The position numbers were made by a program, and so were the translations under genes. A DNA stretch of 64,000 nucleotides from an uncultured Actinomycetes bacterium (lineage in GTDB: Bacteria; Actinomycetota; JAICYB01). Below the pieces are notes generated by a model that worked only from the letters and a program-made list of their open reading frames with translations, was not told the DNA's origin and did no database searches. Below, in pieces: positions 1 through 64,000 of this stretch (within the stretch, counting starts at the first letter, position 1; the number at the start of each line of letters is the position of its first letter). The stretch lies in assembly GCA_963766295.1 (NCBI GenBank), contig CAVXYW010000002.1, forward strand, positions 204,297 to 268,296, given 5' to 3'.

Positions 1-388
1 TGCCCGCGTCGCACACGAGCGCTGTGCGTACACCTTGCTCGCGTAGCGAAGCCAATGTCGCCGCAGCGCCCGGAATCTCGTAGATCACACCGTGACGGCC
101 GGCGTCCTCGAACGTTTCTTGCAGCAAACCGATCACCACGTCATCCCCTAGTTCTTCAGAGACGATCTTCGCGATCCCCGGGGAGCCGAATTGGGTGCCG
201 CCGAGCCATTGGCGGTGATGCTCGAGCCACGCCCGGTCGAGCAGCTCTCGTGCTTCTTCCGCCGACATGCCTCCGCGAGCCGCCTCGGCGATCGCGCGTA
301 CGCGGATCGCCGTGGCGGCGGCGAAGTCGCGGTCGTTGATCAACGTTCCCCAGCAGTCGAACGTGACGGCACGTATCGACGAGCTCAT
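1..388 (-). CDS. HAD-superfamily hydrolase, N-terminal part (gene runs off the left edge)
   Basis: Hand translation of the minus strand from ATG (cat 386-388) gives MSSSIRAVTFDCWGTLINDRDFAAATAIRVRAIAEAARGG... 'FDCWGTL' resembles HAD motif I of the FDxxGTL (haloacid-dehalogenase-like) type. The start overlaps the upstream stop (ATGA, 385-388). It is missing from the ORF track because there is no stop in the window. Confidence 0.7.
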   Translation of the reverse strand, partial: MSSSIRAVTFDCWGTLINDRDFAAATAIRVRAIAEAARGGMSAEEARELLDRAWLEHHRQWLGGTQFGSPGIAKIVSEELGDDVVIGLLQETFEDAGRHGVIYEIPGAAATLASLREQGVRTALVCDAG

Positions 389-732
389 CCGGATGCGATC
401 GCTCGGACGGCGACGATGCCGATGAAGATCGACGCCACCGAGAAGACGAGTAACCGCGTGCGCGGTTGCTCGCTTCTCACCGGAAGCACACACAACGTGA
501 TGATCGCGAAGAGAAAGCCGTAGAAGTGGTGGCGGAAGTCGGGCTTGTATCGCTCGAACATGGCCAATCCGAAGGCTCCCTGCACGTAGATCGTGGCCCA
601 CGCGGTCGCAAGTGCGATCCAGAAGGCTCGCGCTGGTGATGACTTTCGGCGCCAGATGACCAAGCCCCATGCGCCGACGGCGAGATTCGACACTAGGACG
701 ATGTAGGCCCAATACGAGTGGAAAGTGCGCAC
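385..732 (-). CDS. small integral membrane protein (about 4 TM), function unknown
   Basis: 115-aa ORF with four hydrophobic stretches (YIVLVSNLAVGAWGLVIW, FWIALATAWATIYVQGAFGLAMF, FYGFLFAIITLCVLPV, LLVFSVASIFIGIVAV). Its stop is coupled to the downstream HAD start. Confidence 0.6.
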   Translation of the reverse strand: MRTFHSYWAYIVLVSNLAVGAWGLVIWRRKSSPARAFWIALATAWATIYVQGAFGLAMFERYKPDFRHHFYGFLFAIITLCVLPVRSEQPRTRLLVFSVASIFIGIVAVRAIASG

Positions 733-744
733 GGCTTGCGGATT

Positions 745-1593
745 CTAGCTATCCCAGAACCAGGCCAAGCCGAGAAGGCCGGGCCCGGTATGTGCTCCCA
801 TCGATGCGGGCACTTCGACGACTTCAGTTTCGGCTCCCTGCACCCTCTCGAGAACGCGGCGTCGCAGTTCGTTCGCTTCAGTGCCGCGTGCGGAATGGAA
901 AGCGATGAGATGAAGTTGCGTACCGCGGTCGCGCGAACGTTCCCATGCGCTGAACAATCGCTCGGCTCCCCGCGCCGAGTTCCTGGTGACGCCGGCCAGC
1001 GACGGAGATCCCCCCGAATATCGAACGATCGGCTGAAGCCGTAATGCCTCAGCTCCGATGGCTGCGATCGCAGGAACTCGTCCCGAACGGCGCAAGTAAT
1101 CGAGCTGTTCCAGTGTGGCCCAGATCTGCATCTTCGACGCCACCAGCTGGGCGCGCGCGAGAACGGCACCCAGGTCGTTTCCGTCTGCTGCGTCGCGAGC
1201 GGCTTCGACGGCTACCAAACCTTGTCCTCCTGCGGCCGTGCGTGCGTCGAACACACGAACGCGATCGGAGAAGTCGCGCGCGGCAAGCGTGGCGCTCGAA
1301 TAGGTCATGGACAACTCCGTGGGAGGGGAGATGACGAGCAGAGCATCGTTGGAAGCGAGCAGTCGCTCGTAAAGCTCTTGGTATTGGCCGGGTGAGGGAG
1401 CGGCAGTCTTCGGCGGGGGGCGTCCCAGTTGCAACTGAGCTGTAAGTTCGGCGAATTCGAGGTCGCCTTCAACGACCTCTCCGTCCTCCCAGGCCATCTG
1501 GAGCGGGAGGATGTGCACGCCGGAACTCTCTGCCCATGCGCGCGGCATGACGGCAGAGGTATCCGTGATGACCCGGACGTTGCCTGATCCCAT
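745..1593 (-). CDS. DegV family fatty-acid-binding protein
   Basis: 282 aa. N-terminal 'VRVITDTSAVMP' and C-terminal 'SMGAHTGPGLLGLAW' are typical of DegV/EDD-fold proteins. Confidence 0.85.
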   Translation of the reverse strand: MGSGNVRVITDTSAVMPRAWAESSGVHILPLQMAWEDGEVVEGDLEFAELTAQLQLGRPPPKTAAPSPGQYQELYERLLASNDALLVISPPTELSMTYSSATLAARDFSDRVRVFDARTAAGGQGLVAVEAARDAADGNDLGAVLARAQLVASKMQIWATLEQLDYLRRSGRVPAIAAIGAEALRLQPIVRYSGGSPSLAGVTRNSARGAERLFSAWERSRDRGTQLHLIAFHSARGTEANELRRRVLERVQGAETEVVEVPASMGAHTGPGLLGLAWFWDS

Positions 1594-1611
1594 ATCCCCG
1601 TAAGGAAGATG

Positions 1612-1959
1612 TTAGTCGTCTCGTCGCAAGCTCCCTGCGAGGTAGCTCACGCCGCCCGATCCGACTGTGGCACCGTGTGTCTCGCCGGGATCGAGATCGA
1701 TGCGATCCCCCGGCCGCAGGACGAATGCCCGGCCCGAGGCTCTTATCGTCATCTCGCCGGTCAAGACGACGCGGACTTCGCGGTGCTCGTGTGAGTGCTC
1801 CGTATATGTCGTGTCCGGATCGTCGCTCCACTCCGTGACGTCGAGGCCTTCACCGCGCATCGAATCGATCAGCCGGCTTCTGTCAACGGAGCCGTCACCG
1901 GGGACGTAGCGAGCCACGCCGTAGGATAAGCGTGATGTCGGTCCGTCCACCCCGCGCAA
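1612..1959 (-). CDS. cupin domain protein
   Basis: 115 aa with cupin-type blocks 'HSHEHREVRVVLTGEM' and 'GDRIDLDPGETHGA'. The 5' end overlaps the divergent 1932 ORF, so GTG at 1917 is an alternative start. Confidence 0.7.
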   Translation of the reverse strand: MRGVDGPTSRLSYGVARYVPGDGSVDRSRLIDSMRGEGLDVTEWSDDPDTTYTEHSHEHREVRVVLTGEMTIRASGRAFVLRPGDRIDLDPGETHGATVGSGGVSYLAGSLRRDD

Positions 1960-2570
1960 GAGCTGCGCTCGAGCCTTTAGTCGCCGCTCCGCAGAAGGCC
2001 CTCAAAGAATGGGCCGTCGTTTGCCGCGCGCTCGAGCAAGGACGTCAATCGGTCTTGCTGCGCAAGGGCGGGATCATCGAGGAGACGCGAGATTTCGCAC
2101 TCGTCGAACACCGCTTCCTTCTCTACCCGACCTACGAGCATCAGGACGAGAACAGCGTGCAGGACCCCTACCGTTCTTGGTTCCGCGAAACGCTGAACGA
2201 TCAACCTTCCCCCGACGTTGTTCGCATCAGCTCATGGGCCGAGGTGACAGATCTCTTCTTAACCCACGACCTCGACCGCCTGCTCGAGCTGGCGCCGCTT
2301 TACGCCTGGAGTGAGGACTACATACGGATGCGGATGGCCTATAAGCCGCGCAAGCCGATGAACGTCGTGATCGTTCGAGCATCGCTGCTGTCCGAGCCGG
2401 TCGAGCTGCCCGTACTCGAGCATTTCGCCGGGTGCAAGTCGTGGGTTCCGCTCGAGAAGGCAGTACCGCTGGACGGCTCGGCTACCGTTCTCGACGAGCG
2501 CGAGCACAGCCGACGCGTCGAAGTGGTGGCGCAGACATTGGGCACGTCAGCCGAGCGCGTCGCGGTCTAG
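1932..2570 (+). CDS. DUF1802-like protein
   Basis: 212 aa. The N-terminal block 'LKEWAVVCRALEQGRQSVLLRKGGI' matches my recollection of the DUF1802 family. GTG 1932 or ATG 1935 could be the start. Confidence 0.65.
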   Translation: MMSVRPPRARAALEPLVAAPQKALKEWAVVCRALEQGRQSVLLRKGGIIEETRDFALVEHRFLLYPTYEHQDENSVQDPYRSWFRETLNDQPSPDVVRISSWAEVTDLFLTHDLDRLLELAPLYAWSEDYIRMRMAYKPRKPMNVVIVRASLLSEPVELPVLEHFAGCKSWVPLEKAVPLDGSATVLDEREHSRRVEVVAQTLGTSAERVAV

Positions 2571-2639
2571 CTGTCTTGCGTACGTCGCGCCGGCAGAGTA
2601 AATAAGAGCGGGGGCAGGGAACACATGAGGAGGTTTGGC

Positions 2640-3953
2640 ATGCGTTCTCGGGCAGGGTTTTTGGCTCTTCTCACTTTCGCCGCGGGCTTCGTTTGGACGG
2701 CGAATGCTCACGCACAAGCACCCGATGAGGCACGCTACATCGTCACTCTTCAAAAGTCGGTCGGTGACGTAGACAAAGAGGCCAAGGAACTAAAGGCCGA
2801 GGCCGGAACCGGCGCCGTCGTCGACACGTACACGAAGGTCAAGGGTTTCCTCGTCAACGCCACTTCGTCCGAGGCCGAAGAGCTTCGTTCGCAGCCCGAG
2901 GTCAAGGCCGTCGAGCGTGACGGTGTCGTGTCTCTTAAGGCCACGCAAACCGGTCCGCCGTGGGGCTTGGATCGCATCGACCAAAGGAACCGACCTCTCT
3001 CGAATTCGTATACCTACAACGAGACAGGGGACGGAGTCGACGCCTACATGATCGACACCGGGATCCACGCAACGCACCAGGACTTCAGTGGACGCGTACA
3101 ACCCGGAGTCAACACCGTCGATGCCTCACCGAGCACTACGGACTGCAACGGTCACGGGACGCACACCGCGGGAACCGTTGGTGGTGAGACATATGGCGTC
3201 GCTAAGGACGTAACTCTGATCGCCGTACGCGTCTTCGGGTGCGGCACCTCGACCGCTACCTCGGCGATCATCGCCGGCGTCGATTGGGTGGTTGACAACC
3301 ACAAGGACGGCGAGCCGGCCGTGGCGAACATGAGCCTCGGCGGCGGCGCCAGCGCCGCTATGGACAACGCCGTAGCTGCAATGATCACCGACGGTGTGTC
3401 GACCGCAGTCGCGTCCGGAAACGAGAGCGCGAATGCGTGCAATTCGTCACCAGGGCGCCTTGCAACGGCGCTCACTGTGGGTGCGACCGACATCAACGAC
3501 GCTCGAGCTTCCTTCTCCAACTTCGGAGCTTGCGTTGACCTCCACGGCCCCGGAGTGAACGTCGTTTCGGCGGCTCCGTCGTCGGACACGGCAACGGCGG
3601 CGCTCAGCGGAACCTCGATGGCTGCTCCTCACGTCGCCGGAGCTTCTGCGCTCTACCTCCAGGCGAACCCGGGTGCCTCGCCAGCGACTGTGCACAACGT
3701 GATCGCCAGCAATGCGACGACCGGTGTCATCAGTGGAATCCAGACGAGCTGCAGTTTTCTCGACAACCTCCTGGGTACGTGCACGGCCGGGACGCCGAAC
3801 AAGTTGCTCTTCACGGGGAGCGGATCGGAGCCACCACCGCCGCCCCACCACCACCACCACCACCCGCATGTAACGCGCTGCAACGTCTGCTTGGGCTCTG
3901 CTAGTCACTCGCTGCTCAGAGGATCAGCAGTTCGGGGCTTGCACGTCGAATAG
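2640..3953 (+). CDS. secreted subtilisin-like serine protease (peptidase S8, proteinase-K-like) with I9-type propeptide and Pro5-His6 C-terminal tract
   Basis: Signal peptide MRSRAGFLALLTFAAGFVWTANAHA and propeptide (YIVTLQK...VKAVERDGVVSL). Catalytic triad contexts are 'AYMIDTGI' (Asp), 'HGTHTAGT' (His) and 'GTSMAAPHVAG' (Ser). SD GAGGAGG lies 7 nt before ATG 2640. The ORF-track start at 2625 is in frame and also possible. Confidence 0.9.
   Translation: MRSRAGFLALLTFAAGFVWTANAHAQAPDEARYIVTLQKSVGDVDKEAKELKAEAGTGAVVDTYTKVKGFLVNATSSEAEELRSQPEVKAVERDGVVSLKATQTGPPWGLDRIDQRNRPLSNSYTYNETGDGVDAYMIDTGIHATHQDFSGRVQPGVNTVDASPSTTDCNGHGTHTAGTVGGETYGVAKDVTLIAVRVFGCGTSTATSAIIAGVDWVVDNHKDGEPAVANMSLGGGASAAMDNAVAAMITDGVSTAVASGNESANACNSSPGRLATALTVGATDINDARASFSNFGACVDLHGPGVNVVSAAPSSDTATAALSGTSMAAPHVAGASALYLQANPGASPATVHNVIASNATTGVISGIQTSCSFLDNLLGTCTAGTPNKLLFTGSGSEPPPPPHHHHHHPHVTRCNVCLGSASHSLLRGSAVRGLHVE
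3831..3869 (+). repeat. triplet-repeat tract CCA CCA CCG CCG CCC (CAC)6 CCG CAT encoding PPPPPHHHHHHPH
   Basis: Read directly from the sequence in the protease frame. (CAC)6 occupies 3846-3863. Confidence 0.9.
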
Positions 3954-4706
3954 CAACGGGATGATCGTCCCGTCGTAGCCGACGGTGAACCGCGCGCCGC
4001 ACGGATCGTTCGCGATGAAGTCGCGAGCGACGATGGATCCATCCTCGAGGAGGACGTGATCCGCGGGCACGACCGGCTCGCTCTTGGTGGACACTTCGGT
4101 GGCCGCGGCTTTCGGTGCTTCCACCGGCGCCGGATCGGCGGTCTCCACTTCGGCCACCGTCTTCACCACCGGGTTCGGGGTGGCTGCCGGAACACTCTGA
4201 GGGGCCGTTGCAACCTGCTGCTCGCGGGTCTTCCCAAACACTTGCGTGACGTACACGCGACCGTTGGGCGCAACGGCAACACCGATCCCGAGATCCGTGA
4301 ACCGCGAGTCGAGGATGTTCGCCCGGTGGGAGGCGCTGGCCATGAAGGCGCGCTGAACGTCGGCAACGTCGGGACCGACACCGACGTTCTCTCCGATGCG
4401 CTGCCAGTCGTAGCCCGCAGCGTCGGCGTCCGCTCCGTTGTTCGGGTTGTGGAAGATCCGTCCCTGGTCGCGCATGCGCTCGGCCTGCGCACGTGCGACG
4501 GCGTCCAGTCGCCCGTCGTCGCGGAGCTCCGTCATCTGGCCCCGGCGGGCCTCGTTGACCTTCGAGTGGACGATCGCCTCATCGGAAGACGTCGACGCCT
4601 TAGCAACCCCGGCTGCTCCGACTAGCAGTGCCAGTCCGGTGATAGTGGAGACCAGCGCCGTAAGTGCTGTCCGCGTTCGTGTGATCAAAAGCCCGTCCCC
4701 GTTCAT
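3924..4706 (-). CDS. CAP/SCP/PR-1 domain protein, membrane-anchored or secreted
   Basis: 260 aa with an N-terminal hydrophobic anchor (ALTALVSTITGLALLVGAAGVAKA). CAP-like core is 'GRIFHNPN...WQRIGENVG...ASASHRANILDSRFTDLGIGVA...VYVTQVFG'. A Pro/Ala-rich linker and a small C-terminal domain follow. The 3' end overlaps the convergent protease gene by 30 nt. Confidence 0.8.
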   Translation of the reverse strand: MNGDGLLITRTRTALTALVSTITGLALLVGAAGVAKASTSSDEAIVHSKVNEARRGQMTELRDDGRLDAVARAQAERMRDQGRIFHNPNNGADADAAGYDWQRIGENVGVGPDVADVQRAFMASASHRANILDSRFTDLGIGVAVAPNGRVYVTQVFGKTREQQVATAPQSVPAATPNPVVKTVAEVETADPAPVEAPKAAATEVSTKSEPVVPADHVLLEDGSIVARDFIANDPCGARFTVGYDGTIIPLLFDVQAPNC

Positions 4707-4811
4707 GGACTAGAACCTGACGTGGAACGGGTCTTTGTTCTGCGTACAAATGCGCGCTCAGACTGTTAACTCCGGTTATCCGTGGACGCCGCGAAGGACT
4801 CGAAGCGCAGG

Positions 4812-5780
4812 TCAGCCGGCTGAGGCTAGAGCTTCCTCGTCGGCTGTGAAGTCCGTAACCACTTGCTCGGGTGGGTTGTCCAGGTGCCAAGACACGGAGG
4901 TTCCAAGCGCCTGACGGTGATCGGTATCCCGCCAACCGAGCATCTCCTGCACTTTCGAGGAGCCCACCAAGAGGTGTTGAGCGATGTTTCCTGTGATCCC
5001 CAAGTCCGGTGGCAGCTCGGCGGACGGAATCCTCACCAGCTCGGCGGACGACCCGGCGGCGTCGAGGATCATCTGCGCCCACTGCCCGATGGGGTAGGTC
5101 CTGGACTCGCCGAGGTTGAAAACCTCGCCTTGTGTATGCGGTGCCTCGACGGCCATACGGATGCCCCGCGCGATGTCGTAGACGAAACCGCGGGTCCCCA
5201 GCCACGAGCCGGCTCCGATCGGGATGCGCGTTCTGCCGGCACGGACGCGCGCGAGGATGAACTCCTCGCGGCGCTGACCGTCATACGGGCCGTACACCAT
5301 CGGAAGCCTTAGCACCGTGGCTCCGTGTGCCATGTAAACGTCTTCCACATCGAGCTTGTCGTAGTCGTCCATGCCGGGCATCTGCCCGCGATATGGATAG
5401 CGCTGATCGCGAACTGGTGATGTTTCGTCGACCGGAACCGGTTCGCTGGCCGTCCCTGTATGCAGAGCGCCGTACGCTCGATAGACGTCCATTGAAGACG
5501 TAACTACGTATCGGCGTTCACCCAGCGCTTCGACCACGGCACGAGCGTGCGAGGCGAAGAGCGAGATGTTGTCGCACACCACATCGGGCGCGAAAGCATC
5601 TATGTCTCCGACGACGGATGCGATGTCGGCCCGGTCCACGTGCAGGTGCGGCGTTGTCGGAAGATCGGCCGGTTCGTGATTGCCGCGATGGAGGACGCAG
5701 ACATCATGGCCGGCGCCTATCAACTCGTTGACGAGAGCACGTCCTATGAAGACGGTGCCGCCGATGACAAGGACGCGCAT
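4812..5780 (-). CDS. NAD-dependent epimerase/dehydratase family protein (extended SDR)
   Basis: 322 aa with Rossmann start 'MRVLVIGGTVFIGRAL'. The start overlaps the upstream stop (ATGA at 5778-5782). Confidence 0.8.
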   Translation of the reverse strand: MRVLVIGGTVFIGRALVNELIGAGHDVCVLHRGNHEPADLPTTPHLHVDRADIASVVGDIDAFAPDVVCDNISLFASHARAVVEALGERRYVVTSSMDVYRAYGALHTGTASEPVPVDETSPVRDQRYPYRGQMPGMDDYDKLDVEDVYMAHGATVLRLPMVYGPYDGQRREEFILARVRAGRTRIPIGAGSWLGTRGFVYDIARGIRMAVEAPHTQGEVFNLGESRTYPIGQWAQMILDAAGSSAELVRIPSAELPPDLGITGNIAQHLLVGSSKVQEMLGWRDTDHRQALGTSVSWHLDNPPEQVVTDFTADEEALASAG

Positions 5781-6805
5781 CAGCGAAGTCGCGGGATTAC
5801 TTCGGAGCCGATCCGTTCGATGAGGGCGAATTGCTGATCGGAAGGCAGTCCCGGGAAGTCCGATCGGAAGATGAAGTGTGTGTCGTCGCCGAGCTCGTCC
5901 CGGAAGGCGGCGATCTCTGAAGCGACCCTTTCGGCATCGCCGCAGATGATCGTCGACCGCAGCTGCGCTTCCCGATCCGCATCAAGAGGTGGCGGCGAGG
6001 ATGCTCGAGAACTCCCGCGTGCCTGTCCCATGTCCGCGTACTTCCATCGTAAGTAGCCGTAGTGCTGCTTGATCTCTTCCCAGGGATCGCTGCCATCGGA
6101 AACGTACACCGGAACGTGAAGAGCGAAAGCGAATGATGAATGATCACCACCGGACTTTGTCCGACCCTCCAGCGCGATCTGCTTGGCTTCGGCGAACGCA
6201 GCAAGTCCGGACGTGCCGGTCGACGATCCCAGGAAACCGTCGGCGATGCGTCCTGCACGGCGGATGGCTCCCGGCGCGAATCCGCCGAGCCATATCGGGA
6301 TCGGCTTGGTTGGTTTAGGCGTGACGTTCACGTTTTTGAAGGAGTAGTGCTTGCCGTTGAAGGAGAAGGCGCCGGGCCCCCAGGCACCTCTTAGCACGTG
6401 AACCGTCTCGCGGACGCGTCCGGCACGCTCGTCCTGATCGACGCCGAAGGCCTCGAACTCTTCGTTTCGCCACCCCGCACCGAGGCCAAGGATGAATCGG
6501 CCTCCGGAAAGCAGATCGACCGTCGCAGCGTCCTCAGCGATCCGTAGCGGATCGTGCAGTGGGGCGAGCAGAACCGCGGTACCGATCTGGACCGCTTGAG
6601 TTGCCTGCGCGATGGCCGCCGCCAGCACGAGCAGCGAAGGCATGTAGCCGTCGTCGACGAAGTGATGTTCGGACAGCCATACCGAATCGAATCCCGATCG
6701 CTCGGCGGTCTCGCTACGCTCTACGGCTTCGCGATAAAGCTCGGCGTGCGAACGCGGATCATCCGGCGGGCGTTGGCAGGTGATCAGTCCGTAGCCGAAT
6801 TTCAT
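5780..6805 (-). CDS. luciferase-like monooxygenase (LLM) class flavin/F420-dependent oxidoreductase
   Basis: 341 aa with 'MKFGYGLI', 'SVWLSEHHF', 'GRFILGLGAGW' and 'PIPIWLGG', all typical of the LLM family. Confidence 0.8.
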   Translation of the reverse strand: MKFGYGLITCQRPPDDPRSHAELYREAVERSETAERSGFDSVWLSEHHFVDDGYMPSLLVLAAAIAQATQAVQIGTAVLLAPLHDPLRIAEDAATVDLLSGGRFILGLGAGWRNEEFEAFGVDQDERAGRVRETVHVLRGAWGPGAFSFNGKHYSFKNVNVTPKPTKPIPIWLGGFAPGAIRRAGRIADGFLGSSTGTSGLAAFAEAKQIALEGRTKSGGDHSSFAFALHVPVYVSDGSDPWEEIKQHYGYLRWKYADMGQARGSSRASSPPPLDADREAQLRSTIICGDAERVASEIAAFRDELGDDTHFIFRSDFPGLPSDQQFALIERIGSEVIPRLR

Positions 6806-6847
6806 CTGCCCGAGTGTACGGGCGTTACAACATGCCGAGCCCGCGAG

Positions 6848-7507
6848 CTAGGCCGGTGTTAGGACTCGTCTAGCGCGAACGGCCATGTCGGACAGAAGTC
6901 CCAGCTGACGCAACTCGGACGGACGGAAGCGCATGCCGGCCCAACGTCCGACGATCACGAACTCGAACGGATCGCTCAACGGTGCAGCCGCAAGTTCGAA
7001 TCGGTGCATCCGCCAGTTCGTAGGCGCCCAATGACCGAGCGGGAGCTTACGCGGTCCGGTCATCGGCAGCCACGGAGTCTCCATGACGCCAAAAGGCGGC
7101 GCGTCGGACGACGCTGCTTCCGCAGTCGGGCCATCTGAAGTCACCCGCATGACGAGAGCCCAGCTCGCACCCAGAGCTTCCGGTAGACCCTCGGCCAAGC
7201 ATTCATAGGGTTCGGCTTCGATACGCGCGAGTTTGTCGGCAAGCTGCAAGCCGCCTAGAGGATCTGGAACACGAGCGATGCGCCGAACGATCTCGCACAC
7301 CACGCCCGGAACGTTCTCGACGGCCAACCGCAACCGCTCCGGACTCATTCCGGTGCCGGCGACGCAGACTTCGTCGACCGCGTTGAAGCTGTCCCGATCG
7401 ATGACGCGAAGCGAAACGATGTCGGCTCCGATCGTGCCCAGAGCGGCGGCAACGTCGCCCAGGGAGCCGGGCTGATCGGGCAAGGAAACCCGTAAGACGT
7501 AGAGCAT
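6848..7507 (-). CDS. ACT-domain protein with uncharacterised C-terminal domain
   Basis: I use the internal start ATG 7507, preceded by SD GAGGAGGAGG: MLYVLRVSLPDQPGSLGDVAAALGTIGADIVSLRVI (ACT-like). The ORF-track version (to 8053) adds about 180 Arg-rich residues that overlap the next gene. Confidence 0.7.
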   Translation of the reverse strand: MLYVLRVSLPDQPGSLGDVAAALGTIGADIVSLRVIDRDSFNAVDEVCVAGTGMSPERLRLAVENVPGVVCEIVRRIARVPDPLGGLQLADKLARIEAEPYECLAEGLPEALGASWALVMRVTSDGPTAEAASSDAPPFGVMETPWLPMTGPRKLPLGHWAPTNWRMHRFELAAAPLSDPFEFVIVGRWAGMRFRPSELRQLGLLSDMAVRARRVLTPA

Positions 7508-7620
7508 TTCGGCCTCCTCCTCGTGCGGTCGGACGAGTCGAGGCCAACGTAGCGTTGGGTTTGTTTCGACATGGTTTCCGGCGGTTTCGACTGCGTACCG
7601 GTTGGGTGAACCGCTGAGGG

Positions 7621-8046
7621 TTAGCGCGGCTCCAGGATCACCAGAGGGATATCGCGCGTGGTTTTCTTCTGATATCCCGCATAGCCGCGGTACGACTTCG
7701 TTACTTCCGGCCACAGCGATTGCTTCTCTTCCGGCGAAGCGACACGCGCGTGCATCGGTTTGCGCTTGCCGTCCACGACGATCTCGACGTTGGGGTTGGC
7801 TTTGATGTTGTGGTACCAGCCGGGGTGTTTGGGATCGCCGCCTCGAGATGCCACGATCACGATGTTGTCTCCATCCTGTACGGGAGAGGTCAACATCGAC
7901 GAACGCTCGAGGCCGGACTTGGCTCCCGTGGTGATGAGATCGAGCACGAGCATGCCGGCAAGCCTGCGGCCCAAACGGCCGCCGCTTGCGCCCAGCAGGA
8001 TGCGATGAACGCGGTTCATCGTTTTGAGCGTGAAGTCGCTGGGCAT
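7621..8046 (-). CDS. deazaflavin (F420)-dependent nitroreductase family protein (DDN/PPOX-like)
   Basis: 141 aa. 'LITTGAKSGLERSSMLT...DGDNIVIVASRGGDPKHPGWYHNIKANPNVEI' is the family hallmark as I know it. Confidence 0.85.
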   Translation of the reverse strand: MPSDFTLKTMNRVHRILLGASGGRLGRRLAGMLVLDLITTGAKSGLERSSMLTSPVQDGDNIVIVASRGGDPKHPGWYHNIKANPNVEIVVDGKRKPMHARVASPEEKQSLWPEVTKSYRGYAGYQKKTTRDIPLVILEPR

Positions 8047-8088
8047 CGCGCAATCTTAAGCGTTCGACTTGGTTCAGCGCTTATTTAG

Positions 8089-8523
8089 CTACCCAAGCTC
8101 TTCCAACATTCCGGCTATTCCGTTGCGGATCTGGTCTCCGTAGGGGCCTGTTAGGTCGGCGGCCAGGTCTCGCGCCATCTCGTAATGGCGAAGGGCGTCC
8201 GCGCGACGTCCCAGGGCGAGGTATGAGTACCCGATGTTCGCGTGGATCGTGGGAAAGCAGTCCTTTGCCGTTTCCTCATCCAATGCTTCGGCCGCCCGGA
8301 GAGAAGCGAGATTCCATTTGAGTTTGCGAGCCGGATCGGGCTCGCAAACTCCGACCATGTGCGACGAGGCAACACGGAGCGCATCGCTTTCCTCTTCCTC
8401 CGCGATCCGCCAGGCCTCGAGGTAGACGGCCAGGGCCTCGGTGTCTTTTCCCTCGGCCCGAAGTGATCGGCCCTTCTGGATGAGTGAATCGATCGGCCCA
8501 AGTTGCTCGAAGAGCTTCAACAC
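8089..8523 (-). CDS. tetratricopeptide-repeat-like protein
   Basis: 144 aa, helical, with repeated A/L/Y pattern (GKDTEALAVYLEAWRIA; GYSYLALGRRADALRHYEMARDL). GTG start. Confidence 0.6.
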   Translation of the reverse strand: MLKLFEQLGPIDSLIQKGRSLRAEGKDTEALAVYLEAWRIAEEEESDALRVASSHMVGVCEPDPARKLKWNLASLRAAEALDEETAKDCFPTIHANIGYSYLALGRRADALRHYEMARDLAADLTGPYGDQIRNGIAGMLEELG

Positions 8524-8564
8524 GAAGTGATTGTGCTGCTCACGACGGACACTTCAACAACAAG

Positions 8565-8637
8565 TAGGGACGACGGGATTCGAACCCGCGTTACAGGCGT
8601 GAAAGGCCTGCGTGCTAGGCCACTGCACTACGTCCCC
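8565..8637 (-). tRNA. tRNA-Glu (anticodon UUC)
   Basis: Minus-strand sequence is GGGGACG-TA-GTGC-AGTGGCCTA-GCAC-G-CAGGC-CT[TTC]AC-GCCTG-TAAC-GCGGG-TTCGAAT-CCCGT-CGTCCCT-A. It folds by hand into a 73-nt cloverleaf. The CCA end is not encoded. Confidence 0.9.
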
Positions 8638-8671
8638 TTGGACGAAGCAAGGCTACAAGACGAAGTAGCAG

Positions 8672-18567: not shown

Positions 18568-19957
18568 CGAACGCTTCGGCTCCCTGGATCGCGAAGGCCA
18601 AGACGAACGAAGCGATCGACGCGCTGAGCCACGGCACTGATGTTGTTGCCGGGAAGGGTGCGCCGAGCATCGTGTCGAACAGCCATTTCATCCCCGACAC
18701 CCACCAGCCAACCGTTCCCGGGTTGAGCCAGTTGTAGACGAGGAATCCGGCAACCCAGGCGACGCATCCCCACATGCGAACGGAACGTTGTGTGCCGTAG
18801 ATCTCGTCTGTCGTGTAGCCGCGTCTCACAACGAAGTAATGAGCGGCCAGCACGCCGAAGAGCGGAACGAACACCGCTCCGATCAGTAGCAGGAAGTTCT
18901 CGTATTGCACGAGTGGCACGAAGACCGCAAGCAGCGTGCACACCGCTCCGATCGCGATGGACAAGGTGCGCTGGCCGACCTTCGGGAAAGCGTTCTGGAT
19001 CGAAACCGAGGCCGAGTAGATGTTCGCGAACGCCTCGTCGGATTCATCTACGGCCAGGATCGCAAGCGCTAGCCCTCCGAGCGGAATTGCGAGCATCGCG
19101 TCGACGACGAAGCCTGTTGGATCCAACGGATCGGTGGCAGTGTTCGAGAGCACGAGGATGAGCCCGAGGAAGTAGAACCACGCGTGAGCGATGCCGTAGC
19201 CAATCGCAGTGCCGGCGAATCCAGCGGTCCGCGTGCGGGAGAAGCGCGTGTAGTCCGCAGCCAGAGGGATCCACGAGATCGGCATCGCTATGACGAGGTC
19301 GACGCCCTGCCAGAACGGAAGACTGCCCTTTCCCTTCGCCGATGTGAACGTCGAGAGGGGCACGCTCAGCAAGATGTAAAGCGTGAGATAGATCGTCGAA
19401 GCAAGCACGAGCCAGATCGCGTACCGGCCGATCCAGCGGCGAACTATGACCAATGGTCCGCCCACCGCCATAAGCGTGACGATCACGCCGAAGCCGATGG
19501 CCCACGCCGGGCGCGCCGAGACACCGAAGGCACGTTCGGTGATGGCCGCAGCCGCCGTCGAGATGATGATCAGCTCGAAAGCGCCCCAGCCGACGTTCTG
19601 CAGCACGTTGAGGACCGTCGGTGCGAAGGAACCGCGGCGCCCGAGAGACGGCCGATACAAAACCATTGCCGGTGCTCCGGTCGTCGCGCCGATGCGTCCG
19701 GCGTAGCCGAGCATGAGATTGCCGATGATCACGCCGACCACGATCGCCATGGCCGCACGTGCGAATGACATGCCGGGAACGAGGAACGCTGCGACGATCG
19801 GCAGGAGCAGAGAGATCCCAAGGTTTCCCCACAACGCGCCGTTTGAGAACAGGCCGAGCTGTCGCAAGTGCGGCGGTGTCGGTTCGATTCCCCAGGCCGG
19901 AACTTCCAGGAACTTCGGCTTAGTGGTACCGGTCTTGGCCGGGGCTTCTGATGACAT
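18521..19957 (-). CDS. NCS1-family (purine-cytosine/CytX-like) permease, probably a thiamine-precursor transporter
   Basis: 478 aa with about 12 hydrophobic helices and an NCS1-like appearance. A TPP riboswitch sits immediately upstream. Confidence 0.85.
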   Translation of the reverse strand: MSSEAPAKTGTTKPKFLEVPAWGIEPTPPHLRQLGLFSNGALWGNLGISLLLPIVAAFLVPGMSFARAAMAIVVGVIIGNLMLGYAGRIGATTGAPAMVLYRPSLGRRGSFAPTVLNVLQNVGWGAFELIIISTAAAAITERAFGVSARPAWAIGFGVIVTLMAVGGPLVIVRRWIGRYAIWLVLASTIYLTLYILLSVPLSTFTSAKGKGSLPFWQGVDLVIAMPISWIPLAADYTRFSRTRTAGFAGTAIGYGIAHAWFYFLGLILVLSNTATDPLDPTGFVVDAMLAIPLGGLALAILAVDESDEAFANIYSASVSIQNAFPKVGQRTLSIAIGAVCTLLAVFVPLVQYENFLLLIGAVFVPLFGVLAAHYFVVRRGYTTDEIYGTQRSVRMWGCVAWVAGFLVYNWLNPGTVGWWVSGMKWLFDTMLGAPFPATTSVPWLSASIASFVLAFAIQGAEAFVSSRSARSTSRASAP

Positions 19958-19959
19958 GA

Positions 19960-20056
19960 TGGCAAGCTCCCTTCGCCGGTGTTAACCGGATCAGGTTCAA
20001 GGGGTCGGCGGCCCCAGCCGCCCTCTCAGCCCGGTTGTGCCCGAGCTCCCCCGCCA
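19960..20056 (-). promoter_or_regulatory. TPP (THI-box) riboswitch
   Basis: Minus-strand RNA is UGGCGGGGGAGCUCGGGCACAACCGGGCUGAGAGGGCGGCUGGGGCCGCCGACCCUUGAACCUGAUCCGGUUAACACCGGCGAAGGGAGCUUGCCA. It carries the hallmark CUGAGA and ACCCUUGAACCUGAUCCGG-UUAAC-ACCGGCGAAGGGA blocks. It ends 2 nt before the permease ATG, with GGAG (SD) inside its 3' strand. Confidence 0.85.
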
Positions 20057-20102
20057 AACTTCTCTTTCGAATCCTAACTACCGCGAACCGAAGCGCGCGG
20101 CA

Positions 20103-20130
20103 GAAACGCCGCTTTAGCGGAGGACGTTTC
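20103..20130 (-). terminator. hairpin abutting the VanW-gene stop codon (possible terminator/insulator)
   Basis: GAAACG(20103-20108)...CGTTTC(20125-20130) encloses CCGC-TTTA-GCGG. No U-tract follows on either strand, so the function is uncertain. Confidence 0.3.
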
Positions 20131-21956
20131 TATTGTCCCGGACCCGGCGGTGTAGGGATCGGTGTCGGCGAAGCTGCCGGCGGCCCCGGCGACGCCGAAG
20201 GGGTCGGGGAGGCGCTGCCACCCGGGCCGTACTCGATGATCCGCGGCTGCGGCTTGTACCGCGTGAAGAACCGGCGGCGAGTTTCCTTGCCGTTCTGATT
20301 GATGATCCGAAAGACGGTGATGTCGAACCCATCCCCGCCGCCTTGGGCCACGCGTTCCCGACCGGGCGGGAGGTCGGGGTTGTACTTCCGTTGCTCGCTG
20401 AACCCTTTGGGGTTAGTACGGGGTCCGGCCTCGGCTGTGACGACCTTTCCTTCCTTGTCACCGTAGAAGCTCACCGTGACCGACGTGTTGGAGTAAGCCG
20501 TCTTGATCAAGATCCCGGACTTGGAATTGTTCGTGAAGGCCAGGTCGGGATGCGGATAGGAGACGGTAGCCTCGCGGCCGGCCGGATAGCGCGAGATGTA
20601 ATAGGAATGCGCTTTATAGGTGCCTAACTCATAGCCACCGAAAAAGATCGCGTTGAACATGGTGGTCGCGAACTGCGACACCCCTCCGCCTACGTCGTCG
20701 CGGAACTCTCCGTCGAAGATCATCGGCGCGAGAACGTAGCCCTTGGACTCGGTCCTCTCGCCTACGTGATTGTTCAATGAGAAACGCGTTCCGGGACGGA
20801 TGATCGCGCCGTCAACGCGGTCGGCGATCTTGTGGATGTTGGTCACACGCGGTGCGCAGCACGGGTGGTTCGTCGTGAAGGTCGAAACGAGCTCGTGGAT
20901 GTTGAGATCGCGCGCCTCATCGGTCGTGATGTCTGGTTCGACTTCCTTGAAGACCGCGTTCGCGACTCGGTTCTCCGACTTCTTGGCAGCCTCGGCGAGC
21001 GCGCTCGCGGTCTTTGTACTGTCGAATCGGCGTCCCTTCTGACCCGCCACAACGCTGGCGGACCGGCCACTAACGGCGAAGCTTGCGCTTCGCGCCTCTT
21101 CCTGGAACCGAGCCATCTCGGGTCCGATCGAGCCGGCGACGATCTCAGGTGAGAATCGAACCTCGAGCTTCCAGTCCAACCCACTGCGACGCGGAACGGC
21201 TTCGAGCATCCCTGCCACACGGTCGCGCGCCAGGAACAGGCGTGAGCCGTCCGGACCGGTCAGATTGATCCCCGCCTTTGCCCATTCGTTTGCGGTCTCA
21301 GCCGCTTCCCGTGCGTCGTCGATGTCCGTACGTCGGTTCTTCACCGATATCGGCAGCTCCATCGATCGACGCGGCCACGTCTCGAGACCTTCGACGATCT
21401 GTCTCATCGATCCGTCGTGGTCCAGCCGGCGTCCGGGAACCGCGCCCACCGGGACAAGCGTCGCGCCACGCGCCTCGATACCGGCTTCGTGTCCTTCGGT
21501 CTCAACTTCAGAAGCGAAGTCACTGACCAACTGCTTCGCCGCTTCCTCGTCGAACTTGCTCTCCCAGCCGACGTCCGTCGACGCGAAGAGAGCCCGTACG
21601 CGATGCCACAAACGAACGAAGAAGTTGCCGCGGCGTCCGACGCCGGCGGCATCCTCCAGCGTCGGCTCGACGCTGGGTTGGAAGCCGATCTCCGCCGGCG
21701 CGACGGCGAGCCGGTTGGTGTCGGCGAAGGCCTCGACGGGCTGAGAGACGAGCAGCTGGGCGCGCTCGGTCAGCGCAGCGCGAGCCTGATCCTGCGTCGT
21801 ACCGCCCAGCTCCAGCGACCCGGCCTGGACGCCCGATCGAACGCGGTTGATCGCCGCGACGCTGTCGGCGGTGTACGAGGACAAGGCCAACGCACACAGA
21901 GCGAGGACCGTCCAGCCTCGCCTGCTCGGACGAAATCTAAGGTTGCCGATCTTCAT
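20130..21956 (-). CDS. VanW-domain protein with G5-like C-terminal region and Pro-rich tail
   Basis: 608 aa with an N-terminal anchor (WTVLALCALALSS). VanW-like block is 'YVLAPMIFDGEFRDDVGGGVSQFATTMFNAIFFGGYE...YPAGREATVSYP..DLAFTNNS'. The C-terminus is '...GRERVAQGGGDGFDITVFRIINQNGKE...' followed by PTPSASPGPPAASPTPIPTPPGPG. Confidence 0.85.
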   Translation of the reverse strand: MKIGNLRFRPSRRGWTVLALCALALSSYTADSVAAINRVRSGVQAGSLELGGTTQDQARAALTERAQLLVSQPVEAFADTNRLAVAPAEIGFQPSVEPTLEDAAGVGRRGNFFVRLWHRVRALFASTDVGWESKFDEEAAKQLVSDFASEVETEGHEAGIEARGATLVPVGAVPGRRLDHDGSMRQIVEGLETWPRRSMELPISVKNRRTDIDDAREAAETANEWAKAGINLTGPDGSRLFLARDRVAGMLEAVPRRSGLDWKLEVRFSPEIVAGSIGPEMARFQEEARSASFAVSGRSASVVAGQKGRRFDSTKTASALAEAAKKSENRVANAVFKEVEPDITTDEARDLNIHELVSTFTTNHPCCAPRVTNIHKIADRVDGAIIRPGTRFSLNNHVGERTESKGYVLAPMIFDGEFRDDVGGGVSQFATTMFNAIFFGGYELGTYKAHSYYISRYPAGREATVSYPHPDLAFTNNSKSGILIKTAYSNTSVTVSFYGDKEGKVVTAEAGPRTNPKGFSEQRKYNPDLPPGRERVAQGGGDGFDITVFRIINQNGKETRRRFFTRYKPQPRIIEYGPGGSASPTPSASPGPPAASPTPIPTPPGPGQ

Positions 21957-21958
21957 TT

Positions 21959-21970
21959 GCGTATATACGC
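21959..21970. promoter_or_regulatory. perfect 12-bp palindrome GCGTATATACGC followed by a (GC)n run, immediately upstream of the VanW-gene ATG
   Basis: Read directly. On the minus strand it gives GCGCGCGCGTATATACGCAA-ATG, so a TATATA -10-like box lies 5 nt from the start codon. Confidence 0.4.
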
Positions 21971-22088
21971 GCGCGCCTCGAGGATTCCTCGCCCACTCGA
22001 AGCCGAAAGGCTAACACCGACCAACGTCGTTCATGGGGCTCTCTTACCGCTACTGCCTGCGGTTTGGCGAACGGTCTCGTTCGAATCC

Positions 22089-23072
22089 TTACTCCGAGAG
22101 CAGGGATTCGGGTCCGACATCGGTCGCGTAGCCGATGGTCCGCTTGATGATCGAAGACAGGTCGTGTTGTGGCGTCCAACCCAGCAGCTCTCGGATCTTC
22201 CGCGTGTTCGGAACGCGGCGCGGTATGTCCTCGAACGTGCTGCCGTAGACCTCGTTGAAGTCGATGAGCCGGACCTGCGACGGTGAACCAGTCGCTTCGA
22301 TGATGCGATCTGCGAGATCGCGCACCGAGGTCTCCTCTTCAGAGCCGACGTTAAACGCGTCACCGACGGCGCGATCTTCGTCCAGCAAACCGATCACAGC
22401 ACGCACGACGTCTTCGACATCACAGAAGCACCGCGTCTGCGAACCGTCGCCGTAGATGGTGAGCTGCTGACCGAGGAGAGCCTGCGCGACGAAACGTGGG
22501 AGCACCCCTCCGTAGGCGCCGGTCTGCCTTGGACCGACGGTATTGAAGAACCGCGCGATTACCGTGGGGAGCTTGTGTTCGCGCCAGTAGCCAAGTGCCA
22601 AATGTTCATCGATCGCTTTGCCGGCGGCATACGACCACCGCTCGACAGTCGTCGGTCCAAGGATACGGTCGGAGGTTTCGTCCATCGTTTCAGTCGTGCG
22701 TCCGTAGATCTCGGACGTTGATGCAACGAAGACCTTCTTACCGTGGCGGTGCGCCGCCTCGAAGACGATCTCCGTGCCCCTGACGTTCGTGCGCATCGAA
22801 TGCAAGGGCTGGTCGACGATGAGCTTTACGCCGACCGCTGCCGCCAAGTGGACGACCACGTCGCAACTCTCGGTGAGCTCGTCGACCAGTTGATCGTCGA
22901 GGATGCTGCCGAGAACAAACTTGAAGTCTGTCTCCCTTTTCACCGCGTCGACGTTGTGGACGTTGCCGGTGGCCAGATTGTCGAGAGCGATAACGCCGTC
23001 GCCTCGCTGTAGCAACGCTTCGCTCACATAGCTGCCAACGAAGCCCGCACCGCCGGTCACCAGATAACGCAT
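22089..23072 (-). CDS. NAD-dependent epimerase/dehydratase (extended SDR; UDP-sugar epimerase/decarboxylase-like)
   Basis: 'MRYLVTGGAGFVGSYV', catalytic 'WSYAAGKAIDE' (YxxxK), and 'FFNTVGPRQ'. Start chosen at ATG 23072. A GTG at 23111 would add 13 aa. Confidence 0.85.
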   Translation of the reverse strand: MRYLVTGGAGFVGSYVSEALLQRGDGVIALDNLATGNVHNVDAVKRETDFKFVLGSILDDQLVDELTESCDVVVHLAAAVGVKLIVDQPLHSMRTNVRGTEIVFEAAHRHGKKVFVASTSEIYGRTTETMDETSDRILGPTTVERWSYAAGKAIDEHLALGYWREHKLPTVIARFFNTVGPRQTGAYGGVLPRFVAQALLGQQLTIYGDGSQTRCFCDVEDVVRAVIGLLDEDRAVGDAFNVGSEEETSVRDLADRIIEATGSPSQVRLIDFNEVYGSTFEDIPRRVPNTRKIRELLGWTPQHDLSSIIKRTIGYATDVGPESLLSE

Positions 23073-23209
23073 CGCTTGCCAAGGATACGGATGGGTCCAG
23101 GAGTAGTTCACTCGGCGTCGGCTGCGCCGACCCGAGTGGTACTGCCGGATCGCTTTCGCTCCCCGGTACGATTGGCCGAGCCGATGGTCCGGTCGCTTTT
23201 AAGAAATCG

Positions 23210-23863
23210 ATGACTCCCACCTGGGGAACCGCCGGTTGGCGGGCGTCGTTTCCGTTTAGAGGCATGACTGGACAAGTTCTCGCCGTCCTCGACGACGGAA
23301 TCGGCAGCGCCGCAGACGATCCGGGAAGCACGCCGGATTGGGCTGACGTCGTTGCCAAATACGCAGACGTCGTCTACACGATGGCTTATCGCCTGACCGG
23401 CGACGACGAGGACGCGCGCGACCTGGCGCAGGACGTGTTGATCAGGCTCCACCGAGGCCTTGCCCGCTACCGCGAAGGCAACTTCGAGGGGTGGCTCTAC
23501 CGGACGACGGTCAACGCATTCCGTGACCGGCTCCGCAAGCGCAAGCGCCTTCGCGAGGACGAACTCCCGGACGAACCACCCGGCATGACAACTTCAGGGG
23601 TCGTCGAGGAAGCGGTGGCGAAGCAGGAGCTCCACGACATCGTCCAGCGAGCACTCGTCAGACTGCCTCCCGAGTATCGAGAAGCTGTCGTGCTTCGCGA
23701 TCTTGAGGGCCGCTCGTACGAGGAGATCGCAGAGATCCTTCAGGTTCCTTCCGGGACGGTGAGGTCGCGCATCCACCGAGGACGAGAGGCTCTGCGTCAA
23801 TTGCTGGAGCACTACGTCGAAGAATCCGACGAGACTCAGAAACCTCCGGAGACCGGACAGTGA
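23210..23863 (+). CDS. ECF-type sigma-70 family factor (SigE-like)
   Basis: Region 2 is 'DLAQDVLIRLHRGLARYREGNFEGWLYRTTVNAFRDRLRK'. Region 4 is 'LPPEYREAVVLRDLEGRSYEEIAEILQVPSGTVRSRIHRGREAL'. ATG 23264 is an alternative start. Confidence 0.9.
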   Translation: MTPTWGTAGWRASFPFRGMTGQVLAVLDDGIGSAADDPGSTPDWADVVAKYADVVYTMAYRLTGDDEDARDLAQDVLIRLHRGLARYREGNFEGWLYRTTVNAFRDRLRKRKRLREDELPDEPPGMTTSGVVEEAVAKQELHDIVQRALVRLPPEYREAVVLRDLEGRSYEEIAEILQVPSGTVRSRIHRGREALRQLLEHYVEESDETQKPPETGQ

Positions 23864-24303
23864 GCTTTTATCCGCGCCATGTCGAGCGGGAGATCCTGTC
23901 TGCGCTGATCGACGGTGAGCTCGACGCAGCGCAACGGCGGGAAGTTCACGACCACCTTCAAGAATGCGCTCCGTGCCGCGAGGCTATGGATGAGTTCTCC
24001 CACATCCACGGTCTGGTCGGTGAGCTTCCGCGCCTGATCGCTCCGGAGTCGTTCGTTTCTGTCGCCCTTCGTCCGCGAGAGTCACGGGGTTTGCGCACCG
24101 CCACCACGGCTCTTCTTGCCGGCCGGCGTAAGTGGGTGGCGGCGAGCATCGCTGTAGCAGCGCTGGGCATAACCTTCGGTGGCCTAGCGACTCCAGCACC
24201 GGCTGCCCAGGCACCGGTCGGCGCCTTCATCGACAGACATGTGAGCGTTCACTCCGGTGTGGAAACGGCCGGACACGTTCTATTCGCAGTCAACGGGCCG
24301 TAA
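23860..24303 (+). CDS. zinc-binding anti-sigma factor (zf-HC2 / ZAS type), single TM
   Basis: The GTG start overlaps the sigma stop. 'HDHLQECAPCREAM' is an HxxxCxxC motif, and there is a TM 'WVAASIAVAALGITFGGLA'. Confidence 0.8.
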   Translation: MSFYPRHVEREILSALIDGELDAAQRREVHDHLQECAPCREAMDEFSHIHGLVGELPRLIAPESFVSVALRPRESRGLRTATTALLAGRRKWVAASIAVAALGITFGGLATPAPAAQAPVGAFIDRHVSVHSGVETAGHVLFAVNGP

Positions 24304-24340
24304 CGTGCCGGACCGGGCGACGTCCCGAAGGCAAGCGCCG

Positions 24341-25357
24341 ATGATGGCCGGCGCGCTCGCATTGCTGGGCATGGCGATCGTGGCGCTCGCGCCGGCACCG
24401 ACAGCGGCTCAGGAAAGCGAGCGCACAGAAGCGATCACTTACTTGGAGCGCGTCGCCAAGGCTCATGGTTCGACCTACAGTTGCCGTCAGCTCGTTGCCT
24501 ATTTCGGCAAGGCGTCCTCGGCGGCCGCCGTTCTCGATATCCGCTCTTCGGGCAGCGGGCAATACGTGCGCGCCGAGTCGGGCTCCGGTGTGACGAGGTT
24601 GTGGCACGGACGCGAGAGCAGCGTGATGTCGGCGAGCGCCACCGACATTCACGAGTTCGGGACGTCGACGGTGGAGCTGAAGCCCGACCAGGTGATCGAG
24701 AAGTATGAAGTCGAGGTAGGGGAGTCTTCGCAGATGTTCGGCGTGGAGGTCGTTCCGCTGACCCTAACGCGACGGCGAGACCGAACGACGGTAGAGAAAT
24801 GGCTGGTGCACGCCGAGTCGGGGATCGTCTACCGGCGGGAGCTTTTCGACGCACAGAACAGGCTCGTCGGCATGACAACGATCACCGATATGAAATGGGG
24901 TTCCTCCGCCGCTGATTCGCCGGAGCCACGCGAGCCCGAGACTGAGCCGCCACATGAAGCTAAGGCGGCATCGATGAAGGGCGCGCCGAGGATGCTCCCG
25001 TCCGGCTACAGATTGCTGCGTGCGTACTCACTCGAGGCCGGTGGATTGCCCGCACAGCAGTTGGTTTATTCCGACGGACTGCACGCGCTCTCCGTTTTCG
25101 CGACGAAGGGTTCGCTGAGTACGCCGGACGGCTTCGATCGCGCGGATATCGGCCATGCCGAAGGCTGGGTCGGGCCGGGACCGGGGACCTGGGCCTGGGA
25201 GGGTGACGGCCGGAGCTGGCTGATCGTCGCCGAAGAACCGGCGCTTGACCCCGTCGAGCTCACGAAGGCCTTCCCCAAAGGCGGACGTTCCTTTTGGGCC
25301 GGGTTGGGGGCCCTTTGGACTCGACTCTTCGACGCCATAGGGAGTCTGTTCGGCTAG
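24341..25357 (+). CDS. MucB/RseB-like exported protein
   Basis: Signal peptide MMAGALALLGMAIVALAPAPTAAQE. The C-terminal block 'GYRLLRAYSLEAGGLPAQQLVYSDGLHALSVFATKG' resembles the RseB C-domain ('..LSDGLFSFSVNVN..' in E. coli RseB). It lies directly downstream of the sigma/anti-sigma pair. Confidence 0.65.
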   Translation: MMAGALALLGMAIVALAPAPTAAQESERTEAITYLERVAKAHGSTYSCRQLVAYFGKASSAAAVLDIRSSGSGQYVRAESGSGVTRLWHGRESSVMSASATDIHEFGTSTVELKPDQVIEKYEVEVGESSQMFGVEVVPLTLTRRRDRTTVEKWLVHAESGIVYRRELFDAQNRLVGMTTITDMKWGSSAADSPEPREPETEPPHEAKAASMKGAPRMLPSGYRLLRAYSLEAGGLPAQQLVYSDGLHALSVFATKGSLSTPDGFDRADIGHAEGWVGPGPGTWAWEGDGRSWLIVAEEPALDPVELTKAFPKGGRSFWAGLGALWTRLFDAIGSLFG

Positions 25358-25458
25358 GCGAGGAGTTGGGGCGTCCTTCTCATATTTCTGGGGCTTTTTC
25401 TTATGTTCGCAATGCCAGGAGCCGGAACCTTACGGGTCGCTGCGACGTTTACTCACTG

Positions 25459-25830
25459 ATGTCACAACTCCTATCGCTTCTCGCCTTGGACCCCGATGCC
25501 TGGCTTCTGGAGTCCAATTGCCGCGGGCGTACCGACCTGTTCTTCGCTCCGGACGAATCGGAGTCACGTCGCGAGCGCCGGCGGCGGGAAGCTCAGGCAA
25601 AAGCGGTGTGCGAGGAATGCATCGTTCGCGAGCAGTGTTTAACGGAAGCGTTGCAGGCCGATGAAAGATTTGGGATCTGGGGCGGTCTCACCGAGCGAGA
25701 GCGTCGTGCGGCGAAACGCTCCGGAACGGTTCCAAGTTCTAATGACATCGCCGGCCCTGGGCGACTCGCACGCCTGCCCGCCGTCGTTGTTCAGGGCGCG
25801 GCGATGTCTTCTTCTTCGCGAAGCGAGTAG
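25459..25830 (+). CDS. WhiB-like Fe-S transcriptional regulator
   Basis: 'ESNCRG...AVCEECIVREQCLTEA...FGIWGGL'. Start taken at ATG 25459 (MSQLLSLL). Confidence 0.8.
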   Translation: MSQLLSLLALDPDAWLLESNCRGRTDLFFAPDESESRRERRRREAQAKAVCEECIVREQCLTEALQADERFGIWGGLTERERRAAKRSGTVPSSNDIAGPGRLARLPAVVVQGAAMSSSSRSE

Positions 25831-25852
25831 ACGACAGCGAACCGGTGCGCCG

Positions 25853-27151
25853 TCAGCGGCGCACTATCTGCTGCACGGCCCTGTGAGCGAGGTTCATGCC
25901 TTCGTTCATGCCGCGGTCTTCCGGGTAGATCTGACCCGTCGTTGCGACGTACAAGCCCTTTATGTGGCTCACGACACCGGGTATCCCCGAGCTGTAGCCG
26001 ATCGTCACCAGTGGTGCTGCGTACGGAGTGCGGAAAGGGTTTACACCGAGCACCTGATCGGTTGAGAAACCCGGGAGCCAATCCGCCAGCGCATTGACCC
26101 ACTGGTCGGCCAGTTCGTTCACGTCCGCGGTGGCGACCGGATCGTCGGCCGTGAAATAGCGCCCGAGATAGGAAACGTGCCGCCCGTCGTAGTGGGACGC
26201 GGGGACGAGATTGGTCTGCTCGATCAACGCTCCGAAAGGGACTTCGTCGTCGCAGCAATTGGTCCAGTAGTAGCGACTTATCGGTTTGGTCGTCTCGACG
26301 ATCACGCAGATGGCTCCGAGCCGGCCGATCTCCGACCATCGGTAGTCACGCCGGTCCTCGGGGATCAGCGATGAGACTCCCGGCAGCTGTCCTGCGTACA
26401 ACACGGCGTCGGCCTCGATGGACTCAGCACCAACCTCGACGCCGATTACGCGATCTCCATCGAGGGCGATGCTGTCGACGGCCGCTTGCGTGCGAACCTT
26501 GGCTCCCAATCGCGCGAGCTCTGACGCGACGCCGTCGAACAGTTGCCGGAAGCCACCGCGGAGATACCCCAAGCGTTCGCCCCGCCAGGTTCGCGCTGCT
26601 GCACGCTGCCGGAAACGAGCCCACATCCACGAAGCCGGAACACGTTCCGACGCCATCCCGAACTTGAAGCGAAGCATCGGGTCCCAAATGGCTTCCATAG
26701 CGCGCTCGCCCGCGTTCGCAGTCAGCCAATCTCGCGCCGGCGTTTCGTCCAGCGATCGGTAGTCACGCGTCGCCGTGAGGCGAACGGTGCTGATACCGAG
26801 ACGTATCCGGTCCCTCAAGGGGAGCGGCCGGAACCGGAGAAGATCGATCGGAGAGGTGAAGGGCCAGAACTTCGCGCCCGTGAGGACACTGACGCTTGAG
26901 GGGTACCACTCGAGCCGGTCGGACAGTCCGAGCTCATCGATGAGGCGGATGATGCGCTCTTCGTTCGGGAAGATGTGGTGGTAGAAGCATTCGAGCGGGG
27001 TTCCGGCGACGGAGAAGCTGACGACAAGGCCGCCCAAGTTCTCGCTGCGCTCGAGCACGATCACCTCGTGCCCGGCTCTAGCCAGTTCGAGCGCAGCGGC
27101 GCATCCGCAGATCCCACCACCGATCACGACTACTTTCTTTTTCACCATCAC
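25853..27151 (-). CDS. NAD(P)/FAD-dependent oxidoreductase (amine-oxidase / phytoene-desaturase-like fold)
   Basis: 432 aa. The N-terminus 'KKVVVIGGGICGCAAALELARAGHEVIVLERSENLGG' is a classic dinucleotide-binding motif. Confidence 0.8.
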   Translation of the reverse strand: MMVKKKVVVIGGGICGCAAALELARAGHEVIVLERSENLGGLVVSFSVAGTPLECFYHHIFPNEERIIRLIDELGLSDRLEWYPSSVSVLTGAKFWPFTSPIDLLRFRPLPLRDRIRLGISTVRLTATRDYRSLDETPARDWLTANAGERAMEAIWDPMLRFKFGMASERVPASWMWARFRQRAAARTWRGERLGYLRGGFRQLFDGVASELARLGAKVRTQAAVDSIALDGDRVIGVEVGAESIEADAVLYAGQLPGVSSLIPEDRRDYRWSEIGRLGAICVIVETTKPISRYYWTNCCDDEVPFGALIEQTNLVPASHYDGRHVSYLGRYFTADDPVATADVNELADQWVNALADWLPGFSTDQVLGVNPFRTPYAAPLVTIGYSSGIPGVVSHIKGLYVATTGQIYPEDRGMNEGMNLAHRAVQQIVRR

Positions 27152-27243
27152 CCCGGAATTCAGTCGCGAGCGCTAGAAAGTATCCTCTCGCATCGAGGAA
27201 GCAGGCTGCGCCCGACCCTCGGCGAATATAGTGGCCACGAAAA

Positions 27244-27864
27244 ATGCCTCGAGACTTGCGAAAGATCCCATGGGACGTGCGTTATAAATTCGGAGCAAAG
27301 CTCGCCTCGGATCTGCGTCGGCTGTCCATCAAACTCACTCATCGTCATTGTCGGGTCGAGTTTCAGGGTCCGGTACGAATCGGTCCGGGGTTCGTCCTCG
27401 AGATTCCGGATCGTGGCGAGTTCGTCGTCGGCCCAGACGTAATCTTCCGGCGCGGCTTCGTCTGCGAGATCAGCGGGACCGGCCGGGTCGTCATCGGCGC
27501 CGGCACCACGTTCACGTCGAATGCGCTCATCCAGTGCAGCACATCGGTCGAGATCGGCGAGCGAAACGCGTTCGGCCAGGCTCTTCAGATCGCGGACGGA
27601 AGCCACAAGTTCCGAGATCTCACGACCCCGCCATTGGAACAGGGGTACAACTTCCGGCCGATCAAGATCGGTGACCACATCATGGTGCATTCGAAAGTCA
27701 CGATCGTGGCAAACGTCGGGGATTACGCCGTTGTTGGAGCGAACTCACTCGTCACAAAGGACGTACCGGCCTACTGTTTGGCTGGTGGTGTTCCTGCTCG
27801 CATCATCGAGTACTTCGGTCCAGAAGAACGGCGGCCGGTAGGGCTCGACATAAAGCGGGGATGA
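27244..27864 (+). CDS. left-handed beta-helix (hexapeptide-repeat) acyl/acetyltransferase
   Basis: Imperfect hexapeptide repeats, ending in 'IKIGDHIMVHSKVTIVANVGDYAVVGANSLVTKDVPAYCLAGGVPARIIEY', which is typical of sugar O-acetyltransferases. Confidence 0.85.
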   Translation: MPRDLRKIPWDVRYKFGAKLASDLRRLSIKLTHRHCRVEFQGPVRIGPGFVLEIPDRGEFVVGPDVIFRRGFVCEISGTGRVVIGAGTTFTSNALIQCSTSVEIGERNAFGQALQIADGSHKFRDLTTPPLEQGYNFRPIKIGDHIMVHSKVTIVANVGDYAVVGANSLVTKDVPAYCLAGGVPARIIEYFGPEERRPVGLDIKRG

Positions 27865-29490
27865 TCAACGAACTGGCGGTAAGAGACGCCCCAGTTGTCG
27901 TCTGATCTCTGAAAGAAGCCGCGACGGACCGCTTGCATCGTTGCTGCTCTCGGCCGATCCAAGGTATGCGATGAAATGCACGCGGCCCCCGTGATAGCGG
28001 CGGTAGTGCAACAGACCACGGCTTGCGGCGCGACGCAATAGATCCGCTATCGGCAGTGCGTGATGCGGATGGTGATCGTCCGGCTCGGAGGAGACGAGGT
28101 TGACGAAAATGAGTCGAGCGCGGCTCTCGAGAGCCTCGAGAGTCGAGAGCGGATCATCGACATGCTCCAGGACATCGAAGCAATAGGCAGCGTCGAATCC
28201 GCCCGGGATGCTGTCGGCGTCCAAGTCGTAAATGGATGCGTCGATGCCGCGTCGAGCGAGGCGCCATCGCAGGTATTTGGTGGACGGGTTGTCGAAGTCT
28301 GCAAGGGACACGTCGTAGCCGTCTTCGATCAGCCGCAATCCGTCGCTACCGATGCCGCACCCCCAATCCAGCAGCCGTCCTCCTTGCGGTACGAGCCTGC
28401 GTAGCACCTCCCGATACGGAACCTTCGTCGCCGACATAGCGAATACCGTGAGGTCGTATAGATAGGCCTCGCTGGATCTGTAGAAAGTGGCTTCGTCCCC
28501 AACGACCTCCAGCTCGTGCATCACTTCGTGCATGTGCCCACGCAACCTCTCTACATCGAAGGAGTCGCCGAGGTACTCCTTTAGCTCTTCGAGGTCACGA
28601 TCTCCTTCCCACGCGTCGAAGAAGTAAGGGGCCAAGTGCTGGTAGTACCAGGTGTCGGCTCTCCGCTCGGCGACGCGGCGAACAGTCGTTAGGTTTCGGG
28701 GGACCCGCTCTACGGCGATTGGCCAAATACGCGAGACCGGCCGCCGGCCTGCGGATGCGCGGGCACGCCGCGCGAACCACGGCTCGAACCAATCGTGCTT
28801 CGCCGCCATCATTCGCTCGCCGGGAGCGATTCCCTGGAACCGACGCAAAACGTCCGGCCAACTCAACATATGCAGGTGATGTGCGACGGCCTTGCGCTCG
28901 TAGAGCAAGACCATCCCCGCTTGATCTAGACGCCAACCCATGTCCAAGTCTTCGTAGTAGTAGACGAAGTCCTCGTCGAACCCGAGCACATCGTTGAAGA
29001 GCTCGCGCTTGAGCGAGATGTTGGACGAGTAGAACCTTCCGAACCCGGCTACATCGCCTTCGATGTTGTGATAGTCGAATTGCGTTCCGGACCAATCCAT
29101 CCAGCGGTTGATGCGGCCGGCCGCTGCGGGATGAGGGTCGATGTGACCGAGCACGGCGGTGCGGGAGTCTGGGTGCCGTTCATGTACCAACAGGTGGCGC
29201 GCCACTAGGTCCGGCGTTGGGACCATGTCATCGCCCAAGAAAAGGATCAGGGGATTTTGACTTGCGGCGACGCCGGCGTTACGCGCAGCACCCGGCCCTC
29301 CGTGGTCTTTGACCAGTGTTTGAACGCCGAGGTCTGCGGGAGGCTCTTGGTCCGTGCCGTCGACCACGACGATGATCTCGAAGCCGGAGACCGATTGAGC
29401 ACGAAGCGCATCAAGCGTTCGGCGAAGGATGTCCCAACGGCCGCGCGTTGGTATGACAACGCTCAGGTCGGTCGGGTTGAAGGCGGACAT
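27865..29490 (-). CDS. bifunctional GT2 glycosyltransferase / class I SAM-dependent methyltransferase fusion
   Basis: N-terminal GT2 ('DLSVVIPTRGRWD', 'EIIVVVDGTD', 'LFLGDDM'). C-terminal MTase ('GRLLDWGCGIGSDG', 'DAAYCFDVLEHVDDP'). Start at ATG 29490; the ORF-track start 29616 adds a Pro/Arg/Ser-rich leader that crosses the divergent gene. Confidence 0.85.
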   Translation of the reverse strand: MSAFNPTDLSVVIPTRGRWDILRRTLDALRAQSVSGFEIIVVVDGTDQEPPADLGVQTLVKDHGGPGAARNAGVAASQNPLILFLGDDMVPTPDLVARHLLVHERHPDSRTAVLGHIDPHPAAAGRINRWMDWSGTQFDYHNIEGDVAGFGRFYSSNISLKRELFNDVLGFDEDFVYYYEDLDMGWRLDQAGMVLLYERKAVAHHLHMLSWPDVLRRFQGIAPGERMMAAKHDWFEPWFARRARASAGRRPVSRIWPIAVERVPRNLTTVRRVAERRADTWYYQHLAPYFFDAWEGDRDLEELKEYLGDSFDVERLRGHMHEVMHELEVVGDEATFYRSSEAYLYDLTVFAMSATKVPYREVLRRLVPQGGRLLDWGCGIGSDGLRLIEDGYDVSLADFDNPSTKYLRWRLARRGIDASIYDLDADSIPGGFDAAYCFDVLEHVDDPLSTLEALESRARLIFVNLVSSEPDDHHPHHALPIADLLRRAASRGLLHYRRYHGGRVHFIAYLGSAESSNDASGPSRLLSEIRRQLGRLLPPVR

Positions 29491-29582
29491 ACTTGAAGTT
29501 TTCGGCCGATGAGTCTCGGCGGCGACAACTATACTCTTGCGGATCACCGACCGGATCGGTGGGCACAAAGCGCTGCGAGGCG

Positions 29583-30392
29583 ATGTTGAGCGATACGGTC
29601 GAGACTCTTCGGGCACAAGTCGCCGAACTCGAGTGGTACCACACGATCGAGTTGGCTCCTGGACTCACGACGCCGGGCTGGTTCGACACACGCAGGGTCG
29701 TTAATCGGTTGCCATTTCCCGAATCTTTGCATGGCAAGCGATGCTTGGACGTCGGAACCTTCGACGGATTTTGGGCGTTCGAGATGGAACGTCGCGGCGC
29801 CTCGCAAACCGTCGCGATCGATGTTCTCGAGCCTTCAGAGTGGGACTGGCCCGCCGGCGGTTCGCCTGAGGATGTCGCTGCCATAGGGACAAGGAAGAGT
29901 CGTGGGCGCGGATTCGAGGTTGCGCGCGAAGCATTGGGGTCGTTGGTCGAGCGCGTCGAGAAGAGTGTCTACCAGCTCGACCCCGAGATCGATGGGGTTT
30001 TTGACTACGTCTACGTTGGCAGTCTTCTGCTGCACCTTCGTGATCCGGTGGGAGCACTTATGCGTGTCCGATCGGTGTGCCGGGGATCGATGCTGTCCGT
30101 CGACGCGATCGATCTGGGGCTCACGTTTGCACACCCACGGCGACCAATCGCAACGTTGGAGGCACTCGGCCGCCCTTGGTGGTGGAAACCTAACCTGGCG
30201 GCATACGTCCGGATGATCGAGGCCGCGGGGTTCTCGGCCCAACGCCACGGACGGTTCTTCATGCCCGCCGGTGATGGGCAGGCTCGCACCAGACCAACGG
30301 CGCGTGCGCTGGCGTCGAGATTCGGCCGCGAGGAGATCTTTCGCGTACGAGTGGGCGACCCGCACGCGTTTGTCCTTGCTCGACACGCCTGA
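29583..30392 (+). CDS. class I SAM-dependent methyltransferase (WYHTIE / CmoB-like type)
   Basis: 'ELEWYHTIELAPGLTTPGWFD' and 'RCLDVGTFDGFWAFEMERRGA', plus 'VYVGSLLLHLRDP'. It is a paralog of 41015-41803. Confidence 0.8.
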   Translation: MLSDTVETLRAQVAELEWYHTIELAPGLTTPGWFDTRRVVNRLPFPESLHGKRCLDVGTFDGFWAFEMERRGASQTVAIDVLEPSEWDWPAGGSPEDVAAIGTRKSRGRGFEVAREALGSLVERVEKSVYQLDPEIDGVFDYVYVGSLLLHLRDPVGALMRVRSVCRGSMLSVDAIDLGLTFAHPRRPIATLEALGRPWWWKPNLAAYVRMIEAAGFSAQRHGRFFMPAGDGQARTRPTARALASRFGREEIFRVRVGDPHAFVLARHA

Positions 30393-30398
30393 AACGGC

Positions 30399-31211
30399 TT
30401 AGGTGGGTCTTGTCCCTTCGGCGAAGAGATCGGCGATGCCGAAGCGCTTCGTCAGCGGGAACTTGGCCAGCGCGTGGTATAGGCGCTTGGATTTTTGATC
30501 GGGGATGAAGTCGGTGTACATCCATTTTCCGACCCACGACTTAACGCCGGTGTAGCCGGCGGCGCGAAGATACCGCCTTAGCGATGAAAGCGTTTGCTCG
30601 TTCACGTGCATCAGGTGCTCGTAGTCGTGTATGCGCGGATCAGCGGGCCATTTCTTACGGCGCTTGGAACTGATGAGCCGCTGCATTTTGTACGTCACGT
30701 TGTAGAGGGTTTTGCTGGGCATCGTGTGGATGAATATCCGTCCTCCCGGCTTCAGGATGCGGAGTGCTTCGCGCAGTGTGCGGTCGAGTTCCTCGTGCGC
30801 GAGATGCTCGACCACGTCGACCATCGTCGCGAGATCTGCGGTGTTGTCTTCGAGCGGTATCGATCGCGCGTCGCCAAAGATGACTTCCGCTTTGTCGGTG
30901 ACTTTGTGTACGTCGAGGGTCTTGCGCGCCATATCGACCGCGGCCGATGCGTACTCGACGCCCACGGCTCGGCTCGCTCCTTGCTCGACGGCGACGGCGA
31001 GCAGCTCCCCGCGGCCCGTTCCGATGTCCAGCAGTACATCACCAGGTTGAAATCGCGAGAGCGCCAGGATGCCGGGGTAGATGCCGGCGACTTCCTTGCC
31101 TTCGGAAGCGTCCCACTCTGCAAATCCGGCGCACGCCTTGCGGTAATACTCCTCGCTGTAGGTGTCGGGTGGGACGATGGGATCCGGCAGTTGTTCATCA
31201 CGGCCGCGCAT
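30399..31211 (-). CDS. class I SAM-dependent methyltransferase
   Basis: Motif I 'VLLDIGTGRGELL', plus 'AVGVEYASAAV', 'MVDVVEHLAHEE' and 'LKPGGRIFIHT'. Confidence 0.85.
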   Translation of the reverse strand: MRGRDEQLPDPIVPPDTYSEEYYRKACAGFAEWDASEGKEVAGIYPGILALSRFQPGDVLLDIGTGRGELLAVAVEQGASRAVGVEYASAAVDMARKTLDVHKVTDKAEVIFGDARSIPLEDNTADLATMVDVVEHLAHEELDRTLREALRILKPGGRIFIHTMPSKTLYNVTYKMQRLISSKRRKKWPADPRIHDYEHLMHVNEQTLSSLRRYLRAAGYTGVKSWVGKWMYTDFIPDQKSKRLYHALAKFPLTKRFGIADLFAEGTRPT

Positions 31212-31438
31212 GGAGTACGGATTCTATGCTCGCGGAAACGCAAGTGGGACTTCTGATGGCACGGCAGTACTCAAGAGCCGTGAACTCGGGTCGCCGAGTG
31301 CGCACCATGTAACCTCGGAGTTGGTCGATCAGGCGGCGCCCCTCGCCGGAGCGTTAAAGCGATACATGGGAGGAGCCCGTTCAGTCATCCGCTACTGCGG
31401 AATGATTCTTCTCAATTGCCCGTGAAGGACAAGAACCC

Positions 31439-32272
31439 ATGAGCGATCACGAACAGCCTGCAGAGGATCAGCACGAGGAAGCTGTACAAGAAGCACTCGC
31501 CGAGCATCGAGCGCAGGTCGATCAGGTCCTTCCCTCGGGCGATCCAGACAAGATCAAACACTTGTACGTCGATCTGGGAGACATGCTCAATCGTGCTGTC
31601 GAGGGCGACTCGGAAGCGATACCTCAGTTGTCCTTTCCTGAGATAGGACCTGTGCTCGGCCGCCTGGCGGCCGACCTGGGTCCCCGCGTGCTCGACGCCG
31701 GCTGCGGGCCAAACCCGATCTTCTCGATCATGCTTGCGCCGTCACGCTTCATGATCAGCCTGGATATCAGCTGGAGCATCGTCCGGCTCGGTGTTCAGCG
31801 GGCAAAAGCAGCTGGGTTGGTTGTTCACGGCGTGGTCGGCGACCTAGAAGCACTACCTTTCAGAAACGGGAGCTTCGACGGATCGGTGTGTGAAGACACG
31901 ATCGAGCATCTGCCCAACGACCGCAAAGGGGCGTCCGAGCTGGCTCGCGTGCTTCGTCCGGGTGGGCGGGTGATATTGGGGACGCCGAACCGAATCCGGC
32001 TGGACGTGCTGAGCGAGCGATGGCGTGATCGCCGGGCCGGCCGCCGCAAGCCGGCGTCTGCTTATTACGCGGCAACGAGCCATCTGCGCGAGTACACATG
32101 GGGAAGCCTGGAGCGACTTGTGCGTCCCTTTTTCAAGATCCGCGGTCGCGCGACGGTGGGGTGGACCGGAGGCCCGCGGTCGCGACTTGCTTCTCAGCTC
32201 GTGCAGAAGGGCCCTCTTCGCAGGCTCGGCCGGATGATTCTTCTCGACTTGGAAAAACCGACCGGCCGTTAG
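31439..32272 (+). CDS. class I SAM-dependent methyltransferase
   Basis: Motif I 'RVLDAGCGPN', plus 'LPFRNGSFDGSVCEDTIEHLP' and 'LRPGGRVILGTPN'. Confidence 0.8.
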   Translation: MSDHEQPAEDQHEEAVQEALAEHRAQVDQVLPSGDPDKIKHLYVDLGDMLNRAVEGDSEAIPQLSFPEIGPVLGRLAADLGPRVLDAGCGPNPIFSIMLAPSRFMISLDISWSIVRLGVQRAKAAGLVVHGVVGDLEALPFRNGSFDGSVCEDTIEHLPNDRKGASELARVLRPGGRVILGTPNRIRLDVLSERWRDRRAGRRKPASAYYAATSHLREYTWGSLERLVRPFFKIRGRATVGWTGGPRSRLASQLVQKGPLRRLGRMILLDLEKPTGR

Positions 32273-33144
32273 TCGTCGCGTATCGCGATCATCGCCATGC
32301 GATCGCGGAAGTTCGGCGTAACGAGACGACGAGGACCGCCGAATGGTTTGGTGGCCATCCGCAAGAGGCGCCCGAGCGACTGGCTGTAGCCGACGAAACG
32401 TCCTGCGTAGTACTCGAGCGAAAACGTCTTAGGGTGCCGTTCGCTTGAAATGACGCGGAAGCCTGAGGTCTCCAGTACGCGGGCCAGCGTGGTCGGCGAG
32501 AAGTAGAAGATGTGCCCGGGAAGCACCGACCACCACCAGCGCCGAAGACTGCGTGCGACGAGGCTCGAAACGTCCGGCGTGCAGAGATACACCACTCCCT
32601 TCGGTGAAAGCAGCTCGTGCAAGCGTCGTGCGAAGGCGAGCGGGTCGGGGACGTGTTCGACGACGTCGTTGGCCACGATGACATCGAACGAGAAGTGTGG
32701 GAGATCCACCGTGTCGGTGGTGCCCCTCACTACATCGAGACCTCGCTTCGTGGCTTTATCGACGGCCCACTGCGATGGTTCCACTCCGCTTGCCGTCCAT
32801 CCCAACGCCGCCGCCTCTTCCAGAAGCAACCCCGGCCCGCAGCCAACGTCCAGGAGCCGTCCCGGCGGCGGACGGTAATTGGCGATGTCGAGCAGGTTGC
32901 GGTGGAAGGTGTGGCGCAGCCCTTCTTCCTCGACGAGGTACTCGGGATCCTCAGCTTCCTCATAGTGCGCGTCAACGGGAGCGTTCTGGCGAACGAGTTC
33001 GCAAGCTTCACAGCGAACTAGACGGCCGGCGCGACCGTAGAGCGACTCGGTCGGACGTCCCGAAGCTTGTGTCTGTTTGGGACGAAAAAGCCGGAACACT
33101 TCGCGATTGGAAGCCGACCCGCAAAGAGGACAATTGGTGTTCAT
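32269..33144 (-). CDS. class I SAM-dependent methyltransferase with N-terminal 4-Cys zinc ribbon
   Basis: 'MNTNCPLCGS...RCEACE', motif I 'RLLDVGCGPGLLL', 'VIVANDVVEHVPDP' and 'LSPKGVVYLCTP'. Start at ATG 33144; the ORF-track start 33378 adds an Arg-rich extension. Confidence 0.8.
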   Translation of the reverse strand: MNTNCPLCGSASNREVFRLFRPKQTQASGRPTESLYGRAGRLVRCEACELVRQNAPVDAHYEEAEDPEYLVEEEGLRHTFHRNLLDIANYRPPPGRLLDVGCGPGLLLEEAAALGWTASGVEPSQWAVDKATKRGLDVVRGTTDTVDLPHFSFDVIVANDVVEHVPDPLAFARRLHELLSPKGVVYLCTPDVSSLVARSLRRWWWSVLPGHIFYFSPTTLARVLETSGFRVISSERHPKTFSLEYYAGRFVGYSQSLGRLLRMATKPFGGPRRLVTPNFRDRMAMIAIRDD

Positions 33145-33185
33145 GAGGGGTCCTATACTGTGGCATCCAAACGGCGGACGTTGAT

Positions 33186-35120
33186 GTGACTGGGGCTGCC
33201 TATCTGCTGGCAACCTTGCTGTGTGTCGTCGTAGCGGCCTGGTATTCCTCCCGATGGGCACCCGACGCCTTATCTCGCGCCCTGGTCGGCGTCGCCGTCG
33301 GCATAAGCGTTCCGATCGGACTCGCCATCTCCCTGGGCATGATTGGCATCCTGTCCCGCGGATGGTTATTGCTCGCACATCTCGTTGTTGCGGTCGGTTT
33401 CTTCATCGGACGCGAACACCTTGCAAAACGCACGGCGCCTCCGCGCGAGGATAAAGCCGACGCACGCACTCCCGAAGCGTTGGCGTCTGTGTTCATCGGT
33501 GCAGGTGTCGCTTCGTTTGCCGCGGTTCAGACCGTTCGTGGCAGGCCCACCGGCGAAACCGACTCGCGCAGCTATCACTTGGCCAATCTCGTCGAGTGGT
33601 TCCGCTCGCACCGCATCTGGGAGCTTCCGTTCCAAAACCTTGGATACTTCACGGCAACACATCCGGGCAACGGTGAACTGCTTGGTTTTGCGACCTTGGC
33701 AGCAACGGGCGGCGAACAGCTCGCATATCTGACGCCCATTGCATTCGGAGTGCTCGTAGTAGTTGCCTGCGCATCAGTTGCCCGTGACCTCGGCGCCGAT
33801 GGTGGCCGAGGAGCGCTGGCCGCTCTGGCCGTTCTTGCCGCACCGGTGTCATTTGCGACCCAAGCCAACAGCTTGGCTACGGACCTTGCTGCAGCCGCCG
33901 GTCTCATCGCCGCCGTCGCCTGCCTTCTTCGCGAACGCCGGGATTCCGACGGTCGCTGGCTGATCCTATGCGGCATCGCGCTTGGTCTCGGTTTGGGGAG
34001 CAAGTACACGGTGTTCGTTCCCGTTGCGGTCGTGGCTGTTGCTGTTCTGGTCATGCGCCGTGGGCGCGCGCTCTGGCTCGTGCCGGGTTTGCTGCTTTTC
34101 TCCGGACCCTGGTTCGTTCGCAACGCAGTCGAAACCGGCAACCCGATATTCCCGCAGGGGATCGAGGTCGGCTCGCGCGAGCTGCTGCCGGCCGGGCAGA
34201 GTCCGCTGCTTGCGTTGTCCACTTCTATCGCCGATCACTTCGTAAACATGCGCACCGATGTTCTCGGCCGGTGGGCCGAGCTCGCGGCTCGTTTCTATGG
34301 GCCCGTCCTGATCCTCGTTGTGGCCGGCGTTGTGGCTGTGCTCCTCAAAAGGTCGCGCCGCGCACCAGTACTTGCCGTGGGCGGGCTCGCGTTGGTTGCA
34401 CTTGCCGGTTATCTGTTCACTCCGTTCACCGGAGCAGGCGAGAACGGGCTCGAGTTCTTGATGGGGTCGAATCTTCGTTACGCGCTTCCCGCCGTGCTGT
34501 TGGGGGCCGCTCTCGCGGCCGCCACGCTCCCGCGCATCTATTTCCTCCTTTTCGTCGGGGCAGCGATCGCATACGACGGATTCAAGATCCTTCAGGGAGC
34601 AGGGTTCCGGACGGATCTGGACGCCGACGCCGCAAGCGTTGGGTTGGCCTCGCTTCTCGCGGTCCTTGCGCTGATCATCGCCGTGCGAGTCCCGGAGATC
34701 GCGCGTGCGCTGAATCCGAGGAAGCCTGTGGTGGTCGCCCTTGGTGTGGTCGTCATATTCGTCGGAATGCTTGGTGCGGTCTCGTCTGTGGATCGATCAA
34801 GATCACGGACCGAACTTGAGGCGACGCTGGCTTCGATCGAGGCGGACGATGTGATCGTTCTGGGGGTAGAGGACCTCAGGAGCGTCTTAGGTGCGGAACT
34901 CGACACTGAGATGAGAGTCGTGGCGGCAGGAGGAGAAGCCGATGAGGTGCCGTTCGACAATGCCGCGGATCTGAACGTGGCGCTGCGCCGGACCGATAGC
35001 GAGCTCCTAGTGATGCTTCCGGGTTCCCCGGCGGTACCGCGTGGGTGGGAACCCGACGGCGAGTGGCGCAAGCTTCGTTCGACACGCCAGGGGGTCGTGT
35101 ACGCTCGCGCGCGATCCTAA
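33186..35120 (+). CDS. polytopic membrane protein, GT-C-like (PMT_2/ArnT-type) glycosyltransferase candidate with soluble C-terminal domain
   Basis: 644 aa with many hydrophobic helices over the first ~470 aa. The loop 'GIALGLGLGSKYT' resembles GT39/GT83-type GT-C proteins, and a ~170-aa hydrophilic C-terminus follows. Assigned mainly from architecture. GTG start. Confidence 0.6.
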   Translation: MTGAAYLLATLLCVVVAAWYSSRWAPDALSRALVGVAVGISVPIGLAISLGMIGILSRGWLLLAHLVVAVGFFIGREHLAKRTAPPREDKADARTPEALASVFIGAGVASFAAVQTVRGRPTGETDSRSYHLANLVEWFRSHRIWELPFQNLGYFTATHPGNGELLGFATLAATGGEQLAYLTPIAFGVLVVVACASVARDLGADGGRGALAALAVLAAPVSFATQANSLATDLAAAAGLIAAVACLLRERRDSDGRWLILCGIALGLGLGSKYTVFVPVAVVAVAVLVMRRGRALWLVPGLLLFSGPWFVRNAVETGNPIFPQGIEVGSRELLPAGQSPLLALSTSIADHFVNMRTDVLGRWAELAARFYGPVLILVVAGVVAVLLKRSRRAPVLAVGGLALVALAGYLFTPFTGAGENGLEFLMGSNLRYALPAVLLGAALAAATLPRIYFLLFVGAAIAYDGFKILQGAGFRTDLDADAASVGLASLLAVLALIIAVRVPEIARALNPRKPVVVALGVVVIFVGMLGAVSSVDRSRSRTELEATLASIEADDVIVLGVEDLRSVLGAELDTEMRVVAAGGEADEVPFDNAADLNVALRRTDSELLVMLPGSPAVPRGWEPDGEWRKLRSTRQGVVYARARS

Positions 35121-35173
35121 TCAGCGATCTGAGACACTCGATACCGGGGCTACCGGGGAAATCGGGACAACAG

Positions 35174-35893
35174 ATGTCACGCCGAAAAGCCAAAGAGATG
35201 CGCGCTTATTGGAACGACCGCGCGAAGGAAAACGCTCCGTGGTACGTGGACACTTCCCTCCAGTACGACGAGCCGGACATGGAGCAGTTCTTCGCCGACG
35301 GCCGACGCATCGTCGATTACGCGTTCGACGATCCCGCCTTCTCCGTCTCCAATTCTCACTTCGCGCTCGAGATCGGTTGTGGGCTGGGTCGAGTGTGCCA
35401 AGCGCTGTCCGATCGTTTCGCCCACGTCCTGGGGGTGGACATAGCCCCGGACATGGCAGCCCAGGCGCGGAGGCTCGTGACCGAGCCGCGCGTGTCCTTC
35501 GCGATCGGTGACGGCGTAACTCTCGCGCTTGTGAAGTCGGCTTCCGTCGACGCGGTGTTCTCCTTCACGGTGTTCCAGCACATACCGTCGATCAAGGTGA
35601 TCGAGCTGTACATCGAGGATGCCGGCCGAGTTCTCGTTCCCGGTGGGATGTTCGTCTTCCAGTGGAACAACAGTGGGGGAACGTTCTGGTGGTCTGTCCG
35701 CCGGCGTTTGATCGGCTTCTTGCGTCGCATGGGACTTGCTCGTGATGCCCGAGAGCGCAATGCAGCGTCATTCCTTGGGAGCCGTGTTTCGGTTCGACGG
35801 GTTAGGGCAGCGCTGGAGCGCGGCGGCATGGAGCTTCGTGACGTGCAGAACACTGGGAATCTTTATGCGTTCGCCTGGGCGGTGCGGCGATAG
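35174..35893 (+). CDS. class I SAM-dependent methyltransferase
   Basis: Motif I 'ALEIGCGLGRV', plus 'VLGVDIAPDM', 'AVFSFTVFQHIP' and 'LVPGGMFVFQW'. Start at ATG 35174. Confidence 0.8.
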   Translation: MSRRKAKEMRAYWNDRAKENAPWYVDTSLQYDEPDMEQFFADGRRIVDYAFDDPAFSVSNSHFALEIGCGLGRVCQALSDRFAHVLGVDIAPDMAAQARRLVTEPRVSFAIGDGVTLALVKSASVDAVFSFTVFQHIPSIKVIELYIEDAGRVLVPGGMFVFQWNNSGGTFWWSVRRRLIGFLRRMGLARDARERNAASFLGSRVSVRRVRAALERGGMELRDVQNTGNLYAFAWAVRR

Positions 35894-35913
35894 TCACGAC
35901 ACCGCGAGTTTCC

Positions 35914-36864
35914 GTGATCGTGCCCGTAAGGGACCGCGCTGAATTGCTGATACAGACGCTGCGGGGTCTGGCCGACCAGTCCTACAACGACTTCGAAGTC
36001 GTGGTGATTGACGACGGGTCCAAGGATGGATCTGCAGATGTCGCTCTCCAAGCGCGCGCGGACGGGTTGGAGTTGAAGCTCGTGCGAACCGATGGGATCG
36101 GATCCGTCGCGGCGCGCTGCGCGGGAATCCAAGAAGCCGGTGGTCAGATCCTTGCCTTTACCGACAGCGATTGCGTCCCGGACCCAGACTGGCTGGAGGC
36201 CGGAGTCGCAGGTATGGATAAGGGCGCAGATGTTGTTCAAGGCACCACAACCCCGGCCCGCGAGCTCGGCTCGCTCGAGAGATCCGTCGCACACGACGCG
36301 AACGACGGGCTTTTCCCCACGTGCAACGTGTTCTACACACGCACTGCTTATGAACGGGCAGGCGGGTTCGACCTTGAGGCTGCAGCCAGGCTCGGCTTTC
36401 GAATGGCTTCCGGTCGTGCTCTCGGATTCGGTGAGGACACTCTGCTTGGATGGCGTGTTGCTCGAGATGGAGAGTTAGTAACGGCCAGCGACGCCGTGGT
36501 TCGTCACGCAGTGCTGCGACCTTCGATCCGAGAGCTCCTCTGGCGGTCGTGGCTCATCGGCGGATTCCCGGAACTGATCCGAGAGTGTCCAGAACTACGT
36601 GCATCGATGCTTTCGCAGGGCGTCTTCCTCGGCAAGCGCCGACTACCCCTTTATGCCGCGATAGTGCTCGTAGCGGCGGGGCAGCGCTGGATCTCGCTAC
36701 TCGCCACGCTTGCCTGGGCCGGCAATCACGGCAGGCGAACTCTCCGTACTCCCAGTCCCTTAGGTAGGCGGATGCTGGCCGTGCCCGTCGAGATGCTGAT
36801 CGATGTGATTTCGGCCGTCGCGTTGTTCATCGGGTGCATTCGAACGCGGTCGATCGTTATCTAG
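35914..36864 (+). CDS. GT2 family glycosyltransferase with C-terminal membrane helices
   Basis: 'VIVPVRDRAELL', 'DFEVVVIDDGSKDGS' and 'LAFTDSDCVPDPDWL'. The C-terminus is hydrophobic (LPLYAAIVLVAAG..., MLIDVISAVALFIGCI). GTG start. Confidence 0.85.
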   Translation: MIVPVRDRAELLIQTLRGLADQSYNDFEVVVIDDGSKDGSADVALQARADGLELKLVRTDGIGSVAARCAGIQEAGGQILAFTDSDCVPDPDWLEAGVAGMDKGADVVQGTTTPARELGSLERSVAHDANDGLFPTCNVFYTRTAYERAGGFDLEAAARLGFRMASGRALGFGEDTLLGWRVARDGELVTASDAVVRHAVLRPSIRELLWRSWLIGGFPELIRECPELRASMLSQGVFLGKRRLPLYAAIVLVAAGQRWISLLATLAWAGNHGRRTLRTPSPLGRRMLAVPVEMLIDVISAVALFIGCIRTRSIVI

Positions 36865-37985
36865 TTGTGCGCAGGCTTTTTCGCGGCGCAGTTCGGCACG
36901 TCGTCCCCTTGACCGCCATCGCGGTTTTGGTCTGGCCCGGGCTCGGCTGGACGGAGAGAACCGTGGCCGGCTTGGTCCTTCTCGCGTTCTGGGCATTGAT
37001 CTATGTTCGCTACCGGCGCGCAGGTCTTGCCCAAACGGCGCTCGAATATGAGCAGCTTCGAAGTGTTTCGTGGGACGCCTTCTGGCGTCACTACAACGAG
37101 CGTGTCCCAACCATCGAGCAAGAATTCGAGATTTGGGGTCCCTACCATCAGCACCGCCACGAGATGCGTTACGACTTGGTGGCTCGCGAGGTACGAAAGG
37201 CGCTGGTGCCGGGAAACCGCATCCTGGACTTGGGCTGTGGCTCGGCCCTAGTTGCCGACCGCATCTTGGACATGGACGTCCATTACGTAGGGACCGATTT
37301 CGGCGGGCCGAACATCTCCTATGCGAACGAGAAGTTCAAAGACTCCACCAGCACCCTCCGACTTTCCTTCGCACGCTCGGACGCGGCTGCGATGCCTTTT
37401 GCCGACGAGACTTTCGACGTCGTCGTGATGAGCGAGGTGATCGAGCATCTGATCCGCCCCGAGGTCGCGGTCTGGGAGATCGCGCGGGTCCTTCGTCGCG
37501 GCGGACTATTCGTGATGACTACCAACAACGCATCCGAGGTTCCCCTGCGTTCGCCGCTTACCCATTTGTTTGCGTGGATCGAGAAAGCCTTCGGCGCCAC
37601 GTCGCCGGGGTTGATCTCTCTTCGTCCGTGGGTGTGGCCGGAAAAAGTCGACGAGAGCCTTCTGCCTAAGGGATCTTCCGATGTCTACCTCCCTCACACT
37701 CATCACATCGCTGCACAGACGTCTGCGATGTTCGAGGCAGCCGGGATGTCGACTGTCGATTGGTCGACCTTCGAGTTTCCACCTCCGCATGGCCTCACCG
37801 CGCGCGTTCTCGAGCGGATGAACGGGACGGGTCGACGCATCGTCGATGTGATCGAGGCCATTGCCAGGGCGACGCCGCTCGTTCGCCGTCTCGGTACCCA
37901 CCTTTTCATCGTCTCCCGCAAGACGAGCGCAGCATCGGCTCAATCGCCGCCAGCCGGCGTTTGGCCCGGTCCGCTCTCGGGCTGA
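36834..37985 (+). CDS. membrane-anchored class I SAM-dependent methyltransferase
   Basis: Two N-terminal hydrophobic helices (VVPLTAIAVLVWPGLGW, VAGLVLLAFWALIYV), then 'RILDLGCGSALVA', 'VVVMSEVIEHL' and 'LRRGGLFVMTTNN'. The start is uncertain and overlaps the upstream GT2 by 31 nt. Confidence 0.8.
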   Translation: MHSNAVDRYLVVRRLFRGAVRHVVPLTAIAVLVWPGLGWTERTVAGLVLLAFWALIYVRYRRAGLAQTALEYEQLRSVSWDAFWRHYNERVPTIEQEFEIWGPYHQHRHEMRYDLVAREVRKALVPGNRILDLGCGSALVADRILDMDVHYVGTDFGGPNISYANEKFKDSTSTLRLSFARSDAAAMPFADETFDVVVMSEVIEHLIRPEVAVWEIARVLRRGGLFVMTTNNASEVPLRSPLTHLFAWIEKAFGATSPGLISLRPWVWPEKVDESLLPKGSSDVYLPHTHHIAAQTSAMFEAAGMSTVDWSTFEFPPPHGLTARVLERMNGTGRRIVDVIEAIARATPLVRRLGTHLFIVSRKTSAASAQSPPAGVWPGPLSG

Positions 37986-38002
37986 GTTAGGGAGCTTCCA
38001 GC

Positions 38003-39292
38003 TCAGCGGGCAGTGCGAAGTGTGGCCAGTAGTTCGTCCAGTGGACGACGTGGCGCCGGTTCGCCGTTGCTATAACCGGCTGCCGTTGCGGTGTGCCACG
38101 CATCGAGGACGCGTGCGTATTCGTCGACATTGAGGTTCTGCGCCGTGAGCCGGCCGCCTTCGACAAGCCGACGGCGGAGTGCATCATCCGAGACTCGACG
38201 GACGGCGGCCGCGAGTCCGTCTGCATCTCTGGGCGCGACCAGCAGGCAGTTGGCCTCATCGATTAGGAATTCGCCTGATCCGCCTGTGCCCGTTGCTATC
38301 ACGGGTGTCGCGCAGGCCATCGCTTCGAGTGGCACGATGCCAAAGGGCTCGTCCCAAAGGACCGGAAAAAGAAGGACATCCGCCTCGGAGTACACCTCGT
38401 GAAGCCGCGATCGCGCGCTGTTATCGAATCCAACTCGATCTCGAAGACCGAGTTGTTCGATCCGCGAGCTTAGCTGTGACACGAACGCTGCGTCTGGAGG
38501 CCCGACGATCCGGAGCGTAGCCTGCGCAGGCAAGGAGGCCAGGGCTTCGACGGCGACTGCGACGCCCTTCCGCTCTTCGATCCTGCCTACGTAAAGCAGT
38601 CGCCACTTCCAATCTCTCTTTGCGGGACCGCGCAGCGGAAAGTCGACAGGATCGACCCCGTTGTAGGTGATCGTGGATCGCGCGGGCACCCATCTGGCTT
38701 CGTTCTCCGCCCGTCTGCGTGTTGTCTCAGAGATGTAGCAAGCCGTAGTCGAAGGCGAAGGACGGAAGTTGGTCGGAACTCCCGTCAACTTTCGTACAGC
38801 TCGACGGATGCCCGGCAGCCTTTTGAACAGATGGAGCCAACCGTCGATGTTCGGTCCATATATCAGCCAGTCGTCTTGCATGACTAGTACCAACGGGATG
38901 CCGAAATCGCCGACGGTGGTAAGCATTCCCAACGACAACGCGCCCATGTGCCAAGCGGAAATGACGTCCGGCTTGAACTCTGCGATCGCTTCCTTCAACT
39001 TGTCTTGGTTCCACCGCTCGATGCTCAGTCGTTCGCGTAGAGGAGGCCTAAGGATCTCGAAATCGCGCCAGTACAGTCGCAGGACACGCCGAACACCGAT
39101 GTCTTGTTGGTCAGCCTCAGTTGCGGACTCGAGACGCAGGTCGGAGGTGAGGATCTCAACCTGATGCCCCTTGGAGCGCCAACGGCCAACGACATCTCGA
39201 CATGACAGTTCGTATCCGCCAAGGTGATGCGGGGGATACATGTTCGAGATAACCAAGATGCGAAGGCCGGCGGCCTCCTTCGAATAGCTCAA
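38003..39292 (-). CDS. GT4 (GT-B fold) glycosyltransferase
   Basis: 'LRILVISNMYPPHHLGGYE' and the C-terminal 'FPVLWDEPFGIVPLEAMACATPVIATGTGGSGEFL'. The TTG start overlaps the upstream stop (TTGA). Confidence 0.85.
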   Translation of the reverse strand: MSYSKEAAGLRILVISNMYPPHHLGGYELSCRDVVGRWRSKGHQVEILTSDLRLESATEADQQDIGVRRVLRLYWRDFEILRPPLRERLSIERWNQDKLKEAIAEFKPDVISAWHMGALSLGMLTTVGDFGIPLVLVMQDDWLIYGPNIDGWLHLFKRLPGIRRAVRKLTGVPTNFRPSPSTTACYISETTRRRAENEARWVPARSTITYNGVDPVDFPLRGPAKRDWKWRLLYVGRIEERKGVAVAVEALASLPAQATLRIVGPPDAAFVSQLSSRIEQLGLRDRVGFDNSARSRLHEVYSEADVLLFPVLWDEPFGIVPLEAMACATPVIATGTGGSGEFLIDEANCLLVAPRDADGLAAAVRRVSDDALRRRLVEGGRLTAQNLNVDEYARVLDAWHTATAAGYSNGEPAPRRPLDELLATLRTAR

Positions 39293-40263
39293 GCTTCGTA
39301 CGCGGAGTCCGACTTACTGAGCTCGGACTCGTACCACGCGACTGTGCGTTCCAGGCCGTCTCGCAGAGTGTACTTGGGTCTCCAGCCCAGGCGTTCGCGC
39401 GCTCTTGTGGAGTCACAGAACATGCGCTGGATCTCCGTTGGCCGATCCGGGAGTGCACCTATGTCGGGTTGGATTGGATTGCCCATGACATCGAGCACCA
39501 AAGCGACCACGTCACGAATCGCGATCTCGTCGCCTCCGCCAAGATTGAAGAGCTCTCCTTCGATCCCGGGTGTGGTTGCCGCCAGTAGGAACCCGTCTGA
39601 TAGGTCGTCGACGTAGTTGAATTCCCGCGTCTGTCGGCCGCTCGTTGTCTTGAGTACCTGCTTACGTAACGCTCGGACGATGGTTTCCGGGATGATCCGG
39701 TCGGGACTTTGTGCCGGACCGTATGCATTGAAGGGACGAACCAACACTATGGGCCAACCGTGGCCCTGATGGAACATGCGACAAAAGCGTTCGGCTGCGT
39801 ACTTGCTCACCGAATACGGTGAGTTGGGGTTGACCGTTGCGTCTTCTTGAAACGGGACGTCGATGTCCCCGTAAATCTCGCTCGTCCCGGTGTTTATGAA
39901 GCGCTCGTAGCCGACGCCGTCGAGAGCCTGCAGGAGATTTACAGTGCCTTGGATGTTTGTCTGAACGCACTCATCGACCCGATGCCACGACTTTCCGACA
40001 TGGGTGTAGGCGGCCAGGTGAAAGATGATCGAAGGTCGGACTGACTTGGCCAGCGCGTCCATCGCCGAGCGATCTGTGATGTTGGCCTCGTGCAGAGTTA
40101 TCTCGTTGCGTAAGTCGAGCAGCCGTTCGGGGAAAACGGAGGACACGGCCGGCGTCAGGGCGTGCACCTCGGCCCCCTCGGCCACCAAACGACGTGTCAG
40201 ATGGGAGCCGATGAACCCCGATGCGCCCGTAACCAGGACGCTCGATTGATTTAGAGAAGCCAA
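39289..40263 (-). CDS. NDP-sugar dehydratase/epimerase (extended SDR)
   Basis: 'VLVTGASGFIGSHLTRRL' and catalytic 'YSVSKYAAE'. Start placed at TTG 40263 (13-nt overlap with the upstream gene). The ORF-track start 40341 would overlap it by 91 nt. Confidence 0.8.
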   Translation of the reverse strand: MASLNQSSVLVTGASGFIGSHLTRRLVAEGAEVHALTPAVSSVFPERLLDLRNEITLHEANITDRSAMDALAKSVRPSIIFHLAAYTHVGKSWHRVDECVQTNIQGTVNLLQALDGVGYERFINTGTSEIYGDIDVPFQEDATVNPNSPYSVSKYAAERFCRMFHQGHGWPIVLVRPFNAYGPAQSPDRIIPETIVRALRKQVLKTTSGRQTREFNYVDDLSDGFLLAATTPGIEGELFNLGGGDEIAIRDVVALVLDVMGNPIQPDIGALPDRPTEIQRMFCDSTRARERLGWRPKYTLRDGLERTVAWYESELSKSDSAYEA

Positions 40264-40958
40264 GGTGGCTTTCCGTGGTCGGCAACAGTTCGTTCGGCGA
40301 GTTCTGAGAGCTCCATGGCTTCCTTGAATGTATCCATCCACTTCCAGAAGCCGTCGTGTTCGTACGCAAACAGCTCGCCGGCTTTCGCTAACGCGGGGCA
40401 GACGTCACGTTCGAGGTCTTCGCCCTCCCAATAGTCGAAGACCCTGGGATCCATGACGAAGAAACCAGCGTTGATCCAGTGTCCTTGTATGTGCGGCTTT
40501 TCCTGGAAGCTCAACACGCGACCGTCGTCCCCGAACGTCAACGTGCCGAACTGTGATGGCAGCGGCACAACGGTCACCGTCGCCGCGCCCCCGTGCGCGT
40601 CGTGGTGCGCGAGCTGACGAGCTATGTCTATGTTCCCGACCCCATCCCCGTACGTGACAAAGAATCGGTCGTCGAGATAGTCACGACATAGTCGGACGCG
40701 TTCGGCTTTGTTCGTTTCGAGACCCGTGTCCACGACTTTTACGTCCCACGAATCTGAGGTGTCGGATGCGAATTGCTCCACCAGCTCGACCTTGTATCCC
40801 GCGGCGAGGATGAACTCTTCGTAGCCCTGACTTGCGTAGATCTCCATGACGTGATGGAGGATCGGTCGGCCGGCAACGTCGAGCAATGGTTTCGGTAACT
40901 CGAGTGTGTGTGGATACGCACGGGTACCTCGTCCGCCGCACAGGATCAAAGTCTGCAT
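40251..40958 (-). CDS. rfbF: glucose-1-phosphate cytidylyltransferase-like sugar nucleotidyltransferase
   Basis: 'LILCGGRGTRAYPHTLELPKPLLDVAGRPILHHVM', 'VTYGDGVGNIDI', 'FQEKPHIQGHWINAGFFVMDP' and 'ELFAYEHDGFWKWMDTFKE...KPPW' parallel the RfbF/DdhA blocks. Confidence 0.8.
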   Translation of the reverse strand: MQTLILCGGRGTRAYPHTLELPKPLLDVAGRPILHHVMEIYASQGYEEFILAAGYKVELVEQFASDTSDSWDVKVVDTGLETNKAERVRLCRDYLDDRFFVTYGDGVGNIDIARQLAHHDAHGGAATVTVVPLPSQFGTLTFGDDGRVLSFQEKPHIQGHWINAGFFVMDPRVFDYWEGEDLERDVCPALAKAGELFAYEHDGFWKWMDTFKEAMELSELAERTVADHGKPPWLL

Positions 40959-41014
40959 AACTTCAGGGTTGGCATGACTGCTGGACCTCCGGTCGAGCAG
41001 CTAGTCTCTCGAAT

Positions 41015-41803
41015 ATGGATAAGCGTACGTGGTATCACACCATCGAATTTCCCGATGGGACGATGACGCCGGGTTATTACGACACCCGCGAAGCACCCAA
41101 ACACGTGCCTTGGCCACCGTCACTCAGCGGAAGTCGCTGCCTGGATGTTGGAACCTTCGACGGCTTCTGGGCCTTCGAGATGGAACGTCGAGGAGCCCGA
41201 GAAGTCGTAGCACTGGATGTCGACGATCCGGACGCCCTTGATTGGCCATACGACTCCCGCCGGTCGGGGCCGGCTCAGATACGTGAATGGCGATCTGAGC
41301 GAGGGCCAGGATTCGAGCTGGCGGCTGGCGTCCTGAAGTCGAAAGTTGTCCGCGTCAACTGCTCCGTCTACGACCTCGATCCGGATATGCATGGGACCTT
41401 CGATGTCGTGCTCTGCGGTGCGCTCCTGCTTCATCTCCGCGACCCGGTGCGAGCGCTCGAGGCGATGCGGGGAGTCTGTCGGGATTCGTTGATCCTCGTC
41501 GAGGCTCTGGACCCGACCTTGGAACTGTTTACTCCTCGTGTCCCTGCCGCACGATTCGTTACCGGGACGGAGCAACAATGGTGGCTGGTTAACAGCGCCG
41601 GCCTCGTTGAGCTTGCGCGCAAGGCCGGATTTCAGGTCGAGAGGATCGGGAAGAGATTCCTAATGCCGTTCGGAGTCGGCGGCTCGTACATGAGACCTCC
41701 GCGTTTGCACTCGCTCGCCGCACGCAACCCAACTGGTCGTGGCGCCCTGCATCGCGCAATGAGAGCAACACCGCGGCCGCCGATCGACTCCGATCAGACT
41801 TAG
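41015..41803 (+). CDS. class I SAM-dependent methyltransferase (WYHTIE / CmoB-like type), paralog of 29583-30392
   Basis: 'WYHTIEFPDGTMTPGYYD', 'RCLDVGTFDGFWAFEMERRGA' (21 aa identical to the paralog) and 'VLCGALLLHLRDP'. Confidence 0.8.
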   Translation: MDKRTWYHTIEFPDGTMTPGYYDTREAPKHVPWPPSLSGSRCLDVGTFDGFWAFEMERRGAREVVALDVDDPDALDWPYDSRRSGPAQIREWRSERGPGFELAAGVLKSKVVRVNCSVYDLDPDMHGTFDVVLCGALLLHLRDPVRALEAMRGVCRDSLILVEALDPTLELFTPRVPAARFVTGTEQQWWLVNSAGLVELARKAGFQVERIGKRFLMPFGVGGSYMRPPRLHSLAARNPTGRGALHRAMRATPRPPIDSDQT

Positions 41804-42744
41804 TCGCGAGCCTTACGGCGGCCGGTCAACCGTGCCGCGACGAGATCTCGGGCGTACGACCGCCAGTGACGTGCTTGCGCGCGGTCCCGCTTTCCAATCG
41901 CGCTGGCCATGTGTACTCCGCTGCCCGCAAGGTTGAGGCCCCACCACGCGAGAGCCGCAGCACGGCCGTGCGTTCGACGATAGAAGACGATCTCGTTCAG
42001 GAAGTGCGTGCGGCGCCTCTTGTCTCCATACGCCTTTTCTCCGGAGACGTTTCCGACATGCCGAAAAACGGCACTGGGGTCGAACCAGATTTCCCAGCCC
42101 AGCGTGTGGGCGCGCCAGCACCATTCCAGGTCTTCGACGTACATGAAGAAGGTCTCATCGAATCCGCCGATGCGATCCAATGCACTGGTACGAAGAAGCA
42201 ACGACGCTGCCATCGCCCAGTCGACCTCTCGTTCTCGATCGTGCGCCCAGCTTCCTTCGAGCATCAGCGCGTCAGCCTTCTCCGGTGGAAGTCGTCCCCA
42301 TCTGAAGGCGACGTTTGCGGCAACGGAGATGGACGGGAAGGGATGTGTTGAGTGCTGAAAGGTACCGTCCGCATTCTCGAGGCGTGGTGCGATCGCTGCG
42401 GCGCGCGGGTGGCGCTCCGCAGCTTTAATCATCCGCCCGATCGCGTCCGGCGCCGGCCAGGCATCCGGGTTCAAGATCAGGATCCAAGGGGCCGAGGACC
42501 TCGCGAAGATTGTGTTCATCCCTGCACCGAAGCCCAGGTTGCGGTCTCCAGCGTCGATCTCGGCTTCGGGAACCTTTTCCCGAATGGCTTCGACCGTTCC
42601 GTCCGATGACGCATTGTCGCGGACGAGAAGACGAATCCGACAACCCTGTTCCGAGTCGAGCAGGGCCCGTAAGGCGCCCGGAGTGACTTCGGCCGTGTTC
42701 CACGTAACGACGGCCACGTCGACATCAGGTCGCTTGTTCGTCAA
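41800..42744 (-). CDS. GT2 family glycosyltransferase (rhamnosyltransferase-like subgroup)
   Basis: 'VDVAVVTWNTAEVT', 'LLVRDNASSDGT', 'NLGFGAGMN' and 'ILILNPDAW'. Confidence 0.85.
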   Translation of the reverse strand: MTNKRPDVDVAVVTWNTAEVTPGALRALLDSEQGCRIRLLVRDNASSDGTVEAIREKVPEAEIDAGDRNLGFGAGMNTIFARSSAPWILILNPDAWPAPDAIGRMIKAAERHPRAAAIAPRLENADGTFQHSTHPFPSISVAANVAFRWGRLPPEKADALMLEGSWAHDREREVDWAMAASLLLRTSALDRIGGFDETFFMYVEDLEWCWRAHTLGWEIWFDPSAVFRHVGNVSGEKAYGDKRRRTHFLNEIVFYRRTHGRAAALAWWGLNLAGSGVHMASAIGKRDRAQARHWRSYARDLVAARLTGRRKARD

Positions 42745-42811
42745 GGTCCAAGATTGTAGCCACTCGTAAGTACGTCGACCCTTTCGGGCATCGTTTTCCT
42801 AACATGTCCCG

Positions 42812-43924
42812 ATGGGGCTCCGGATAGCGCTTACGCATGCGCATTGCTGGCCCGAGGTTCGACGTGGCGGGGAGCGCTTCCTTCATGAACTTGCCTCGGC
42901 TCTCGCTCGTCGTGGTAACGACGTGACGATCATCGCGGGCGCGTCTCGTTGGTCGTTCGGACGAGAAGAAGACGTCCGGATCTTGAGGTTGAGGCGATCA
43001 GCTCGAAAGGGATCGCTCGGGGCGGAGCGAAGGTTCGGCTTGGAGGTTGTTCCATTTCTTGCCGGAGGCCGGTTCGATGTCGTTCACGCCCTGGGTCCGC
43101 GGGATGCTGCCGGTGCGCTACTGGCAAAGAAGGTGACGCGGTTCAGGACGCTGTACACGTGCCTGGGCATTCCTGTGGCGGGATTCGAGGGTCGTCCTGA
43201 CGCCGGTGCGCATAGTCGCGTCGTCGATGGCATCGACGTGTATGGGTGTCTTTCGAGATACGCAATGGAGTCTTTGCAGCGCGACTTCGGGCGCCAAGGT
43301 GCGCTGACGCCGGGCGGAGTACGACTCGATCGTTTCAGTCCTGCGGTACGTGACGAGGTTCCCACACTGCTGTACTCCGGGGCGCTGGATGTACCGAGGA
43401 AGGGAGTTCCCGTTCTGCTCGAGGCGATCGCGATCGTCGCGAAGACCGAGCCAAGCGTGAGGCTGTTGCTTTCGGGCAGCGGCGACGTGAGCAAAGTCTT
43501 GGCCGCGGCCCCGAAGGCGGCGCAGGAACGGACGGATTGGCTGGGGGTGGGGGAGCTCGAGGACCTCCCACGGCGTTACGCGTCTGCTTGGGCGACCGTT
43601 CTTCCTTCAACCGACGAGGCGTTTGGGCTGGTTGTGGTCGAATCGCTTGCGGCAGGGACGCCGATCGTCGTTTCCAACCGCGCCGCGCTTCCGGAGCTGG
43701 TCCAACCCGGCATCGGTGCTGCGAGTCCGTACAAGGACCCGGTTGCGTTAGCCCAGGCTTGCTTGGAGGTGCTGGAGCTGGCGCGTGATCCGTCGACATC
43801 GGAGCGATGCCGTGCGGCCGCCGGCCGTTATGACTGGGACCGTGTCGTCGCACCTGAGATCGAAGCGCTATACCTCGGGTCTGAACGGGACAAGGCGTTC
43901 CAGGGTGACGAGCAGTTTTCTTGA
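42812..43924 (+). CDS. GT4 (GT-B fold) glycosyltransferase
   Basis: 'LRIALTHAHCWPEVRRGGERF' and the C-terminal 'LPSTDEAFGLVVVESLAAGTPIVVSN'. Confidence 0.85.
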   Translation: MGLRIALTHAHCWPEVRRGGERFLHELASALARRGNDVTIIAGASRWSFGREEDVRILRLRRSARKGSLGAERRFGLEVVPFLAGGRFDVVHALGPRDAAGALLAKKVTRFRTLYTCLGIPVAGFEGRPDAGAHSRVVDGIDVYGCLSRYAMESLQRDFGRQGALTPGGVRLDRFSPAVRDEVPTLLYSGALDVPRKGVPVLLEAIAIVAKTEPSVRLLLSGSGDVSKVLAAAPKAAQERTDWLGVGELEDLPRRYASAWATVLPSTDEAFGLVVVESLAAGTPIVVSNRAALPELVQPGIGAASPYKDPVALAQACLEVLELARDPSTSERCRAAAGRYDWDRVVAPEIEALYLGSERDKAFQGDEQFS

Positions 43925-43930
43925 CGGTTC

Positions 43931-45265
43931 TTAGATCTTCGCTTCAGGCGTCAACGGCGAGGAGGTTTCGGCTTCTCGATCGAAGTCGATATCCCAATCC
44001 AACATGGGTCGGACGACACCGGGCCAGTCAAACGTAATAGGACCTCGTACGCCTTCTCCCTTCGTTGAATCGGAGATGTTGAATGCGACCACGTCGGGCT
44101 CGATCCAGTGTGTGGCCCGCGGTCTAATCGAGGCGAGGATCACTTCCACGGTTATCTGACCTTCGGCAAGGAAATGTCCTGGGATGGTGCACACAGTTCG
44201 CACGATTCCCGGCCGTCTTTCCGATTCGTACCAGTCTTGGCGAACCATGTCCGTCGAAGCAAAAAGGACGACGCCTTCCTCATTGAAGAACTTCAGAGTG
44301 ACAGTGGGGCCGAGTTGTCGTGCCGACGAGTACGACCAATACGTCACTTCGATCTTGATGGGTTGGGCGATGTCGATTTGATCGGACACGCCACCATCGC
44401 CGTCGATGACACGCACCGACCGTAGCTTCACGACGTCATCGCCGGGAGCTTCCTCGGGCGACCATTCTCGTGCTGCGGAAGTTCCGAGTCCGGACTCCAG
44501 ATAGGTTCGTATTACGTCCGACGCATCTCCGTCTGCTATTACGCTGCCACGATTCAGCAGGATCACTCGAGGGCACAGTCGCACGATCGAAGCCATGCTG
44601 TGCGAGACGAAAACGACGGTTCCGCCCATCGAGCTCGCTTGCTCCATTCGCCCCATGCATTTGCGCTGGAACTCGAGATCGCCGACAGCAAGCACTTCGT
44701 CGACGAGAAGTATCTCGGACTCGAGATGAGCTGCAACGGCGAACGCTAGGCGTACCTGCATGCCCGAGGAATATCGCTTGATGGGCGTATCAATGAATTG
44801 CTCGACGTTGGCGAAATCGACGATTTCGTCAAACTTTCGGCGAATCTCGGCCCGACGCATACCGAGGATGGCTCCGTTGAGGTACACGTTTTCGCGACCG
44901 GTAAGTTCTGGATGAAACCCAGTTCCTACTTCGAGTAAAGAGTTGAGCGATCCGCGGACCCGAACCTCGCCCGCGGTCGGCTCTGTGATCCGCGAAAGAA
45001 CCTTGAGCAGGGTCGTTTTCCCAGCCCCATTTCGTCCGATGAGACCTACGACCTCGCCTTGCTCCACATCGAAGGAAACATCGTTGAGGGCCCAGACATG
45101 TTCCTTCGTCTTGCGAACGCGCGAATTCTCCCGTCTTCGCAGGAACTGAGTCGCAGCTCTCGCCCCCTGTGCGACGGTGTCGCGGAGTGTGCCGTAGGGC
45201 TCTCGTTCGCCCAGGCGATAACGTTTGCCCAGCTGGTGAACGCTGACGACCGAGTTCGCGCTCAT
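43931..45265 (-). CDS. wzt: polysaccharide/O-antigen-type ABC exporter ATP-binding protein with extended C-terminal (Wzt_C-like) domain
   Basis: Walker A GRNGAGKTT, signature 'YSSGMQVRL', Walker B 'ILLVDEVLAVGD' and H-loop 'FVSHS'. About 190 extra C-terminal residues are rich in beta-type alternation. Confidence 0.9.
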   Translation of the reverse strand: MSANSVVSVHQLGKRYRLGEREPYGTLRDTVAQGARAATQFLRRRENSRVRKTKEHVWALNDVSFDVEQGEVVGLIGRNGAGKTTLLKVLSRITEPTAGEVRVRGSLNSLLEVGTGFHPELTGRENVYLNGAILGMRRAEIRRKFDEIVDFANVEQFIDTPIKRYSSGMQVRLAFAVAAHLESEILLVDEVLAVGDLEFQRKCMGRMEQASSMGGTVVFVSHSMASIVRLCPRVILLNRGSVIADGDASDVIRTYLESGLGTSAAREWSPEEAPGDDVVKLRSVRVIDGDGGVSDQIDIAQPIKIEVTYWSYSSARQLGPTVTLKFFNEEGVVLFASTDMVRQDWYESERRPGIVRTVCTIPGHFLAEGQITVEVILASIRPRATHWIEPDVVAFNISDSTKGEGVRGPITFDWPGVVRPMLDWDIDFDREAETSSPLTPEAKI

Positions 45266-46158
45266 CAGACCACGTCCGCGATCAGGCCCTCGGTGCGTCT
45301 AAAGAACCACGCGCCTGAGAGAAGGACAACTATCGCCGTCAGACTTGAAACCAGGAAGGTCAACCCCGGACGCTGTCCGCTTCCTGTCAATGCCCAGCGG
45401 TAACCGTCGATCACGCTGGCCATCGGGTTCAGCAAGTAGAACGAACGCCAGGCGTCCGGAATCTGACTCGTGGGATAGATGACGGGTGAAACGAACAGGC
45501 CGAACTGAAGCAGGAAAGGTACTGCGTATCGGACGTCGCGATACATGGCGTTAAGGGCGGAGGTCCAGAGGCTGACCCCTACTGCGGTTACCACAGACAG
45601 GCCAATGAGTAATGGCAAGACGAGTAAGGCGGCGGTTGGCTCTATGCCGAAATAGAACATCAAAGCGATAAGCATGGTGAAAGCGATCGCATGGTCCATT
45701 AGGGAGGAGAGCGCGAAGGATATCGGCAGCATGACTCGCGGGAAGTAGACCTTCGTGATTAGCGCTTGACTCTGAGCGATGGACTCCGACCCGGCGCTGA
45801 CTGTTGACGTGAAGTATGTCCACGGGAGCAGCGCGGCGTAGTAGAAGACTGGACGTGGCACACCGTCGGTTGGGATCTGTGCTACGCGCCCGAACAAGAG
45901 CGTGAAAGCAATCATCATCAGGAACGGTTGGAGAACCGCCCACCCACCGCCGATGACCGTTTGTTTGTATCGAACCTTGACGTTGCGCCACGCAAAGAAG
46001 GCGAGTAGCTCTCGGTAGGCCCATAGATCTCGAAGTCCCAGACCCATCCAACCCCGCCTAGGACGCAGGATTCGCTCGCGGCTCTCCGGACGCAGAGCGC
46101 GCGTGGCCACCCGGTTTTCCTCTTGCTTCGCACGCTTGACTGAACGAGAGGTCCGCAT
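45265..46158 (-). CDS. wzm: ABC-2 type polysaccharide exporter permease
   Basis: 'YRELLAFFAWRNVKVRYKQTVIGGGWAVLQP' is the hallmark N-terminal block of Wzm/TagG/KpsM permeases, followed by about 6 TM. Start at ATG 46158. The stop overlaps the wzt start (ATGA). Confidence 0.85.
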   Translation of the reverse strand: MRTSRSVKRAKQEENRVATRALRPESRERILRPRRGWMGLGLRDLWAYRELLAFFAWRNVKVRYKQTVIGGGWAVLQPFLMMIAFTLLFGRVAQIPTDGVPRPVFYYAALLPWTYFTSTVSAGSESIAQSQALITKVYFPRVMLPISFALSSLMDHAIAFTMLIALMFYFGIEPTAALLVLPLLIGLSVVTAVGVSLWTSALNAMYRDVRYAVPFLLQFGLFVSPVIYPTSQIPDAWRSFYLLNPMASVIDGYRWALTGSGQRPGLTFLVSSLTAIVVLLSGAWFFRRTEGLIADVV

Positions 46159-46310
46159 GGTCGACCAGCTTAGCGGTCCCAAGGTTGTTGAGAAGGCACT
46201 GTTTCCGGCTTCCACGGGCCACGACGGTGACCGTTTTTCCTCAGCTGATCTCTCTAGCTCAAACGGTAGAGTCTGGCTTGTCCTCTCAACTCGATGAGGC
46301 TGTCGTCGAC

Positions 46311-47459
46311 ATGACAACCGTGAACGACTCCGAAAGAGTTCGCGTCCTCTTGGCCATGGGAACCAGGCCAGAGGTCATAAAGCTCGCACCCGTGTATAAG
46401 TCGATCGCCGCACACAAACACTTGGATCCGATGGTCGTGCTTAGTGGGCAACACAAGGAACACGTTGACGAGGCTCTTGATGCCTTCGATCTGCCGATCG
46501 AGATGGAGTTCAGCGTGATGGCGCCCAGGCAAGGTCTTCTCGATCTGGCACCACGACTCATCGAAGCTGCCGCCGAAGCTCTGGAAAAGACTCAACCCGC
46601 CTATGTCGTGGTGCAAGGCGACACGCTCTCGACCTTCGTGTTCTCGTGGGCTGCATTTCTGCGCGGAATCCCCGTTGCTCATGTCGAAGCCGGTCTGCGT
46701 TCGGGGTCGATCCAGCGCCCCTTCCCGGAGGAAGCGAACCGTCGGCTGACGAGCGCGATAACAGACCTCGATCTCGCGCCAACGCCGCAGGCTCGGGCAA
46801 ACTTGGTTCGCGAAGGGAAGGATCCCGACAGGATTGTGGTTACCGGCCAAACGGGAATCGACGCCGTTCGCGATGTGAGCGCCAGGAGCAGTCTCCCGGA
46901 CTCATTTCCCGCCGGACCCTACGTGACGGTGACCTTTCACAGGCGCGAGAACTGGCCCATTCTCAAGGAACTCGTTGCTGCAGTCGGGCGCTTGGCAACA
47001 CGCCATCCGGATCTACGCATCGTTTTCCCGGTTCATTGGAATCCGGCCGTGCGGGAAGCCGTGTTTCCAGTAGTTGAAGGGATCCCAAACGTTTTGGCGA
47101 TCGATGCGCTTCCTTACACGCACATGTCAGCACTCTTGCGTCGCAGCAAGCTGATCATCACCGACTCGGGGGGTTTGCAAGAAGAAGGTGTCGCGCTGGG
47201 CGTTCCCGTTGTCGTCGCGCGCGAAGTCACCGAAAGACCGGAAGGTGTCGATTCCGGAGGTCTTTTCGTTGCCGGCACGGATCCTGTGGCCATCTTTGAT
47301 GTCGCGCATGGCTTGCTCTCGGGTCAAAGATTCAGAGCTACACGCGGTGCTAGGAACGTTTACGGCGATGGAAAAGCTGGTGCACGGGTGGCACGTGCGA
47401 TCGCCTGGCGACTTGGATTGAATGGTAGGCCGCGTGATTGGTCGCCTCGCACCGGATGA
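46311..47459 (+). CDS. wecB: UDP-N-acetylglucosamine 2-epimerase (non-hydrolysing)
   Basis: 'VRVLLAMGTRPEVIKLAPV', 'VVVQGDTLSTF', 'VAHVEAGLRS', 'PFPEEANRRL' and 'ITDSGGLQEEG'. Start at ATG 46311. Confidence 0.9.
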   Translation: MTTVNDSERVRVLLAMGTRPEVIKLAPVYKSIAAHKHLDPMVVLSGQHKEHVDEALDAFDLPIEMEFSVMAPRQGLLDLAPRLIEAAAEALEKTQPAYVVVQGDTLSTFVFSWAAFLRGIPVAHVEAGLRSGSIQRPFPEEANRRLTSAITDLDLAPTPQARANLVREGKDPDRIVVTGQTGIDAVRDVSARSSLPDSFPAGPYVTVTFHRRENWPILKELVAAVGRLATRHPDLRIVFPVHWNPAVREAVFPVVEGIPNVLAIDALPYTHMSALLRRSKLIITDSGGLQEEGVALGVPVVVAREVTERPEGVDSGGLFVAGTDPVAIFDVAHGLLSGQRFRATRGARNVYGDGKAGARVARAIAWRLGLNGRPRDWSPRTG

Positions 47460-47497
47460 CTGCACGAATGTCCCAAGGCGATCGCGATGGTGGAGAT

Positions 47498-49045
47498 ATG
47501 ATCGAACGCGTGGTCACGCCGACCCGGCTTCCTGGATGGGGTGGACCACAAGAAAAGCGCTCGAAATCCTCGCGGTCTACACGCACTCGCAGGGTTCCAT
47601 TGTGGTTGTCGGCAACGCTTTCTGGAGTGTTGATCGGACTGTTCGCCGCCACCCATCAATTCCTTCTGCCGCTCTGGGCCTTGTTGGTCCTTTCGGTTGT
47701 CGCCTTCTTCGTTCTATACGCCAGCTGGAGGCGACCGGCGTTCGGGCTGATCCTTCTGGTGGTAGGTGTTCCCTTTCAGGAGCTCATCTTCGGTCGCCTG
47801 TTTTCATTGGGGATCCCCCTCGCTTTTCTGGCGCCGGTTCGGTTCTGGAAAGAAGTAATTGTCCTGACGCTGGTTTGTCGAGTCTTAGCCGAGCGGCGCG
47901 AGAGGCTGGACGCGATCGATCGCGCTTCCCTGTGGTTTCTCGGAGTGATCGGTCTCTACTTGGTCATCCCGGTGGGTCCGGCGATAAACCTAAGATTCCT
48001 AGCCGCACGCCAAATTGCGAGCTTCTTGCTCGTTTTCTTTGCGGCTCGGTACCTAGTGCTGGACGGACCTCAGCGTCGGCGTATCGAGAACGCCATCCTG
48101 CTTGTTGGATCGGTGATCGCGGCCTTGGCCTACTGGAATTACTTCGATCCGTCTGGCTGGACCGACTGGGTCATATCGAATCGGATCATGGAATACCGAA
48201 ATGCCGTGGCAGCTGGTCGTGCCGGCGGAACGATAGTCACTCACGGTCAGTTCGGCGGCGAGACCGTGGTCCGAACTGGTTCCCTGCTTCTCAGTCCGCT
48301 GACGCTGCCGTATTACCTGGCCGTGCCGACCACGATCGCCCTTGTGCGATCTATCCGCAGAGCAGCGAGCTGGCCAACGTTGGTCGTCGGGGTGGCCTGT
48401 GCCGGCGCGATCATCTTGACCTACACCCGTAGCGCGATAGTGCTTATGCCCATCGCAGGGCTATTAGCCCTCGCGACCTCTCGGAACAAGGTGCGTCTGG
48501 TTATCGCGATAGTTGCCGGTGTTTTGATCCTTGCGCCGGTGGTTGGCGGATCCGTTCTCAGCGATAGGCTCCGGACTTCCTTTGACCCCGATGATCCGAG
48601 CCGCTCGCTTCATGAGACTCGGGTCAGCGCGGCAGTCGAACGATTGTGGGAGCGACCACTCGGTTCAGGGTTGGCGTCATCTGCTGGGCAAGATTTCCGC
48701 TTCAACGCCGAGGGAAGGATCGTTACGGAGAACTGGTACCTACAAGTGGGCCTCGATCTCGGGATCTTACCCATGCTCCTCGTTGCCTGCATATTCATCG
48801 CCGTTCTCCGGGGGCTCTGGCAACGAGCTCAGGCGGGATCCTCCGTCGCGCTAGCGGGCCTATGCGCATTGGCTTGGGTTGCTTTGGGTGCACTCTTCTT
48901 GCAGCACTTGTCCGACCTGACCGTTTCATGGAGTGTCTGGCTCTTGTCCGGGCTGGCTTACCGAACCGACGAGTCGGACGAGCAAGTGCTTGAACCAGTC
49001 GACAGGACCGCATCGGTGAATCCGGTTCCTGTGGGCAAGCCATAA
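47498..49045 (+). CDS. O-antigen ligase / Wzy_C family polytopic membrane protein
   Basis: About 12 hydrophobic helices. 'ILTYTRSAIVLMPIAGLLAL', the loop 'RVSAAVERLWERPLGSGLASSAG' and 'ENWYLQVGLDLGILPMLL' follow the Wzy_C/WaaL pattern. Start at ATG 47498, preceded by GGAGA. Confidence 0.7.
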   Translation: MIERVVTPTRLPGWGGPQEKRSKSSRSTRTRRVPLWLSATLSGVLIGLFAATHQFLLPLWALLVLSVVAFFVLYASWRRPAFGLILLVVGVPFQELIFGRLFSLGIPLAFLAPVRFWKEVIVLTLVCRVLAERRERLDAIDRASLWFLGVIGLYLVIPVGPAINLRFLAARQIASFLLVFFAARYLVLDGPQRRRIENAILLVGSVIAALAYWNYFDPSGWTDWVISNRIMEYRNAVAAGRAGGTIVTHGQFGGETVVRTGSLLLSPLTLPYYLAVPTTIALVRSIRRAASWPTLVVGVACAGAIILTYTRSAIVLMPIAGLLALATSRNKVRLVIAIVAGVLILAPVVGGSVLSDRLRTSFDPDDPSRSLHETRVSAAVERLWERPLGSGLASSAGQDFRFNAEGRIVTENWYLQVGLDLGILPMLLVACIFIAVLRGLWQRAQAGSSVALAGLCALAWVALGALFLQHLSDLTVSWSVWLLSGLAYRTDESDEQVLEPVDRTASVNPVPVGKP

Positions 49046-49081
49046 GCGGACCTGAGCGACGCGTCTCGATGCTCAAGGCAC

Positions 49082-50182
49082 ATGGGGAAAGGCCAAACGT
49101 TGGATAAGGGTGCGAGAGCACTTCGAGTGCTTCACGTTCTTCGGACGGATCACGGTACGCACGTAGGCGGGGACCTTGTTCAACTGGCGTCGACAGTTGA
49201 AGCTCTGAATCGCCTTGGTGTCGACGCCATCGCATCAACCGTTGAGGATGGTCCCGAAGCAGTCGATGTGGTTCATTTCTACAATGTGATGCGGCCGGCG
49301 GCTCTCGCTTCTGACTTGCGCAGCGCTAAGCGAAGGTGGCCATCCGTACCGTTCGTCTTGTCGCCGATCTATTGGCCTCCCCAAGCACTGGCGATGCTGC
49401 GCTCGCGACGCGGCGCTACGGTTCGTGCAGCCAAGCAAGTGGCCAAAGACTTGCTCTGGTGGCCCGCCATCAGATCCCGGCTGCGAGAGTTCGATCTCGT
49501 GATGCCGAATGCGCCGAGCGAATCCCTGCGATTGGCGAGTCACTTCCGAGTCGCGACCGATGGGCGATGGAGGGTCGTTCCCAATGGGGTCTGGCTCGAT
49601 AAGTGGCAGTGGCTTCGTTCAACACATCGTGCGGAGAGACTGAGCGAATTGGAATTAGACCCCGGATTGCCGACGATCATCGGCTGCGTTGCTCGTCTCG
49701 AGCCCAGGAAGAACCAGTTGGTGCTCTTCGATGCACTGAAGCAAATGGACGATGTCGGCCTGATACTCATCGGTCCGGACGGAGAGAAGGGCTACGCCGA
49801 CGCCGTCAGAGATGCTGCCCGACTAATGAATGGCCGAGTCGCACTAACCGGCCCCCTGGACGCTGAAGGGGTGCGTTCGAGGTTGGGACTCTGCGACATC
49901 CATGTGCTCCCTGCGTTTTACGAAACGCCCGGGCTCGCGAGTCTCGAGGCTGCGGCCGTGGGGTGCGAGATCGTCACGACGCGTATCGGAACGGCCACGG
50001 ATTACTTCGGCGAGTCCGCCCGTTACATCGACCCTTGGTCGGTCGGCTCGATCGTGTCCGCTCTGCGAGCCGCCCAGCGTGAGCCTCTTCAGCCTGGAAC
50101 CAGCGAACGCGCTCGCAGCTACGACTGGACAAATGCGGGAAGGGCGCTGGTTGAAGCCTATGCGAGCTTGAACCTCAGCTAA
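49082..50182 (+). CDS. GT4 (GT-B fold) glycosyltransferase
   Basis: 'RLEPRKNQLVLFDAL' and 'LPAFYETPGLASLEAAAVGCEIVTT'. Confidence 0.8.
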   Translation: MGKGQTLDKGARALRVLHVLRTDHGTHVGGDLVQLASTVEALNRLGVDAIASTVEDGPEAVDVVHFYNVMRPAALASDLRSAKRRWPSVPFVLSPIYWPPQALAMLRSRRGATVRAAKQVAKDLLWWPAIRSRLREFDLVMPNAPSESLRLASHFRVATDGRWRVVPNGVWLDKWQWLRSTHRAERLSELELDPGLPTIIGCVARLEPRKNQLVLFDALKQMDDVGLILIGPDGEKGYADAVRDAARLMNGRVALTGPLDAEGVRSRLGLCDIHVLPAFYETPGLASLEAAAVGCEIVTTRIGTATDYFGESARYIDPWSVGSIVSALRAAQREPLQPGTSERARSYDWTNAGRALVEAYASLNLS

Positions 50183-50209
50183 TGACCGCCATCAGTGCCG
50201 ATCGGTTGG

Positions 50210-51226
50210 CTATAGATCGACATAGACAGTCTTTTTCCATGTGCGCTTCCGGTTGAATTTGCCCCAGGCTCGTCGCGCGGTGTCGGCGGCCAGCACGACC
50301 GGCCCGATCGGCCCTCGAATCATCCACGGCCTTTCATCGAGGTAGGAGACGAGTCGCTTCGGCATCGCGGATTGTGAGCGAAGCCAGGTGTAGCCGGCCC
50401 ATGTCCGGATCTGCCATTTGTCCGGCGCGGGATCGAAGTTGAACCATTCCGGATGGCGCGCGTAGAGACGCTCGAGCATTCCGTCCAAGTCGTCCAGTGG
50501 GAGGCGCCGGACAACGTCCGTTCCCGTGAAGTGCACACCGAGCTGCAAGCAGCGCTCGAGGTGTCCGATCCGTTGATTCTCCGCGGTGTTGAACTCTTGG
50601 TGAGGAGTGAAGCTGGTCAGCTTGTTTCGGAGGCGATCAACACCGCCGAGGTTGTACAGGTGATGCCCGGCAGATCGGAGCGCAGGTTCCGAATTTTTGA
50701 GGCGCTCCGGGTTAGGGGACGCGTCGTGGAGGAGCTCGCTGAGCATCGGTTCGTAGATCTGCGACCGGCGGCAAGCGATCGGCCCGAACAGCCATTCCGT
50801 GTTCATCACCCAGTTTGCGAAGAAGAGGGAGTTCCGAAGTCCGAGTCGTACGGGGGTTAGTTGGTTCTCACGAAGCCGGGCGATGATTTCGCGATGCGGA
50901 ATCTCGTCGACATCTCCGATTATCAGGACGTCGTCGGGTGAACCATCAATGATGTGGTCTCGCAAAGCTCGACGGTGCTCGTTCTCGCGATGCCAGGCTG
51001 ACGGGGCGTCAGGGCTGATTTCAGCGACAACCAATTCGATCTTGTGTGCGTAGGAACCGAAGAGCCAAAGATTCTCTGCGGCCACAAGCGGTTTGGGAAG
51101 GCCCATATGAGTGATCGCGCTTTCCACGATCACGAACCTGTCAACAACGGGATCAAGTTCTTCGATTCGAAACCGAAGCATGTCGATCTCGTCGTTGAAC
51201 ATGAAGCAGTCCCAGACCTCGGGCAT
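50210..51226 (-). CDS. glycosyltransferase family 17-like protein (GnT-III-type fold)
   Basis: 'VWDCFMFNDEIDMLRFRIEELDPVVDRFVIVESAITHMGLPKP' and 'LIIGDVDEIP' follow the GT17 N-terminal signature (D-x-F-x-F-x-N-E-x-D-x-L...VD-x-F-V-I-V-E). Confidence 0.75.
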   Translation of the reverse strand: MPEVWDCFMFNDEIDMLRFRIEELDPVVDRFVIVESAITHMGLPKPLVAAENLWLFGSYAHKIELVVAEISPDAPSAWHRENEHRRALRDHIIDGSPDDVLIIGDVDEIPHREIIARLRENQLTPVRLGLRNSLFFANWVMNTEWLFGPIACRRSQIYEPMLSELLHDASPNPERLKNSEPALRSAGHHLYNLGGVDRLRNKLTSFTPHQEFNTAENQRIGHLERCLQLGVHFTGTDVVRRLPLDDLDGMLERLYARHPEWFNFDPAPDKWQIRTWAGYTWLRSQSAMPKRLVSYLDERPWMIRGPIGPVVLAADTARRAWGKFNRKRTWKKTVYVDL

Positions 51227-51278
51227 CGGCCAATGATAGTGGGGGACTAATCAGATGAAGCAGGGGATGCGGCGGTGT

Positions 51279-52322
51279 TCAACCGACGAACAGCGCGTAG
51301 GGGTTGGTGGTTGGATCCCGATGCGATTGGATCCAGTGCCGCTTGCGCCGGGCATAGCGAGCAAGTCGTGCGAAACGAGTTACGGCCGACCCCAGTCTTT
51401 CGAGTCCAACAGCGACTGCCCAAGCGGATGCCTCGGCCCCCAGCCACGGAAGGACATCCTTTGCCAGCTGACGTGAGGTTTCGTTCTTGATAAGGGTCAA
51501 TCGGTGATTGCAGAAACTAAGAGCACGGGTCCAAGCCGGCGCGCTTCTTCGCTGGCGTAGCAGCTCGCGCGCCGTACGTCCCTGTCCGCGTCGGAGGGTT
51601 CGGTTGTGCTTTGCGATAGCGCTGGGAGCGTAAGCACAACTCCAGCCTCTCAACTGCAGGCGCCACGCGAGGTCAAGATCGCACTTGTAGATGAAATACG
51701 TCTCGTCCAGATACTCGACGCCGTCACTATCGAGACCGGGTGGATTGAAGCTGCGCGGAACCGCTACATCCTCGAGAGCAGAACGTCTGTAGAGAGCCAC
51801 GGCGCCGTCGACCCCGAAGACTCGCTCGCGGGCCTCGTATTGCCCAACGTCATCTTCACCTTGGCCTCGGGGAAGGAAGAGCCTTCGGCGCGTTGCCAAA
51901 AACCCCGTTGTGTCGATGAAGTTCTCGCCGGAAGCATCGTCTTTAGGCGTCAGAAGTTTCCCTTGGACGGAGCCAACGGAAGGATCAACCAACTCGGGAA
52001 GTGCCTGGGTCAGGAACTTTGGATCGAGCCGTGCATCGGCATTGACCAGTAAGACGAAGTCACTTTGACTGCTGCGTAAGGCCTCGTTGTGGCCGCGAGC
52101 GAACCCCACGTTTTCCCCACGTGTGACATTGAACGACTGGCGATCGTTAATCGTTCGGCCCGCCGACTCTATGGCGCGAAACTGTTCGTCGTCTTGACCT
52201 TGCTCGCGTACCTGGACGTCGAGTGACCCGTCCAACTCGAGCGCCAAGACGGAACGTACGCAATCGCCTATCGAGTCGGCGTCTTGATACGCGAGGATGC
52301 TCGCAGTAACAGTCGGGCTCAC
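51279..52322 (-). CDS. GT2 family glycosyltransferase
   Basis: 'NVGFARGHN', 'FVLLVNADARLDP', and 'FGVDGAVALYRRSAL...DLDLAWRLQLRGW', typical of rhamnosyltransferase-like GT2s. Confidence 0.8.
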   Translation of the reverse strand: MSPTVTASILAYQDADSIGDCVRSVLALELDGSLDVQVREQGQDDEQFRAIESAGRTINDRQSFNVTRGENVGFARGHNEALRSSQSDFVLLVNADARLDPKFLTQALPELVDPSVGSVQGKLLTPKDDASGENFIDTTGFLATRRRLFLPRGQGEDDVGQYEARERVFGVDGAVALYRRSALEDVAVPRSFNPPGLDSDGVEYLDETYFIYKCDLDLAWRLQLRGWSCAYAPSAIAKHNRTLRRGQGRTARELLRQRRSAPAWTRALSFCNHRLTLIKNETSRQLAKDVLPWLGAEASAWAVAVGLERLGSAVTRFARLARYARRKRHWIQSHRDPTTNPYALFVG

Positions 52323-53434
52323 CGAACGAGCCGTCGAGCCTCGAGTTCTGCGGTTGCCGTGCCTACATCGTCGCGGGCGGTTTCAGACCCAACCCATTCG
52401 AGTAGCTCTGGTATGCCGTAGGCCAGATCCACGGATGGTTCATAACCGAGACGATCTCGGGCGCGGCTGATATCAGCCACGCAATGCCGGATGTCTCCTT
52501 CTCTGAAGCGGTTGACGAACTCGGGCGCAATCTCAAGCCCCAAACCACTGGCGAGAAGGTGAGCGACTTCTTCAATCGAGGTTCGCTTGCCGGTCCCGAC
52601 ATTCACTGCCTGGTAGTCACAACCGTCTGAGGACAAGGCAAGGAGATTTGCGCGGACTATGTCGCTAACGTGCACGAAGTCGCGCGTCTGACGGCCGTCT
52701 TCGAAGATCATCGGGGGGTTTCCGTTCAGTAGGCGAGCCGAAAATATCGCGCATACCCCCGTGTAGGGATTCGAGAGTGCTTGTCCTGGGCCGTAGACGT
52801 TGAAGTACCGCAAAGCAACAGTCGGAAGGTCGTAGGCCCGTCCAACCACTAGGCATAGCTGTTCTTGATCTTGCTTGGTGATCGCGTAAACCGAGGTGGG
52901 TTCGGCTTCCTTTTGTTCCGTTGTCGGGATCGGGTCCACCTGGCTACCGCAGTTCGGACACGCTGGTTCCCATCGTCGCTCGAGCAGCTGTTCTACAGGG
53001 CGCGATCCAACGATCACCGGGCCGCAATTGGGACAACGATATTCGCCCTCTCCGTACAGTGACATCGACGAAGCAACTATTAATTTTCGGATCTCGTCTC
53101 TGCGTTCCAGGAGTGCGTCGAGAAGTACTGCGGTTCCGTAAGTGTTGGCTTCGACGTAGCGAGTCACTTCATACATCGACTGACCAACACCAACTTCAGC
53201 CGCTTCATGAAACACGACATCGATGTCCTGCAGGCTTCGTCGAACGAGGTCGGCGTCACGGATGTCACCCACGACGAGTTCGACGTCGTCATTCTGGGAC
53301 TCGATCCGATCCGATCCATGAACCTGTTCCACCAGACGGTCAAGAACCCGAACGGTGTGGCCCTCCAGCAGTAAGGCCTTAACGAGATGGCTTCCGATGA
53401 AGCCGGCGCCCCCGGTGACAAGGATCCGGCTCAT
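52319..53434 (-). CDS. NAD-dependent sugar epimerase/dehydratase (extended SDR) with an inserted 2 x CPNCG zinc-ribbon
   Basis: 'MSRILVTGGAGFIGSHLV' and catalytic 'YAITKQDQE' (YxxxK). The insert 'GEGEYRCPNCGPVIVGSRPVEQLLERRWEPACPNCGSQVDPIP' lies between the Ser and Tyr regions. Start at ATG 53434. Confidence 0.85.
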   Translation of the reverse strand: MSRILVTGGAGFIGSHLVKALLLEGHTVRVLDRLVEQVHGSDRIESQNDDVELVVGDIRDADLVRRSLQDIDVVFHEAAEVGVGQSMYEVTRYVEANTYGTAVLLDALLERRDEIRKLIVASSMSLYGEGEYRCPNCGPVIVGSRPVEQLLERRWEPACPNCGSQVDPIPTTEQKEAEPTSVYAITKQDQEQLCLVVGRAYDLPTVALRYFNVYGPGQALSNPYTGVCAIFSARLLNGNPPMIFEDGRQTRDFVHVSDIVRANLLALSSDGCDYQAVNVGTGKRTSIEEVAHLLASGLGLEIAPEFVNRFREGDIRHCVADISRARDRLGYEPSVDLAYGIPELLEWVGSETARDDVGTATAELEARRLVR

Positions 53435-53504
53435 CGCGATTCGCCTTCTGTCGAGAGGGCGAGGGCGTATCGATTCGTGGTGGTCATATCTGCGAGCCGT
53501 TCCT

Positions 53505-53540
53505 CTGTGGCCTGGCGGAGACTGCTGCAGTCTGCCACAG
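53505..53540. other. nested inverted repeat in the 141-bp spacer between two minus-strand glycan genes
   Basis: CTGTGGC(53505-53511)...GCCACAG(53534-53540) encloses AGACT-GCTGC-AGTCT (53519-53533). There is no flanking T/U tract. Confidence 0.3.
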
Positions 53541-53575
53541 GCCGAAACCATTTCTTTCGACAGGGTGTTCGTTCT

Positions 53576-54673
53576 TCATTGCGGACTGATCGCGCGCAAG
53601 TAGGCCTCACTCAGGCTCTCCATCATCTGCTGGGGTGAATGGTTTTCGACTTGGCATCTGCCGGCCGATCCCATGCTCGCAGCGAGCCCGGGATCATCGA
53701 TGAGCCGGACGATACGATCGGCTGCACTCTGATCGTCGCCCGGCGCGAAGAGAAACCCTGTTTCACCTTCTCGAACAACGTCTCTTGTACCAACGACGTT
53801 GGAAGCCACGACGGGGCGGCAAAGGCTCATTGCCTCGAGAACGACGAACGGAGCACCTTCCCAGCGGGATGAAAGCAATAGCACCGAACTCGCTGCTATC
53901 GCAGTCGTCCCATCGAGCGTGGTGCCGACCACATCGATCTTCGGATCGAGTCTGGCGGCTAAGGATCGGACCTTCTCGTACATCGGGCCCTCGCCGACGA
54001 TGACGGCCTCCAACTCCGGCCTGAGCCGCCGCGCGTTCGCCATAGCCTTGACCGCCGTGATGGGATCCTTTTGATAGACCAGCCTGTTTACCGCCACCAC
54101 TCTCGGTGTGTGTGGCATCGGAGAAGGCTCGGCCACAAGTGAGACGGCATTCGGGATCATCTCGATCCGATCTGGCGAGTGGATCCGTGAAAGGACGTCG
54201 GCTTCGCTCGGCGAAACCGCGATGATCACGTTTGTAAAGGGCGCCATCGACCGTTCTATCGCCCATTCACCGAGCCACCGAGTGCCCTTCCGATCATCGG
54301 AGAAGCGCAAACCGTTCGGCGTGTGCACCGATGGGATCCGTATTCGCGCCGCCACGGGTCTTGCTATGGCGCCGGCTGCCGTGCTGTGTGAATGCATCAC
54401 GTCCGGCCGCCAATCTTTGGCGAGGTGGGCAAGTTTACGCGCTGCCCCGATGTTTTTCGGGTGCCAGGGAAAGGTATGCATTCCGATCTCGACTACTCCC
54501 ACGCCTGATGCCTTGAGTGCAGTTGAGAGATCGCTGTCGGTCGACCCCCAAACTCGAGCCGCAGGCATGGCGACCATCACTTCATGCCCTGCTCGTGTCT
54601 GGTGTTCGGCCAGGGTCTTCACATAGAAGCCGACACCGGCAACGACGGCTTCTAGTACGTGGAGGATCCTCAA
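53576..54673 (-). CDS. GT4 (GT-B fold) glycosyltransferase
   Basis: 'MRILHVLEAVVAGVG' and 'LLSSRWEGAPFVVLEAMSLCRPVVASNVVGTRDVV'. Confidence 0.85.
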   Translation of the reverse strand: MRILHVLEAVVAGVGFYVKTLAEHQTRAGHEVMVAMPAARVWGSTDSDLSTALKASGVGVVEIGMHTFPWHPKNIGAARKLAHLAKDWRPDVMHSHSTAAGAIARPVAARIRIPSVHTPNGLRFSDDRKGTRWLGEWAIERSMAPFTNVIIAVSPSEADVLSRIHSPDRIEMIPNAVSLVAEPSPMPHTPRVVAVNRLVYQKDPITAVKAMANARRLRPELEAVIVGEGPMYEKVRSLAARLDPKIDVVGTTLDGTTAIAASSVLLLSSRWEGAPFVVLEAMSLCRPVVASNVVGTRDVVREGETGFLFAPGDDQSAADRIVRLIDDPGLAASMGSAGRCQVENHSPQQMMESLSEAYLRAISPQ

Positions 54674-55740
54674 GAAGTCATGGCTTTTCTGTACGCCTGT
54701 ATGTATCGCCTAACTGTTTCGTCCCAGGTGTAATTTGCGGCGCGCTCGCGGGCCAGCGCTCCCAACCTGCGTCGTTCGTCTTCGTCCGAAAGCAGGCGTT
54801 GGAGGGCTTCCGCCAATGCTTCATGGTCGCCGGGTGGAACCAGGGTCACGCAGCCGTCGCCCATCTCTCTTATCGGAGGGATGTCGGCGGCAACGATCGC
54901 TGCGCCTGCCCCCATAGCCTCCAAGCACACCATCCCGAAGCTCTCGTCGAGGCTCGGATGACACACCACCGTTGCTTGCGAATAGAGGGCGCCTATCGAG
55001 TCGTACATCTCGCCGAGGAGGATGCAGCGTGCTGGAGCGATATTGCTTGCGATCTGTTCCTTTACGAGATCGGCTCGGTAACCATCGGGGCCCGCTATGA
55101 AAAGAGGTGGGGCGCTGGGGCCAAGTTTGGCCATGGCCTTGGCCAGCACATCGAATCCTTTGCGTGGAGTCAGCGCTCCAGCAGCCAACACGAACGGACC
55201 CTCATGATCGAGACTCGCCGCCGAGGTCGAGGGGAGCTCGAACCCCGGTGGAGCTATGACCAGTCGCTCGGAGGGATATCCGTAATCAATGAGATCCTGC
55301 GCAGACGACTTGCTGTTGACGACTACAGTCGCTGCTCTTGACAGCGCGCCGAGCCGACTTCTGCGCAGCCGTAAAGCTCGTTCGGGATGGAAGTCACGTT
55401 CGTGCTTTAACGACTCGTGCCAAGTTAGGACCAGTGGTTTGTTCGTCGGCGGCGGCACCATGTCCAGCGAATGCACGACATCTATTTCGCCGAGGATCGT
55501 TTCTGCTTTTAGCCGTCCGACTCGCCAAAGTGCGTGAACCAGACGTAGAGGCAAACCGATCCGAAGGGAGTTGCCGTCTTTGAATTCTCCTCCGCGGCCG
55601 AAGGCGAACCCTCGTGGAACGACTTCGCTCGAGTTCGATAGTCGCTCCCATAGTGTTCGGGAGTACCTTCCGACGCCCGTAATGCCAACGACAGCAGCGG
55701 AGAGGTCGACTCCAACCCGAATAGGGTCGGAATAACTCAT
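54670..55740 (-). CDS. GT4 (GT-B fold) glycosyltransferase
   Basis: 'IRVGVDLSAAVVGITGVGRY' and 'CHPSLDESFGMVCLEAMGAGAAIVAADIPPIREM'. Start ATG 55740 overlaps the upstream stop (ATGA). Confidence 0.85.
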   Translation of the reverse strand: MSYSDPIRVGVDLSAAVVGITGVGRYSRTLWERLSNSSEVVPRGFAFGRGGEFKDGNSLRIGLPLRLVHALWRVGRLKAETILGEIDVVHSLDMVPPPTNKPLVLTWHESLKHERDFHPERALRLRRSRLGALSRAATVVVNSKSSAQDLIDYGYPSERLVIAPPGFELPSTSAASLDHEGPFVLAAGALTPRKGFDVLAKAMAKLGPSAPPLFIAGPDGYRADLVKEQIASNIAPARCILLGEMYDSIGALYSQATVVCHPSLDESFGMVCLEAMGAGAAIVAADIPPIREMGDGCVTLVPPGDHEALAEALQRLLSDEDERRRLGALARERAANYTWDETVRRYIQAYRKAMTS

Positions 55741-56639
55741 TTGGATATGGCCTTCCGTCCGACGAAGTGACCTCGGGCTACGCGAAGTGAGAGCCCACGG
55801 GCGAACCCAACCGAGGCACCAAACACTCGAGCGGCGGCTCCCAGACCGCCAAATTCGTCCCTCTTGAGCACGCGGGTGATCCCCGTGTTCCAAAACCAGC
55901 CCTTACCTGCCTTGAAAGCATGGACGCGATCGGTGCGCATGAGTTTCGCGATCCTGGCGCCGGCGCCGATGCCGTAGGAGAAGTCCAATCGGAGCAGCTC
56001 GCCTCGTGATCGCCATTGTTCGTGCCACGCCAGCGCTTCGTTGTCGTAGCGACCTGAGTAACCCATGCCGTACAACCGATCGAACAGATCCATGTCCTCC
56101 GCCGCCCTCAGCGGTGCCCCGGCGCCCAGGATTTCATCGAAGCCGCCGATGTGATCAAGAGCTTCCCGTCTGACAGCGAGATTGGCGGAGTGGCCCGTCA
56201 ACCCGTGAATGCCACGTCGTAGAACGATTGGGTTGGCCCCTTCAAGCAACGCAACCGGGCGAAAGGTCTCCTCCTGCCCCTCGGGCAGTCCGATGCGTCC
56301 GGTGATGAACGCAGTTTCGGAATGCCTATCGAAGACATCACACAACGACTCTGCCCAGCGGGCCGAGGCCCGCACGTCGTCGTCCAAGAACGCAACGATT
56401 TCATTCTTCGCTTCACGCCATCCGATGTTCCTCGCTATGGACGCGCCGGGGATATCAGAGCGCAGATATCGCGCGCCGTACTGTTCGGCGATCCTCCGGA
56501 TGTCGCCGGAACTTGAAGCAGAGTCGACGACGAGAACCTCGTCATATTCACGGACCGAATTGGTCAGGGAACTTAAACATCCTTCGAGCATTGCCGGCCG
56601 GTCCCTTGTGGGAATCACGACGCTCAGGCCGGTCGGCAT
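55737..56639 (-). CDS. GT2 family glycosyltransferase
   Basis: 'LSVVIPTRDRPAML', 'EVLVVDSASSSGD' and 'IVAFLDDDV'. Confidence 0.85.
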   Translation of the reverse strand: MPTGLSVVIPTRDRPAMLEGCLSSLTNSVREYDEVLVVDSASSSGDIRRIAEQYGARYLRSDIPGASIARNIGWREAKNEIVAFLDDDVRASARWAESLCDVFDRHSETAFITGRIGLPEGQEETFRPVALLEGANPIVLRRGIHGLTGHSANLAVRREALDHIGGFDEILGAGAPLRAAEDMDLFDRLYGMGYSGRYDNEALAWHEQWRSRGELLRLDFSYGIGAGARIAKLMRTDRVHAFKAGKGWFWNTGITRVLKRDEFGGLGAAARVFGASVGFARGLSLRVARGHFVGRKAISK

Positions 56640-56690
56640 GTCAGTTGTTTGCGGAGCCTCGTAGCCTAACGAACCAAATCAGCGGTGACT

Positions 56691-58085
56691 CTAGTAAGCG
56701 CCGTGCTTGCTGACAACCGCCGGCAGCGTCCGCAGGATGATGTAGATGTCCAACAGCAGGCTCCAGTTGCGGACGTAAGTGAGGTCAAGTCGCGCGCGAT
56801 CCTCCGCGGCCAGTGCGTGACGTCCGCTGACCTGCCATAGACCCGTTATCCCCGGAGGCATGAGGAAACGTCCGCCCAGGATGCTTTCGGAGTAAGAACC
56901 CTCTCGAAGTGTTACCGGGCGAGGGCCGACCAAGCTCATGTCTCCACGCAAGACGTTGATGAATTGTGGGAGCTCGTCCAGCGACAAACGACGGAGCCAC
57001 TTGCCGATGCTCGTTACCCGTGGGTCATTGGGCGCCTTGATCGTGAATCCCCAGCCATCGTCTTGTGAGACGTGCAACTCGGCGTCCTCGTCCGATCCGT
57101 CCACCATGGTCCTGAACTTCCAAACGGTGAACACCTTGCCCCCCTGTCCCAACCTGGGCTGCCGGAAGATCGCTGGGCCGGGTGTATTGAGGCGAACGAG
57201 CATGCCGATGGTGACCATCGCCGGCATGGCAACGAGAAGTGCGAGCAGCGAGGCGACGATGTCCATGGTCCGTTTGAGGAGTCGCTGGTATGTCCGAAGG
57301 GAAGCCGGCTCCAGCGAAAGACCGGGTTCCTCGCCGACGGGGACGATCGCGAGGTTGTGCGCGAGCGTGTAGTCCAGTCCGGGAAGGATCAGAACCTGTG
57401 CCGGGAGCTGATCGGCCACGGCGACTACGTGATTGACCTCGTCTCGCTCCATATCAGTGGCGACGATGACAACGGTTCCAGCGCCTGTTCTGCGAACGAT
57501 TTGGTCGAGCTCCTGCAGCGTCACGTCCGGCAGCCCATCCCACGCAAAACCGCAAGTAGCGACCGGCTGCATTCCGCGGACGGGGTTCATCATGAGGTCC
57601 TCGAGAAGAGCCTTCGCCTCGCGTCGCCCGACTACCACGGTCGGTGTTTGCCATTTCCCTCGACTCCGCTTTCTTGCTACCAATCCCGAGAGGGCGCGGC
57701 GTTCCAAGGCAACCATTGGGATCACCAAGAGCGTGCTCAACGCGATCCATAGACGACTGGGCTCCTGCCTTAGGGCGAAGGAGATGCTCACCAAGGCAAT
57801 GGGAGCTGCGAGTCCGGCGGCTACGAGACGCCGGGCCTGTTCCACGGCATTCATATTCCGGATCGGGCTGTAGAGGCTGAAGGCGGCCATGGCTCCGATC
57901 CAAAGTGGGATCGCAAGCGCTATGTGTCCGGACAGAAGACCGGACCCCAGCCCGTCGCTCGCATACTCCAGGTTTTCGAGCGGGCCCAGGCGCAGGAGGC
58001 CGGCGGTGACCAACGCCAGCGCGACAGCCGTCATGTCGAAGACGAGGGCTGTGCTCCGCCACCAGCTGTGCCACTTCGGCTTCAT
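56691..58085 (-). CDS. polyprenyl-phosphate glycosyl-1-phosphate transferase (WbaP/CpsE-type initiating enzyme)
   Basis: N-terminal TM bundle and a central domain. The C-terminal bacterial sugar-transferase domain reads 'KRTMDIVASLLALLV...PGPAIFRQPRLGQGGKVFTVWKFRTM...DPRVTSIGKWLRRLSLDELPQFINVLRGDMSLVGPRP'. Confidence 0.9.
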   Translation of the reverse strand: MKPKWHSWWRSTALVFDMTAVALALVTAGLLRLGPLENLEYASDGLGSGLLSGHIALAIPLWIGAMAAFSLYSPIRNMNAVEQARRLVAAGLAAPIALVSISFALRQEPSRLWIALSTLLVIPMVALERRALSGLVARKRSRGKWQTPTVVVGRREAKALLEDLMMNPVRGMQPVATCGFAWDGLPDVTLQELDQIVRRTGAGTVVIVATDMERDEVNHVVAVADQLPAQVLILPGLDYTLAHNLAIVPVGEEPGLSLEPASLRTYQRLLKRTMDIVASLLALLVAMPAMVTIGMLVRLNTPGPAIFRQPRLGQGGKVFTVWKFRTMVDGSDEDAELHVSQDDGWGFTIKAPNDPRVTSIGKWLRRLSLDELPQFINVLRGDMSLVGPRPVTLREGSYSESILGGRFLMPPGITGLWQVSGRHALAAEDRARLDLTYVRNWSLLLDIYIILRTLPAVVSKHGAY

Positions 58086-58324
58086 CCGTCCCCCTAGGCC
58101 TAGCTCGGAGCGAGGCGCAGGTAACTACCTGAGGCTCGATCGCGGGGGCGAACTACGCGCGACCAACTGCCGAACCAAACCTACTTGGCGCGTTAACCGT
58201 TCCGGCCGTATGAGCCGGCACGCTAAATCAGCGCCGCGTATCGTATCACCTCGTACGACGACACATGGACCGTTGATGGTTCGCCGGCGGACGACACGCC
58301 TGAGCGGCCTATACACTCGGCCCA

Positions 58325-59740
58325 GTGGATCGGGAGCTCCGCGACTACCTCAACGTCCTCAAGAAACGCAAGTGGTATGTCGTGCTGACCCTGATGGCCG
58401 CTGTGGGCATCGCTGTTGTGCTCACGGCGCAGACCACGCCCGTTTATGAGGCCGGAGCCACGCTCTTCGTTGGTCAGAGGCAGATAGCGCGCGAGGACGT
58501 CGAGCAAGACGCCCAGGTAGCGGTGGCCGTTTCCGATCTGTCCTTCAGGCTTCTCTCGAGCTATTCGGAGGTCTTATCGTCCCGAAGCATCGCCGAAAAA
58601 GCGATCGGTGAGTTCCAACTGGATATCTCACCTCGCGCGCTCAGGAACGGCATCCGGGCACAACCGATTCCCAACACCCAGATCATCGAGCTCGTCTATT
58701 CCAATTCGGACCAGGTCCTGGCCCAACGGGTAGCAAACGGGATCGCTGATGTTTTCGTAAGGGAAATAAGCGTCTTGGATCCCTCGGTAGGCGGTGGGGA
58801 TCCGGTGGTAAATGTCTCGGTTCTGGACCGGGCCACAGTGCCGACAGACCCGGTGGCGCCGCAGCCCGTTCGCAACGTGCTCCTGGCTGTGACGCTCGGT
58901 CTGGCAGCAGGGATCGGCCTTATGTTGTTGAGGGATCGCTTGGACACAACGGTCAAGCTCCCCTCTGAGATAGAGAAAATACCCCTGCCGGTGCTCGGCA
59001 CCGTTCCAACGCTCGAAATCCCACGCGGCGCGCTTTACCTTGAGCATGACCCTCAAGGCATGGGTGGCGAAGCGTTTAGGAAGCTTCGGACCTCCTTGGG
59101 CTTTCTCGGCGTAGAACTTCCGCTTCGAACGATTCTTGTTTCGTCACCGAGCCCGACGGAGGGGAAGACAACCGTTGCGTTGAATCTCGCCGCGGCTTTC
59201 GCGTTCGGCGGGCTCCGCACGTTGCTGATCGAAGGGGACCTGCGGCGCCCCTCCTTGCACACCATGTTTGGTATGCGAGGGACCAAGGGATTGACTACGG
59301 CGATCGTCGGTCAAGTCAATGCGGCAGACGCCGTCATGTCGACTGACATACCGAACCTCTCGGTGTTGCTGGCCGGCGCCATTCCACCTAATCCCGTTGA
59401 GTTACTGGGATCAGAACAGATGTCCGAACTGCTCGATCGACTGAAAAAGCAGTTCGATGTTCTCATCATCGATTCCCCTCCGCTGATTCCCGTAGCCGAC
59501 CCGGCCGTCTTGGCAGGTCGTTGTGATGGCGTGCTGCTGGTTGCCCGCGCCGGCAAGACCGACCGTGGGCGGTTGAGCGACAGCAGTCAGATTGTCGATC
59601 GGGTCGGCGGTCGGCTCTTAGGCGTGGTCCTGAACTTCGTTCGCCGAGGTGATGATGCAATGGACTACGCCTACTACTACCAATACGCCCCACAGGACCC
59701 GGACGCCGCTCCAACGCGCAATCCTGCCGCGCGGAGTTAA
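58325..59740 (+). CDS. polysaccharide co-polymerase (Wzz domain) fused to a BY-type tyrosine kinase
   Basis: 'LRDYLNVLKKRKWYVVLTLMAAVGIAV' (Wzz N-terminus). Walker A 'SPSPTEGKTTVALNLA', A' 'LLIEGDLRRP', B 'VLIIDSPPL'. C-terminal Tyr cluster 'DYAYYYQYAP'. GTG start. Confidence 0.9.
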   Translation: MDRELRDYLNVLKKRKWYVVLTLMAAVGIAVVLTAQTTPVYEAGATLFVGQRQIAREDVEQDAQVAVAVSDLSFRLLSSYSEVLSSRSIAEKAIGEFQLDISPRALRNGIRAQPIPNTQIIELVYSNSDQVLAQRVANGIADVFVREISVLDPSVGGGDPVVNVSVLDRATVPTDPVAPQPVRNVLLAVTLGLAAGIGLMLLRDRLDTTVKLPSEIEKIPLPVLGTVPTLEIPRGALYLEHDPQGMGGEAFRKLRTSLGFLGVELPLRTILVSSPSPTEGKTTVALNLAAAFAFGGLRTLLIEGDLRRPSLHTMFGMRGTKGLTTAIVGQVNAADAVMSTDIPNLSVLLAGAIPPNPVELLGSEQMSELLDRLKKQFDVLIIDSPPLIPVADPAVLAGRCDGVLLVARAGKTDRGRLSDSSQIVDRVGGRLLGVVLNFVRRGDDAMDYAYYYQYAPQDPDAAPTRNPAARS

Positions 59741-59762
59741 CTAGGCCGAAACTCGAGCACAA

Positions 59763-61796
59763 TTGTCCGATCGTTTCACCGACGAAGTCCCAAAGATCGG
59801 CCGCTCAGGACGTATACGAGTCAGGCGGCGATTTCGTCAGGCTTGGAAGTCCAAGAAAAGACGATCTGAGCTTCGTCGTAAAGCTCAGCGCATAGTTTTC
59901 TGGCTGGCCGCGGCTTACCTCGCAACGTGCGTCATCTCGGCGATCTTCACGTTGCCGTCCGTCTGGCGGGCCGCCACTGAGGGCCGGAACCTACTGATCG
60001 ACGGTCGAGACGCCGTTCTGGCCCGCAACGACCGCGCGGCATTAGCTACGTTTCGCCGTGCAAACGACGTGCTGAACGGTACGCACTCTCGGCTTGCTTC
60101 GGTGTTCGCCTGGCCGCTCAAAGTCATGCCGATCATCTCAACGCACGTGCGCGTGTCCGAAGCGCTGGCCGATGCCGGCTCGCGTGTGGCCGAGATGGGT
60201 TTAGCGATTTCCACGGTGATGAATGAAATTCCGCAAAGCCAACTGCAGTTGGTGGACGGCCGGGCAGATCTTGACGTCGTGCGCCAAGCGTCGAAAGTCG
60301 TTGGGACGCGTTTGTCGCGATTTCGCGAGATCCAGGAAGTCGTCAGCAGGATCCCCGACGGTTGGGTCTTCAGCCCACTGAACAGTGCGCGACGTGAGGG
60401 TCGCGAACTCCTACCTATGGCCGTCGACGTCGTCGAGAAGCTTGACGTCGCACTGAACGCGCTTCCGGGATTGCTAGGTGAAGGTTCTGGCAAGAGGTAC
60501 CTCGTGGCCTTTTCCGGACTGGCTGAACTTAGAGGTACCGGTGGTCTCTACGGGTACGTTACCGATCTCGAAGCCAGCGACGGCGACCTGGATCTAGGTG
60601 ATGTCTCCGGAGATCCGGCAACGCTCTTCGCACCGCCCGGCGTTATCGGTCTGCCCTATCCCGACTGGTTCTCGGAGGATTTCAAAGAGAACAGCGGCGT
60701 CTTCATGAATATCAACCTGACGACCGACTTCCCCACGGTGGCCAAGTTCATCCTGGAGACGGCTTCTTTCTCGCTTGGTGATCTAGACGGAGTCATAGCC
60801 GTCGATCCTTTGGCCATCAGCTCACTGCTGCAAGTAACTGGACCTATAACCGTGCCGGCCTGGTCTGGAGAGATCAGTGCCGACAACGTGTCTCGGATCG
60901 CTCACCACGACGTCTATGTGGTGCTGCAGGATGCGCAGGATCGAGAGGATTTCTACGAGCAACTTGTAAGAACGACTTTCGATCGTCTGACGTCGGGAGA
61001 TATAAGGATTTCGCCCCGGTCGGCAGGTGCGCTCGATGCGGCAACTCGAGGTGGGCACCTCCGAATGTTTTCGACACACACGAGCGACCAAAAGGCTCTG
61101 GAAACCCTCGGGCTCTCGGGTGCTGTTGACCAGAATCGCGATGGCACGGATGTGCTGTCGCTTGTTTCTGAAAACGCGAACGGCAACAAGATCGACTGGT
61201 ATCTTCGCCGCGACATCGTGTATCGCGTGCGCTTGAACCCTGATAAGGGAGAAGCTGAGACGCGATTGGTCGGCTCGCTTCGCAACGATGCTCCATCGGC
61301 GGGTCTTCCCGACTATGTGATCGGGTCTCAAGCGGGGTTAGCGCCGGGGTCCAATCAGTCGCTCTTGCTCTTGCTCCGCGCTCCTGAAGATGCTCTCGAA
61401 GAGTTTCAGGTCGGCGAAGAGGAATCGCCCGTCGTACTTCGAGAACGGGAAGCTCGGTTGCGTTCCTACCGCTCGTCCGTGACTATCCCGCCCAAATCCG
61501 GCGTAACCGTAAGGGTTCGTTCCAGGGTCAAGGGCGCTGTGGTCGTAGCGGGGGAGCGGCGCCTTTATCGACTCCACGTCATTCCCCAGGCGACCGCTCA
61601 TCCTGACCATGGCGAGATCATCGTTGAAGTTCCCGCAGGATGGACGGCGCGCGGAGATACGCGGTATTCGGGAGAGCTGAATCGTCCCCTGACCCTTGAA
61701 ATCGAGCTCACCAAGACGCGTCGAGCGACCTTGGTTGACGCCTTGATCCTCAACCCCGTTCGGGCCGTGGGCCGGTTTTTCGCCGGAATTTTTTAG
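59763..61796 (+). CDS. DUF4012-like membrane-anchored extracytoplasmic protein
   Basis: Basic N-terminal tail plus one TM (IVFWLAAAYLATCVISAIFTL). The core 'YLVAFSGLAELRGTGGLYGYVTDLEASDGDLDLGDV' fits my recollection of DUF4012. TTG start. Confidence 0.7.
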   Translation: MSDRFTDEVPKIGRSGRIRVRRRFRQAWKSKKRRSELRRKAQRIVFWLAAAYLATCVISAIFTLPSVWRAATEGRNLLIDGRDAVLARNDRAALATFRRANDVLNGTHSRLASVFAWPLKVMPIISTHVRVSEALADAGSRVAEMGLAISTVMNEIPQSQLQLVDGRADLDVVRQASKVVGTRLSRFREIQEVVSRIPDGWVFSPLNSARREGRELLPMAVDVVEKLDVALNALPGLLGEGSGKRYLVAFSGLAELRGTGGLYGYVTDLEASDGDLDLGDVSGDPATLFAPPGVIGLPYPDWFSEDFKENSGVFMNINLTTDFPTVAKFILETASFSLGDLDGVIAVDPLAISSLLQVTGPITVPAWSGEISADNVSRIAHHDVYVVLQDAQDREDFYEQLVRTTFDRLTSGDIRISPRSAGALDAATRGGHLRMFSTHTSDQKALETLGLSGAVDQNRDGTDVLSLVSENANGNKIDWYLRRDIVYRVRLNPDKGEAETRLVGSLRNDAPSAGLPDYVIGSQAGLAPGSNQSLLLLLRAPEDALEEFQVGEEESPVVLREREARLRSYRSSVTIPPKSGVTVRVRSRVKGAVVVAGERRLYRLHVIPQATAHPDHGEIIVEVPAGWTARGDTRYSGELNRPLTLEIELTKTRRATLVDALILNPVRAVGRFFAGIF

Positions 61797-61927
61797 GGCG
61801 AGGTGCGGCAGTCTGCCCGTAGCCGATCACGCGTCTCCGTCGTTGGTCCTCTTGAGGTTCAGCGGTAGATTTGGTGCGCTCAGATCAAGCGGACAGCCCT
61901 CCGGCATTAAGCCGATAGGAGCAGATC

Positions 61928-63004
61928 TTGTTGAAGCGGTATAGAACGCTCGTCTTGGTGTTATCGGTCACGTTGACGGCGACGGCCGTCCTCGTTTCTG
62001 CCCAGCTGTCCGACGAGCCAGAACCGCTGGGAAACGGCGTGTCGGTCACCGAGCGGTTTGCTCTCCCGCCGGAAGTCGTCGCTGATCGAGATATCTCATC
62101 TGTCGAATCTCCTGCACGGTATCGCCTGCGATCGAGCGGCGTAGCGACCACAGAAAGGCGTCCCCCGTTGGATCTGCCTGGGATCCGACCCACCGGATAT
62201 GAGCTCGCTGAGCCGGAAGACAGGACACCGGCGCCCCCACCCGCCTTCTTCCGCGCACTCTCCGGGTCGCTGGATGGCTCGAGAGCACCCATGTTTATCA
62301 GCCAATGCTCGTACAGCCACAGCCGGAGCGACGACCCGATGGTCTATCCCCGGCAGCCCGGCGCTTCACACTTGCATGACTTCTTCGGCAACGGGCATAC
62401 AGACGCTTTCTCGACGGATGACTCACTGCGCGAGGCCGGCACTACGACGTGTAGGAACTTCCACGGCGACTCCGCCGCCTATTGGGTTCCGGCGCTGTAT
62501 CAAGAGGGGAAGAGGGTAAAGCCGTCCTATCTGGATGCCTACTACACGGCGGGTGGCAAGAACACGCGGACAGTCGAGCCTTTTCCGCGCGGTCTGAAGA
62601 TCTTGCTGAAGGACGCCGAGGCCTCGAAGTGGCACTGCATGGCGCGTGGTGCCAGCGCGGCCTTCGAGGATCCGCCCAGCTGCCCCACCGGGGAGCATCT
62701 GGCTCTTCGGTTCACTTTTCCCGACTGCTGGGACGGAAAGTATCTCGACGTGCCCGATCACAGGTCGCACATGAAATACGCGGTGGGAATGAACTGTCCG
62801 GGGAGCCATCCCGTCCCCGTTCCCCAGCTAGTGATGTTTATCGGGTATCTGGACGCGGGTAAGGGGCGCGTTGATCTTGCGCCCCTGGATGATCCCTCCG
62901 CCCCTCACGCGGATTTCGTCAATTCTTGGGACCAGGACTTCCTCACGAGGTTCGTCCGGGACTGCATCAACTCCGGGGTCAACTGCGGGACGGTCGCTCC
63001 TTAG
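61928..63004 (+). CDS. secreted DUF1996 family protein (copy 1)
   Basis: Signal peptide MLKRYRTLVLVLSVTLTATAVLVSAQ. 'CSYSHSRSDDPMVYPRQPGASHLHDFFGN' and 'FPDCWDGKYLDVPDHRSHM' follow the DUF1996 pattern. AGGAG lies 6 nt before the TTG start. Confidence 0.8.
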   Translation: MLKRYRTLVLVLSVTLTATAVLVSAQLSDEPEPLGNGVSVTERFALPPEVVADRDISSVESPARYRLRSSGVATTERRPPLDLPGIRPTGYELAEPEDRTPAPPPAFFRALSGSLDGSRAPMFISQCSYSHSRSDDPMVYPRQPGASHLHDFFGNGHTDAFSTDDSLREAGTTTCRNFHGDSAAYWVPALYQEGKRVKPSYLDAYYTAGGKNTRTVEPFPRGLKILLKDAEASKWHCMARGASAAFEDPPSCPTGEHLALRFTFPDCWDGKYLDVPDHRSHMKYAVGMNCPGSHPVPVPQLVMFIGYLDAGKGRVDLAPLDDPSAPHADFVNSWDQDFLTRFVRDCINSGVNCGTVAP

Positions 63005-63109
63005 CCCGGCCGCTTCGAGGCCGGGAACGATTCAAGCCGGCCCTCGACATGCCGATGGCAATCACGTGTCGACCAGTTTGCCTTTGTGCCGAACGCTCGT
63101 TCGCGTCTC

Positions 63110-64000: not shown

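What the first reader, a model, noticed from the sequence alone, without database searches (positions are those of the whole stretch)
47498..49045. Wzy_C/O-antigen-ligase family protein in a Wzm/Wzt locus: possible O-oligosaccharyltransferase, with 'EN' where ligases usually have 'HN'
- A monoderm-type actinobacterium has no lipid A-core to ligate to.
- In the Geobacillus S-layer glycosylation cluster, a Wzy_C protein (WsaB) transfers the ABC-exported glycan onto protein. PglL/PilO enzymes do the same in proteobacteria.
- The same gene set is present here: a WbaP-like PGT, Wzm/Wzt, a GT-MTase fusion and a Wzy_C protein.
- So protein O-glycosylation, or transfer to another envelope acceptor, is a real possibility.
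- The motif that usually reads (S/A)HN-x-(Y/F)-L in this family reads 'TENWYLQV' here. The conserved His seems to be replaced by Glu. This is by-eye alignment only.
Basis: partly seen in the sequence, partly recalled or inferred. Interest (0 to 1): 0.6.

Follow-up and report, generated by a model that had tools for sequence, protein, structure and literature searches.

The report
Glu-for-His O-antigen-ligase-like membrane enzyme
This gene encodes a membrane enzyme of the O-antigen ligase/polymerase superfamily whose usual catalytic histidine is replaced by glutamate, a change already described for sugar-chain polymerases of the same superfamily, so what it attaches the exported sugar chain to remains open.

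Summary
The ORF (47498-49045, +) is a Wzy_C protein. Its AlphaFold model has WaaL (7TPG) as the best solved match. 'TENWYLQVGLDLG' is the canonical H(X10)G motif with Glu411 at the site of the catalytic His (E. coli H338).

New here:
- The second phosphate-binding Arg (E. coli R288) is an invariant His372.
- Both features define a family of at least 137 clusters (Glu 106, Asp 11, His 5 of 122 sequences). It occurs in Actinomycetota, Chloroflexota and Patescibacteria MAGs.
- In Actinomycetes and Chloroflexota the gene travels with Wzm/Wzt, a methyltransferase-GT2 fusion and a BY-kinase-like gene, with no Wzx.

The novelty is limited. Meitil et al. 2024 (PMC10920833) report that inverting Wzy polymerases and SEDS carry Asp/Glu at this position.

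The best reading (0.5) is an inverting, Glu-based enzyme that moves the ABC-exported Und-PP-linked glycan onto an unknown acceptor. A polymerase role (0.3) and protein O-glycosylation (0.2, a sub-case of the ligase reading) are not excluded. No candidate acceptor protein was found near the locus.

This scan has already noted the same slg-like locus logic in several other genomes.

The parts
47498..49045 (+). Wzy_C-type GT-C_B membrane glycosyltransferase, 515 aa from ATG 47498. Alternative starts are ATG 47456, which overlaps the upstream stop as ATGA, and TTG 47438.
   Evidence: ORF. Pfam PF04932 at 40.4 bits. AF2 model pLDDT 88.6, pTM 0.86. Best solved match WaaL 7tpg_B, E 1.2e-4. Start region read.
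48725..48763 (+). Motif T410-E411-N-W-Y-L-Q-V-G-L-D-L-G422. This is the canonical H(X10)G block with Glu at the His position.
   Evidence: Sequence. Alignments. Column counts E 106, D 11, H 5 and G422 in 122 of 122.
48728..48730 (+). Codon GAG for Glu411, the proposed general base. It is equivalent to E. coli WaaL H338 and C. metallidurans WaaL H313.
   Evidence: Role of the His taken from PMC10920833.
48611..48613 (+). Codon CAT for His372, invariant in the family. It sits at the position of the second phosphate-binding Arg (E. coli R288, C. metallidurans R265).
   Evidence: Two Patescibacteria-type members carry Arg here.
48428..48430 (+). Codon CGT for Arg311 in 'TYTRSA'. This is the retained first phosphate-binding Arg (E. 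coli R215, C. metallidurans R191).
43931..46317 (-). Wzt (ABC ATPase with a weak Wzt_C-like C-terminal domain) and Wzm (ABC-2 permease). They are transcribed divergently from the operon that holds the Wzy_C gene.
   Evidence: Pfam. Adjacency kept in orthologous loci L004 and L005. Wzt/Wzm also present in distant loci L006, L007, L008 and L011.
46185..47459 (+). UDP-GlcNAc 2-epimerase gene, first gene of the three-gene plus-strand unit epimerase / Wzy_C / GT4.
   Evidence: Pfam Epimerase_2, E 8.9e-94.
49082..50182 (+). GT4 glycosyltransferase immediately downstream on the same strand.
   Evidence: Pfam. Ortholog follows the Wzy_C gene in L004.
56691..58085 (-). WbaP-like phosphoglycosyl transferase (Bac_transf + CoA_binding_3), the likely initiating enzyme that makes the Und-PP-sugar.
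   Evidence: Pfam. 80-81% identical in L004 and L005.
58325..61796 (+). Fused Wzz/GNVR/BY-kinase (PCP-2b type) followed by a DUF4012 protein.
   Evidence: Pfam. Conserved in L004 and L005. A BY-kinase-like ATPase sits one GT2 gene upstream of the Wzy_C gene in L006-L009 and L011.
27865..29616 (-). GT2-methyltransferase fusion, a candidate chain-capping or terminating enzyme.
   Evidence: Pfam. An MTase-GT2 fusion also stands in the Chloroflexota operon L007 with homologs in L006, L008 and L011.

Best explanation
The gene encodes an inverting GT-C_B glycosyltransferase that uses a lipid-diphosphate donor. It belongs to the WaaL/Wzy/SEDS clan, which CAZy calls GT-C1.

**Active site (inferred)**
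- The active site faces outward.
- Arg311, His372 and probably Arg171 and Arg259 hold the diphosphate of the undecaprenyl-PP-linked glycan.
- Glu411, in place of the WaaL His, deprotonates the acceptor hydroxyl.

**Proposed pathway (inferred)**
1. The WbaP-like transferase starts the glycan on Und-P.
2. The locus GT2, GT4 and GT17 enzymes extend it in the cytoplasm.
3. The methyltransferases methylate and cap it.
4. Wzm/Wzt export it.
5. This enzyme carries out the last extracytoplasmic step, moving the chain en bloc from Und-PP to an acceptor that is not lipid A-core. The acceptor could be a protein, a glycolipid or another glycan.

**What is shown:** the fold, the residue equivalences, their conservation, and the gene context.

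**What is inferred:** the residue roles, the donor, and en-bloc transfer.

**What is unknown:** the acceptor.
For: **Fold and family**
- Pfam Wzy_C above its cut-off.
- AF2 model with pLDDT 88.6, best solved match WaaL 7TPG, then FtsW.

**Residue equivalences**
- R311, H372 and E411 correspond to E. coli R215, R288 and H338. The same result comes from Pfam profile position 130.
- R171, R311, H372 and G422 are invariant. Position 411 reads E 106, D 11, H 5 of 122.
- E, D and H exchanged at least 10 times on the family tree, as expected for interchangeable general bases.
- Residue roles in WaaL, and Asp/Glu equivalents in related families, are from PMC10920833.

**ABC-transporter context**
- Wzm/Wzt lie next to the gene here and in the orthologous loci L004 and L005.
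- L006, L007, L008 and L011 (Actinomycetes and Chloroflexota) share the operon MT-GT2 / Wzt / Wzm / GT2 / a 638-aa protein of unknown function / BY-kinase-like / GT2 / Wzy_C.

**No Wzx partner**
- There is no Wzx-like polytopic ORF in the 64-kb window or within 10 kb in L004-L008 and L011.
- PF01943 has no match in the 88.6%-complete genome. The weak PF13440 hits are two MurJ genes.

**No lipid A, no nearby LCP**
- No LpxC was found.
- The three LCP genes of the genome lie far from the locus.

**Precedent**
- In the Geobacillus slg cluster a Wzy_C protein ends a pathway built from a WbaP-type initiator and Wzm/Wzt (PMC2943079).
Against: - The carboxylate base is the reported signature of inverting Wzy polymerases, not of ligases or O-OTases.
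- A PCP/BY-kinase gene, a classical partner of Wzy polymerases, accompanies the gene across phyla.
- Within one GTDB genus the protein diverges much faster (59% and 39% identity) than the PGT (81% and 80%), the BY-kinase (80% and 79%) or Wzt (70% and 66%). That is the behaviour of glycan-specific enzymes such as Wzy.
- No acceptor has been identified.
- The genome is a MAG, 88.6% complete, so the absence of Wzx is not proven.
- No model coordinates were available, so the geometry of the proposed site was not measured.
Confidence: 0.5

Rival explanations
1. It is a Wzy-type inverting polysaccharide polymerase (BP-Pol). It joins Und-PP-linked blocks outside the membrane under control of the PCP/BY-kinase, with Wzm/Wzt or a MurJ paralog doing the flipping instead of Wzx.
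For: - Asp/Glu aligned with the O-Lig His is the reported hallmark of inverting BP-Pol families GT125, 126, 128 and 129.
- A BY-kinase/PCP gene is linked to the gene here and in Actinomycetes and Chloroflexota loci.
- A WbaP-like PGT is present.
- The protein diverges fast between genus members (59% and 39%) in step with GT17 (69% and 38%).
- Two MurJ paralogs exist in the genome.
Against: - No Wzx is present in the window, the genome or six related loci.
- Wzm/Wzt, a Wzt_C-like domain and MTase-GT capping fusions indicate that the chain is finished and terminated in the cytoplasm, which leaves nothing to polymerise.
- I know of no described pathway that combines Wzm/Wzt export with Wzy polymerisation (own knowledge).
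Confidence: 0.3
2. The first reader's reading, which is a special case of the ligase model: the enzyme is a protein O-oligosaccharyltransferase, like WsaB, WsfB, PglL or PilO, that puts the ABC-exported glycan on Ser, Thr or Tyr of a surface protein.
For: - The gene set matches the Geobacillus/Paenibacillus slg clusters: WsaP-like PGT, Wzm/Wzt, MTase-GT capping enzyme and a Wzy_C protein.
- There is no lipid A pathway.
- Leads only: a 2499-aa secreted Ser/Thr-rich ORF exists elsewhere in the genome (C1:391157-398656), and a PEGA-domain protein lies beside a Saccharibacteria family member (L010).
Against: - The O-OTases discussed in the papers read here keep the catalytic His (PglS H324, aligned to the WaaL His).
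- The enzyme has no TPR domain and no C-terminal extra domain.
- No SLH protein is found in the genome.
- No surface-protein gene is conserved in the locus or in the related operons.
Confidence: 0.2
3. It is a catalytically dead or merely structural relic of a ligase that lost its His.
For: Both the canonical His and the second canonical Arg are replaced.
Against: - The replacements are conserved family-wide: H372 in 122 of 122 sequences, and position 411 only ever E, D or H.
- R171, R311, G389 and G422 are invariant.
- The family has at least 137 clusters at 50% identity across three phyla.
- A carboxylate at this site is functional in SEDS and is proposed to be so in BP-Pols.
Confidence: 0.03

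Closest known systems
WaaL O-antigen ligase (CAZy GT121; C. metallidurans structure 7TPG; E. coli K-12 WaaL)
   Same: - GT-C_B fold; WaaL is the best solved match.
- Pfam Wzy_C.
- The first phosphate-binding Arg is retained (R311 = E. coli R215).
- The same H(X10)G block geometry, with G422 invariant.
- It sits beside a Wzm/Wzt exporter, as WaaL does functionally in ABC-dependent O-antigen pathways.
   Different: - The catalytic His is Glu.
- The second Arg is His.
- The genome shows no lipid A pathway.
- About 14 predicted helices and two outer loops, against 12 helices reported for WaaL.
- No sequence-level hit to any PDB chain.
Inverting bacterial polysaccharide polymerases (Wzy) of CAZy clan GT-C1: GT125, GT126, GT128, GT129 (Meitil et al. 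2024, PMC10920833)
   Same: - A conserved Asp/Glu aligned with the WaaL His.
- One or two conserved Arg residues.
- A long outer loop near the C-terminus.
- Linkage to a PCP/BY-kinase.
- Fast divergence between close relatives.
   Different: - No Wzx partner.
- The exporter in the operon is Wzm/Wzt, accompanied by capping enzymes.
- Membership in any of these CAZy families could not be tested, because no reference sequences or HMMs were at hand.
WsaB / WsfB, the predicted S-layer O-oligosaccharyltransferases of the Geobacillus stearothermophilus and Paenibacillus alvei slg clusters
   Same: A Wzy_C protein that ends a pathway made of a WbaP-type initiator, Wzm/Wzt and an MTase-GT capping enzyme in a monoderm.
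   Different: - No S-layer or SLH gene was found.
- No TPR domain and no WsaA-like partner was seen.
- A BY-kinase and DUF4012 are present here.
- The active-site residues of WsaB and WsfB could not be compared.
SEDS peptidoglycan polymerases (RodA/FtsW, GT119)
   Same: - FtsW is the second-best structural match (8p1u).
- SEDS use a carboxylate (Asp) at the position of the WaaL His.
   Different: - Different family and locus.
- SEDS keep the second Arg that is His here.

Membership tests
Pfam Wzy_C (PF04932) / GT-C_B fold | Profile match above the gathering score | tested here: met
   40.4 bits against a 31.7-bit cut-off, residues 299-429 on profile 4-148. Some family members fall below it: L007 scores 22.8 bits and P0005 has no Pfam domain on record.
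Pfam Wzy_C (PF04932) / GT-C_B fold | WaaL/SEDS-like polytopic fold | tested here: met
   AF2 pLDDT 88.6. Foldseek top hits 7tpg_B (prob 1.00, TM 0.53 normalised by the target length) and 8p1u_A FtsW.
O-antigen ligase WaaL (GT121) | Conserved catalytic His in the H(X10)G block (E. coli H338, C. metallidurans H313) | tested here: not met
   Glu411 occupies the column. The family reads E 106, D 11, H 5.
O-antigen ligase WaaL (GT121) | Two Arg residues that bind the Und-PP phosphates (C. metallidurans R191 and R265) | tested here: not met
   The first is present (R311). The second is an invariant His372.
O-antigen ligase WaaL (GT121) | Lipid A-core acceptor present in the organism | tested here: not met
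   No LpxC match in the 88.6%-complete genome.
Protein O-oligosaccharyltransferases (PglL/PilO/PglS; WsaB/WsfB) | Catalytic His equivalent to the WaaL His (PglS H324) | tested here: not met
   Glu at that column. His requirement taken from PMC12800693.
Protein O-oligosaccharyltransferases (PglL/PilO/PglS; WsaB/WsfB) | Acceptor protein gene (pilin or S-layer protein) or a TPR module linked to the enzyme | tested here: not met
   No TPR domain or extra domain. No SLH in the genome. No conserved surface-protein gene in the locus or in related operons.
Protein O-oligosaccharyltransferases (PglL/PilO/PglS; WsaB/WsfB) | Demonstrated transfer of glycan to protein | not testable with these tools
   Needs glycoproteomics or an in vitro assay.
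Inverting Wzy polymerases of clan GT-C1 (GT125/126/128/129) | Conserved Asp/Glu aligned with the O-Lig His, plus one or two conserved Arg | tested here: met
   E411 (or Asp) and R311, with R171 and R259 also conserved. Criterion taken from PMC10920833.
Inverting Wzy polymerases of clan GT-C1 (GT125/126/128/129) | Works with a Wzx flippase encoded in the locus | tested here: not met
   No PF01943 match in the genome. PF13440 hits are MurJ. No Wzx-like ORF in the window or in six related loci.
Inverting Wzy polymerases of clan GT-C1 (GT125/126/128/129) | Sequence membership in one of the CAZy family HMMs | not tested
slg-type ABC-dependent glycan pathway (Geobacillus/Paenibacillus) | WbaP-type PGT + Wzm/Wzt + MTase-GT capping enzyme + Wzy_C transferase in one locus | tested here: met
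   compared with PMC2943079.
slg-type ABC-dependent glycan pathway (Geobacillus/Paenibacillus) | S-layer structural protein as the target | tested here: not met
   No SLH domain in the genome and nothing S-layer-like in the locus.

The most novel reading that the evidence does not exclude
The protein stands for an undescribed GT-C_B family that spans Actinomycetota, Chloroflexota and Patescibacteria. Its active site is rewired from Arg / Arg / His to Arg / His / Glu. It is the dedicated outer-face partner of a Wzm/Wzt exporter together with a PCP/BY-kinase. That would be a third assembly logic in monoderm bacteria, in which ABC-exported, capped, lipid-linked chains are joined or attached outside the membrane under PCP control. 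It would be neither the classical Wzx/Wzy route nor the classical ABC + WaaL or ABC + LCP route.
Probability: 0.25. Interest if true: 0.7.

Novelty: new variant of a known kind. Interest (0 to 1): 0.4.

Why it matters
How monoderm bacteria attach ABC-exported glycans through Wzy_C proteins is largely unknown. WsaB and WsfB are only predicted transferases, and CAZy notes GT121-like proteins of unknown role in Gram-positives.

This family offers a sharply defined set of residues to mutate: R311, H372 and E411. It also offers a conserved gene module (Wzm/Wzt, MTase-GT2, PCP/BY-kinase, Wzy_C) to reconstitute.

There is a practical lesson for annotation. His versus Glu at the H(X10)G site cannot by itself separate ligases, O-OTases and polymerases, and 'O-antigen ligase family protein' labels in Actinomycetota hide at least two active-site types. 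Wzy_C matched in 124 of 151 sampled genomes of the phylum.

Tried and rejected
- **Single-sequence AF2.** The model was useless (pLDDT 50). It was redone with the 122-sequence alignment.
- **Sequence and profile searches of the PDB.** Neither found WaaL. Only the fold search did.
- **Direct hhalign of the family against enterobacterial WaaL in global mode.** It was weak (Prob 70) and ambiguous. It put E411 on E. coli E322 and shifted the Arg region by two residues. I set it aside in favour of the two-step route through canonical actinobacterial Wzy_C.
- **BLASTP against the genome's own paralog.** It found nothing.
- **The hypothesis that H372 is the true catalytic His and E411 equals PglL E404 / PglS E379** (a lead). 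I rejected it. H372 aligns with the canonical Arg at the same 15-residue spacing to the Pro of the 'PxG.G' block, and two Patescibacteria-type members carry Arg there.
- **The search for related loci with the full alignment.** It failed for lack of a conserved stretch.
- **The profile search with A1 in the search for homologous proteins.** It returned only 7 proteins, so no large annotated-context census was possible.
- **The listing of cluster members.** It gave almost no names.
- **tblastn against plasmids.** It gave one weak hit.
- **The WaaL structure paper.** It could not be opened. Its residue roles are cited through PMC10920833.
- **Patescibacteria-type loci.** They showed no shared transporter context.
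- **The Ser/Thr-rich ORF scan.** It was mostly noise from antisense frames in a GC-rich genome.
Full report
**1. What is at the coordinates**

The + strand frame is open from 47438 to 49045. I number residues from this start.

ATG 47456 overlaps the stop of the upstream UDP-GlcNAc 2-epimerase gene as ATGA. It is the start used in the public protein call (529 aa). The N-terminus is not conserved, so the start remains uncertain.

The protein hits Pfam Wzy_C at E 3.2e-10 and 40.4 bits, above the 31.7-bit gathering score, over residues 299-429. No NCBIfam model matches.

A simple hydropathy scan finds about 10 strongly hydrophobic segments. The AlphaFold model built with a 122-sequence alignment (pLDDT 88.6, pTM 0.86) shows about 14 helices long enough to span the membrane. 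It also shows two outward loops, at residues 218-265 and 352-422. The orientation is my inference from the Arg/Lys-rich N-terminus.

Foldseek against the PDB puts the WaaL O-antigen ligase first (7tpg_B, E 1.2e-4, probability 1.00, TM 0.53 normalised by the length of WaaL). The SEDS polymerase FtsW comes second (8p1u). This is the GT-C_B fold.

**2. The locus**

| Coordinates | Gene |
|---|---|
| 27865-29616(-) | GT2-methyltransferase fusion |
| between 30.4 and 41.8 kb | several stand-alone methyltransferases |
| 33186-35120(+) | PMT_2-type GT-C |
| 39289-40958(-) | nucleotidyltransferase and dehydratase/epimerase genes |
| 43931-45265(-) | Wzt, with a weak Wzt_C match (27.8 bits, below the cut-off) |
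| 45265-46317(-) | Wzm |
| 46185-50182(+) | plus-strand trio: epimerase, Wzy_C, GT4 |
| 50210-56639(-) | GT17, GT2, an SDR, two GT4 and a GT2 |
| 56691-58085(-) | WbaP-like phosphoglycosyl transferase |
| 58325-59740(+) | fused Wzz/GNVR/BY-kinase |
| 59763-61796(+) | DUF4012 protein |

The polytopic membrane ORFs in the whole 64 kb are a purine/cytosine permease, the PMT_2 protein, Wzm, the Wzy_C protein and the PGT. None looks like a Wzx flippase.

In the whole assembly (2.9 Mb, 2 contigs, 88.6% complete):
- PF01943 has no match.
- The weak PF13440 matches are two MurJ genes.
- Three LCP genes lie far from the locus.
- Neither LpxC nor SLH domains are found.

**3. The His-to-Glu observation holds**

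'TENWYLQVGLDLG' (residues 410-422; Glu411 = GAG at 48728-48730) fits the canonical block.

- In 30 of 30 strong Wzy_C proteins from other Actinomycetota and in the genome's own second Wzy_C gene, the block reads 'aHNxyLexlaEtGlvG'.
- Glu411 and His455 of the paralog both fall on Pfam profile position 130.
- hhalign of the family alignment A1 against the canonical set gives Prob 99.7, E 2.8e-26 over 380 columns, with E411 on the invariant His.
- The canonical set aligns to enterobacterial WaaL at Prob 98.1, E 1e-13. Its His falls on E. coli H338, its two Arg on R288 and R215.

The transitive mapping is therefore:

| This protein | E. coli WaaL | C. metallidurans WaaL |
|---|---|---|
| R311 | R215 | R191 |
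| H372 | R288 | R265 |
| E411 | H338 | H313 |

The C. metallidurans numbering is taken from PMC10920833.

**4. What is new: a second change and a family**

A phmmer pass over 1.84 billion cluster representatives found 664 relatives at E <= 1e-3 and 137 at E <= 1e-30. In an alignment of 122 full-length members:
- R171, R311, H372, G389 and G422 are invariant.
- Position 411 is Glu in 106, Asp in 11 and His in 5.

So the family also replaces the second phosphate-binding Arg by an invariant His.

On a FastTree built without the motif columns, the E/D/H states need at least 10 changes. The five His-bearers are five separate events. Glu is therefore the family state, and Asp and His are tolerated, as expected of a general base.

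Family members recovered from species-representative genomes come from:
- uncultured Actinomycetes/Actinomycetota,
- Chloroflexota,
- Saccharibacteria, Peregrinibacteria/Peribacteria and one unclassified bacterium.

All score E 1e-39 or better against the family HMM, apart from L011, whose ORF call was broken (1.7e-27). All keep R259, R311 and E411. R171 is Lys in L010 and L016, and these same two carry Arg instead of His at 372. That supports the placement of H372 on the Arg site.

Among 60 relatives sampled in the phylum, the family was found only in the two genomes of the same genus. Wzy_C proteins in general occur in 124 of 151 sampled genomes.

**5. Context across relatives**

In the two genus-level loci (L004 and L005), Wzm/Wzt stay next to the gene. 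The PGT / BY-kinase / DUF4012 block is conserved too.

| Gene | Identity in L004 | Identity in L005 |
|---|---|---|
| PGT | 81% | 80% |
| BY-kinase | 80% | 79% |
| Wzt | 70% | 66% |
| Wzy_C | 59% | 39% |
| GT17 | 69% | 38% |

The Wzy_C protein and GT17 diverge far faster than the rest.

Four more distant loci share one operon: L006, L008 and L011 from Actinomycetes MAGs, and L007 from Chloroflexota. Its order is GT4, MTase-GT2 fusion, Wzt, Wzm, GT2, a 638-aa protein without Pfam match, a BY-kinase-like ATPase, GT2, the Glu-type Wzy_C, then several GT4. The short Chloroflexota contig L009 keeps the last part.

None of these loci has a Wzx-like polytopic ORF within 10 kb.

The Patescibacteria-type loci have other neighbours and no obvious exporter: a sortase, a PEGA-domain protein, and tRNA synthetases.

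**6. What the literature says about the Glu**

Meitil et al. 2024 (PMC10920833) group O-antigen ligases (GT121), SEDS (GT119) and the inverting Wzy families GT125-GT129 in clan GT-C1.
- SEDS have an essential Asp at that position.

A carboxylate at this site is therefore already described. If anything, it points away from ligases and O-OTases. PglS uses H324, assigned by structural alignment with the WaaL His (PMC12800693).

The slg clusters of Geobacillus and Paenibacillus do combine a WbaP-type initiator, Wzm/Wzt, the MTase-GT enzyme WsaE and a Wzy_C protein that is predicted, not shown, to be the O-OTase (PMC2943079).

**7. Weighing the readings**

For a terminal en-bloc transferase:
- the exporter is Wzm/Wzt;
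- capping enzymes are present;
- there is no Wzx;
- the linkage to Wzm/Wzt holds across two phyla.

For a polymerase:
- the Glu;
- the PCP/BY-kinase linkage across phyla;
- the fast, GT-correlated divergence.

For a protein acceptor specifically, nothing beyond analogy. There is no SLH, no TPR, and no conserved surface protein in the locus.

My probabilities:

| Reading | Probability |
|---|---|
| En-bloc ligase, acceptor open | 0.5 |
| Polymerase | 0.3 |
| Protein O-OTase (a sub-case of the ligase reading) | 0.2 |
| Dead relic | 0.03 |

The mechanism I commit to has three parts. It is an inverting transfer from Und-PP-glycan. Glu411 is the base. Arg311, His372 and probably Arg171 and Arg259 hold the diphosphate on the outer face. 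The residue roles are inferred from homology, not shown.

**8. Verdict**

The Glu itself is not new for the superfamily. What appears undescribed is the combination of three things:
- an Arg / His / Glu site;
- a family restricted, in the genomes found here, to three phyla that typically lack an outer membrane;
- a fixed association with Wzm/Wzt plus a PCP/BY-kinase.

That combination makes this a new variant of a known kind.

Earlier notes of this scan describe the same slg-like locus logic on this window (e1-2884441) and on several other genomes.

Noticed in passing
outside the window: G000:C2:297562-299220 (L001:511-2169, +): A second Wzy_C gene about 46 kb downstream keeps the canonical Arg and His ('NRTAIW...', 'YSAHSGYYEILLGVG'). 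Its open frame begins with about 60 residues that look like a ribbon-helix-helix/antitoxin-type peptide ('[32 protein letters not shown]'). That may be a separate small gene in the same frame.
   Followed up: partly
The genome search, e.g. G096:C5:82093-98047: Some small Actinomycetota genomes (2.0-2.6 Mb) carry 7-13 Wzy_C matches of about 690 aa each. G096 has 13, with at least six in a tandem run within 16 kb. This is an unusual expansion of ligase/polymerase-like genes.
   Followed up: no
L010:1501-2892 (-) and L016:3996-5354 (+): Next to Glu-type family members in Patescibacteria-type MAGs lie a PEGA-domain protein (Saccharibacteria, L010) and a sortase (unclassified bacterium, L016). These are possible leads to a protein acceptor. 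These two members also carry Arg, not His, at the 372 position.
   Followed up: partly
outside the window: G000:C1:391157-398656 (+): A 2499-aa ORF with a signal-peptide-like N-terminus and 23% Ser+Thr. It is a candidate giant surface protein on the other contig and is not linked to the locus.
   Followed up: no
L018 (G001:C3:185972-187438): The ortholog in a genome of the same genus carries one in-frame TAG according to the genome search. This could be a pseudogene or an assembly error in a 75%-complete MAG.
   Followed up: no
window 47456-47459: The ATGA overlap between the stop of the UDP-GlcNAc 2-epimerase gene and an alternative start of the Wzy_C gene suggests translational coupling.
   Followed up: partly
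L007:6221-8137 and homologs in L006, L008, L009, L011: A conserved protein of about 640 aa without any Pfam match always precedes the BY-kinase-like ATPase in the Actinomycetes/Chloroflexota operon. It may be the membrane (Wzz-like) half of a split PCP.
   Followed up: partly
outside the window: G000:C1:364915-366138 and G000:C2:1053833-1055197: The genome has two MurJ-family flippase paralogs (E 8.5e-86 and 3.1e-59). One could flip a lipid-linked glycan other than lipid II.
   Followed up: no
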